Part shown: piece after piece, positions 1 through 64,000 of the stretch
How the letters are laid out: each line of letters begins with the position of its first letter
Position numbering within the stretch: position 1 is the stretch's first letter
Origin: Callorhinchus milii
Taxonomy: Eukaryota
Direction of reading: 5' to 3'
Assembly (NCBI RefSeq): GCF_018977255.1
Contig: NW_024704742.1
Coordinates: forward strand, 60,018,001-60,082,000
DNA: 64,000 nt
Position numbers and translations under genes: made by a program
The notes under the pieces: model-generated
Database searches by the model: none
Seen by the model: the letters and a program-made list of their open reading frames with translations, nothing else
What the model was told of the DNA's origin: nothing

Positions 1-19
1 TTAACAGTGGAAATTCAAC

Positions 20-395
20 AATAACAACTTGCATTACACAGCATCCTTCACACTGGATAGCGTCCTGGAGCGCTTCACTTTGGCAGAGTGTGACCCCGAG
101 CCAGGGAGAGGGGGAGGTGGGGGGTGACCATGTGCACAATTAAAAAGGAAGGTCTTTAGGTGGGATTTGATGGAGGGGAGGGAAGGGACAAGGCAGATGG
201 ATTGAGAGAGAGTTCCAGAGTTTCGGGGCATAGTGGCTGAAGGCACGACCACCGATGGTAGAATGGAAGGGACGAGAGACAAACAGAAGGCTGGAGCCAG
301 CTGAGCTGAGGCAGCGGGTTGTGGGTTGGGGGGTAAGCAGGTCGTGGAGGTAGGGAGGTACCAAGGGCATGAAGGGATTTGAAAACGAGTGAAAT
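20..395 (-). mobile_element. L2-clade LINE, old 3' fragment
   Basis: Minus-strand translation gives 'STIGGRAFSHYAPKLWNSL...LKTFLF', the ORF2 C-terminus of L2-type LINEs. It is followed by the 3' tail (…gcgctccaggacgct…tgcaagttgttattgttg). Confidence 0.85.
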
Positions 396-565
396 GTTTC
401 ATTCCTCTGCTTTTGGGAGGTGGGAGAGTTATGCCAAGTTATATATGCATCAAAATGACAAGACATCCCAAAATGTACCTTAAATACAAGAGGAGACACA
501 GACAGGCTGTTCAGTGTCTGTTTCAAACTCTAGGCATGGCATTTAAGGGATTCTCACCCTTTATT

Positions 566-953
566 GGAGCGCAGTAGCATAATGGTTAGAGCACTCGCCT
601 TGGCAAGCAAAGGAACCTGGATTTGATTCCCGGACTGGGCGAAACCTTAGGCAAGTTTCCTTACTCCACACACACACACCTCTGTTTACCTAGCGGGAAG
701 TAGGAACCTGCTTGTTAGACAATTGGGGACCATTTTTACAGGGGTAATAATCCCTTCAAAACAATAATAATAATGTGGTCACTCAATGCATGGCTCGTTT
801 GTGGGACACTGCTGTGTGCAATTGGCCACCGCATATTGTCCACAAAATACACAGTCATTACATTTTACAGTATATTCTGTGAAGCGCTTTGAGACATTGC
901 GAAGATATGATAAGGTGCAATATCAAATGCAAGAAGTATTATTGTTATTATTA
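566..953 (+). mobile_element. tRNA-derived SINE, family A (young, full length, L2-like tail)
   Basis: Head GGAGCGCAGTAGCATAATGGTTAGAGCACTCGCC carries A/B-box-like motifs. The body 'gcaagtttccttactccac' is shared with about 10 copies in the window. The tail is 'gtgaagcgctttgagac…atcaaatgcaag(att)n'. Confidence 0.88.
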
Positions 954-957
954 TTTT

Positions 958-1196
958 ACCTGTGGAATTGGCTGTCAGGACCCTGGTAGAAAATCCATTC
1001 TATTTTCAGTAATATCATGGGATCTTTAACGTCCACCTGAAGAGGCAGACTGGACCTCAGTTTAACATCTCAGCCAAAAGACGCTACCTCCAACAACGTG
1101 ACATACCACTGTATTAGAGTGTCAGCCTCGACAATGTGAGACCAAATTCCCGAAGAAGACCCTCTACTCACAACCTTCTGACTCTGAAGCAAGAGC
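958..1196 (-). mobile_element. Deu-domain SINE fragment (family B, SacSINE1/AmnSINE1-like)
   Basis: The reverse complement contains 'gagatgttaaactgaggtccagtctgcctcttcaggtggacgttaaagatcccatg', matching the remembered Deu-domain core. The head piece 'gagtcagaaggttgtg' is also present. Confidence 0.75.
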
Positions 1197-1611
1197 TTGT
1201 TCATTAAGGACAAATTGTATTTCCTGAGATCCCTTGCAAAATTACAAAATACATGAAGTCTTCATGTATTTTGCTGGAGATTTGCTGGATAGATATTTGT
1301 TTAAAAATACACTTAATTTGAAAAGATTGTAATCCACATTGAGTGAAATGTAATACATCTTACATTTCATCCATTTGCGGAGTTGAAACACTGCTCCTCG
1401 AGTAATAATAATACATTATTATTAATAATACATTATTATTGCTAATAATTTATTCAAAATAAATTATTATTTAAAATATTATTAAGTGGTAATGTTCCTA
1501 GCACCTTGCTGGGAAAGAAGCTTCTTGTGATGTAAACTACATTTTCTGCAGGGAATCCACTTTCACCATATTGACTGCTTATCAATATGCAGTCCTATGC
1601 AGTCACCATAT

Positions 1612-2094
1612 GATCCTCATCCTCACCTACAAGGCCATTCACGGCCTTGCTCCCTCCTACCTCTCCAACCTACTATTCCCCTACCTACCTGCCCGTACCC
1701 TCCGTTCCTCTGGCTCTGGTCTGCTCCACGTCCCCCGCCCCAATCGCCCTACCATCGGTGGCCGGGCCTTCAGCCTCTCAGCCCCGAGGCTCTGGAACTC
1801 CATCCCCCAGTGCCTTCGCCTTGCTTCCTCCCTTTCCTCCTTCAAGGCCGGTCTCAAAACCTTTCTCTTTGACCGTGCCTTCAGCTCCCCTCTCGACTCT
1901 CTTCCCCCTCCTCGCTCCCTCCCTTCCCTCCCCTCACCCTGACCATTTCCCCCCTCCTTGCTCCCTCCCTTCCATCACCCTGACCATTTCCCCCCCCCCT
2001 GCTCGGGTCATGACCCAACTGTGCAGCGCCTTGGGACGTCCTCCTGACGTGAAAGGCGCTTTATAAATGGAATCTTGTTGTTGTTGTTGTTGTT
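1612..2094 (+). mobile_element. Young 5'-truncated L2-clade LINE with (TTG)n tail
   Basis: Encodes 'ILILTYKAIHGLAPSYL…GGRAFSLSAPRLWNSIP…FKAGLKTFLF'. It is highly similar to the copies at 12603-14058 and 27405-27913. Candidate TSD TTATCA lies at 1579-1584 and 2093-2098. Confidence 0.93.
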
Positions 2095-2345
2095 ATCAGG
2101 GGAGCTTTCGTCATCCCATTTAGCACATTTAGTTCAACTACACCATTTCTTCACACTGCGATTGTTTAATAATTGCATTTCAGCAGCAAAGAAGCAAGAC
2201 ATCAAAAGCTTTTTCTGTATGTTTGTGGGACCTTCCACTTTCTCCATGAACATGATTAAGGTGACCATCCATAGGGTCCCGACCCCAACATCAAGTTTTT
2301 GTGTGGCTTGTCCAGAAATTCCTAAAAATCTAAGCTTGACACCAA

Positions 2346-2458
2346 ATAATAATAATAATCCTTGCATTTGATATAGCACTTTTCATGTCTTCTCGACATC
2401 TTAAAGTGCTTCACAGAATAGACTATAAAGTGAATTGAATGTATATTTGTGGGCGAAA
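2346..2458 (-). mobile_element. SINE 3' tail fragment
   Basis: (AAT)n-ccttgcatttgatatagcac…gtgcttcacagaata is the reverse complement of the family A tail. Confidence 0.75.
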
Positions 2459-2954
2459 AAATGTCTTTTTTTACTCAAACCAAATCATCTTTGAATCTTT
2501 CATTCATTTTGTCTTATCATGTGGAGGTATTACTTATTAAAGTAATTAAAGTTTTAATATATTTTAATCATCAGTAGAGCAAATCTCAAATCCAAAGCCA
2601 AGGTCTCATCTCTGCACTCTTCCCATTATGCTCCCATCTAGTTCTGCACTTTGCTTTGCTTCTTGATGTTATAAATATACAAGTAAGCATTGTACAACAT
2701 GGGGCATTGGAAATCTCACTGAGAGTTTTACATGCATAATATTGAATTCAATCAATGTCCTTGTCTCATAAAACAAGTGGATTTGTTCCCTTCTTTTTAA
2801 AATGAGAGGGCAGTCTGTTCACTTACATCTACATTCAAATTCTGATACACCAACACACATAGACTGACACATCCCACACGTATCTAAACATACATATACA
2901 CCCATTCAACACAATATAAATTACATTTGATGCATACACACATTTACATATACT

Positions 2955-3265
<311 letters not shown>

Positions 3266-3904
3266 AATTACATACGCACCCACTGAAACATCTGCAGAGA
3301 TAACCAACCAGTCACCGGGTACTGATCTTGTGAGCATTTCCAGTTGTTGTTAATATGCTGCTGGAGTTGTGCAAAAGGCTAAGCAGTCAGCCCTGAAGGC
3401 CAAAAGATTAATGCACTTCCGATACACAACATGTCAACTGCGTTATATGTACACTGAATGGGGTTATAATAAGCTGCTACTGAACTCAGATACACACATC
3501 ATTCCTACCCACCTAAAGGGATTATATTCTGTAAACCTGAATGTCTCAGAGGTACATTATTTGCCATCTTAATTCGGGTGAAAGAAAACTTTTTGCTGAC
3601 TGCCACCTGCTAAATTCTGAAACACATTACATAGTGTTGGAACGCTATTCTCCAGAGAAGGGCAGGACAATCAAGTTCAATTCTTTCTGACGCAACATCC
3701 AAACGTATAGATTGTGCAATTGGACAGCGCCCTTATGTCACAGTGATCAGAACTATAGGCAGTACTCTATTTATGGTCTCAGAGCACGATACAGTGTCAG
3801 TAAAATCTCTGGGGATCTGAACTCAACTTATTTGGCAACATATCCAGTATCTTGTTATTTTCTTTATTGTTATATTTATCCTCATCTCCTTATATTTATA
3901 TATA

Positions 3905-4308
3905 CACCAGGAGGATGTCTCAAAGTGCATCATAGGATGCATGTAAAGTGGAGAGACATGTTTTGTTGGTGAACGCTGCAGCCAATTTGCACACAGAAAT
4001 GTCCCACAAAAGGCAATGAAGTGAATAGACAATTTTATTGGAGAATTGTTGGCCAGGACACCAAAAGAACCTTCTTTTCTTTTCAAATACTGTCATGTCT
4101 TTAATGAACAGGCAAATTTTAACACCTGAACAGGTAGGTGCGACTTGGTTCAAAGTTGCATCTGATGGACAGTACCTTGAACAATGCAGCACACCCTCAG
4201 GATTGGATTCGGGTGTCAACCTAGACTATATGAGATTTGAGTCCTGACATGGGCTTCACATAAACTTCTGACTCAGAGGCAAGAGTGCTACCAACCAAAT
4301 CAGACTGA
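3905..4308 (-). mobile_element. Deu-domain SINE (family B), near full length
   Basis: Contains the tail, the Deu core ('ggccaggacacc…cacctgaacagg…catctgatggacag') and the head 'ttctgactcagaggcaagagtgctaccaac'. Confidence 0.78.
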
Positions 4309-4314
4309 CAATTT

Positions 4315-5155
4315 TCCTCCTGCTGCATTGACTTTGTGCTTGTACTGCATGTTTTGTATGTTGTTTTCAAGAATATCCAGTTATCTTCAACTGGTTTGTC
4401 CTTGAATAATTTCTTCCAGTCGATGTCATTTAGTTCAGCCCTCATACCCCTCAAGTTTATCCGTCTAAAGTTGTTCAATAGAGTTTGGTTATGTGCTTTT
4501 GTTTTCTCCCAAGTCAAATTTAATGTTATTGAGCTGTGGCCAATGTCACCGAATGGATCAACTATTTCTATTCCCTACATAGAATCTGGGTCATTGACTA
4601 GAACTAAGTCAACAAGGGAACTGCCCCTTGTGGTCTTCCTTACACACTGAGTCAGGAAGCAGTAATTGACAAACTCATAATGCTTCCCAATGGGCAATGC
4701 CATTTTATATTGGGCTGTTTGAAATCCTTCATTGGACATACTTTCTTCTCAAACAAACTCCTATTATTGTCAAATCTGACAAGTCATTTTACTTTGGCCT
4801 GCTGGTCTGTAGAAAAAGTCCAATATTAGGCTGGCCCTTTTCTTGTTAATAATAATAATTATTATTATTGTTGTTTCTTGTTGTTTTCTTGTTGAGTTCA
4901 TGTAATCATAGGATTTCATACCAAGATAGCTCCTGCAAGGTTGATTCAATTACCTCAACCTTTCAAGTGTCCCTTATATGTAAAAAAACCTCCACCTTTC
5001 TATTCCCTTCAATCTATCTTGAATAATCTGTGCCCTTATAAGTTATATCCATCTCCATCATCCTGAGTTATCCATGTCTCTGTGATTCTTCATTGTATTT
5101 ATTGGTTACTACCATTTTAATTTGAATGCTTTGAGTATTGAATGCATTCAACAAT
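4315..5155 (-). mobile_element. Decayed CR1-clade LINE, APE endonuclease region
   Basis: Minus-strand motifs appear in the expected order for CR1 ORF2 endonuclease: 'AFNTQSIQIK', 'ITETWI', 'GLFYRP', 'MKDFKQPNIKW', 'FLTQCVRKTTRGSSLVDLVL', 'LNDIDWKKLF'. Stops and frameshifts are present. Confidence 0.85.
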
Positions 5156-6885
5156 TCTTGCTTTTGCACTTGATATTTAGTTTTACTATTTACCCTCTTA
5201 ATCATCCTGCCTTCCTGGTCTTGCAATCTGGAGCTGGTATTACCTGATCAACAAGAACAAAGTGTTTCTCCTGGTGTCCAGCACCTTGGAATGTCCACCC
5301 AATGCGAAAGGTGCTATACTAATGTAATTTTGTTGTTGTTGTGTCCTAGCCAATGCTCTCTAAGATAAAATTGGTCATTCACTTTACGGTTCTCTGTGAG
5401 ACATTGGTGTGTGCAAATTGAACAGCAAAATGAAAATTATGGTATTTCATAAAAACACACTTTTTTTCTGAAGAGCAGTCTCTACACTTTACAGTCAGTC
5501 GTGTGAAGCACTTTGAGATATCCTCCTGACAATAAGGGCTCTATGTCAAATGCAAGGACGATCAAATAGAAAGATGATAATAATGTTCAGTTCTATCCCT
5601 TGACAGGATCAATCCTTCCTGTCACATTATGTGATTTTGCTCTGAAAATTTTGCCATAACTCATGCTGGAATCCCTCATCATGCCATTAGATGCTGAAAA
5701 TTGCTGCCATCTTCAGAAGATTGTCATGGCAACCAATAGAAGGCCTTTGATCATTCATAGGTATGAAAATTACAGAACCATTATTTGCTATCAAAAGTGG
5801 TATTGTGACAGACTCATTCAGTATTATTTAAAATTGTTGGAAAGAAAAATAATATGATAAAATTTAACAGTGTCCTAGCAACTGATTCAATACAATACAA
5901 ATGAACATTCATACAGTGCCTCTCATATCAGGAGGATGTTCCAAAGCGCTTAAAACCCAGTTTGACAGTAGTCAATAGTCTCAAGCAAATAGTAGGACAA
6001 GAAGCTCCCCTGAGCACAAGAAGACCGCAAATAGTGTAACAGAAACCATCACACTTGGGGATTCATTGTTCTTTATAATTTATAGAAAAGCAGTTAAAAC
6101 AAAATGGCATGATTCAAAACTTACAACAGTTAAACATCACAAATTCCAATGGGTGTGCCGCCAATCATCTATCTCTAGATAGATTGTCTAAAATTGTCTA
6201 AAATCAGCAAATCTACTTCCATCATTGAAACAAATTCCAATCATGGCTTTTGCAAGGAAAATGTACAAATATTTGGAAAATATAAAAGGGGATGAGATAC
6301 AGTCAGGTTCACAAGCAAAAATTGCAGTCACGGGGTTGCTAACCTGCTTGAAACATTTTCACTTATTTTCACCAGTTTGTAACTCTCCACTTCAATGGCC
6401 TGCTCCAAAACTGACAGGCGCTGTGCGCATTCATCAGACAATATCTTTGAGTTAAACACATACCCTGCCACAGCTGGGAAAGGTTTTCTTCTGTATGCGC
6501 TATCTTGCTGCTGAAACCTAATTTTCCAAACATTGTGCATGTGTGTCAACTACCGGTAAATGGAATATGATTTTAATATCCCTGTCATAGAGATTGATAT
6601 AAAGTTACAATCTACACAGTCTTCCTGACAATACCAATGCTAAGCTTAATAACGTGAACACTTGCTTTGAGATGAACTTCTCAGTTGCTTTTACTTAGAT
6701 TTCCTTGAATGAACATTAGTTTAGGTTCCATTTAGCATATTAGAACGGCATTATGTTTGTCAGGCACATAGCTTGTTTGCCATGATTTATTCAAGAGACA
6801 GTGGACAAACTTTGGAAGCAAACCTCATTGTTCATCAGATTGTTGTAGATTATTTGGAAACAAATTGAATATTAGGGATTATCAG

Positions 6886-7224
6886 GGAGTTCTGTAACTC
6901 AGTGGTTAGAGCGAAATGTTGAGCAAGTTTCCTTACTCCACATGCCTTTGTTTACCAAGTAGTAAGTAGGAATCCAGTTGTTAGTAGATTGGCGGATCAC
7001 TTTTCTGGGGATAAAAATCCCTCAAGACAAAAAACCCACAATAATAATTTGGTCACTCAATCCACAACTGTTTGTCGGACACTGCTGTGCACAATTGATT
7101 TCCACATTTCGCCCACAAATATACAGTCAATTCACTTCACAGTATATTCTGTGAAGCACTTTGAGACATCCAGAAGATGTGAAAGCACTATACCAAGTGC
7201 AAGGATTATTATTATTATTATTAC
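6886..7224 (+). mobile_element. SINE family A with internal deletion in head
   Basis: 'ggagttctgtaactcagtggttagagc' is joined directly to 'gaaatgttgagcaagtttccttactcc'. The body and (ATT)n tail are normal. Confidence 0.85.
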
Positions 7225-7734
7225 TAATATGTGATGATTTAAATACTGATAGAACCCTTGTTTTCACCCAGATAACAACAATCTGCATGAATTTTGCACC
7301 CTTCACGTAGCTCAGTTCGATGACGAGCCAGGGAGAAAGGGGAAGATACGGTATAAAGGAAAACAAAGTACTTTATTATCATGAAACATTTTATTTTGCG
7401 TAACTTAATCTTTCAAATTTCTAAGACATCAAATGAAAATTGACCGGATGTGCATTTCTAGTCTCTCCTGAGGTTGGCAGAGGTATAAAGTGGTATGGCC
7501 AATGGACAGGGCATTGGCATCAAAACAAATGTGAACAACGAATAAAATGGTGGATTAGGCTTGATGGGCTGAATGGCTTCCTTCTGTTCTTGTTTTGCTA
7601 TATTTTCCTGACTTACAGAAAGAGAAAATGCACTAAATGTTACCCACATGGTTGATTCTTCTTTTTACATCTGAACATTATTATGGTTGATCTCTACAGA
7701 GCATCCATTTTATTATTTCTATGCACAGAAAGGG

Positions 7735-8530
7735 AATGAGAGAGAGTAGGGAACTACAAAACCATTAGCCTGACTTCAATAATTTGAAAACTGATGGATT
7801 CAATCATCATAAAGAAAATGGAAGTTTGTGTGTGTAAAGATAACCTAGTGAATAACAATCAACAGGGATTCAGTTTAGCAGATTGTATAAGACCAACTTC
7901 ATATAATTTATTTTAGGAGGTGCAAATTAACTGTGGGAAGCTAGATGACACAGTGCAGCTATAATTTTGACAAAGTACCACATGCGAGAATCCACAAACT
8001 GATATCATGGTATCAAGGGCGAGACAAGGACATAGAATTGAATTTGTTTGTAGCAAAACAAGCAGAAAACAGGGCAGCTGGGTCAAAGCGGGAGGAGGTA
8101 TTCAGTGGGGTGCCTCAGGGATGTGTACCGGAATCCTTCCTGTTCCTGCTGTTCTTCACTGAGTCCTGAGTACCATTCTGGTCGAAACAACATAATGAGG
8201 CTGTCAAAGCCTTAGAGGCAGTACATTGGAGAACAATGAGGATAACCCACAGAGTTAAGAGAAACGCTTCGATAAGCTCGGGCTCGTCAGCCTTGAAATT
8301 AGATATCTTGTAGGAGACCTTATAGAGGAATATAAGATTCTAAATGGGATTGCGACAGTAAACCCAAACAATATGCTCAGATGCACAACAACAGCAGCAG
8401 AACAAGAGGACAAAGGTTCACAGCTGCAAAGGAAATTTCAGTAAAGACACCAGATAGCATTTATTGACCAGATGAAAATTAATAACTGGATTAGGTGACC
8501 AGGAAAGATGACTGTGGCCAGGACACTGGA
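7735..8530 (+). mobile_element. Decayed CR1-clade LINE, RT and C-terminal fragments
   Basis: Contains the RT motifs 'NYKTISLTSII', 'FDKVPH' and 'VFSGVPQGCVP', then CR1 C-terminal remnants ('GDLIEEYKIL', 'RTRGQ'). Confidence 0.8.
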
Positions 8531-8680
8531 TATATGTAATAATAATCATCTAATATTAATCCTTGCATTTGTTATGGTGCCTTTCACATCAGGAGCAGTG
8601 ACGGACTGTCTATACCAGAAATCAGGAAATTTCCTGAGCTCTCCCACTCTGGAGCACACCCATGATTGGCTCTGTAGCAT

Positions 8681-9014
8681 CCCTGTGATTGGCCCCAGAG
8701 GACCCCTGTGATTGGCCCCAGAGGACCCCTGTGATTGGCCCCAGAGGACCCCTGTGATTGGCCCCAGAGGACCCCTGTGATTGGCCCCAGAGAACCCCTG
8801 TGATTGGCCCCATAGGACCTCTGTGATTGGCCCCAGAGGACCTCTGTGATTGGCCCCAGAGGACCCCTGATTGGCCCCAGAGACCCCTGATTGGCCCCAG
8901 AGGACCCTGTGATTGGCCCCAGAGAACCCCTGTGATTGGCCCCAGAGGACCTCTGTGAGTAGCCCCAGATGACCCCTGATTGGCCCCAGAGGACCCCTGA
9001 TTGGCCCCAGAGGA
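8681..9014. repeat. 23-bp minisatellite (CCCTGTGATTGGCCCCAGAGGAC)n, about 15 units
   Basis: Directly visible head-to-tail units with small indel variants and no spacers. Confidence 0.97.
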
Positions 9015-10399
9015 AGCCTGTGTAAGTGTCCTTATTTATCAGCAGAATTCTGAGTCCTTTTGCAGAGTTAGTTCATTACTGGTCAGGAAGATATCACAAT
9101 GTGCTTCATAGGATTTACTGTAAAATGACATGGCTGTGTATTTGTAGGTGAACATGACAGCCTAATTTTGTACAACAAGTCATGCCATCAGCCATGAATA
9201 AGCTTGATGCTGTGATAGAAGGAGGGTTAGATGGGTATTCTGTAAGGATGAGAACAAATGGCCCGAAGGGTATTCTTCATCCGAACTAATCTTGTGATCT
9301 TATGACCAGCAATAAAATATGTCAAATATCATCAAAAACTGCTTCGGTAACTGAGCCATATTCTTGGGTAAAGATATGCATGTCAATTCTGAACAACTCG
9401 GCAAATTATGATATTGCAATGATTATTGAAGGAACAGTGTGCTTTAATTATTTTTACAGTTTGTTAAAATGTAAATGCCAGTGCCATAAATTACTTTTAA
9501 ACAAACCACAAGATTGATTCAGATGAGGAAGATTATTTCATCGATTGGATCTCATCTCTTCAGAACACCGATCCTTCTGCCACACCATCAAACTGTTTAT
9601 CCATCATGGCATCCAGTGTCGTAGCCTCAATCACCTTTCCTGGAAACCTGTTCCAGTCATTAATTACCCTCCTGGTAACGAAAAGCTTCCTGGTGTCTGT
9701 CTGGCCCTTTACAACTCTAAACGTGCGTCCCCTTCAAATATTTCTCTGCTGCACATTTAATCTCCTGTCACACAGTCTGAATGAGAGCAACGGATATGAT
9801 GGTGAGTTTATCATGCTTTTCACTGAGCTTAACAAACTGCAGGTGGCCAGCTACACATCACTGCCATCTATCCAGCTGGCTGACAGTTAAATAATGGTGC
9901 TGATGGAGTAATAGGAAAGGTTCTGCTCCAAATAGATTTTAAAAACTTTTCTAAATTGCATATAGTTTTTATTTGGCAGATGGTTGAACTGTTTCCCAAT
10001 CCAGCAGTTCACATTTATGATTTTACCGGAGTGGAAAACTTCATGTCAAATCACAGACAAGTATACACAAACTATTTTGCTTCCAGGTATCCTCTGGCTA
10101 TGCCTAACATTTTTAAAGTAGAAAATTGAGAACAAGCAGCAACTGAAAGCCATCAACAACAATGGCAATTTGCACATGTTTACATTGTTGCACTGAGCAC
10201 AATATAATAATCCTTGCATTTGCAATCAGGGGTCTCTGGGGCCAATCACAGAGGTCCTCTGGGGCCAATCACAGGGGTTCTCTTGCATTTGGTATAGCGC
10301 CTTTCACGTCTTCTACACGTCTCAAAGCATTTCATAAAATATACTGATGCATTATATTTACAATGTACACAAATGAAACTGTCTCAAAGCACTTTACAG

Positions 10400-10572
10400 A
10401 GATGGTGTAAAGAAAACGTAGAGTGAAGTGAAGAAAGTGTGGAATGGAGTAAAGAAAGTGTGGAGTGCAGTGAAATGAAACAGTGTGACGTGCAGTGAAG
10501 TGAAGATGGAGTGGAATGAAAAAGTTGTGCAGTGGAATAAAGTGAAGACAGTGTGGAGAGGCATAGAGTGAG
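10400..10572. repeat. Degenerate purine-rich tandem repeat (~22-bp unit, GTGGAGTGAAGTGAAGA-like)
   Basis: Recurrent 'gtggaatg/gagtgaagtgaaga' units. Confidence 0.6.
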
Positions 10573-10816
10573 GAAATTGCTGAGTTGAAGAAATGTCTTC
10601 CTAATTGAGGGAAACAACTAATTACACAAGAAAGTTCCCAGAATTAGAATTGTAATGTATACCACATGGAGATATGGGATATTGCAGCTGGACATAGTTG
10701 CTCATTAATTTCTAAATTAACTAATGTTCAATGTTAAACTTAAGAGCAGCAACAACTATTTCATCCAAGTGATGCATTTCTAATTCAATCCAATGGTTTT
10801 AATTGATCCTTCAATT

Positions 10817-11171
10817 TAATAATAATAACAATCCTTGAATTTGATATAGCAACTTATCACAACTTCTAAACATCTCAAAGCACTTCATAGAATATACTGT
10901 AAAGTGAGCGAAACTCAGCAGCCAATTGCACACAACAGTGTCCCACAAACAGTTGTGGATTGATTGACCAAATATATCTATATTTTTTTAAGGATTATTA
11001 TCCCCGGAAAAGTGATCCGCCATTCAACTAACAACCGGGTTCTTACTTACTGCTAGCTAAACAGAGGTGTGTGGAGTAAGGAAACTTGCCCAACATGTTG
11101 CCCTGCCGGGAATCAAACCCAGGTCTTTCGAATGCGAGGCGAGTGCTCTAATCACTGAGCTACAGGACTCC
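10817..11171 (-). mobile_element. SINE family A, full length
   Basis: Runs from the (AAT)n tail to the head 'gagtgctctaatcactgagctacaggactcc'. Confidence 0.9.
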
Positions 11172-11667
11172 ATTTAAAAACATATTTCTAAACTATTAGT
11201 CTCAATTTATTTTGGGTGAGGTGGTCATTGACACATCCAGCAATTCATTGCCATGCTTAAGATTAAGGTATATGAAAGATAGAGGCTTGAAGTTGTATGG
11301 GGATAGAATGAACACCTTGCTCTGAGAGACAGTGCAGAGTTAATTGACTAAATGTACTTAAATTTCTATGATTCTATGGTTTAAAAATACTATCCAAATA
11401 TAAATCTGCGAATATAATAAAAGGTCGGTCATTGGCTGAGCCAATAAAAAAGTGCAAATTTACAAATCTTGTGGAAAAATTGCATAGGGTTTAGCTGAAT
11501 TTCATGGGGAAAGTGTAGGAGTTGATTGGTGATATTGAGGTACATTTTACCGCTACATTTTTTCACTTTACTGATAAAAACTGAACATAAGGAAATAAAC
11601 ATATTAGATTGTTGCAAAAAGAAATGAATTGCTTCTTTGGGTCCCAAACTGGGCGGCCAACTGGATG

Positions 11668-12602
11668 GACACAGAGAGAGACATACTCAGACACAGGGAG
11701 ACACACACACTCACAGACACAGAGGGACACACACTCACAGACACAGAGAGACACACACTCACAGACACAGAGACACACACTCACAGACACAGAGAGATAC
11801 ATTCACAGACACAGAGAGAGACACACACTCACAGACACAGAGAGACTCACTCACAAACACGGAGACACACTCAAAGACACAGAGAGACACACACTCACAG
11901 ACACACAGAGACATACACTCACAGACACAGAGAGAGACACACTGACAGACACAGAGACACACTCTCAGACATAGAGAGACGCACATTCACAGACATAGAG
12001 AGACGAACACTCACAAACACAGATACACATACTCGCAGACATAGAGAGACACACACTCACAGACATAGAGAGAGACACACTCACAGACACAGAGAGACAC
12101 ACAAACTCACAGACACAGAGAGACATACACTCACAGACATAGAGAGAGACACACACCAGACACAGAGAGACACACACTCACAGAAACAGAGAGACACACA
12201 CTCACAGACACAGAGAGACACACACACCAGACACAGAGAGACACACACTCACAGATACAGAGAGACACACACTCACCGATACAGAGAGACACACACACCG
12301 ATACAGAGAGACACACACACACAGACATAGAGAGACACACAAACTCACAGACACAGAGAGACATACACTCACAGACATAGAGAGAGACACACTGACAGAT
12401 GCAGAGACACACTCACAGACATAGAGAGACGAACACTCACAAACACAGATACACATACTCACAGACATAGAGAGAGACACACTCACAGACAGAGAGAGAC
12501 ACACAAAATCACAGACAAAGAGAGACACACACTCACCGACACAGAGAGACACACTCACAGACGTAGAAAGATACACATTCACAGACACAGAGACACATAC
12601 TC
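11668..12602. repeat. CA/GA-rich ~24-bp minisatellite (ACACACACTCACAGACACAGAGAG)n, left part
   Basis: Directly visible. It explains the THTHRHRE and VCECVSL pseudo-ORFs. Confidence 0.97.
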
Positions 12603-14058
12603 ACAACAACAACAACAACAACAAGATTGCATTTATAGAGTGCCTTTCACATCGGGAGGACATCCCAAGGCGCTGGACAGTTGGGTCGGGACCTGAGCAG
12701 GGGAGAAGTGGTCAGGGTGAGGGGAGGGAAAGGAGGGAGTGGAAGTGAGGAGGGGGTAGAGAGTCGAGAGGGGAGGTGAAGGCACGGTTGCAGAGAAAGG
12801 TCTTGAGACCGGCCTTGAAGGAGGAAAGGGAGGAAGCAAGGCTAAGGCACTGGGGAATGGAATTCCAGAGCCTCGGGGCTGAGAGGCTGAAGGCCCGGCC
12901 ACCGATGGTAGGGCGGTTGGGGCGGGGGATGTGGAGCAGACCGGAGCCAGAGGAACGGAGGGTACGGGCAGGTAAGTAGGGGGATAGTACGTCGAAGAGG
13001 TAGGAGGGAGCAAGGCCGTGAATGGCCTTGTAGGTGAGGATGAGGATCTTGAATTCGATCCTCTGGGGGATGGGGAGCCAGTGGAGGCGAGCGAGGGTGG
13101 GAGTGATGTGGTCGCGAAGCCTGGTGCGGGACAGTACATGAGCTGCAGAGTTCTGAATGACCTGCAGCTTGTGGAGGGAGGTGCCGGGAAGGCCGATGAG
13201 GAGAGAGTTCCCGTAGTCCAGCCTTGAGGTGATAAAGGCATGGAACAGAGTTTCAGCAGCGTGAGGGGTGAGGTAATGGCGTAGTCTGGCGGTGTTCCGG
13301 AGGTGGTGGAAGGCGGTGCCAGTTATGGCGCGGATGCGGGGAAGAAAGGACAGCTCAGGGTCGAACAGAACCCCGAGGTTCCTGACCGGCTTTGAGAGGT
13401 GGAGAGTGCAGCCTTGGATGCTGATGCTGTCAGCGCCTGAGGTGCGGAGGCGCTGACGTGAGCCAATCAGGAGAGCCTCAGTTTTACGCACGTTGAGCTG
13501 AAGAAAGTTGTCTCTCGTCCAGGACTCGATGTCGGACAGGCAGCTGTCAGGACATCGGTGGTCGTGGAATTGAGGGTAGAGGAGGAAAGGTAGAGTTGGG
13601 TGTCATCCGCATACATGTGGAAGTTAACCCCATGTCTGCGGATGATGTCACCACAGGGGGAGCATATAGAGGGTGAAGAGGAGGGGACCGAGGACAGAGC
13701 CCTGAGGGACGCCGCACAAGACAGTGCGGGGGGTGGAGAAAAAGCCGTTAGTGCAAACAAAATGAAGACGGTGGGAGAGGTACAACCTAAACCACTCAAG
13801 GACATGGCCTTGAAGGTTGAGGTGGGAGAAGAAGCGGTGGAGGAGGATAGTGTGGTCGACGGTATCGAATGCGGCCGATAGGTCGAGGAGGACAAGGAGG
13901 CAGAGGGAGCCCTGGTCGCAGATGGTCAAGATGTCATTAGTGACCTTGACCAGGGCGGTTTCTGTACTATGGGCAGCACGGAAACCCGACTGGAGGGGTT
14001 CAAATAGTGAATGGGTGGAGAGGAAAGTGCGCAGCTGGGAGGCGACGACTCTTTCGAG
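12603..14058 (-). mobile_element. Young 5'-truncated L2-clade LINE (RT domain to 3' end), frameshifted
   Basis: Three overlapping minus-strand ORFs give 'QSGFRAAHSTETALVKVTNDIL', 'LLDLSAAFDTVDH', 'GVPQGSVLGPLLF', 'YADDTQLY', 'SRLDYGNSLL' and 'LHWLPIPQRIEFKIL'. The (TTG)n tail is at 12603-12623. Confidence 0.96.
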
Positions 14059-14230
14059 ACACAGACACAGAGACACACACTCACAGACATAGAGAGACAC
14101 ACACTAACAGACACTGAGAGACACACATTCACAGACACAGAGGGACACACTCACGCAGAGACACTCATAAACACAGACACATATGGAAGAGACATGGACA
14201 GACTCACATAGAGACACGCACACAGACAAT
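14059..14230. repeat. CA/GA-rich minisatellite, right part
   Basis: The same unit as 11668-12602 resumes immediately after the LINE. Confidence 0.93.
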
Positions 14231-15983
14231 CGCAACAGCAGAGCCTCTGAGTGTGGCCCATTTGACACTTGTGTCACTGTGCAAATTTATGGTGGGTTTC
14301 TTGGGGGTGAGGGCCATTGTTGCTGAAAATGCAGGAAAGGCACAGCTGCTCTTCTCTATTGGTTCAGGTCATTAGTCAGCTAAAATATTATAAATGGGGC
14401 CCTCTCAAGGCTTCTCACAAACTTAATGTAGCCATATACCAAATGTAGGCGATTGTGTCATCTTCCAATCGAGGATTTCTCAGAAATCGTTAATTATCAA
14501 ACTAAAAACGTTATGTCAATATAAATTGGGCTTTCATTTGATGGGTGTTTGTGGGGCATTGTTGTTCACAAATATGCAATAATTCACTTTACACCAATTA
14601 CCTGTGAACCCATTTGAGATGATTTGACGTTATAGGTGTTATATCAAACACAAGGAGTAATATAATGTTTTGAATAATTGTATCTTTTTCAGAGTGCTTG
14701 CAGAACTGGGTCTTTAAAACTGTTCAGGATATTGTTATGAAAATAACACCAATCAGTGCAGCTGACATGGTAAATAGCATTTAATTGGATTCATGTCTTG
14801 CAAAGCACTTTCCAGAACACACAAAACAAAAGAAGGCCATTCAGCTCATTAAATCTGCTCCTTCTATAGCCTCAGCACAATATAATCCATCCTGGACTCT
14901 GTCCAAATTATTTAATCTCACGAGGAAAAGATCAGCAAATTGCTCTTCAACCTCCATCCTCTTCCCCCCTACCCCCCTCAAAAATAAAAGTAAGACAAGC
15001 GAAACTCAGAATGTCTATCTGACCTTAGAAATTACATTTTACACCTGTGACTAGTAGCCTTCTTTGATATGTGATTTTCATGGTCAAGCAGCTTAAAACT
15101 CATTATATTCCACAAAGCATTCAATCAATTCTGCCTTCATTCTGAACACTCAGTGTCACATTCTGTTAAAGATCTTTGAAATTACAGGACAAGAAGGTCG
15201 AGGTTTTCAAAATTTCTATATGTTTTCATTTTTTAAAAAATGTCCAGAAACCAGAAAAGGGTTATGTTTGAATCGATCACTGTTGAAATATTCTTTTTAC
15301 AAGAATGAGTGGTGCAAATGTTACCTTATTAACCTTTTCATTGAATACTCTTAATCATGGTGATGTTTTATGACTTGTGTCAGAATCCTTGCTGACCAAC
15401 CCAAAAGCTTTCTCCTCTGGGACCTGGTGTTGATTCTAGAGCAAACAAGTCTGATGAGACTTTTTGTCTTTTGAATGTAGGAATCCTACATGGATGATGC
15501 AGAGAGCCTGTGGAAATCTAGAGTTTAGGTTTAGGTATGCAATTACAGAACAAAACTGCTTTGGATTCATAATTAAATTGGCTTAGAGGGGCCACAAGAT
15601 AGTTGCTGTGAGAAACAGAAAATGTCAAAAGATCACAGAATCGCAGATCAGTTTGGATGAAGAAGGCTCTTCGGACAATCTGATTTCATGCCTCCAGAAT
15701 AACCATCTTATTGTCTTCCCATCACTGTATCAATCTAATGTTTCAATGAGTCCAGTCCCATGGTCTCATGTCACATTGATGAAGTAAGATTCTTTATTGA
15801 GGAGAGAATTTTGTGGCTGCTTGCTGTCACACGTTCCTGCCACATTTGCCAACAACACAAAAAAGTCACTACAATTGGCAGTAATTACCTTGGAAACCCT
15901 TTGAGACTTTACAATGTGATAATGTATTCTGAAATGCAATTTATTTTTGGTCACATATTTTGCAGTGAATAATGCTATATATG

Positions 15984-16226
15984 AACAGAAATCGCTGGGA
16001 ACACTCAGCAGGTCAGGCAGCATCTATGGAGAAAGGAAAGTGAGTCAACGTTTTGGGTCTACGACATGTCCACAACTGGACTAGCCCCAGCTCTGATGAA
16101 GGGTCATGGACCCGAAACGTTGACTCACTTTCCTTTCTCCATAGATGCTGCCTGACCTGCTGAGTGTTCCCAGCGATTTCTGTTTTTGTTTTCGGATTTC
16201 CAGCATCTACAGTATTTTGCATTTTT
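15984..16226 (+). mobile_element. Non-coding Penelope-like element remnant: inverted plus direct terminal repeat
   Basis: 15984-16065 is the near-perfect reverse complement of 16103-16184. The element contains a hammerhead core. A second family member is at 34332-34706. An inverted pseudo-LTR plus hammerhead is characteristic of Penelope-like elements. Confidence 0.72.
16089..16125 (+). ncRNA. Minimal type I hammerhead ribozyme motif
   Basis: Sequence is AGCT-CTGATGA(16093-16099)-A-GGGTC-ATG-GACCC-GAAA(16114-16117)-CGTT-GACT. It has both conserved core segments, a perfect 5-bp stem II, a palindromic ACGT stem III and a weak stem I. Confidence 0.68.
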
Positions 16227-17042
16227 AATGCTATATTTGACTTGGGAGTGCTGGATCCTCATATAAGGAGCCTGAAATTGAAACACCTTTCCACTCCTTG
16301 ACAAATACAAACTTCAGTCCCAAAAACTATGCTTAAAGCCTTCTCTTACCAAAAGTATATTTTCCACAAGAACTTAATCAATTCATTGAGATTTGAGTAA
16401 CCCCTATGGAAAAGTGATTGATGCCAAGCCCTTGGTAATTCAACATCATTTTTTAAAAAAACACTTTTTGTCATTTTTTTCATATAATTTAAATTCATCC
16501 TTGATAATCTATCAGAGTGTGACATTAACTAATGTTACGAGATCACTGCTGTGCTACATGGTCCTCAGGAGACAGATGAAGGAGCTCACGGCATTTCTGA
16601 CTGTTACATTTAACTATCTTCACAGTCATTGTGTTCAAACAGCTCAGGATACTGCTGATATGTTTGCCTCACAACCATTAGTATCCTGGCTGATTCCCTC
16701 CACCCCAAACCCAAGAGCGTTGAACCCAATCGCTACCTCAGCTTACACTGCATGTTCAAGGTGCCTTTGCACCACATATTGTGCCATATTCCTGATCAGT
16801 GCTTTGTCAAATCCTTAAAAGGAATGGCTCAGAAAAAACAGTTGATTTATCCAAACTTTATGAACTTTGTTTTAACCACTATCAAGGAAATTATCATAAA
16901 TGTACTGTACCTCTGAGTTGTTCTTTGGTCATTGTTTCTACATTTCGTCCTCCAGGCTGCTGGTTGGAAGTAAGCACTTTCTGTACATTTATCACCTAAC
17001 CTTGCAATGGCATTATGAAGTCCAGTGATATTTTATAATATT

Positions 17043-17395
17043 AATACAATAATCCTTGCATTTGATATAGCATCTTATCACATCTTCGAAACTCTCAAAG
17101 TGCTTCACAGAATATACTGTAAAGTGAATTGACTATTTTTGGGGGCAAGATGTGCGACAAAATTAGTCGTGGATTGAGTGACCAAATTATTATTATTATT
17201 TCTTTTCTTGAAGGGATTATTACCCCCAGAAAAGTGACCCCCTAATCAACTAACAACCGGATTCCTACTTCCTGCTAGGTAAACAGAGGTGTGTGGAGTA
17301 AGGAAACTTGCCTAAGGTTTCACCCTGTCCAGGAATCGAACCCAGGTCCTCTCACTTGTGAGGCGAGTGCTCTAACCATTAAGCTGCAGGACTCC
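17043..17395 (-). mobile_element. SINE family A, full length
   Basis: Runs from the tail to the head 'ggaatcgaacccaggtcc…gagtgctctaaccattaagctgcaggactcc', with an intact B box (GGTTCGATTCC on the minus strand). Confidence 0.9.
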
Positions 17396-17691
17396 ACATT
17401 TTGAATATGGAGCTGTGTCACATATCTGCAGTCATGAAGCATAAGATAATAAATGTTCAGAACTTTGCTTCTGTAATATTTAATATGATTCAACAATTCA
17501 GATGAATACCCAACTCGTTCAGTAAATTTCTCTGAGCCCTTCCCATGGTTTGTTGAGTATGGACAGAGCCCCGTGCGATACTAAACCAAACTGATAGGAA
17601 GATTCACATTGGCAATTTGTGCTGTTATAAGCATGGACAGGACGACAGGTGGGTGGTATAATTCATTGCAGTACCCATGTGTTATAAAAAA

Positions 17692-18015
17692 AAACTTGCA
17701 TTTGGTATAGTGCCTTTCATGTTGGGAGAACGTCTCAAAGTGCTTCACTGGATATACTCTAATGTGTGGTGTGTGTGTATGCTATATGTGCACATAGCAG
17801 TCAATTTGTGCAGTGGCCCGACCCATAGCCCTTAAGTGAATGATCAATTTTATCTGGGGCTTATTGGACAGAACACCGGGAGAAACTCTCTTCTTTTATT
17901 GAATAATGCCATGGGATCCTTAGCATCAACCTGAACAGGCAGGCATGACCACAGTTTTTGTCTCATCTTAAAGATGGTACCTCCAGCAATGCAGCACTGA
18001 GCTGAAGTGTCAGCT
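17692..18015 (-). mobile_element. Deu-domain SINE (family B)
   Basis: Contains the Deu core 'gccatgggatccttagcatcaacctgaacaggcag…ctcatcttaaagatggtacctcc' plus the tail. Confidence 0.75.
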
Positions 18016-20364
18016 TTCAATTACTCAACTGTCACTACACTTTACAGTAAATCCTGTGAAGTGTTTGAGATGTCCTTCATCAAATGCAAAGAGTATTATT
18101 GTTAAAATTTGACCATCACCATTGAGTGCGGAGAGCAATATTTGATGAAGCAGCAGAGAATGATTGTGCAACAAAGGTAGCCTGATGCCTGTACGATGAA
18201 CCAAAGGCAAATTACATTTGTATAGATGCTTTCACATCGGGAGGATATCCCAAAATGCTGAAACAAAGGTGGTCATGCTCAATTTTTGAGACTACTTAGC
18301 CCCAACCATGGTGCCAAACCTATTTGGTAACTATTATTTGCTTTTCACCATATTTTTTGGCTGGTGATAAATACTACATCACATGTTACATTTTTCACCC
18401 CAATAACTCTTTAATGAGAATCAAATAGCAGTATCACAGTAATGGAACTCTGTTAATAAGCAGTCTGTTGACTTGTCTACAGCCTAATCTTGATGTAAAT
18501 TTTATTAGATTAATAAAGATTTCCATTACTAAAGGAAAAATATTCTGTGCTTCCTATGTAAGTACAATTCAATCCTTATTAAAAGCATCTACTTAGATGG
18601 AATCGTATTACTCAATTTGAACTTGCACTTTAAACCCAATGGTATAAAAGATGCAAACATAAACAATATAATGTAATGCTGTTATATGAACCACAAAATT
18701 GTTGTTGCTCAATAGATTGGTACATTATTTTAGGAAATTGTTTCTGCTTGCTCTAGATTATAAATATAAAATAGCATCACATGTGTATAAGGATCACTGA
18801 ACAAAGATACTGCAGAACCAAAATGGACAGCTGTTTAACTTTAGTTCTGGAATAAAAAAAATACAAATAAGATTTAAAAGCAACCTTAAGGTGATCCTTG
18901 TGTTTCAACTTTGAACAAGGAGAATCAAAAATAGTTAAAGTACATTAAGTACAAATTCAACCCGAGGCTAGATTTATTCTGTTACCATTGCATTTCAAAA
19001 ATGTGTCAATTTCGTAAACACTGTCTTTAATTTTCTTCTGAGAAACAAAGAGAAAATGGGCTTTAAAGTTTAAGCTGAATTCAATAATTTGCATAAATTG
19101 TACCCACTCTGAAACGTTGTGCTGAAACAGTAAGTCTAAGCTCTGGTGGAATTTCATCCCACATATATTTATATTACTGAAATAAGAGGTAAGTGAAAAT
19201 GCATTTAACACTATAACCATACTCGCACTCATCACATTCTCCATTGCCTTCTGTAAATGTGGTCAAATAAAATCAGAGATTATTGCAGCTTCAATCATAT
19301 GGTACACTATCACTCAGTTCCTTTCATGTGTTTTTGTTATCAATGAATTCCCTTACCCATTTTTTGGAACCTCCAGCTATGAAGGCTAGATGGCTAGATC
19401 TTTCAAGGTTTTAATGGCATAATTTCCCCCTGTGTAAAGCATGCGAGTCTATGCTTCATCATACAAGCAATAGATACTTGATCTAGAATTTCCCTGCAAT
19501 CAAATGCAGATTATTTCAGGGAAGCTTGCAATAATGAAATCATCTAATATCTGTTATTGGATGGCATTGTGTGGTTCTGTCAGCTGTCAGTTTGTCTTAC
19601 TGATTTCAAAAGAACTATAAAACATACACTAAAAAGGTATAGTATTAAGATATCTAGACCCTCACTATTCAGTATTGAGGACTGAATCATTTTGGTGCAC
19701 CAGCTGAGCACTAGCAACAGCATGCAATAAAATCAATGTTGCTAGCTTTTATATCTGATCAAATGGTTGTGATTTAATTGCAAATTAATCTTTTCACTTT
19801 AGCTGTTGCTTTCGGAGTTCTTGTAGTTCAGAAACAAAATCATTGAATTACAGTAGGTGGTGAGCACAGGGAATGCAAAGGCCAAGAGTGTTTATTTAAT
19901 CCTAGGAAAAGCTCTATAGGAATGGATGGGGATCTGTACCTAACACAAAACCATTGTACAATCACCAAGGGTCAGGCAGTATTAGTTATTATCAAAGGCC
20001 TGCTTTGTGCTATACGCTGATACAGGTCACATCTGTCAGAAGAAAACTGATGAGTTCCCAGCTGACTAGTAGATGGACAAAGTGACAGTAAATGGAATGT
20101 GTCCCTCAGTCAGTGAAAGCAAGTGAATTCAGGAATGGAGTTTTCTTTTTCAGCTCAGTTCTATACAGCAGAACAAAGATCTGAGATTAATACAAGTTCA
20201 CATCAGAATAGCTATTCTTCTAACAGAAGGATTGTTACTTGTACCAGAAGAGTACTCTGACCTAAGATTACAGCACAACCAAATAAAATGTAGCAGAACT
20301 ATACAATAGATACAATGCCACAGAGGCTAACCTGCTTTCAATGAGAATAGTAAAATAAATAAAT

Positions 20365-20698
20365 AGTAACTCTTGTATTTGATAGAGAGACTTATCACAT
20401 GGCCATGGTCTCTCAAAGTGTTGGACAAGATTTTATTGTAAAAAATAATGACTGTGTATTTTTTTAGGCAAAACGCAGCACAGCAATGTCCCACAAACTG
20501 CATAAAGTGACTGATCAATTTTATTGGGGGGATTGTTGGCCAGGATACCAGGAGAAACTCTCTTCTCTTTTCAAATACTGTATTGCCATGAGATCTTCAG
20601 TGTCCACCTGAACAGGCAGATGGGGCCTTGACTTGAACGTCTCTTTCGGGTGATAGCAACTTCAACAACACAGCACTCCCCTAGCATTGCACTGGATT
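20365..20698 (-). mobile_element. Deu-domain SINE (family B)
   Basis: Contains 'ttggccaggataccaggagaaactc…gtccacctgaacaggcagatggggcc'. Confidence 0.78.
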
Positions 20699-21061
20699 CA
20701 CAGAAGCTAAGTTGCTCCTTAGTGAAAATGTTGTTAGTTTGATATAATTGTAAAGAGTCATTTTAAATATAAAAGATTGGCTGTAATTTGATTCATCTTG
20801 ATCCAATGCAAGGATTATAATCATATACAATCTTGATGTTGTAAATAAAATTGCACATTTTCCGTTTTACAAACTGTTAAAAACAGACACTATCACATAC
20901 CTAAAGAAAGGGTTTAAAATGTAGCAGGGATTCTGCATGTAAAATTAACCCATTATTTTTGCTTAACTCCAGGAATTATGACAACTTCAATATAGCATCC
21001 CTCACACAGGGCAACATCCCAGAGTGTTTGGACAGCTACCTCAATTCACATCATTAATGTA

Positions 21062-21435
21062 AATTGGAGCAGAGAAGGTTAAGAAGGGAATTGACAGAGC
21101 TTTACAAAATTATGAGGAGTTTTGAGAGGAAGAAAGTATTACAACTGGTAAGAGAGTTAGTGGCAAGGGGATATATATTTAAGATAGCCCTAAGAAGAGT
21201 AAAAAGGGAGCCTAGGAGAATGTTTTGGGATGTGGATTACCCTACCAAGCAAGATGGTAAAGGTAGATTCTGCTGTAGGTTTCAAGAGGGGAGTAGACAG
21301 GTACTGCATATGAAAGTTAGAGGTTTGAAGAATTATGCAGATAGGGCAGTGAAATTGAACATACAGCTTACTCTGAGAGCTGGTGCAGGCTCAATGGCCT
21401 GAATGACATCCTTCTGGTGTGGTAAATTTCTATGA
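21062..21435 (+). mobile_element. CR1-clade LINE 3' end
   Basis: 'LEQRRLRRELTELYKIM…RGYIFK' is the CR1 ORF2 C-terminus. It is followed by a CR1-type 3' UTR ('ggcctgaatgac…ttctatg'). Confidence 0.8.
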
Positions 21436-23206
21436 ATGTTCAGAATGTAATTTCAAGCCCAATGGAAAGTAAACAGACTTTGTATCTCTCAAACATCTCA
21501 AACACTTATGACATGTTTTTTATTCTTTCGATGGCCCTGTATTCACAAATGAGGGTTAGCCCTGAAATATGTTAATACATTTTCAGAAGTTGGAGGCTCT
21601 GAAATGGAGTTGTGATGTGATTCACTGACTGATTTATCACAATATTTTTTTTTGTTAAATAATTGCCTTGGATGACATTAACTTCACAGGTGAGATTGAC
21701 GGACACTTTTAAAACTAGAAAGGATTTGGAAATTGCAAAGAAGGCAGTTAATTACAAGCTAGGAACAAACATTCAAACTCATTGGGTAGCAATTTTATTT
21801 TGTTTTGTGAAGGTTATCTAACAATTGCTTTCAGAGAGCGTTTACGTTAAACACCTGTCACTCACATCCTGGATTACCATCTACAGAGAACTGTCAGAAT
21901 GCTATGATGCTTTGTGCTAACACCAGGAACTTTGCTTCGGATTATTGACAATGAAATCTGTCTTTATTTGGTTGTTTGACAACTCTACTATCACAATGGT
22001 CATGATCTTTTAATTGTAACTGTAACTCCATAACTGCTGTTGTAGAAAATGTGAAATAGTTTAGCATTGTTTATGTCACTTTATACCAGGAAATGGTCCA
22101 AACATCTTTTATTATCGAATCATAGACATTTACAATGCCACCCTTTGAGTTTGCACCAGATCTCAGAGCTTTGCGCTATCCCATTCCCCTTCAAGCCTCT
22201 ATGTTTCATGTGTCTGTTTACTACCCTCTTCAAACCCACAATGGACTCTACCTCTATCACCTTACGTGACAAGATTGCCTGTATATTTATCTCTCTGTAT
22301 TAATCCTTAGAGATTATTATAATCAAGCTAAATCCAGCTAAATGTATTCTTTATCATCTGTACTTTAGAAAAGTTAACTGTAAAAGTCATTGAAAATAGT
22401 AACTCATGACATATCCCACAAACAGATGTTATAATAATATAATAATAATCCTTGTGTTTGATATAGCAGCTGTCATGCTAGGAGGAATTGTCAAAGCTTT
22501 ATCCACTTTTAAAACTATTATACTGACTACATATTTTGTAGGCAAACACAACAGTCAATTTGTGCACAGCAAAGTTCTGTGTATTTCAACTCAAACTGCC
22601 CAAAATAACATTGAACCCTAGACTCAATCCAATGGCTGATGTCCTTATTTCCTGACATCAAAAGAATCAATAGGGAAAATATTAATTTGTCAAGTAACAT
22701 TATTGTCAATTGTATTTATAAAAATATCTCTGTTTTCCCAGGCTTTGCTACAATATGTATTTATTATTATATTTGAAGCAATCGTTAGGTTGACCTCTCC
22801 AGGATTAATGATATTGTTCATTGATTTTCCTATTCTTGAAGACTCAATTGACTGCAATCTACACTTTTAACATTGATCTTTTGGTGGTGGGTAGATCTGA
22901 AGCTAATTGTTCAGTGGTATTGCAGAACTCTGGTGAGAATATTCTTGGGAGAATAATTCGCCCTGGGTCTAGATTTAGTTTATTTACTTAAATTTTAGAG
23001 CATCCAGAGTTCAATAAATTATTGAGGATACTTAACAACTGGATCAGGTTGCCAGGAAGGATGTTTGAGGGCAGGAAACTGGAATCATTTAGAAGCAGCT
23101 TGTTGCTCTGATGGGAAGATGCAAAGGTAAGCATTCTGAAAGGGTGAGATCAGACAGGCCAAAGAGCTTTCTACATCCAAACCGATCGTGGGATCTTTGG
23201 ATTTTT

Positions 23207-23620
23207 GTCACCCTGGCTCAGTGGTAGCACTCTCACCTCTGATTCAGAAGGTTGTTAGTTTAAACCCCACATTGGGATTTGGAAACATAGTCTAAGCTGA
23301 CATTCCAATGAAGTACCAGGGGTGTACTACATTGTCAGAGATGCTGTCCTTCGGATGAAACTTTAAACCCAGGTCCTGACTGTATGTTTAGGTGGATGTT
23401 AAAGATCCCTTGGCTTTAATCAAAAAGAGAAGGGAATTTCTCCTGGTGTCTTGGACAAGAAATCCCCTCAATAAAAAATGGTCACTCACCCCTTGGTTGG
23501 TGGGAGACATTACTGTACTCAAGCTGGCTGCTGTGTTTTGCAAAATAAACAGTCCATTTTATAATATATACTGTGAAGCGCTTTGAGATATCTCGACAAC
23601 ATGATAAGATATCAAATGTT
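23207..23620 (+). mobile_element. Deu-domain SINE (family B), near full length
   Basis: Contains the head 'tggctcagtggtagcactctcacctctgattcagaagg', the core 'gtccttcggatgaaactttaaacc…aggtggatgttaaagatccc' and an L2-like tail. Confidence 0.82.
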
Positions 23621-24341
23621 ATTGTAATTCAGTCTTATCTTTGGAGTCAGTATTCCATAAGTCAAGAAATAGGCTTCAAAGTCATGACTGCATTTAAGAA
23701 TTTGTCAAATTCTAGATGAATTAAAATTCTACATGAATAAAGTAGATTCAAACCAAGGTGGAATTTCTACCTTAGTGTATTGGTACATCAATCTCATTCA
23801 GACCTCTGCTCCTCAACCATCTCCCAAGCTTATTTCAGAAATTATATCAATCCTTGGTAGCTGCAGATATCTGGTTTCACAAAAATTTTCAATGAAAAAG
23901 AAGTATTTGTTTTTATTAATATTTAACCTTTGAATTTATGTTTCCTTAAGGAGTCAATTGATTTTGACTTTGAGTCCAATTTGCAATTTTACTAACAGAA
24001 ATTCAAAGATTTAAATTGATAAATAAATAAAAACCTCTATAATAATCTAAAATATGGAATGACATTTGTATTCCGCACGCCCTACATTAATCATCATTTT
24101 GTGGTGTTTGTACATCTACATTGTGAATAATGAATCAAAATTCTACCTGGAATAAAATTTGGATGAAAATGATATGACATATTGGACAGATACTACAATC
24201 TTTCTTGAAAATGGCAGACTCCTCTTTGATAACAAGAAGGTGTTCTTTAAAAGTCCAAATAAATGTTCAACCCCATGATATTTTTCTGAATTTGATAGAA
24301 AGCAATTTTAAACCTTTGTTTTCAAGGCAAAGTCAATATAA

Positions 24342-24970
24342 ATAATAATCCTTCCATTTGACATAGAACCTTTCACATTGGAAGGATGTCTTAAAGTGCT
24401 TCACATGATTTACTGCAAAGGGTAGTGACCATGCCTTTTGTAGACATATATAGCAGACAATTTGTGCACAGCAATGTTCTACAAACATTCAATAACATTA
24501 GAGATCCCATGTCCATATTTGAAAGGAGAAGGGAGGTTCTAATAATGCTCACCACCACCCCATAAAATTGGGCATTCATTTCATGGCTGTTTGCTGTGTG
24601 CAAATTGACTGTGGCGTCCGCTGACAAAACAGTCATTGCACTTTACAGTGTGTCTTGTGAAGCTTGTTGGTTACAATCCTCCTTATGTAAAAGACACAAT
24701 ACCAAATATAAGGATTATGATTATTAATAACTTTTTCTGAAAGATTGTTAACCAAGATACTCAGAGAAATTCCTTTCTCTTTTAAAGCCATGCTATCTTC
24801 AATATTTGACATCTCATCTGAAGAAAGGCACCTCAATGCAGTGCAGGTCACTTTCAGCACTGTATAGGAATGTCAGCCTAGACTATGTGAGTTCAAAGTC
24901 CCTCACTTGAAGCTTCAACAAAGAACCTTCTGACTCAGAGGTAAGAGTGCCTCTAAATGAGCCAAGCTGA
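24342..24970 (-). mobile_element. Deu-domain SINE (-) interrupted by a 5'-truncated (+) copy at about 24500-24730
   Basis: Order is a minus tail at 24342-24495, a plus-strand 3' half ending in (ATT)n, then the minus body and head ending 'ctgactcagaggtaagagtgc…gagccaagctga'. Confidence 0.7.
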
Positions 24971-25565
24971 GTTACTGACGAATAAAGTATATTCCAAAGA
25001 ATATATAAACAAAATTGATATAAGTTTCAGTAAGGATTTTTTAAAAGAGAAATAGAAAATATATTAATTTCTCTATAAAATCTAAAATTTTCTAGAAATG
25101 ATTTACAGTCTCCCGTAAAAGGACTTTTATTCCATTAATTTTCTCGTTACACATTGTTCAGCATGCAGTATCTTCACTACTTAAACCCACCTTTGTCTGG
25201 AATCTGTCTGAAAATGGATATAGAAATCTGCATCAATTATCTAGCAAAGAATGAAATTGATTCATGAGAAGCTATTATATGAACTAATTTGAAAATGATT
25301 CGTCAATGTGGATATATTATTTGCACATTAAACAATAAATCTTTGTAATGGGTATCGCTCCATTACGTTTAGCCGGTAATTTTGCATATAAGACAGATGC
25401 CACAACATAAAAATAATCAAACTATGGAATAGCTTGAAGTGTGGATGATGATTATGAGTCTGTGATATGCATCAACGAAAGTTATAAACGTAAGAAAAAT
25501 AACATTTAGTCAGGTTTCTTGAACTATGATTGAGGTGGAGTATTGAGCAAATTATTAAGCATGCA

Positions 25566-25808
25566 GGGGGAGAAATTTTACCTGGGTTAAGTTTGACTCT
25601 ATTTTCTTAGCATTACCAAACATCCAATATTTGGTTAATTTTTAAATTCAACTGTTATTTTGAAGCTGTGTTTTCTCTGAGTTTCTTTCAAGAACTGCAG
25701 AAAACTGGCATCAAAAGTAAGATTGAGTTCAACAATTTGCCAAATTATGCACACTCTGAAATGCTGAGAAAAGAGAGTAGATCCAGATCCAGGTGGAATT
25801 TCTCCCTC
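25566..25808. mobile_element. Candidate old MITE with ~22-bp terminal inverted repeats
   Basis: Left end GGGGGAGAAATTTTACCTGGGT against the reverse complement of the right end, GAGGGAGAAATTCCACCTGGAT, matches at 18 of 22 positions. The interior is non-coding. Confidence 0.5.
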
Positions 25809-25849
25809 ACAATATTCTGGTATGATAGTTATGTGAAATCTATGTGGGA

Positions 25850-26475
25850 GAGTGGCCAAAGGCATGGTTAAAGAGGAAGGTCTTCAGATAGGACTTGAAG
25901 GAAGCAAGAAAAGGGGTGTGGTGGATAGAATGCAGGATAAAGTTCCAGAGTATGGGGCAGAGATGCTGAATGCCCGACCGCCAATGATGGGGTGGGACAT
26001 GCAAGGGACCAGAAGTAGGCCGGTGCCCACCGAGCGGAGGGAGTGGAAGGGCCGATATGGGGTTACTAGGTCAGAGAGGTAGGAGGGAGCGAGACCGTGG
26101 CGAGCCTTGTCAGTAACAACAAGGGTTTTGTACTCGATTCTCTCAGGAATGAAGAGTCAGTGAAGCGGGGCAAGAACAGGGGTAATGCGATGAAGCCTGG
26201 TGCAGGAGAGGACCCGAGCTGCAGAGTTCTGAATAATCTGCAACTTGTGGAGGGAAGAGTTGGGAAGTCCAGTGAGCAGGCAGTTGACGTGGTCAAGCCG
26301 GGACCTAATGAAAGCATGAACCAGACTCACGGTGGCCTGCGGTGAGAGGCAGTGGTGGAGGTGGGCAATGTTGCGGAAGTGTGGAAAGGTGGAATGGGTC
26401 ACGGCACGAATGTGGGTTTAGAAGGATAGCTAAGCGTCGAAAAGGACTTTGAGGTTTCGGATTGGTTCGGTGAAG
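25850..26475 (-). mobile_element. Older L2-clade LINE 3' fragment
   Basis: Encodes 'LVHAFIRSRLDHVNCLLTGLPNSSLHKLQIIQNSAARVL', followed by C-terminal motifs. Confidence 0.88.
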
Positions 26476-27064
26476 TAAGCTTCCATCAAGCTTCTATCTT
26501 TCATATACCTGTCAAGTTCCCTCTTGAAACCCACAATAGACTTTGTGTGTATACCTTACTTGGCAAGGATCATCTTACTTGGTGGGAGAATAACCGTGAA
26601 CATGAAATAATTGAATCGAATAATCTGTTTCCATGCTGTCACGTTCAATGCAATTCTATCTAGCTTCTCAATTCTTTTCATTATTTTAAACAGTTCAATC
26701 AGATCATCCCTATGACAATGCTTTATATCGTAAGATGCTACTATTCGGTCTATCAATGATACTCCTGACATGTTTTACTTGATTACTTTATTGTCATATA
26801 GCGGCATATCAGATTGTGTAATAACCTTAGATTACAAGCGTGATTCATATTACATTTCATGAAGCAAGTAAATGCTACTCCTTAAATATCTGCAGTTATA
26901 AAACCGGATAACTACTCATGTTCTCTGTAACATCCCTTTTCCTCTGGCACCTCTGGGCAAGTGAGGGAAATATGAGCAGGAGGGTAATATCGGTATCCAA
27001 TGGAATCTAACTATTCTGGGAAATGAAAGTGTGTGGATATTTCGCTGAAGTCATGTTAAATAAA

Positions 27065-28012
27065 TAATAATATTCCCTGCATTTAGTACAGCATGTTTCA
27101 CATTGGAAAGATATTACAGGATATACTGTATTTATGCACAAACACTGCAGATAATTTGTGCACAGCAATGTCTCATAAATAGCTATGAAGTGAATGACAT
27201 TTTAATTCTGTGAAATTGTTGCCCAAGACACTTGTAGAAACTCCCTCCTTGTTTTGAATAGTGCCATGGAAATTGTAACCTCCACCTGAATCAGCAGACA
27301 AAATCTCGGTTTAATGTCACATCTGAAGGACAGCATCTCTAACAGTGCAGCGTTGAAAGTCTCAATGTGCGCTAAAAGTTTTGAGCCCACAACCTTCTGA
27401 ATTACAACAACAACAACAACAACAAGATTCCATTTATAGAGCGCCTTTCACGTCAGGAGGACGTCCCAAGGCGCTGCACAGTTGGGTCATGACCCGAGCA
27501 GGGGGGAAATGGTCAGGGTGAGGGAGGGAAGGGAGGGAGAGAGGAGGGGGGAAATGGTCAGGGTGAGGGGAGGGAAGGGAGGGAGCGAGGAAATGGTCAG
27601 GGTGAGGGGAGGGAAGGGAGGGAGCGAGGAGGAGGAAGAGAGTCGAGAGGGAGCTGAAGGCACGGTCAAAGAGAAAGGTTTTGAGACCGGCCTTGAAGGA
27701 GGAAAGGGAGGAGGCGGCGAAGGCACTGGGGGATGGAGTTCCAGAGCCTCGGGGCTGAGAGGCTGAAGGCCCGACCACCGATAGTAGGGCGGTTGGGGCG
27801 GGGGACGTGGAGCAGACCGGAGCCAGAGGAACGGAGGGTACGGGCAGGTAGGTAGGGGGATAGTAGGTTGGAGAGGTAGGAGGGAGCGAGGCCGTGAATG
27901 GCCTTGTAGGTGAATAATAATAATTTGGTCCACAATCCATGAACTGTTTGTGGGTTACTGCTGTGTGCAATTGAATTAGAGATGAGAGTGCTAACAACTG
28001 ATCCCACCTGAC
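27065..28012 (-). mobile_element. Deu-domain SINE split by the L2 insertion at 27405-27971
   Basis: The head reads 'caaccttctgaatta' on the left and resumes as 'tgaattagagatgagagtgctaacaactga' on the right. Confidence 0.75.
27405..27913 (-). mobile_element. Young 5'-truncated L2-clade LINE with (TTG)n tail and triplicated 3' UTR unit
   Basis: Encodes 'TYKAIHGLAPSYLSNLLSPYLPARTLRSSGSG…'. 'gaaatggtcagggtgaggg' occurs three times. TSD TGAATTA lies at 27398-27404 and 27972-27978. Confidence 0.93.
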
Positions 28013-28189
28013 ACCTAAATTCAGCTGTGATTGCCCTCACAGTCCTATTACCGCCTGACACTCGCTGTCTCGGCTCACCATGAAAGATGGTCACATGATT
28101 GAGATACCAGAGCCATCACAGAACTGTTTGCCAGCATGAGTCAATGCCTTCAGGAGAAAACAGCAGTAAATAAAAGGCAATTACTATAT

Positions 28190-28362
28190 TAATAATAATC
28201 CTTGCATTTAATATAGTGCCTTATCACGTCCTTGAGAACTTCATAGAATATATTGTAAAATGAATGGACTGCATTTTGTGGGCGAAGTGCAGCAGCCAAT
28301 TGCACACAGCAGTAACCCACAAACAGTTCATGGATTGTGGACCAAATTATTATTATTTTTCT
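28190..28362 (-). mobile_element. SINE family A, 3' half
   Basis: Runs from the (AAT)n tail to 'ggattgtggaccaaattattatt'. Confidence 0.82.
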
Positions 28363-29470
28363 TGCAGGGTTTTAGGCACAAACAAGGAGATATTCTGTGA
28401 AGTGCTTTGGGACGTCTTGAAGACATGATAAGGCGTTATTTCAAATGGAAGGATTATTATTATTATGTATTCTTGAAGGTAGGGGTAAAGTGGCTTAAGA
28501 CTCAGCTGTCAATGGTGGGCCACCTAAATTACCAAATCATTCCTCTCCCTGGTTCCTTTCCTTAGACACTGCTCTATTCTGGAGAAATGTAGCTTGTAAT
28601 CTTCTATGGAGCAAGAGTTTCATAGCAAGAGTGAGCCTTTAAATAGCTTGAATGATTCTTTTCGACAGTTGAAAAGATTATACGACAAAGTGTAAAAGGA
28701 GCAGACTAGCAGAAACGTAACCGTCTTTCCAGGTCCTTCAGAGAGGAATTAGAGCCTTTCTCTGCTCAATACTGCAGTTGCCTTTAATTTGCCACTGTTC
28801 ATGCGTGATGTCCATCAGATAATAATGTGTCTGTGGAGTTTCAAAAGGAAAGTAAAACATAACATAATTTCAAAAATATATTCCGATATAATAGGCTGAA
28901 ATATTTTATTTATGTTTTGAAACCATAGACATCCTAGTACATGGAAAGAAATCATCAATGGCAATTGGACAGATCAGTTGAGAAATGTTCTTTCCTCCAT
29001 GACAGCAAAGATAAATTTCAGTGGAGCTGTCAAAGATTTGCTGACGCACTTAAAATGTGCCCAGCGTTATACAGCAGGGTTATTGAACTTCAATTTTAAC
29101 CTGATAGGCTATAAAAGCAGGGTTTCCTTTTGGGATACTACCACAGAATATAATCAGCAGCAGCCTGAAAAAACAGAGCAGACAGAATGTGGGCAGTGGT
29201 ATTGGAAAGGACAGACCTCATGAATTCATGGTGGAGAATTCATGCACAATTGATGGAGCTCATTGTGCTGAAATGGAGACAGGAATGACATTTTCATCTC
29301 TTCTGAGCTACAATTCAGCTGCCAACTCAAAGATAATAAAAAAAAAGTCACCAAGCTGTGGAAATCGAACCAAAGCTTTTCAATCCACTTAGTAAGAACT
29401 AACAGCAAATGTTAACAAAGGTCCATCTCAAGCATAGCTCTTTTACCACACTTTCAGTCAACATATATAA

Positions 29471-29783
29471 ATGATAATAATCCTTGCATTTGATATAGTG
29501 CTTTTCACGTCTTCTCAACGTCTCAAAGCGCTTCACAGAATAGACTGTAAATTGAATTGCCGTATATTTGTGGGCGAAACGTGGCAGCCAGTTGTGCACA
29601 GCAGTGTCCCACAAACAGTCGTGGATTGAAAATGACCAATTTTTTATTATTGTTTTGTTTTGGAAGGATTATTATTAGGGGTGTGGAGTAAGGAAACTTG
29701 CCGAAGGTTTCGTCCTGTCTGGAATTGAACCCAGGTGTCTCGCTTGCAAGGCCAGTGCTCTAACCACTGAGCTACAGGACTGC
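29471..29783 (-). mobile_element. SINE family A (short-body variant)
   Basis: Runs from the tail to the head 'gtgctctaaccactgagctacaggac'. It lacks the central segment, as do 37948-38256 and 42446-42729. Confidence 0.88.
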
Positions 29784-30198
29784 ACTTTCCCCTCTCCACG
29801 CGTCCTCTCTCAGCTCCCACCTCCAGCTTGGATGCTTTGTAAATGCTTTGTAAATGTAAATTGTATAGTGTTCCAAAACCCTTCAGAACACTATTATTAT
29901 GCAGGCCACTTTAATATAATAATGCTTCCATTTTTTGGTGTATGCTTTAAGAGCAGGATTATTTTTTCCCCATTTACTAGGCATACTATTTTGCAACAAT
30001 AGGAGAAATTCAGGGCATCTTGAAAGGGAATTTATTTTAAAATGATAAATTGCAACAGACTAAACTGTTCGGCAAATTTTTTTTCAGTTATCAAAGTTCT
30101 AGATAACTTTATCTAGAATACTTTAGCCCAAGGGAAGCAGTGCTCGCTGGTTCGTAGCTATTAGGTTTTGTAGCAAAAAGGTTGGAATAACGCTCCTC

Positions 30199-30575
30199 AC
30201 ATTGGCTCAGTGAATTGCTGAGCCATAAACCCAGGAAAGAACCAGTTTGCAAACCCCAATCTGGGCTAAGATGATTGATCCTCTTAGAATACTATGGGTG
30301 CTACAATTCTCTTCAACACTTCAGGTTATTGAGAGGAAACAATAGTTCTCAAAACCCACCGCTATTCAAAGACCCATTCAGGACGTGAAGGCATCGGGAC
30401 ATTGGCTGGGGGGTAAATATGAGACTCAACTTCAATAGTTGTTCTTCCACCCCATCCCCCAACCCCCCTTACCCCCACACCCCCAATCTTCTGTCTCCCA
30501 TCTTCCACTCCAACAATAGCGAATTGTTGCCAAAACTCACACGGGAATATGATCCACTTGGAATTCAGGTAGCTC
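30199..30575 (+). mobile_element. Ancient SINE resembling AmnSINE2
   Basis: Ordered motifs match the remembered AmnSINE2 consensus: 'ctgagccata…ccaggaa…cccc..tctg.gct.ag', 'ggtgctacaatt', 'cgctattca..gaccc', 'ctcacac…ccacttgg…aggta'. Confidence 0.5.
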
Positions 30576-31784
30576 CTACTGAACTCTATTGAAATAGGAG
30601 GGAAAAGGAGTCAAGTGCCTGGGAGAGGAGGAGGGAAGAAAATTAGTGATAACAATTCCCAATTTGCAGATTAATCTATGTACTCTGAAGTTCTGTTCCA
30701 ACGAACAGATAATAAAAAAATTATACAAAGGATACGATAGTTAGTGGTGTATAAGATTGCATTATTTTTATAAAATATCCTCTTTCATAATGTTTTAACA
30801 CTCGAGTTCAGTGTTGGAATCTGGTCTAGGTATATTGAGTTCTTGCTTGTAGTTTGTGCTGGAGGAAGGGAAAATGATCCTTGGTTGTGGTTGCACAAAG
30901 AGCATGTGAAACATAGGCATGTATCTCCCAAATACCCTTTACTGCACATTACAGTAAATCTATGAAGGGTTTTTAGATTTCCTCCTGACTTGAAAGGCAC
31001 TGTAACAAATGCAAGCAGTATTATTATTTATTATCATTATGCTTCACCTGCTTGCTGATTCTACCTCAGTGCTTTTGCACCACCTGTCATACTCTCAAAT
31101 GATTACAATAGGAGGAGAATAGCTGGGACATATTTCAGAAAAACAACGATGAAGGAGTGACAATTGTGAGATTGATCATGCTTGTTTCATTTCATAGCTC
31201 TTTGCGGTACATTTCTGTGTGGACATTGGCTGACATGTTTGCCTACGAAATGCACAGTCACTATGCTTTATAATAAATCCTGCGAAGCATTTTGAGACAT
31301 CCTCCGATGTGAAAAGCGGCGCAGCAAATGCATGAATTATTGATATTTCTTCACTTGCCTGCTGTAGTCCACTTCGTTGTATAGAGCTTTGCAACTAATA
31401 GAACCAGAAACAAATCTAAAGTGTATGCTTCATTTAGTCCAGTTTTGCCAGATGTTTCAGCCCAAATGGGAGCTGAGTCATCTGATTTTGTGAATACACA
31501 TTGTAAAGTGCTATAATCTGCAAAGCATCAGATTTACTGGGCGGGCTCCACAACCAAACCGAGTATTAAAACTGACCTATTTAGCTAACAATTAAGTAAT
31601 TTGGGCCTTGAATTGTTTTCACCAGGATGATTATGCATGCATTATTAAAGTGAAGGTGTTGTACAAATAACAAAGGGTTTTCATAAAAATAAATCAAACG
31701 AATATGAGAGAAGTCAGGATCAGCCCCAGAAAAGCTCACCTCTCTCCGTTAATATCTTACCCTTGTTTTTAATATCCCTGATGT

Positions 31785-32125
31785 CCCAAGCCCCACATCA
31801 GGACACACAGTCTAGGCTGACACTCCAATGCAGTGCCGGGGAATGCTGTATTGTCAGAAACGATATCATTCAGATGAGGTGTTTAACAAAGGTCCAATGT
31901 AGTCTGTCTGTTCAGGTAGATGTTAAAGATCCCATTGCAGTATTGAAAAGTGAAAGAAGTTTCTCCTGAAGTCCTGGCCATCAATCCTCCAGATAAAATA
32001 CTGATCATTCACTGCATTGCTGTTTTAGAGACATTGCTATGCACAAATTACTTGCTGAATTTGCCTACAAATTGCAATCAATACGCATTGCAGAAAAACT
32101 CTGTGAAGTGCATTGAGACATTTGA
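31785..32125 (+). mobile_element. Deu-domain SINE (family B)
   Basis: Contains 'tctaggctgacactccaatgcagtg…ttcagatgaggtgtttaac…ttcaggtagatgttaaagatcccattgc'. Confidence 0.78.
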
Positions 32126-33607
32126 CTTTGATAAAAGCATGGATTGCCGTGTTTCTTTACAATGGGGATCAGTTTTATGACTATTGTTTCATTCATTTAT
32201 CAGGCAAGCACACATGTATTTTGATAGGTGCTGCTAAATTGTTTGTTACCAGTTTGAAGATAACTTTATTTAATATGTTCCACAGTCCTAAGGTACAGTC
32301 AGCTGTTGATGCAGACATCCACGTGTGATAATATGACACTACCATATACAGCTACCTGCAAGAACAAACCACTGCAACACTGTCCGCAGAAATAATTTAA
32401 AACTGCACAGTAACAGGTGTAATGCATTTGAATGGGGAAATATCCCCATTTTAAAATAATATGTTTGATCCTAACAAAGGAAAATAAGCTTATGTTACAT
32501 CTAGTAATTTTGAATGGTTTATTCACAAAAAAACTCCTCTGAGCTGAATGTGCTGAATGTGCCAAACCATGGGCTGCTAGTTGTGAATACAACTGCTTAT
32601 TTCATTGTGCTTTTCACCACGAGGTGGACTCCATTCCTCCCCCATTGTATTCTGATGAGGATTGTATTATTACAAAGTCACTGTGGTCTTGGTCATCGCC
32701 TTATATTTTTTCACAGCATTTTGGCTTATAAACCATCTTTGTTAATGCTCTTTCATTCTAAAATAAATATATATATGAAAAAGGTTTGAAGAAAATATAT
32801 TGGAGTGGGACTGGATGGATTGCCCTGTCATTAAACTGGTACAGGCATGATGGACCAAATGACTCTCTTTCTGTGCTGGACAATGGTATGATTCCTGTCT
32901 ATTGTCTAAATAATGCATGTTGTTTTCATGCTTTTGTACAGTTACAGTTCAATGATTAAGTTTAAAATAATTGTTGCCAGTTTATTGGGACCTGGTGGCC
33001 AAGTGGATTAAAGCATTAACTCTTTCCTTTGGTACAAAGTCTAAACCAATGAATGTTAATTACGGGTTTTAAGCTAAATGAATTTAGTTCTTCATCAATT
33101 CAAATACTCAGCACAAAATCACTCTTAATTTGGTGTTAATTGCCACAAATTGTACAAGGATACTCATAGAGACCTTAAGGAGCATTACTGTAGCATACAA
33201 ATTTCACTGGGCCATTACATTGTGAATTTTGATGTCTAGGGTCAAAGTAATAGTAGTTGCAGCCCATTAAACATGTTTGGTAAGAGAAGAATGCTCTATT
33301 ATGTAATTGCTGGCATTTATCCTAATGTCACGTAGGCTCTGAACCCAAGTTGAGAGTTGACATGTCTCACAGTCGAGAGCCTGTCTGGGTATTGATTTTA
33401 GAAGCTTCTTGGCAGCATTCCTTGGTAAAGCTGTGATGCATCATCAGACCCCAGTGACATATGTTTTTTATCAGAACAAAAGCTGATAAGATTGTCTTAT
33501 CAATCATTTAAACACCGTTTTCAGGCTCTGTAAATGTTCTTCTGAGAAAGTATTGGCTGAAAAGCAAAAAAGGGGAAAATTGAAGCTAGACTAGTAATGA
33601 ATCACAA

Positions 33608-34018
33608 TAATAATCTCTGTGTTTGATTTAGCACCATTCACTTTGGGAGGTTACCTCAAAGCACTTTACACCAGATTTACTGTAAAATGTAGTGACTGCG
33701 TATTTTGTAGATGAACAAATGCGAACAACATTGTCACACAACCAACTAAGAAGTGAAGGACCAATTTTATCTGGGGTTCATCATCCAGCACAACAGGAAA
33801 AACTCCATTCTTGTTTTGCACAGAGCACGTGCACCTGATTGAGGTAAATAGGATCACAACTTAACATCTCATCTGAAGAATAACACCTCCATCATTTTAG
33901 CATACCCCCAGAATCTCACTAAAGTCGGCCATGTGATTTGTAGCTTCCGATGTGCGATTTGAATCCACAATCTTCTGACCCAGAGGTGGGAGTGTTACTA
34001 ACTGAACCAGATTGACAC
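33608..34018 (-). mobile_element. Deu-domain SINE (family B)
   Basis: Contains the tail, the core 'ttaacatctcatctgaaga…cacctcc' and the head 'ttctgacccagagg…actgaaccag'. Confidence 0.72.
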
Positions 34019-34331
34019 TCTCATAGCACAATTGATGTAATAATTGTCACATTGAAATCTTTATGAAACTTCACAAATGTTGCACTTTCTGGAATTATTA
34101 GATTTAATAACCCTCTCTCTGTTTTTTTTAGCAACATCAATATTAACATGCAGGAATTGTTACATAACTATGCACATAGAAATGATTGAGTTTATTACAG
34201 GAGTGTGTTGTGATTCTCAGTTACTGAATATGTATTCAGAGGTGACAACATTTATGCTAATCGAAATTATAATGTGCAGATTCTCAGGTTAGTTTGGCAT
34301 AAGTATGAGAATATCCAAGTCAGTTTAGTGG

Positions 34332-34706
34332 AGATGCTGGAAATCTGAAACAAAAACAGAAGTCGCTGAGAACACTCAGCAGGTCAGGCAGCATCTATGG
34401 AAAAAGGAAAGATAGTCAACATTTCGGGTCCACGACCCTTCGTCGGGACCTTCGTCATAGATCCGAAACGTTAACTAACTGCTGTTTTGGTTTCAGATTT
34501 CAAGCATCTGCAATGTTTTGCATTTTGTTCATATTTAATTCACTGCCACTTCTCTTCTAGGAATACCTACCTTGAAGAAGTTTTGCTCTTTTCTTCGACA
34601 AGTTCTGACCAAGGGTCGTGGACCCGAAACATTTGCTTACTTTCCTTTCTCCATAGGTGCTGCCTGACCTACTGAGTGTTCCCAGCGACTTCTGTTTTAG
34701 TTTCAG
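34332..34706 (+). mobile_element. Non-coding Penelope-like element remnant: one inverted and two direct terminal repeat pieces
   Basis: Same family as 15984-16226. It has an inverted unit at 34332-34448, an internally deleted direct unit at about 34454-34526, and a direct unit at about 34601-34706. Each carries a mutated or partial hammerhead motif. Confidence 0.72.
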
Positions 34707-34771
34707 TTTTGTGGCACAGCCTCAGTTTTTAATAATTGTGAAGTTTTACCATGAGCAATTTTCTTTTTTGA

Positions 34772-35162
34772 TAGCACTCTTAACTTGAGTCAGAAGGTTG
34801 AGTTCAAGCCCAAAGTCAGGACTTTGAACTCACATAGTCCAAGCTGACACTCCAGTGGAGTGCTGGGGAAATGCTGCATTGTTAGAAGTGTTGTCCTTCT
34901 GATGCAAAGTTAAACTGGGGTCCAATCTTTGTATACAGGTAAATGCTACTTGAAAAGAGAAGAGAAGTTCTTCATGTATTGTAGCCAACAAATCCCCAAA
35001 TAAAAATTGGTCATTCACTTTATGGCTGTTTGAAGGACATTTCCATTGTGCAAATTGGCTGCCACATTCACCAACATAATACACAATCACTACACTTCAC
35101 AGCAAAGCCTGTGAAGTGCTTTGAGATGTCCCAATATTAAATGCAAAGATTATTATTATTAT
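34772..35162 (+). mobile_element. Deu-domain SINE (family B), near full length
   Basis: Runs from 'tagcactct…gagtcagaaggttgagttcaagccc…gctgacactccagtg' to the (ATT)n tail. Confidence 0.8.
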
Positions 35163-36085
35163 CAGGAAGCTAACTATTATTAACAGAATAATTTCAGACT
35201 TCATCCATGCTTTTCAATTCTTTTGTAAAAAATAAAAAAAATTACCAAACCCAAACATAAAACATTCTGCTCGACTGTTAAGAAAAATGACTCACCGCTT
35301 CAGTAATATATGATTAACATCTGCTAGTATGAATAGTTTTGGTTGCAACAATATAGCGATATTCTTTATAGCTTTGTGTTGCTAAATAGCATAGGAGACA
35401 GTAATGACATTGGGGATACATTTGTGGGAGATAAGAACCAAGTCATGTGTTCCTAATTCACGAATTGAGTATGAGATTGTTTGCTGACCTTGGTGAATCT
35501 TATTTAACAATTGTTCTGTGTCCCAGTCTATTCAGAGAAAATACTTAAGGTTTGAATTTTAATCTCAGCTGTGCAATGGAAGAAAACTGCCATATTGCGT
35601 CAAAACATGTCTAAGCATTTCACAAGTGATTACTGACAAGTGCAGTGACTGTTTATATCAGCAAAGTTGGTAGCCAATAGCATCACCAATGTCAGACATT
35701 CCAGCCATGAAATGAATGAACAATTATTCTGGTGATCTCTGGACTAGGGCAGTGAAAAAAAACTTCTCTCTTTTTGACTATTGTCATGGTCAACAATACA
35801 TATTGTAACCCTAATCTCTAATTCCAAAGACCTCCAACAATCTAGTGCTCAATGGCTACTGGGTTATCATGCTGGACTATGAGCTCAATTTTAATCATAT
35901 TTTGTAAATTAAAGAAAACTTGAATTGGAGTTGCAGGATTTCAATGTTAAATAGCAGACCATTACATTTAACTTCAGAAATATATAACTTTGTTATTAAT
36001 TTTGCAAGCTCAGGAATCCTCAATTGGAATTGATCAATACAAAGATGGCCTTCAAATGATATTCTTCAGAAAACTGCATTAGTAT

Positions 36086-37307
36086 ATGGACCTCCTGGAC
36101 CTCTCCGCCATGTTCGACACAGTCGATCTTGCCATCCTCCTCCACCGCCTTTCCTCCATCATCCACCTCAGTGGGACCGCACTCGCCTGATTCAAGTCCT
36201 ACCTCACAAACCGCCAGCAGTACATCTGCACAAACGGCTTCTCCTCCCACTCTCACCCGATTACCTGTGGGGTACCCCAAGGATCCATCCTTGGCCCCCT
36301 CCTCTTTCTGATCTACATGCTCCCTCTTGGGGATGTCATCCGTAGACATGGGGTACATTTCCACATGTACGCAGACGACACCCAATTCTATTTTCCACCT
36401 CTCTTTGTGACCCCCAGTCCTCTGCTGTTCTGTCAGCCTGCCTGTCAGATCTCAGGGGCTGGATGAGCGCAAATTTCCTTCAGATGAACATTGACAAGAC
36501 AAAAGCCATACTCTTTGGCTCTCGTTAACCTCTAAAATCTCACAGCTCTCACCTCCTCCACCTACCCGACCTCTCCCTAAAACTCTCCGAACCCGTTCGC
36601 AGATTCGATCCCCAATTATCCTTCCTCCTCCACAACCGATCCATCACCAGCACTGCTTTCTTCCACCTCCGATGTATCGCCCGTCTCTGCCAATATCTCA
36701 CTCCAAAAGCCACTAAAATCCTGGTCAATGCCTTTGTCACCTCTCGGCTGGACTATTCTAATGCCCTCCTCACCGGCCTCCACTCCACTACCATCCATAA
36801 AATCCAGATAATTTAAAACTCTGCCGCCCGCATTCTCACCCATACCAAACTCCCCTCCCTGATCACCCCATTCCTTACCAGACTGCACTGGCTGCCTACC
36901 CCAGAGAGGATTGATTTCAAGATCCTCACCCTTGTATTCAAGTCCCTGCACTCCTCTGCACCCCCCTACCTCTCTGACCCCTTCTCTCCTCAAAACAGTA
37001 CCCGTTGCCTTCGTTCCCCCGGATCTAGCCTCCTCCTCATCCTCCTCGTCCTCTGCTCCACCCTTGGTGGCCATGCCTTCAGCCATTATGCCCTGAGGCT
37101 CTGGAACTCCCTTCCTCACTCCCTTCGCCTCGTTCCCTCGCTTCCTATTTTTAGGTCTCTGCTAAAGACCTTTCTTTTCAACCGGGCCCTTGGTCACCTT
37201 CCTCCCCCTTCCCTTGGCTCGGCTCCAGGATCTGTTACTGTAAAGTGCTCTGAGACGCCGTCTGGCATGGAGGGCACTGTATAAATCCAAGTTGTTATTG
37301 TTGTTGT
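36086..37307 (+). mobile_element. Older L2-clade LINE, RT domain to 3' end
   Basis: Encodes 'LLDLSAMFDTVD', '[13 protein letters not shown]', 'YADDTQ', 'SRLDYSNALL' and 'LHWLP', with stops and frameshifts. The tail is 'gtataaatccaagttgttattgttgttg'. Confidence 0.93.
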
Positions 37308-37414
37308 GACAAATCATCACTAAAAACAGAAGTGGATATAAGCTAGTTTATTTTGGTGTCCCCAGAATATTGCTTCAGCAATATTCTATTATGTGGAAGT
37401 GTGTAAGTCTGGCC

Positions 37415-37818
37415 CTTGCCTCCAGGTCAGACAATTGTGGGTTCATGCCTCACATCAGGACTTAAACTCACATAGTCCAAGCTGATACTCCAATTCAGTC
37501 CTGAGGGGCTGTTGTATTGTTGGACATGCCGTTCTTCAAAAGAAATGTTCATGTTCAGCAGACATTAAAGATCCCATTGGACTCTTCAATAAGAGCAGGG
37601 AGTTTTTCCCAGTGTCCTGGCCAAATAAAGAAACAATTGGTCATTTGTTTCATGGTTGTTCATTAGATATTGTTCAGCTATAATTGGGCTGCCGCAATCA
37701 CCTATAAATATTCAGTTACTCCACTTCAGCATAAAATCTGTGAAGCGCTTTGGGATATCTTCCTGATGTAAAAAGATCTATACCAAGTGAAAGGATTATT
37801 ATGTTTTATTATTATTAT
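37415..37818 (+). mobile_element. Deu-domain SINE (family B)
   Basis: Contains the head, the core 'cattaaagatcccattgg…gagcagggagtttttcccagtgtcctggcc' and the tail. Confidence 0.78.
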
Positions 37819-37947
37819 AAGACTGGATCTTCTGTGTTGGTGTTACAGAAGTTAAGGCAACTGTAAGATCCACTCTGGCTTAGGTTTTGTCTCTCTCTAT
37901 GAGCACATAACTATTCCTCTGAGCATATACCTTCAGTACAAAGAACT

Positions 37948-38256
37948 TATAATAATAAAAAAAATCCTTGCATTTGTTATAGCGCTTTCCACATCTTCTA
38001 GACGTCTCAAAGCTCTTCACACAATATACTGTAAAGTGAACTGACTGTATATTTTTGGGTAAAACACAGCATCCAATTGAGCACAGCAGTGTCCCACAAA
38101 CAGTCGTGGATTGAGTGATCAATTTATTATTGTTTTTTTCTTGAAGGATTATTATCATGCTTGTGGAGTAAGGAAAATTGCCCAAGGTTTCACTCTGCTG
38201 GGAATCAAACCTAAGTCTTGAGAGGCAGGTGCTCTAACCAGTGAGCTACAGGGCTC
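37948..38256 (-). mobile_element. SINE family A (short-body variant)
   Basis: Runs from the tail to the head 'gtgctctaaccagtgagctacagggctc'. Confidence 0.87.
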
Positions 38257-40313
38257 AGCACAGCTATAGGATTCCAACTTGAGTGGAACATTATTAAGTC
38301 CAAGAATGGTTTCAGATTGGGTAGAGCTTTCGCACAAGATTTTGGATGGGTTCCCAAATGAAACAGTTAATGCTACATTGATCAAGACTTTTATGAAAGA
38401 CCTGAGAGAACATCTGTCTGGTGTGGGACTGACAGCTGTGAGGGTAATTGCAGCTAGATCTAATGGATTGAAAAATGCAACTTGTTATGATAATTGTCGC
38501 TTGTAATAATCATTATTGTGGAATACTATGGTCAAGTTTGGCTGCTAAATTCGAGTGAATCAGGGAGGGAGGGAATTCTCCCTATTACCTGAATTAAGTA
38601 CAATGACTTGGCCTTAAGACTTTGGAAGTCATCATTGGAGTTGGGCCTTGCAAATTGCTCAGTCACCATTTTTGACAATATGATAATTAGCACCAGAAGT
38701 ACTGGTGAATGAGTGAATTCTCACTTGTTGAATGTTTACAAGATCTGTAACCCTGTAAAAGATATCTGTAGCATGAAGATTTCTCAAATGTTGCGACCAT
38801 GAACATATCAAGCCAGGTAAATCTACTATCAAGGGTTTAAGGTAAAGGATGTATGGTATAAAATGTGTGTTTAAAGAAGCATTCCGGAGTTTTGCTTGAT
38901 TTAACTTGGAAAGGTAAACGAGTAGAAACTGGAGAATCTTAATAAACAGATCAAATGTACAAGCATTAGTTGTTACTTTCATCTACATATATATAATCAT
39001 TACATTTCACAGTAAAATCTTGTGAATTGTTTTCAGACTTCTCGATGATGTGAAAAGCACTATACCAAATGTAAGGATTATTATTAACAATAATAAATAC
39101 TCTTTGATCATACACTATGAATATGAGGTGAAAGAAACTAATGTTAGACATTTGACGTGATCATTTTCACTGATCAGTTAAGAAGTTAGGTGAAGTTTCA
39201 ATCACTGACTATATATGTGTTGGTAAAAGTGACAACCGACTTGTGCACATTTGATCTACTGACTAGATTGAAGTGAACACTGTCCTAGATATTGCCATAA
39301 TCGTCTAAGTTAAAGACTCTTTTCAAAATAATTCAGCAGCCTTCTTGGATTACCATTTAGTGATAGTAAACAGCATTTAAGTTATATTGCACTTAACTGG
39401 TTGAATTAATCCAGCAACCTATCTTTAATTTTCCATGATTAGAGATTTCAAGGTACAGCCATTGTTTAGCTTTTGACAACACTATATGTTGTTTTGTTTA
39501 ATTCTAAAAGCAATGATATTTGAAAGTGAAGTCGAGTAGGGGATTTTATCATGAGCACTTGAATACACAAACAATCTTCAGAAAAATCAAGTACATTTTC
39601 TAAAGGCCCAGCACAAATGTCTTTAATGGATTAGTTTTAACCTTTACGAATAAAGTGACACAGGAGTTTCTTCAGCAACAGATTATTTTGCTTGGTATTT
39701 TCTCTTTGTGGTATCAGACATTATTTCAGATTCTTTTTAACACTGCAATATCCCATAGTTATTTTTTTGTCTAAGGGTAAAATACTAGCAATCTATAAAA
39801 CTATGTTTCAGAAGCAAATATCTCTTAGGAGAAATTTCCTTTTAGTGCTAAATAGCGATATTAGAAATGTCCAAATTGTGTGCCCATCTTGTCTTCTTAG
39901 TCTTACTGAGTGTCTGTGACTAGCAATGAGCAGAGTGATAAGCAAAGGTCAAAAATACATGTACACAAAGCAGAACAGACAGTGAATAATATATTAGGGG
40001 ATGCAATTTGTTTTGTGCAAAGTGTTACTGGGTACTGTAGTTTGCATTTAGTGCGTCAAGTTTTTCAAGGTAGTTTATTCAAAAGCAAGATTCTTAGGAT
40101 TTAGGCAGCTTTATTCATCATTTTAAATTAGCTTACAGCAATGAAATATGAGCTGTTCAAAAGGCTAATTTTTTGATTAAAGAGCACTTCTGTGCAAGTA
40201 AAATCAATCTCACTCTTGAGGTGAGTTAACTGCACTATAATATATGCAAACTGTAAGCTCATCCAGAAATCAACAGGAGTGACTAGATCAAACTCAATAA
40301 CCTATGTTGTGTA

Positions 40314-40655
40314 TTAGCCTGACTCAGTGGCAGCATTCTCGGGTCTGAGTCATAAAGTTCTGGGTTCAAGCCCCGTATCGGGACTTGGAATCACATCATC
40401 TAAGCTGATACTCCAATGCAGTGTTGGCGAGGGTGTGTTGCATTTTTCTGGAACTCCTGTTCTCCTGGCCAACAAGAAATTGGTCACTTCAATCCATGAC
40501 TGTTCGTGAGACACTGCTGTGCGCAATTGGCTGCCGCATTTCGCCCACAAAATACAGTCAATCCACTTTACAGCATATTCTATGCAGCGCTTTGAGATGT
40601 TTCAAAGACGTGATATGCCACTAAATCAAATGCAAGGATTATTGTTATTATTATT
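40314..40655 (+). mobile_element. SINE with family B head and family A-type 3' half
   Basis: Head 'gactcagtggcagcattctc…gagtcataaagttctgggttcaagccc' is family B. It joins 'ttggtcacttcaatccatgactg…gacactgctgtgcgcaattggctgccgc', which is family A. Confidence 0.65.
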
Positions 40656-41408
40656 TTTCTTAAGAGTGAGCTGAATGTCTGACACATGCAGAAACCCTGC
40701 TACACATTTAAGAATTTCCAAACTAAACTGAGAGTTTCACATGTGTATGCTACTTACACAGGATTCAGTCTATATTAACTACGCAGAGCATCAGTGTAGT
40801 TGGAAGAGGCAGTTACCTCTGGCAGAAAAATAACATATGACTTAACAAAATCACTGCTGTCAACTTTCTGATGTACAACATACAAAGTAATTGGAAACCT
40901 GTGATCTCATTCCCAAGTTCATGCAGCAGCACTAAACCTTTTGAGTTTTGATCTCAACTGCAATCCTCAATGAGATATTGCCCTCAGTTTTCCATTTTTC
41001 TATATTTATAGAGCACCTCTAGCATTAGGATTGTTTTGCATTTGTTTTTTTACTCTTGTAGAGTTTGTCTAGTTATTTTCCATTGTCTAGTTAATACCCT
41101 AAATGTAATGTCTCCTTATTGTAAAGAGGGAAGGAAGTGCACTTGGAAGGGAAAACTCCTTTTTTCCCCTCCAAGGCATTGACTATTGGAGACCCCACTT
41201 TCTGTTCCTCTTACCTAAGAATTAAATGCTCAGAGTAACTATTGGTGCACAGAACTGTCACAGACTGCATGGCTGAATGAGTTGCTGATCAGTTCCCGTT
41301 AGGCAACTCTAACCGCTGAATGGTCATAACCCACCTCATCTTCCTCTACCGTATATTGTAATATTACCTCCCCTGAGACACAATCTGTCGCATTCAGCTA
41401 AATCTCGT

Positions 41409-41838
41409 ACAACAACAACAACTTGCATTAATATAGTGCAGTGTCCCAAAGCACTTAACAGTGGTGGAGCATGATGATTAGTTGGGGGGAGGTGATTATA
41501 GGCTCGGTCGAAGAGGAAGGTCTTCAGACGTGATCTGAGGATGGGTAAGGAAGGGGCAAGGTGGAGGGATAGTGGAAAAATGTTCCAGAGTTTCAGAGCT
41601 AGTGGCCTTGGGACGTCCTCCCGACATGAAAGGCGCTCTATAAATGCAATCTTGTTGTTGTTGAAAGTGTGGCTACCAATGTGGAATGGAGGACATGAGG
41701 GACATGCAGAAGGCAGGAACTAGTCGAGCGGAGGGAGATGCCAGGGCATGAAGGGATTTGAAAATGAGTGTTAGGATCTTGAAATCAGTCCGTTCGGTGA
41801 TATGGAGCTAGTGGAGCCTGGCTAAAACTGGTGTGATT
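41409..41838 (-). mobile_element. Old L2 3' fragment containing a ~58-bp young L2 tail (+) at about 41605-41663
   Basis: The minus L2 C-terminus is interrupted by 'gccttgggacgtcctcccgacatgaaaggcgctctataaatgcaatcttgttgttgttg'. Confidence 0.8.
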
Positions 41839-42088
41839 ACCTAGTAATAAGTAGGAATCCATTTGTTAGTCAATTGGTGGATCGCTTTCCAGGGGTAATA
41901 ATCCATCTTTAAAAAAAATTGGTCACTCAATCCATGACTGTTTGTGGGACACTGCTCTGTGCAATTGGCTGCTGCGTTTCACCCTCAAAATATGTTACTT
42001 TACAGTATATTCTGCGAAGTGCTTTGGGATGTCTCAATGACTTGATAAGGTGCTATATCAAATGCAAGGATTATTATTATTATTATTG
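41837..42088 (+). mobile_element. SINE family A, 5'-truncated
   Basis: Runs from 'ttacctagtaataagtaggaatcc' to the (ATT)n tail. Confidence 0.85.
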
Positions 42089-42445
42089 TATCAGTGCTCT
42101 GAGACACCCTTCCTGTATGAAAGACTCTACATCAAATATTATTATTATTATTATAAAACTTAAAGCAACTATTTGGCTGAAGAGATGCCTTATTATAATA
42201 TTCAGCAGGAAAAGGCACCTTAGACATTTTTCCAAAATAAACTGAGAGTTTCATATGCATTTTCTACTTACACAAGGAATAGGTCCAGGCCCAATAGGGT
42301 GGCAAAGGTGCCTCATGTGCTGGACATGTGTTCTCCAAGTTCCCACTTTCTGCTGCACTTCTTCATGACACTGCTCACACATTTGGTGGAATTGTCATGT
42401 ACCTTTGCATGATCAAACACCCCAAAACTAGAGCTCCTGCGGAAG

Positions 42446-42729
42446 ATAATAATAATAATAATAATAATAATCCTTGCATTTGATATAGCGCTTTTCACGT
42501 CTTCTAGATGTCTTCTAGATGTTTCGAAGCGCTTCACAGAAATTGCTGTAAAGTGAATTGAATTGTGGGTGAAACGCAGCAGCCAATTGCGCACAGCAGT
42601 GTCCCACAAACAGTTGTGATTGATTGGAGGGATTATTATTAGGCTTGTGGAGTAAGGAAACTTGCCCAAGGTTTTGCGGTGCCGGGAATTGAACCCAGGT
42701 GTCTCGCTTGCACTGAGCTACACGACTCC
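42446..42729 (-). mobile_element. SINE family A (short-body variant)
   Basis: Runs from a long (AAT)n tail to the head 'cactgagctacacgactcc'. Confidence 0.88.
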
Positions 42730-44780
42730 AAGATATTGGTGTCATTTAAAATAAAATAGAATAAAGGGGCAAGGGGGAGAAATAACAGGGGCACGCAGGG
42801 AAAATGTACTCAATGCGAACAATAGGTAAACTTTGATAAAGGATTATTATTATAAAGTTTAAGGAAAGTGCTTACCACCATAATCTGTAGGAGAAATGGT
42901 TTGTATCTATGTCCATTCTCACCATCAAACCACCACCAACAACAATTTTAATTTATATAGCACCCTTCATTTGGGTAGCATCTCAGAGTGCTTATTAATA
43001 TAAAATAGGATATATCATGTTCCAAAGAGCCAGACATACATCTCCAATATATATATATATAAATATATCAGCTTGCAGGAAAAATATGGAGTTTCTGACT
43101 TAGTAAATCACCCCATGTCATGAATATTTCAGAACTCTTGTACCGTCTGGATGCATATACCGTATCACACAAAAGCAGGCGCTAATCAGGCACGGGAATT
43201 TTTCATGTAAAATTAATGCATTTTTCTGCCATACCTTCCAAAATTACTGCATTGCATCTTAATTTACATCATTAAAGATCAGCACGCAATTTCAACCCTC
43301 CCATATGTTGAGAAAGAAGCAAAGTGTATAAATAGAAGCCAAGCCATGTGGTTTTCAGTTATAGGACAACAAGCTTTGCAGTTTGCTGACAGCAGCTTGT
43401 ACACAGGACCACAGCTATAAAGTGTGCACTTTCTTTCTTCCTGCTGTGGAAAGATGTCAACTGTCGTCACTGGTGAGATTTACTGTCTCTTGGTTCTTTC
43501 AATCTCACTAAATCAGCCACCACCAACCTTAATACAGAGTCTACAAATAGAACAGATAGCACACACAGAAGCTTTAAAAAGCTGTGTTTGAAAAATATAA
43601 CAAAGTTCCATTTCTTCTCACCGATAATCATTTATGGAAATTGTCTTTTCCATTTGCTATTCAAGCTTCAAATTTCTTTCATGTTCATAGTTCTCTTTTA
43701 AATGGTGAGACATGTATGCGTCAAATAACCGCCTTAAGGAATTGGTGTCTCACCTCATCTCAGAGTAAAGTAGGTTTTATCTTTAAAACTTTCTGTATAA
43801 ATTCACATCTAAAATAAGGTCTTTCAATATAACTTGATGGACCCAGACACATTTTCCTCAGAGATGCATTATTCACTGAAATGCACTAAAAAAGCAGAAT
43901 GGATTTCCTGGCACATTTGATACATTATGGAAGTTCTGACAGTATGGGTGATTGGGTGCACTATAATAGTTTTTTTTTCCAATCATGAGTGCTATCTTAA
44001 TCTTCAGAAAGCTTGTACATGACCAGCTTCATTCTGCTTGTTATATTAACCTTAAAACTCACCATTGCATGAAAGCAATGCCTAAAACCTTCAGACAAAA
44101 TAAGTAGATGCAAATTAAATAATGGGTCCTGAAATAAAGGATCCTTATTTTGTGCATTCCTGTTTTAGATGGTGGAGTCTGTCTGGTTCAGGTGGTAGCA
44201 CTTTCACCTTTGTGACAGAGGCTGTGTATAGGGCTTCCACATCAGGACTTTGAACTCACATCACAGGCATGCATTCCAATAGGGTACTAATGGAGTGCTG
44301 TATTAACAAAGGTACTATCCTTCAGTTGAGATGTTAAACTGAGATCTTGTCTGCCATAGGATTTATAATAATAATCCTTACACTTGATAGTGCCTTATTA
44401 GGTCATTGAGACATTTCACAGCGCTTCACAGAAAATACAGTAAGGTCAATTGACTGAAAATTTTATTTGTAAACTATAGTTTACCCATCCTCTCGATGTG
44501 AAAGGCACTATGCAAGTGTAATTTGTTGTTGTTGTTGTGACTGTGTATCTTGCAGGGCAACAATACAGTCAGTTTGCTTACAGAAATGCCTTACAAACAG
44601 CCAGGAAATAAATGATCAATTTAGGGGATTGTTTTTCCTAGTTACTAGGTGTAACTCCCTACTCTTTTTTGAATTGAAAAATCCAGTGTTCCTCCAACAC
44701 TCTATTGGAGTTTTAGCCCACATTTTGATGTCAATATCCCATTATGGTGATGGGCTTGAACCCATGCATTTGACACAAAG

Positions 44781-45110
44781 CCTTATCATTTTTTGAGAAG
44801 TCTCAAAGCACTTCACAGAATAAATTGTAAGGTAAATTGACTGTATTTTGTAGGTGAAAAGTGGCAGCCAATTGCACACAGCAGTGTCCCTCTAACAGTT
44901 GTGGATTGAGTGATCAATATTCTTTTTTAAGGGATTATTATTCTTGGAAAGTTATCCGCCAATCGACTAACAACTGGGTTCCTACATACTGCTAGATAAA
45001 CAAGGCTTGTCGAGTAAGGAAACTTGCTTAAGGATTTGTCCTGCCTGGGAATCATACCCAGGTCCTCTCGCTTGCGAGACGAGTGCTCTAACCATTACAC
45101 TACAGGACTC
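44781..45110 (-). mobile_element. SINE family A nested in the head of a family B SINE (about 44538-45145)
   Basis: The family A body and head lie between the family B body (ending 'gggcttgaacccatg') and the rest of its head ('agagtgctaccaactgagccaagct'). Confidence 0.8.
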
Positions 45111-45771
45111 TACATAGAGTGCTACCAACTGAGCCAAGCTAACACCTCACGGTGATTCGGAATGACTATTTATATCTACAGAAAGAAAACACATTTTAAT
45201 ATTTTGTAGTTATTCCCATTGTAAGATTCTCAGAAGTTTCAGAAAATGGTGAATTGTGAGTTCCAAGCCAGAAAAGGGTAACAAAAAGACAATTGAAGAT
45301 AAAAACGAATCAATTGAAAATCTCAAAATCCAACAGTCACAAGCCAGAAGTCACAAGTCGCTTCTGAAATCAGGTTTCCCTGCATCACAGCTTGAAGCCC
45401 ATTGTCCTGACACTCTCGGGATATTTGTGAGTGTTCAAATGACCATAGGTCCTAATACACTATGTGAACTATTAGGCACAGCAGCCTCCTCATCCCTGGC
45501 CCCAGTTCTGAAAGTACTGTACATTACATCTAGAGTGTCACACTCTCTTGCCTCAGTTAGTGGGTTCTGTCATCTCTCAGTCTGTTAATGGAGCATTGCA
45601 AGCTAATGAGGCCTTTCTTCTGAGAGGTGAGAAAAAGTGACATCATGTGGGATAGCACATTTGCACTGTGACCCCTGTCAATTGATCAGAAAACACCATA
45701 GAGATTAGTTGTAGAGAAATGTAAATTGCCGAGTAAGGTTGAACAAATTGCATGTGGGAATGTAGTAATTG

Positions 45772-46143
45772 TAATAATCGTTGCATTTGATACAGCGCTT
45801 TATCACGTCTTCGAGACATCGCAAAGCCCTTCACAGAATATACTGTAAAGTGGAGTGGCTATATTTTGAGGGCAAAATATGGCAGCCAATTGCGCACAGC
45901 AGGGTCCCACGCACAGTCTTGGATTGAGTGACCACATTATTATAATTTTTTTGAAGGGATTATTACCCCCAGAAAAATGATCCCCCAATCGACTAACATC
46001 CGGGTTCCTACTTACTGCTAAATTAACAGATGCATGTGTGATGTGGAGTTAGCAAACTTGCTTAAAGTTTAGGCCTGACTTGCCTGGGAATCGAACCCGG
46101 GTCCTCTCATTTGCAAGGCGAGCACTCTAACCACTGAGCTGCA
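45772..46143 (-). mobile_element. SINE family A, full length
   Basis: Runs from the tail to 'gggaatcgaacccgggtcc…gagcactctaaccactgagctgca'. Confidence 0.88.
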
Positions 46144-46332
46144 GCTAAATGACAGCAAAGTGAAAAGGGAAGATTATTTCTGGAAAGAGACACTTTTTTT
46201 CAATACAAGTGTACATTTAAACTAATTGTCTCTTTTCTTAACATTTTATTTTCATTTACTGTTTCCTTCCGCATTTCCTCTGCAGGTGGGAAAATGGGTG
46301 GGATGGTGGTCTCTAGCAAAGGTATGTTATGT

Positions 46333-46745
46333 GTCAATCTGACTTAGTTGGTAGAACATCACCTCTGAGTCAGAAGATTGTGGGTTCACAATTGGGGAGA
46401 CTTTGAACTTATATTGTGTGCTGACACTCGAATGCCATGCTGGGGAAAATGTCTCTTGGAATATGCTATCCTCTGGAGAAGACATTAAACCAAGGTCCCT
46501 TCTGCCTAATACAGGTGGATGTTAATAATCCTATTGTAGTACTCAAAAAAAGTAGTTTCTTTCATTGTCCTGGCCAACAATTCCCTTAACTGAAAATTGA
46601 CTGCATGGGGGTTTGAGGGATAATGCTGTATGCATTTTGGCTGTGGTGTGCACCTTAAATGCACAGTCTATCCTGTTAAGAGTTTTGAGACATCCTCCCA
46701 ATGTGAAAGGTGCTACATTGTTATTATTGTTATCATTATTATTAT
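46333..46745 (+). mobile_element. Deu-domain SINE (family B)
   Basis: Contains the head 'gacttagttggtagaacatcacctctgagtcagaag', the core 'cattaaaccaaggtcc…caggtggatgttaataatcc' and the tail. Confidence 0.78.
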
Positions 46746-48028
46746 AGCATTACCAGTTTTCAGATGTATACCCTCTGTGTTTCCTCCAACATAAAGCACC
46801 TGATACAGATCCCTTTGTGAATCTGCGCAAAATGAATCCCATCCACTGCTTGGTCAGTATACTTGCCACTCTTATTGTTTGGTCTGATGTCACAGTGGTG
46901 TGGAGGATAAATATTAATGTCTCTGTATCAAGAGATATTAGCTCTTATGTTAGAATTTCTTCCTCACAAAATATCCTTATCGCTGCTAAGAACATGAGTG
47001 GAGTAAGAGTAAACACAAATTTTCTATTGTTGTTTGAGCAGTCTCAACAGTCCCATTTTTGTAACAATGGTTTTATGAAGATTTTACTCTTGAGACATTG
47101 TTTAATTTAAAAAATTGCACTCAGATGTGTTTTAAAGAAAGCACTTGTCGGATGACAATTACAAATAAAATGTCAAGGGTGCACAGAAAATGAAAAACAG
47201 AGCATGGAGAATGTTTTAATGCTTGTGGATTGATAATAATAGCAATAACATAATTTGTTCAGGGAATTCATCTATTACCAGCTTCACTCATGCCAGTAAT
47301 AACCACCTCAGGAATGCTAATGACTACAATGCTCCCCCACTCCAATAATGTTATTGTCTTATTATTAGCATCGCCAGCACTAAGCACCTAAATGTGAGTT
47401 AGTTTGATTTTTTCTAACAAAGCATGAATCATATTGCAAGGTTGGGTGAGTTTGTTATCAACTGGTTTATCCGATCTCAGATTAACAGGGCTTGATTTTC
47501 AATTGATAATAAATACAGATAAAATGCTAATTGCCTCTAAGAGTGTATAATAACACAGCTAGATTTGACAGTGTTAATGATGATTTAGTGTAGATGGGTT
47601 GGGTAATGTATTGTTAAATACAAAGTAAATAGCTTTGGCAATCTATTGTGTAATGAAGTACGGCATGGATGTATTAATGAGAACGTACTGCAGCTGGAAA
47701 TCACTGATAATTGGATAAAGGTTGGTCTGTGAATGATAATAACTGTTTAATGCGGATACTTTTCATGGTCATGCTATTAGTGCCTATCAGTTAGAATCAA
47801 TCATAATTATGATCAATTATTATTAATAATAATAATAATAATAATATTGACGGTTGCCAGGACAGTAAATATGAATATTTATCAGGACCACAAGAATTTC
47901 TCAATTAATCATATGTTAATTGATTACCTTTACAGCTGATTTGATTTTTGCTGATAACGACGCTTTGTTTCTTTTTGGAAAATTTGCAAGTTATCCCACC
48001 CCTCCCCCCTCCTCCCGCCCGCCGCCAA

Positions 48029-48217
48029 CCTCCAGTCATATAGGACCTTCAATACATCGGCATCATTCTCAAGCTATAAGGTGCACAAGTGACTTTCTCT
48101 CCAGAACGGTGTTCTAAACTGGCTACTAGATAGATAAAAAAGATTGTCATTAACTCAACAATTAATTTTCTCACTGCTTTCTGAAAATGTATCTTCCTCG
48201 TATGAAATGAAGAACGC
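48029..48217 (+). repeat. Long inverted repeat, left arm
   Basis: Reverse complement of 49304-49509, with about 7 substitutions counted by eye. Confidence 0.95.
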
Positions 48218-49303
48218 TCCGTGTAAGGAATCAAGAACTCAACACTGTGTTATACCGGTTTATAGCACAGTGTGTCACTGTCACTGCATCATCAGGGCCA
48301 GGGCCATTAGTATGTTTAGTAAAAGTAATACAATCAACTTTGATGTATTAATAAACTTCACGTCAGATTCGAGCAGTTTAATATCATGCCTGGAATTTAT
48401 TTAAGGTAAAATAGTTACATATAAAATATGTTATTATTCCCTTGCTTTTGCTCTCCATAGCCTATATAAACTGAAACCATGCAAGTGTGGAATTTTAAGT
48501 AGTTTGGTTTGGAAACTCTTCAGTATGAAGATGGGTTTCTAGTTTGAGGCATCTAGTGGACACAAAATATACCATTACTCGACAGAGAATGTTGGGCCTC
48601 TGGCAATTTTAATGTGAGTTCATGTGGAGAAGGAGGTGCACAAAATGCCTGGCCTACAAGATTTTGCCTACCTCCCACGTTGGCGAAACATTTAGATTAT
48701 TATGCTCAGTGCTTCCCACTGACCAAGGCAGGGAAGACAGCAACAGTGCAATACACAGAGAGTCTTTGAGGTGAATCCACATCAGTTCACCATTATAACG
48801 CATCACTACCGAGAGTAAAATACTATACTGAGCAATTCCCACCAATGTCACAGCCAACTCTGAGAAGAGAAAATAGATTTGCAGATAGAGGGAGAGGCTG
48901 GTCACTTTATTTTCCTTTCTTTTTTGATGGTGGAGGGATGGGGGAGGGGGGTACAGGAGATTAGTAAGGTGGGTGTTCTGGAATGATGAAGGCCTTCTTC
49001 ATTCCAAACCATAATAACGTATTTAATGTAGTAACTTATTTAATGATGTAAATGTAAAACGAATATGTTTCAATTAATTGAAATGGCAGAAATGTTATGG
49101 TTGTGTTGATCTGATGGGATTCAAACTGCCAGCAAGAGTGAAGATGACAACAAAAGCATCAGGGAAGATACTAGATTTGCCTCTTACCACTATTGAAGTG
49201 GTTGAGAGATAGGGGTGATGGTTAAGTGCTTTCTGCCAAATGCAGCTGAATATCAATAGCCAATTTGATGCACTGGTTAATTGACAAGGGAATTTGTAAC
49301 CAT

Positions 49304-49509
49304 GCGTTCTTGATCTCATACGAGGGAGATACATTTTCAGAAAGCAGTGAGAAAATTAATTGTTGAGTTAACGACAATCTTTTTTATCTATCTAGTAGCC
49401 AGTTTGGAGCACCATTCTGGAGAGAAAGTCACTTGTGCACCTTATAGCTTGAGAATGATGCCGATGTATTGAAGGTCCTATATGACTGTAGGTCTTATAT
49501 GACTGGAGG
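49304..49509 (-). repeat. Long inverted repeat, right arm
   Basis: Reverse complement of 48029-48217. It carries an extra short tandem duplication (aggtcctatatgactgt aggtcttatatgactgg). Confidence 0.95.
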
Positions 49510-52500
49510 CCTGATATTTCCAGACTGCCATTTAAAGGCTGTTCAGGACAAAGATTCAATTTAATGGGGACTTGTGGAACTAAGTTATTTTTATTTTCTT
49601 GCAGCTCTCTCTTACTGCAAATGCATAAATGTTTGAGTTAGAAGCTTGTCACTGTAAGATGGGCCCTGAAACTTTGATTTAATGTTGACAGTGTCAAATA
49701 AAATTCAAGATCACAAGGGCTCTGTGACCAGAGCATTGGAATAGAAGCAGTTGGTAACTGGATCAATCTATGGATATTATTGATAAATAAGTAATGCAAC
49801 AAACCAGTTTTGCGAGCAAAACATGCATTTTTTCGAATTTTTGCTGTATGTATATATATATATATATATGTATATATGGGAAAGAGAGAGCATCAACTTA
49901 CATTAACAGCTAAGTTTACACTTTATAACCATTACACGTTTTTATTTTCAAAGCTAACCGTAAGCATAGCAACTATAAAAAATTCAGTCTTAGCATTGAA
50001 AATGCTTAACCCTGCACACAGTTCCAATACTTCAAAACATCTGTCTCAGTCCAACACAGCAAGGAAGTAATAGTTCCTGGCACAAAAACATTCATCTCGG
50101 TTGATAGGTTGTCGGTGGCTACATGGCGGATGTCAATAGATATGAAGAATTGCAGGTGAAGATTACTTTCTTGTACATGCATCAAAGATTATATGAATGT
50201 GCATGTCAAGCTGACAATACGTGCACCAGTAACCTGCTTTGCTCATTCTATAGCTCGAAAAGCACTTTAATTATTTTTAAAGCATACTGTAATTTTCACA
50301 CCTCTATATTTCTCCTTGATGTTGCAATTCATTGCCATATTTTTAAGCAATGGAGCAGGATGTTCTGGACTGTATGACTACTGGCAATGTTTTTTTATGA
50401 TCCAGCCAACAGCAGTATTGATTTAAATAATGAGGGAAGTTCCATGCCAGTGCTCTTTCTACGACTGTCCCTGCATGACTCTGAACAGTAGCTGACAAAA
50501 CTCATCCAAATCAGGCAAAATGAGTTGGAGTGCCAAGTAGCTCTGCACTTCAAACTCTCTACATTGTCCTGATGAATCAAGCACCTCACAGTATTGGCAA
50601 CAACACCGTTTCAATTTGAGGAAAATATTCCACCGAGAAGTTGGACAGTGGCTTACAACGTTAGGCTAAAAAATAAGCATTCAGTAGTACTGTAATTGCA
50701 ATAGTAAGAATAGTCCTTCCATTTGAATATGGTATCAGAAGGACATCTCGGATAACTTCACACATTTTAGTGTGCAGTGTAGTGACTGTATATTTTGTAG
50801 GCAATGATCAACTTTCAATTTGATCAAAAGCATTCCGAAAGTGAAAGGTGCTACATAAATGTCAATTGAGTTGAAAACTGCATTGTGAATTTTCAACCCA
50901 AAAGCCAGTTCCATAAATTAATCGGCTTGTCTCACTGTAAAATGACCAATTACATATTAGTTTTAAGCTTTATAAAAGTTCTGAACTCGAAGTGTAATCT
51001 ATTTTCTAATAAAGTTTAGACATGTTTGAATTGACAAGGAATTTAAAGTTTTTTTCTGTTTATCCAGAATTTAGATGTGGCTAGATATTTAGAATTCTAA
51101 CTATAAAGGAGAAATTGGATTGAAAAATTGATGGCTAGATACTTGGGAAATAGAAATATTAAAGGATATAGTTGAAAAGTCAGAAAAGTAGGATTAGATG
51201 TCTTGGGACATCCTCCTGATGTGAAAAGTGCTATACAAATGTAGATTTGTATTATAATTTATATTAGAAGAGGGGAAAGGAGATAATGTCATGAAATATT
51301 TTGTGGTGGAGCAGGCTAAATAGACTAAATGGCCTTTTGCTGTTTCTAATTTCCTATGTAATCCAACTGCTTTATTTTTCCTTTATTCAAACAAACAGCT
51401 TTGCATCAAAAGAAACGTTTTAAGCAAATACATATTTGGCTCTAATTCCATTGAATCATAGAATCATTCAGCACAGTAAGAGACCATTTGATCCACTTTT
51501 ATATGTCAGTATTTGCTCCAAAATAAACATCTATTCTAATTCCAATTTCCCGTCTCTTTTCCCATGCCCTGCCTCTACATTGCTTATCTAATTCTTTGTT
51601 TTACAACTACCAGCTCCAACATCCATCTGTTGCAAATCATTCTATACAATGACAATCCTCTGGGAGAAGTTCTGAACTTTATAATGCATTGCTGTGGCAG
51701 CATATGGTGATGGAGCTACCGTCCTTTGGATCAAATGTTAAACTAAGGTCTTGTCTGTTTGTTTTGATGGACAATGAAGATCGCTTGGCATTTTTTAAGA
51801 AATATAAAAGAATTTCTCAATGTGTCTAGGCAAAGAATTCCACCAGATAAAATATATTGCTTTCTGGCTGATTGTAGGAGGTTGATGCAGTCAAATTGGC
51901 TGCTATGTTTGCTTAGAAATATACAGTCAATATACTTTACAGAAAACTCTGTGAAGGGATTTGAGATGTTTTGTTAATTGTAAGGATGACTATTAATATC
52001 AACAGGCACAATTGGTCTTTGGGTTGTTAGAAATCTACTGCAGAGTTGACATTATAAAAAAGAACTAAATGCCTGGGGCTGATGGATTTGTGTATTGGTG
52101 AATTCTTCAAACGTATAAATAATTAAGTGATTAGTCAGTTCAATTTGCATAATCAATAAGGTAGCAGAGAATACCTGCAAAGCACCAAAAGGAGACCAAA
52201 AGTACTCTGCTCATTAATTTGCATATAAAAGTCTATCCCATACTGTGCTCAAAGCTCCAATTTGCCCCTGAGGCACAAACACAATAAAATACAGACATAT
52301 ATATATATCCCAAATTGACCACAGCCCAAAACTGCCTTACAGTGACTGAGCTTTTCTACATAAATATTACCAACTGTTCTTCAATGAATCTCTATTTGCC
52401 TGCGGGAGGGAAAAATAGCAGTTTTTTCAACACACAAAAAGTAATTGCATTTATCTCACGAATGATAAATAATACCGTGGTAATTTGGTTATTGAAGCAC

Positions 52501-52784
52501 TTTTGACAAAACCAAATTTTGATAGATTAACAACAGTTTTAGATACACCAACATGGAAATTGATATGAATATCTAAGGTTGCATTTTCCATGTCAGAACC
52601 CAACTTTAATATATTTAATGTGATTTAATATATTATAATTGAATACAATGTAATGTAACATATCGTGTTAATAAAGCCAATAAAAAGGTGCAGATTGTTC
52701 TCATTTTCTTTCCAGATAAAGACCTTCCTTTATTATTGGTGGAAATGTTTTTACACCATAGTTTTACACCACAGAGAAGATATA

Positions 52785-53481
52785 ATAATAATAATTAATA
52801 ATGATCCTTACATTTGATATAGTACCTTCCACATTGCGAGGTTGTCTCAAAGCACTACACAGGATATCCTGTAAAGTGTAGTGACTGTGTATTTTGCGTA
52901 TAAACCTAGCAGACAATTTGGATGCACCAGTGACCCACACACAGCCATGAAATGACCAGAGAGTGTTGTACCTAGCTTAATACATTAATTCACCCCCCAG
53001 TGTAACTTTGTGAATTATGATGATATGATAATATTCCTTCTATTTGATATAGCACCTTACTAAGTTATCAAAATGTCCCAAAGTGCTTCACAAAAATTAC
53101 TATAAAGCTGTGTGACTGTGTGTTCACCTATAAAATACACAAACATTACATTCAAATTAAATCCTGTGACGTGCTTTGAGACATTTCGACAATCTGACGC
53201 AGCAATGTCCAACAACCAGCATGAAGCAAATTATCAAATAGATCTGGAAGGAAGGACACCGGGGGAAACTCTCTTTTCTCTTTCAGTGATGCCATGTGAT
53301 ATTTAATGTCCACCTAAACAGGCCGATGGTTTAACGCCTCACTCAAAGGGCAGCACCTTCAATCCAATACTGTATGGGAACATCAGATGCAGACTGTGAG
53401 TTTTAAGGCCCCAACCTGGGGCTTGAACCTGTCATCTTTTGACTCAGAGATAAGAGTGCTACGAACTGAGCCAGGCTGTCA
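52785..53481 (-). mobile_element. Deu-domain SINE(s) with nested tail fragments
   Basis: Order is a minus tail at about 52785-52960, opposed tail fragments at about 53020-53190, then the core and head ending 'gactcagagataagagtgctacgaactgagccaggctg'. Confidence 0.7.
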
Positions 53482-54419
53482 CCTAGCATGTAATACTATT
53501 CAGGCAGCTGCTAACTAATCTAAATTACAGGATAGATATACAATTTTTCAGGAAAGTCATGGGAGTTTATCACTGCTGATCATTAAATATTGCATTCTTT
53601 GAGTTGCTGGTTGATAATAGTTGTTTCCATTGCAAAGAACAAATGAAAAGATCTTTAGGAAACGGGACATTTGGACCCCAATATGCAAAGTTAACCTAAC
53701 ATTATTGTCATGTCATTTTGTTGTTATTGTTGTCATGTCATCTCATTCCAACATGGTTGACACACGAAGATATCATGCCTGATGCATCACATCATGATAT
53801 TAATCTTCAATGTAAAGCTTCGATAATAATACACACTTCCAATATAGGGAACTTACATTTTCTAGAGGGCCTGATCAAACCGTCTCAAAATGATTCACAA
53901 TCCATTACTGTCAGTTTTACTGAACCCTTCTTGAAGGCAAACAAGGCAACTATTTGTACTAGCAAGGGCCAACAAACAGCTATGAGGTGAGTGAGCAATT
54001 ATTCTGAAGGACTATTAGCCAGGACACTTAGGGAATCTCCATTGTCTTGAAGAATAGTACCACAGGGACATTAATGTCTATTGACCAGGCAGATATGATC
54101 TTGGTGTGACTCCTCATCCAAAAGACTGTATTTCTTACAGTTCAACACTACTCAGTACTGGACTGGGATATCTCCTGACACAATTAGATACAGTCTCAAC
54201 ATGGAGTTTCAACCCACGATAATAATAATAATAGTAATAATTGTTGCATTTGATATCATGACATCAAAAAACTCATAGCTCTTTACAGTAACTATGTAAC
54301 ACTGTTGCCTACAAACTACATACTGACGACACTTCACAGAAAATCCTGTGAAGTGCCTTGACTTGAAAAGCACTAGGCACTATATCAAATAGGATTATTA
54401 TTATGATGATGTTATTACA

Positions 54420-55542
54420 GTTTAAATTACTGCAGAGGTAATTTCTAAATGGTTGTCAGTAATGGGTCAGCCAGACCAAATAACACTACCACATTACATA
54501 TGAAGGGATGTCACTTTTCTTAATATGTTTGAGCTTCCTAAAGTAGTTACTTTTTGCAAGGGGTTTGATATTTTGTACACCCGGTATTTTGTCAAACCAT
54601 TTTTAAATAGTCCTATTAACAGTCCCAATCACACTTTTGATTATAGGAACTATGTTTGTTTTATACTGCCACATATGCCCATGTTTGTTGATAAATATAT
54701 TTCCTGATTTTCTCTGGTTCATTATTTTTTACATTGTAATCGCCTGGGATAGCCACATTAATAATATGACATATATAATTTATTTGATTCTTTGATAATA
54801 TCTAGTCTGTTACAGATGACTGTCCTATTTGTATGTACTTGTAAATCCCAGATTATTGTGATGTTATTTCTAGAAGTCACTTTTGCCAGTTGATGTTCGT
54901 ACCAATTGGTCTTTACGTCAATATTAAAGTGTTTTTGCAACTTGTTCAATGAATATATGTATTATGTCTAATCAGATTCTCTGTTTATGCTAGGGCTGGA
55001 CCTGATGACAATATATAGTCTAGTTTTTCTGGTGCTTGATGACATATTCAGCATTTTGGATTAATTTTTCTCTTTAAGATTTTATTTTCATAATATTGGG
55101 TTGTAATAGATTGGTCTTGTACTGATATTATGAGATCTTCTGTTTCGGCTTTCAAATCCCTGTTAGTCAACCAGTTGTAAGTTTATTTCATATCTAGGCC
55201 TCGTTCTTTCATTTCTCTTGGAAGTTAACCATGCATGATTTTTTCCATTCGTTGTTTCTACAAGACATCATTTTCTTTTAAGAAAAAAATTAATTCCACA
55301 TGCCATATTTGTTTGTTCAGATGGCCTACTTTCTATTTCTTTTTGATGGATGTCATATTCTTGTTTGACCCTGATTGCCTCTTTGATGATGGAAAATGTC
55401 TTTTTTTGTTTTTCATGTTTTTCTATTATTCTAATACTATCATTGGGATTTATTCTGATATATTCAACTAATTGTTGATTCATAAATTGCTTCAATTTCA
55501 ATCAGGCCTCTTCTTCCTTTTTATGTGGTATATAAATATACC
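54420..55542 (-). mobile_element. Decayed R4/Dong-clade non-LTR retrotransposon, 3' part (zinc knuckle plus restriction-like endonuclease)
   Basis: Minus translation gives 'MHG*LP…YNWLTNRDLKAETEDLIISVQDQSITTQYY…KC*IC…EKLDYILSSGPALA*TENLIRHN…WYEH…IIWDLQVHTNRTVICNRLDII'. This is a degenerate CCHC, RHN and PD-type endonuclease. Confidence 0.8.
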
Positions 55543-55675
55543 TAATAATAATTAATAATAATATTGATAACATTATTGTTGTTAGTATTGATTATTATTA
55601 TTCATTATCATTATTATCCTCATTATTATTGTCGTCATCATCATTATTATTATCGTCATTTTTATTATTATTATG
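55543..55675. repeat. (TAA/ATT)n-derived low-complexity tract
   Basis: Directly visible degenerate trinucleotide tract. Confidence 0.85.
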
Positions 55676-56651
55676 GAAATGCAGAAACCAACTTGCACAC
55701 AGCAATGTTCCCAATGAGTCAGGATGTGAAAGATCAATTTACCTGGGAGAGTTTTGGCCAGGATACCAGAAGAAATCCCTTCTCTTTTCAAATTTTGTCT
55801 TGGGTTTTTCAATGTCCATTTGAAAGGCAGAAGATATTAAACCAAGACTCCTGTTCAAGTGGACTCTGGACAACCCACCTCCTACTTTCAGATTGGAATT
55901 TGGAGTTTGAAATTGAATATGTTCAGTAACGAGAAAAGACTGTTATTTTACAAACATTTACAGTCCAACTAAAATATATCAAAATGTTTGAAGGCTGTAA
56001 TTTTAATTTTTAGTGTGTGCAGGATTCACTGCTAAGCTGCTTCAGTTTGTCATTCTTATGTCAAATACCAATGGCAAGCTGCTAACATAAAGATGGAAAA
56101 CTAGGTATAAAATATACGTCCAAAAAAGATAATATAGTGGAATATTACTGCTCCATTTTAGTTCCATTGCTTTTTACTGTGACTTTTCTCAGGTGTTTAT
56201 AACATTAAACCTTTCAATTCTATATGAAATAGTGGGAACAGCATCAGCATTACTGATGTGAAGAGACATTAGTGGCAGTGAATGAGTTGACACACATGTG
56301 TTATTGTTGGTGATTTGACTGTGTGAAAGATAGATGGTTTGCGTTTCGCAATGCAACAGAGCACTGGCAAAGGGGTGTGATTGACAATGTACGAACAAGG
56401 AACTGAGGGACCAGAACTGCAGCTGTGTGGAATTAGACAGGAAAGAGACATGCAGAGTGCACAATAGGAGCAGTTAGAAGATATAAATGGAATTGCCTAA
56501 CACAAACCAGCACTTGCTTGGCTGGTTAGATTTGTATAATTCAAAGAAAATATGATTGAATTTGAAATAGGCAGCTCAATCTCTGAGGAATAGTTACTAA
56601 GTTAGTAAGTTACTCTGAGTTATCACTGTTGTGCTTCTATTGCAATTACAG

Positions 56652-57050
56652 TTGTCAGCTTGGCTCAATTGGTAGCACTCTCTCCTCTGTGTCAGAAGGT
56701 TGTGTGTTCAAGCCCCACATCAAGACATTGAACTCACAATCCAGGCTGACACTCTATGCAGTGATGGCTATGGTGGGGGGGCATTAAACCAAGCTCCTGT
56801 CTGCCTCTTTTGGTGGACATTAAACATCCCACGGCAGTTTTTGAAAAGAGAAGGGAAGTTTCTTCTGGCCAATAAATTTGGCCAACAATACCCCAGATAA
56901 AACTCACACAATGGCTGTTTATGGGACATTACTGTATTCAAATTTGCTGCAGCATTTAACCACAAATATACAGACAATCGTGTCTACCTCTTTGAGATGT
57001 TTGGTTAATGTGATAAGCTGCCATATTAAATGCAAGAATTATTGTTGATA
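56652..57050 (+). mobile_element. Deu-domain SINE (family B), full length
   Basis: Runs from the head 'gtcagcttggctcaattggtagcactctctcctctgtgtcagaaggttgtgtgttcaagcccc' through the core to the tail. Confidence 0.82.
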
Positions 57051-60000
57051 TATTGAAATGATAAGAAAATCAGTTTATGCTAGGCGTGATATTCTGCATT
57101 TTATTGGTTTATGGTTTTGAAACCCATTAAAATGTTGTAAATAAGTAAAGATAATTGATATAAACATGTTTTCATATTTAAATAGGTGTGAAGATGAGTG
57201 AAATTAAATACATTTGGTAACACTCATAAACATTCAAAATAATTGTTGTTGACATATGCTTCTTAATATATCAGTGAAATGTATGCGTTGACAATTATTT
57301 TTGGCATTAATGCACTTCTTTCATGCTTCTTGTTTACAGAATACATACCCTGGAAGAATAATTGAAATGGCAATAATTACTTTGATAGGACAGAGACAAC
57401 TAATAGAAAATGTTCTGAAATTAATTTGTGATATTATTAATAACAGTTCACCTCAACAACAACAACTTGTATTTATATAGCGCACGCCATGCCGGACGGC
57501 ATCTCAGAGCGCATCTCAGAGACACAATGTCAGAAGTTCAGAGGGTTTATCCAGTGACGTCTCAATTATATGATAAGGTACTATATCAAATACAGGATTA
57601 TTATTATATTATATATCACACTGATGGGGTTGTTTCACACAAGTTCACAGTATAAACAAATTCCTTGTTAAGCACTGATAATCAATTACTTCACTCACTG
57701 AAGTCGGAGGTGTGAGAAAATAAAAAGTTGCTAATGCAGTAAAAATAGTGCTTTACCAGGTTCAGATTAATCAGTACTGCCAAGACAAAACACTTGCCGA
57801 GCATTGTAAGTTGCTGGATACCCTTTAGGAAAATAAGACCATTTAACTAGGATAACAACACCACCAACAAAATTACATTTGTATAGTACTTTTCAAGTCG
57901 GGAAGACGTCCCAAGGACCAATGAAAGGGGATCAAGAGGTATAAAAGCAGGAAGCAGGGAGAACTGACGAGGGAGGTTTGGCTAGATTGTTTAATTTGTG
58001 ACTTCGAGATGAGAATAAAAGAGCTTTCTAAACATTGAGTGTTGAGAACATAACATAAGTAACTCGGTACTTAATACACCTGATTTCCAACTAAATTCTG
58101 TGCATCAACCCATCTCTCAGATAATGCACCTAACAAAATTCCAGCAAAGCTTTCCTGTTATGGTGGTGAGGTCCCATGAAAAGAATGTTTCATTTTCCAA
58201 ATAAAAATCGTCTTAAACTATTCTAAGTCTCACCCACAAAAAGTTCAGTCAATTCACTTTACAGTAGATTGTTTGAAGCGCATTGAGATGTCTCAAAGAT
58301 GCGATAAGGTGCTATATTAAATGCAAGGATTATTATTATTATTGTAACAGGATATGATGATTATAAGATGATTTCATTTCATAAGATTATATTGTTTAAA
58401 TACATCACATACCAGAACACAAGACATCATTTATGATAACATTTGGTTCTAATTTGTGGTATTTTTTAACAGATTTCTTCCTCAGAAACATGTAATTATC
58501 AAATATTCCAAACATTTTTCTTTCCATCCAATTTTCTCTCATATTTTCACAGTGTGCATTATATATTCCAACAATTTATCTCTGGAATTTCAATATGTAG
58601 ATGGGATGCATGGAATTCTCAGTTTGGTTCGGATACTCTTAAGCATGGTGATGGGTTTCCATATCTGTCAGACACGGAACTGATCAAAAGAAAATCTTAT
58701 GTTAGAATAAAATGCCTAGAGTGCTGGTTACCTCTTTAGCTATCCCTTGATGAATATCTAAAGAACAACAACAACAAACATGAATCATTTGCAGGGGTGT
58801 GCAGAAAAGGCAGGTACATAGCAAAAGAAAAGGCAGGGCTAAATGCATTATTCTTTCAAAAAGCAAACAAAGACACAATTGGTCAAATTGCCTTCTTCTA
58901 CAACACAATACAATAAGAACACAATTTGCACTTAAGTAGCGCTTTTCACATCAAGAGGACGTCTTAAAGAGCTTGAGAATTCTGGCTGGGCACAGCTGTT
59001 GAGGGTTGGAGATGAGAGATTGAGGAGGGGAACAGAGAACCAAAAACATAGTCAAAGATTATGATTTATAATAATAATCTTTACATTTGTTATCCAACCT
59101 TTAACGTACAGAGGACATCCCAATGCGCTTCACAGGAAAAACTGTAAATTGGACTTACTGTGTGTTTTGTGGGCAAATGTGGCAGTCAATTATGATATAA
59201 ATCAAGAAACGTATGGAATAAGTCAAGACATTTTCAATCAACAATATGAACTTGTACAAGGAAAGCTAATGAAATTACTTTTATAACATTTCCATGCACA
59301 TTGGAGTGTCATCTTATTGTGCGTTCCAAGTTCTGCCGTGGAAGTTGAACCCACAACCTTCTGACTCAGAGGTGAGAGAGCTATCAACTGAGTCAGGCAG
59401 TTACCACATAATGATACAAATGCATTCCTACTAGTGTCATCAAATATTGAAAATGTGTGAATATTTTTAAGTAACACTACTTAGAACAAACAATATAGAG
59501 AGAGTTGTGTTTACATGATTTAAAAAATGTATAAGCTTTTCATATATAGCTTTTCCTGGAACAGTGCAAATGAACAGTAACATTATTGGAGAATGGAAAT
59601 TTTATAAAAGTTATTTCATTAGATTTCCTTGTACATTATTTTTCTTAATATATTGCTAAATGTGACGGCAAATCCAATATAGAACAATTACAAACTAATT
59701 ACTGAATATACTTCACAAAACAAATTAATGTTGCCATGTGTGGTAAGGCAGGGTGATGCACTTAACATTCATTATCCCTATTTGGCATGAGATGAGATTC
59801 AATTTCCGGACAACAGCCATTAAACTGCTAAGTTTGCAGTTCAGCCAAGTCCTTTTTCAGAATGATTCCCTTCAAGTAAGAATGTGGGAAATTTAGAACC
59901 AAGAAATGTTCAGCCCATAGAGTCTCCCACTGTTGCATGCTTTTCTTAATCACACGGTTGTTTCCATTATGGGAAACTTATCTGTAAACTTTGCAACACA

Positions 60001-60954
60001 AAACAATAGTTTAGATTTAGAACAATATTTCACAATTCAATATCGTAGAACAGTAGGTTTGGAGTTGCAAAGGGCAACTCAGAATAGACACTGTGAATGT
60101 TTTCATTACTGGTAAATAAATATCAATATATAATATTATTATTACATATTAATATTAAATAATCCTCTTTACCAAAGAGTAATTAAAAATGGGAAAGAAG
60201 TATCAGGAAGGTTGACTAAGCCCAGGGCACTGGACTTGTTTCAAAACAGCTTGATGCTGTGATGGGAGGTTAATATTTTAGGATGAGATGAACAACAACT
60301 TGCATTTTATGGCGCTTTCATGTTCAAATGGGCTGAAGGGTCTTCTTCATCCAAATTAATTTTATGACTTATGATCGTTGTAATTCTATAAATAACATTG
60401 GCAGCAACTCCAGTGGGACAATATTACATGATATTGCAATGTGTAAGGTCCCTTTCATCTTAATACATTCCTTAGCTATTTTTAAAAAAACTAGGAAAAC
60501 AAATGTCACACGGGACAATAGTCCTGGCATATAAAATATTGCAATTTGAATCTAACTTGGTTAATGATAACAATTAATGTATACCATAACTATTGTATTT
60601 GTATTTGTAAAGTTTAAATATTGCTGTCAAAATTAAATTTTCTTATATGCTAAATAAATTTCATGGAGAACTATTCTAGTATTGGATAAGAAGGTGTTAA
60701 ACCTTTTAAACCCAAAGTTACTGAACTAATTTTCTAAATAAATAATTTCAATATTAAATTAACTATGGAGTGCAACTTAGATTCCTTCATTTACACAAAG
60801 ATTAACAATGATTCTTCAGCTTGTAGTTAATATATTGGAGCCTAAAATGCGGGCTGGGCTAATAGCCCATATGTTCACTATATTTATTTGCTTTCTGTTT
60901 AAATTAACCAATGCAAAGGATTATGGAATCACCTGCAAGACTTTGCGCTACTTT

Positions 60955-61497
60955 AACAAGCCAATCCATAACCTTGGCATCTTGTTTGACCCTCAACTCT
61001 CCTTTCTACCCCACATCTGTGCCATGACCCGATCTGCCTTCCCCCACCTCCACAACATTGTCTGCCTCCGCCACTGTCTCACACCTCAGGCCACCGAAAC
61101 CCTCATACACTCATTCATAACATCCAGGCTCGACTACGCAACCTCCCAGCTTGCCGACCTCCCCAACGCCTCCCTCCATAGGCTGCAGCCCATGTCCTTT
61201 CCTGCACCAGGCTCCGCGTCCCTATCACCCCCATTCTCCCCCTCCAATGGCTTCCCATCAAACAGAGGATACAGTTCAAGATCCTGGTCCTGACTTTCAA
61301 AGCCCTCTGTGGTCTTGCTCCCTCCTACCTCTGCAACCTCCTAAACCCCTACCATCCTGCTCAATCCCTCCACTCAGCGGGCTCCGGCCTGCTTCATGTT
61401 CCCGTCTCGCCCACTCCATCATTGGCGGGCGCTCTTTCAGACACTGGAACTCCATCTCGCAGTCTGTAAGCATCTGATTATGATTATGATTATGATT
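60955..61497 (+). mobile_element. Older L2-clade LINE fragment
   Basis: Encodes 'HNLGILFDPQLSFLPHI…ETLIHSFITSRLDY' and the C-terminal 'IIGGRSF'. Confidence 0.88.
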
Positions 61498-61747
61498 TCT
61501 GTAAACCATAATTCAGTGTGGTGAATTTATCATTAATGAATATGAATAGAAAATTTACTGGGAAATGTTATAGAAATTGATTTCATTATGATTTCTTGTA
61601 AGTTAGTTTGGCACACAATGGTAAGAATTATTGTTTGTGGTGTTCTGCTGTGAAAATAAATGTTACTGTTATAGACGTTTGGAATACTGTATTAATCTTC
61701 ACTGTCAGAATTGCAACAATTTAGGTGACGGTGAGTAATAGATGTGG

Positions 61748-62038
61748 ATTCCTACAACATATTGGATAAAGCCTTGCAAGCAAGAGGACCCGGGTAGATT
61801 CCCAAGTAAGGCAAGTTTCCTTACTCCACACGTCTCTGTTTACCTAGCAGTAAGAAGGAACCTGTTTGTTGGTCGATTGACGGATAATGCCTTATATAAA
61901 TAAAAGTGGTCACTCAATCCACGAGTGTTTGTGGGACACTGCTGTGGGCAATTAGCTGTTCACTTTACAGTATATTCTGTGAAGTGTTTTGAGATGACGT
62001 AATAAGGCCCTATACCAGATGCAAGATTATCATTATTA
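61748..62038 (+). mobile_element. SINE family A
   Basis: Runs from 'gccttgcaagcaagaggacccggg…gcaagtttccttactccacac' to the tail. Confidence 0.83.
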
Positions 62039-63460
62039 TAGATTCACCTCAATGTCACCAGGTACCTGAAGCCAATAATAATGCCCAAACAGTGAATTTC
62101 CACACTTACCTTCATGCACAATTCATAGCAGTTTCTTAACTGGGTAGTGGCTTTCAGATATTTCTATGTGTATGGCATTTGAATGTCTCAACTCCACAAT
62201 ACAGAAGCTAAATTACCAGAAACATATCATTCCTTTTTGTTACCTCTGTCTTCGGGTCAAATTTTGATTCATACTAAAGTGTCAAATAATACCAGTAAGG
62301 TTCCAATTTATTGTGCCAGTTTTAAACTTTAATGGATTCTTAAAATGTCAAAGCCACAAAAGGGATTCTTTTAAAAAAAGTCTGACATGCATCTAACTTG
62401 TTTCATTTCACTGTCATTTTGTAGTGAATCCAGTGATTATGGAGGCATTTTTTATTATTATTCAGGTGACACTTCTTCCTAATTATCTGCCTGCCATGCA
62501 ATGTCATATAATACATTACTTTGCTGTCTTAATGTTGCTTCATTCATTAATGACCTATCCTCTGCATTGTACTTCATTTCCATTCTTTCAGCCTGTCACA
62601 GTAGATTTGTTTGTTAATTGCAGCTAAGTACTTTGTTTCAGGGTTTTGTTTTGCTCAACATACACATACTCTCAGATGACGGCTTCATTGAAAGCTTCAA
62701 AGACAATCCTTCGTGTTTTATGTGTCGAAAATAATCCACTGATAGTGGCAACTAAAGTAACCACTGTGCCTTCTTCCTTGTTGTTGCATAAACACTGCAG
62801 TGGTTTGTTTATTGCTGCAGCAGCATTCCGATTCCAGCTCTTGAGTCTGAGTGACAGCCACTACTGATGATTATTGTCAAATAAAACGACAAATGTCATA
62901 CGATACTGCTGCTTAAACCCAATCCTAAAATAAAGATTGTGGCACAAGCTTCAATGCAGAATTTTGCTGCAATTTATCAACGGAACCATTTTATAAGAGG
63001 GCCCATAAGAGCATGTGAAACAGAGTGAAGTGACTTTGACAAGTATTTTCTACTATAGGATTTGCTGATGCTTACACCTGAACAGCTATACTTTCTATAA
63101 AACACTCCTCAGGAATTATTTGAATTTTTATTGTCCACAAAACACAGAAGACACATATGTGTGAACTCAACCTCTAAAATGTTATGTTTTTCTTTAAACA
63201 TGACTTTGCATGACTTTTGATAGAAACTGAAAACATGGCTTTACATAGTTTACATTTACAGATGAACAGGCATATAGAAATCATATTAGTATAGGTACAA
63301 TCCAGTATGTATTGTCTCCCTGGTTCCTGGTTCTGAAAACAAGACTGATAGTGTTATTTCCAAACTAAATAATTTTGATGGCTCTTATAGATGAGATTTC
63401 CACTATAACGTTGATAAAATTCAGTCTTGATACTGAAAAGTAAGGTATTATTGGCAATAT

Positions 63461-63853
63461 ATAATAATAATAATCCTCACATTTGAAGGAGAGCTTTATT
63501 GACTTGTTCCAAAGTCCTTCACAGCATTTTTATTGTGGATTGTAGTGACCCTGTATTGGTAAGTGAATGTGGTGGCCAATTCACACACAATAATGTCCCA
63601 CAAACAGAATATTGGTAGCCAAGACACCAGGTATCAATACTCCAGGAGCAACACCCTTCTCTTTTGAAATAATGCAGGATCTTTAATGATCACCTGATAA
63701 AGCAGCATCTTGATTAATAGCTCAATCTGAAAGATGATCCTGTAAAGCTCCTCCAGGGCTGCATTGGACTGTCAGTGTGGACTATGAACTCAATATCTCA
63801 AAGTGGGGCTTGACTTTGGGGTGAGAGTACTACCAACTGAGCCAGGTTGACAC
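63461..63853 (-). mobile_element. Deu-domain SINE (family B)
   Basis: Contains the tail, the core 'ggatctttaatgatcacctga' and the head 'gagagtactaccaactgagccaggttgacac'. Confidence 0.78.
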
Positions 63854-64000
63854 CCTGGTCTGTAACCACATTATGTGTTTCACTCAGTCAAAGATATTTT
63901 ATCAGTGAGATCTCTGTGCCTTTTATTAATCTGTTGGAATAAGAGCCATCTTGTAGTCAGGCATATGAGTTGCAGGATAAAAAATTAAGTGGAAATAAAC

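Follow-up and report, generated by a model that had tools for sequence, protein, structure and literature searches.

A head-to-head insertion carrying a hammerhead motif

The window, i.e., the whole 64-kb stretch of DNA analysed here, contains a short insertion in which two arms meet head to head, the strand of the ribozyme motif in the right-hand arm being taken as sense. Another locus of this family, in a more decayed state, lies at 34326-34703. The features are as follows.

15970 to 15983, + strand: target-site duplication, left copy, 14 bp, AT-rich; first 11 bp perfect, and 15984/16240 may extend it to 15 bp
15984 to 16065, - strand: inverted 5'-truncated arm, an antisense copy of 16103-16184, without CUGANGA and tail, the equivalent of G12 changed to A
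16066 to 16083, no strand assigned: private 18-nt filler at the head-to-head junction
16084 to 16225, + strand: sense arm, the terminal module of the family (pseudo-LTR end) according to contig evidence, 142 bp
16089 to 16125, + strand: minimal type I hammerhead motif, from a motif pattern scan, numbered by comparison with PMC4209133
16185 to 16225, + strand: one-sided 41-nt tail, found by arm comparison in the sense arm only
16226 to 16239, + strand: target-site duplication, right copy, from repeat comparison
34326 to 34703, no strand assigned: second, more decayed family locus, from blastn at 85-90% identity

Positions 15970-15984 and 16226-16240 are identical at 14 of 15 positions, giving a duplication of 14 bp with one mismatch, the first 11 bp of which are 82% AT. 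The 14-mer, with at most one mismatch allowed, occurs at only two places in the window, and only 24 of 2,000,000 random position pairs matched equally well. Since the duplication abuts both ends, the element comprises 15984-16225 (242 bp). The original prediction did not mention the duplication and had set the element at 15984-16226.

The inverted repeat of ~82 bp that had been claimed was confirmed: 15984-16065 and 16103-16184 are complementary at 79 of 82 positions, and alignment of the arms also supports the claim that the left arm is antisense to the 3' half of the ribozyme. All three differences (16106, 16108, and 16114) lie within the 12 nt nearest the center, and one of them turns the antisense GAAA into AAAA. 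The outer 70 bp are identical, which suggests that the two arms derive from a single template or have since been homogenised. At several sites common to both arms, e.g., 16177, the letter here is not that of the family majority. The sense arm extends 41 nt beyond the point where the antisense arm stops. The filler between the arms overlaps an 8-bp palindrome (16063-16070) and includes a 5-bp mini-hairpin (region 16068-16081). Its segment 16068-16076 is a 9-nt near-copy of antisense stem II, with 8 of 9 positions matching the copy at 34428-34436. Judged by these short matches, the filler may have been templated from the hammerhead motif itself.

The motif in the sense arm has an intact minimal core, as originally predicted. 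A sequence check located the core boxes CTGATGA (16093-16099), GAAA (16114-16117), and CGTT (16118-16121), the extra A (16100), and a stem II of five Watson-Crick pairs (GGGTC, 16101-16105; GACCC, 16109-16113) with the loop ATG. Stem I is formed by AGCT (16089-16092) and GACT (16122-16125). Two of its pairs are Watson-Crick, the closing pair is a U-G wobble, and a C-A mismatch occupies the remaining position; the mismatch had been predicted and the wobble had not. Stem III is absent and is replaced by the palindrome ACGT (16117-16120), in which 16118-16119 correspond to the 15.2-16.2 C-G. Comparison with PMC4209133 assigns C3-A9, the extra A, G10.1-C11.1 (G16101-C16113), G12-A14, A15.1, C15.2, G16.2, U16.1, and U17. 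The predicted cut falls after the triplet GUU, at 16121. Hammerheads with a GUU triplet are cut more slowly than those with GUC. GUU is among the cleavable NUH sites listed in PMC3138052.

Minimal hammerhead ribozymes (min-HHRs) sit in the pseudo-LTRs of metazoan Penelope-like elements (PLEs), as described by Cervera and De la Pena (2014, PMC4209133). The motif at 16089-16125 shares with the min-HHRs in that description the type I layout, the conserved boxes (CUGANGA and GAAA, with U16.1 and H17), the unpaired nucleotide between A9 and 10.1, the G10.1-C11.1 pair with a stable helix II, the palindromic 15.2-16.2 without helix III, and a short helix I. A helix I of 4-5 bp fits the family majority, while this copy retains two pairs, one wobble, and one mismatch. 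The occurrence of min-HHRs mostly as solitary copies, and also as opposite-strand pairs, is likewise in keeping. The motif differs from the published ribozymes in its helix II (5 bp here versus 7-8 bp in the Schistosoma examples), in the stem I mismatch, and in its PLE context, which is here putative. In its passages on hosts, PMC4209133 names fish, coelacanth, Xenopus, and reptiles, not this family. These traits support the assignment to the Penelope-type minimal type I hammerheads that the original prediction had made.

To identify hammerheads in the window, we scanned both strands of the 64 kb for CTGAnGA, a stem of at least 4 pairs, and GAAA. This custom scan found two sites, 16093 on the + strand and 43861 on the - strand, the latter without the CGTH end. 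In 100 dinucleotide shuffles of the window, the mean was 0.37 sites for this pattern and 0.01 sites per window when a 5-pair stem and a [C]GTH end were demanded. We concluded that the hammerhead motif at 16093 is beyond chance. Rfam models, by contrast, gave no hammerhead: at gathering score the window matches were five tRNA-like SINE heads only, and at E values up to 10 the eight weak matches near the element, led by two miRNA hairpin models, included no ribozyme. Such silence would be expected for a hammerhead motif that lacks stem III.

Isolated CTGAnGA boxes without a complete hammerhead, at 15452-15458 and 43861 (- strand), are likely due to chance. Another repeat family carries a GGGTC-n-GACCC palindrome like stem II, with no hammerhead boxes, at 2005-2016, 2274-2285, 12683, and 27484-27495. 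The five SINE heads belong to a tRNA-derived family with a shared body, all on the - strand (11098-11169, 17329-17385, 29710-29781, 45037-45108, and 46080-46143). Outside the window, pattern scans for the motif returned 0 loci in viral contigs and 0 in metagenome contigs (two patterns). A single match in a prokaryotic genome, an isolated 22-nt stretch with nothing else alike around it, was dropped as chance.

The family in sequencing contigs and at a second locus

We aligned contigs of four public sequencing runs to 15800-16420 at 80% likeness and obtained 11,055 family contigs from run X1, 10,325 from X3, 2,646 from X15, and 25,611 from X6. Run X1 may be the assembly's own sample, X6 carries another organism label, and the RNA label of X15 is a guess. 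Summed depth in X1 was 98,838 to 370,710 over 16094-16198 and 91,831 over 16199-16219, compared with 4.7 to 6.0 in the unique flanks, and it was back at flank level after 16240. The ratio to the flank at 16128, about 48,000-61,000, is not a copy number and is read only as tens of thousands or more; the family is very high-copy. Heterogeneous loose ends occurred behind 16225 in X1, X3, and X15. Contigs of X1 contain both insertion junctions and contigs of X3 the left one, and no joint skipping the insertion, as expected from an empty site, occurred among the 15 joints listed (305 more exist). Run X15 contains family contigs and almost no cover of the flanks of 15984-16225 and is hence silent on transcription at the locus. 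Being contigs, these data reveal neither the ends nor the strand of any RNA.

The contigs also provide the majority letters of the family. At 16091 the majority is T (97-99% of depth in all four runs), with which stem I pairs fully (A-U, G-C, U-A, and U-G); this copy has therefore lost one stem I pair, and its C-A mismatch is nearly private. Other majority differences from this copy are C at 16097 (61-70%; the free position N7), G at 16106 (61-74%; loop II), and the letters at 16177 and 16194. N7 is the only core position among the variant rows listed (there are 31 more), and the family appears to retain the hammerhead core; of the five family arms found in the window, one has it complete.

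Some other marks lie in the sense arm. A 27-codon frame, below the length usable in protein searches, starts at the ATG at 16145. The stretch 16121-16147 (+) resembles a splice acceptor in having branch-like sequence (TTGAC/CTCAC), a run of pyrimidines, and a TAG ahead of that ATG, and 16170-16196 (+) is a second acceptor-like, T-rich run that ends in CAG in the family (16194 is A in 96-99% and G in this copy). If these stretches were real acceptors, the parent's ribozyme would lie in a 5' intron; against this, the first AG is missing in 36% of the X6 depth.

Depth across the filler was 32-58 in X1, compared with 1e5-4e5 in the arms, and the filler (16066-16083) is thus not family sequence. 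Among the 15 joints listed (305 more exist), 8 skip between arms; on the inner side they end at equivalents of 16115-16136, and their sense sequence begins anywhere from 16088 to 16136. None of these 8 matches the junction at 16066-16083. Junctions vary among copies, and the fold-back was therefore built differently in different copies. The original prediction had described a non-autonomous, retrozyme-like family of ~240 bp. No fixed 240-bp layout emerged from the contigs: only the module at ~16084-16225 is shared, the filler is private, junctions vary, and there are no tandem units.

The second locus, at 34326-34703, consists of an antisense arm (34326-34444; 119 bp, with most of the tail), an internally deleted sense piece (34454-34526), and a further sense piece (34601-34703), the two sense pieces being separated by 74 nt of other sequence. 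A complete hammerhead core is present in none of the three pieces. The junction differs from that at 16066-16083; it has a short repeat, and the turn is at stem II. No clear target-site duplication was found around this locus, the longest match being 7 bp.

These layouts bear on whether the insertion might be a DNA transposon of the MITE or fold-back type, in which the inverted repeats are long and terminal and the hammerhead-like motif would have arisen by chance. The long inverted repeat, small size, flanking duplication, and high copy number would all suit such an element. Its repeats are not terminal, however, as the right arm stops 41 nt before the duplication; arm length differs between loci (82 bp here versus 119 bp for the antisense arm at 34326-34444); the layout is not fixed, junctions being variable; and the motif is expected by chance at a rate of 0.01 per window. 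A 14-bp duplication is also longer than is usual for TIR superfamilies. We consider this explanation extremely improbable.

The 5' edge of the module bears on its autonomy. Depth in X1 falls from 288,757 at 16128 to 29,795 at 16097 and 7,922 at 16091. Upstream of 16084, 57 contigs of X1 and 45 of X3 continue with shared sequence (agreement, 0.77 and 0.74), which means that a longer parent exists; before 16092, 208 contigs of X1 and 203 of X3 carry unrelated sequence (agreement in X1, 0.37). The drop at the ribozyme's 5' edge and the heterogeneous ends before 16092 also fit a short non-autonomous template. In that case the family would be a true non-autonomous PLE derivative, a ~140-nt ribozyme-plus-tail module with its own transcription, mobilised in trans, its fold-back made anew at each insertion. 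The steepness of the fall between 16128 and 16091 and the many contigs that start at the 5' strand of stem I, with unrelated sequence upstream, speak for such a module, as do the description of pLTR sequences alone as mobilisable in trans (PMC3846280) and the proposal that vertebrate retrozymes derive from pLTRs (bioRxiv 10.64898/2026.07.22.740005). The contigs that reveal a longer parent argue against it, as does the report that PLEs are normally heavily 5' truncated (PMC8557442 and PMC8969392), and the depth fall is probably in part an effect of alignment edges and CpG decay. Taken together, we regard a trans-mobilised module as distinctly unlikely.

RNA folding and prospects for cleavage

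We computed equilibrium folds, without proteins, for RNA of the element. The + strand folds into a single hairpin (-170.9 kcal/mol; z score, -19.9), while the sense arm alone is unremarkable (-35 kcal/mol; z score, -0.27). The pair probability of stem II was 0.00 for the full element, 0.00 for a transcript that stops at 16130, and 0.49 without the left arm; that of stem I was at most 0.016 even without the left arm. When two copies of 16085-16130 were cofolded, the minimum-energy structure was not the hammerhead dimer fold. The - strand lacks CUGANGA and hence has no hammerhead core.

Published tests of related ribozymes give a similar outlook. In the experiments described in PMC4209133, no cleavage was seen with single min-HHRs and weak cleavage with dimers; the anole PLE ribozyme needed protein (PMC11167929); and eight of nine Xenopus dimers showed no cleavage in the data of bioRxiv 10.64898/2026.07.22.740005. 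At 16089-16125 there is no tandem partner, stem I is damaged, and an antisense arm lies upstream, which makes cleavage here unlikely. The ribozyme is predicted by these folds to be inactive at this site, and the likeliest RNA-level product, if any, would be a long double-stranded hairpin. The original prediction that the RNA could either self-cleave near 16121 or fold into a blocking hairpin did not hold as a balanced choice, stem II pairing being 0 whenever the left arm was present.

That choice had been part of a wider proposal, a fixed fold-back retrozyme of ~240 bp whose RNA switches between self-cleavage and the blocking hairpin. The complete core, the antisense arm covering the 3' half of the ribozyme, and the family contigs in run X15 (with its guessed RNA label) are consistent with this. 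By definition, a retrozyme consists of tandem units that contain complete ribozymes (bioRxiv 10.64898/2026.07.22.740005 and PMC7229834). The element resembles the non-LTR retrozymes described by Cervera and De la Pena (2020, PMC7229834) and Li (2026, bioRxiv 10.64898/2026.07.22.740005) in being small, non-coding, and pLTR-related, with a type I hammerhead and a long duplication. Those retrozymes, however, form head-to-tail tandems that give rise to circular RNAs, with mostly canonical ribozymes in PMC7229834, whereas 15984-16225 has one minimal core in a solitary head-to-head unit. At least two head-to-tail units, each with a complete ribozyme, are the mark of a retrozyme; one core and no tandem unit were found. 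Against the proposal there are also the private filler, the absence of the junction from all eight skip-type joints among those listed, the different junction at the second locus, and the gap between -170.9 and -35 kcal/mol, which leaves no competing state. We consider a fixed retrozyme very improbable.

Probable origin of the insertion and a possible turn at stem II

The best explanation, which we hold to be probable, is that 15984-16225 is a heavily 5'-truncated insertion of an endonuclease-bearing (EN+) PLE, with a ribozyme predicted to be inactive here, the PLE class being assigned from the RNA motif and the architecture alone. Insertions of EN+ PLEs are described as 5' truncated, often with an adjoining inverted truncated copy and a tail of 30-40 bp on one end (Craig 2021, PMC8557442; Goubert 2022, PMC8969392), and rotifer Penelope copies are described as having an inverted pLTR, a duplication of 8-10 bp, a 31-bp tail that is optional, and palindromes where copies meet head to head (Arkhipova 2013, PMC3846280). 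In the present insertion we likewise found an AT-rich target with a duplication around the unit, an inverted, 5'-truncated copy placed head to head, a tail on one arm only, and a palindrome at the junction. It differs in having no open reading frame (ORF) between the arms, the whole unit being 242 bp, in its longer duplication (14 bp versus 8-10 bp in the rotifer cases), and in a tail of 41 nt, one base above the published 30-40 bp.

The two arm ends can be compared with in vitro work on Poseidon of Anolis carolinensis (PAc; Frangieh 2024, PMC11167929). As described there, the anole element makes cuts in both strands of AT-rich DNA, reverse transcription starts from two internal sites downstream of the ribozyme, and the PLE tail, a 30-40 bp extension, is the stretch between the two start sites. 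The insertion shares with PAc an AT-rich target and a ribozyme just upstream of two tail-defining end points; these end points, ~63 and ~104 nt past the cut site, differ from those of PAc. Furthermore, the PAc ORF starts at stem II, according to PMC11167929, whereas no long frame starts in the motif here.

By analogy with PLE biochemistry, the element's GIY-YIG nuclease would have nicked the two strands of an AT-rich target ~14 bp apart, and a cDNA would have been primed from each target end. Starts of reverse transcription ~63 and ~104 nt downstream of the ribozyme cut site would account for the short arm and the tailed arm. Synthesis of each cDNA would have ended early, within the ribozyme or at its edge, and the two heads would have been joined head to head via a short filler. 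The hammerhead would then be a passenger from the parent's pseudo-LTR, and any read-through RNA from the left flank would form the 82-bp hairpin as the ribozyme emerges.

No PLE ORF for a reverse transcriptase (RT) or GIY-YIG nuclease was found in 69 of the 76 window frames of at least 90 amino acids, scanned against Pfam; the scan left out 7 frames in the low-complexity stretch 12633-14103. The single RT match in the scanned frames (36191-36463; Pfam RVT_1; E, 3.9e-10) is a piece that we take to be LINE-like by its motifs. It was rejected as a PLE partner because it belongs to a LINE-like fragment at about 36090-37310. This fragment (+ strand) is decayed and 5' truncated, with the RT piece and a short-repeat 3' end.

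The type of ribozyme was described in 2014. A literature search for the family in cartilaginous fish, the host group that the repeat's sequence suggests, listed general genome papers only, and a search on junctions at the ribozyme listed none. The family may already be named in Repbase or Dfam or in the supplements of PMC4209133 and the 2026 preprint.

Both loci in the window turn inside the motif, and their junctions carry what may be short repeats templated from stem II. In other copies, the junctions among the joints listed lie in or just behind the motif; these joints are a biased sample, as only those with both sides inside the aligned stretch are visible. These observations raise the idea, to our minds doubtful, that the hairpin of stem II, and not cleavage, marks where family cDNAs stall, snap back, and join head to head. 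If so, the motif would be kept for a role in integration at the level of DNA or RT, and PLE hammerheads could be conserved and yet barely cut.

As found, the insertion is one of very many stubs of a known class of retroelement and matters little in itself. It offers a small, tidy example for the question of how head-to-head insertions with one-sided tails arise in PLEs. If junctions proved to cluster at stem II genome-wide, beyond what ascertainment produces, the puzzling hammerhead of PLEs would gain a testable role, for which the in vitro PAc system exists.
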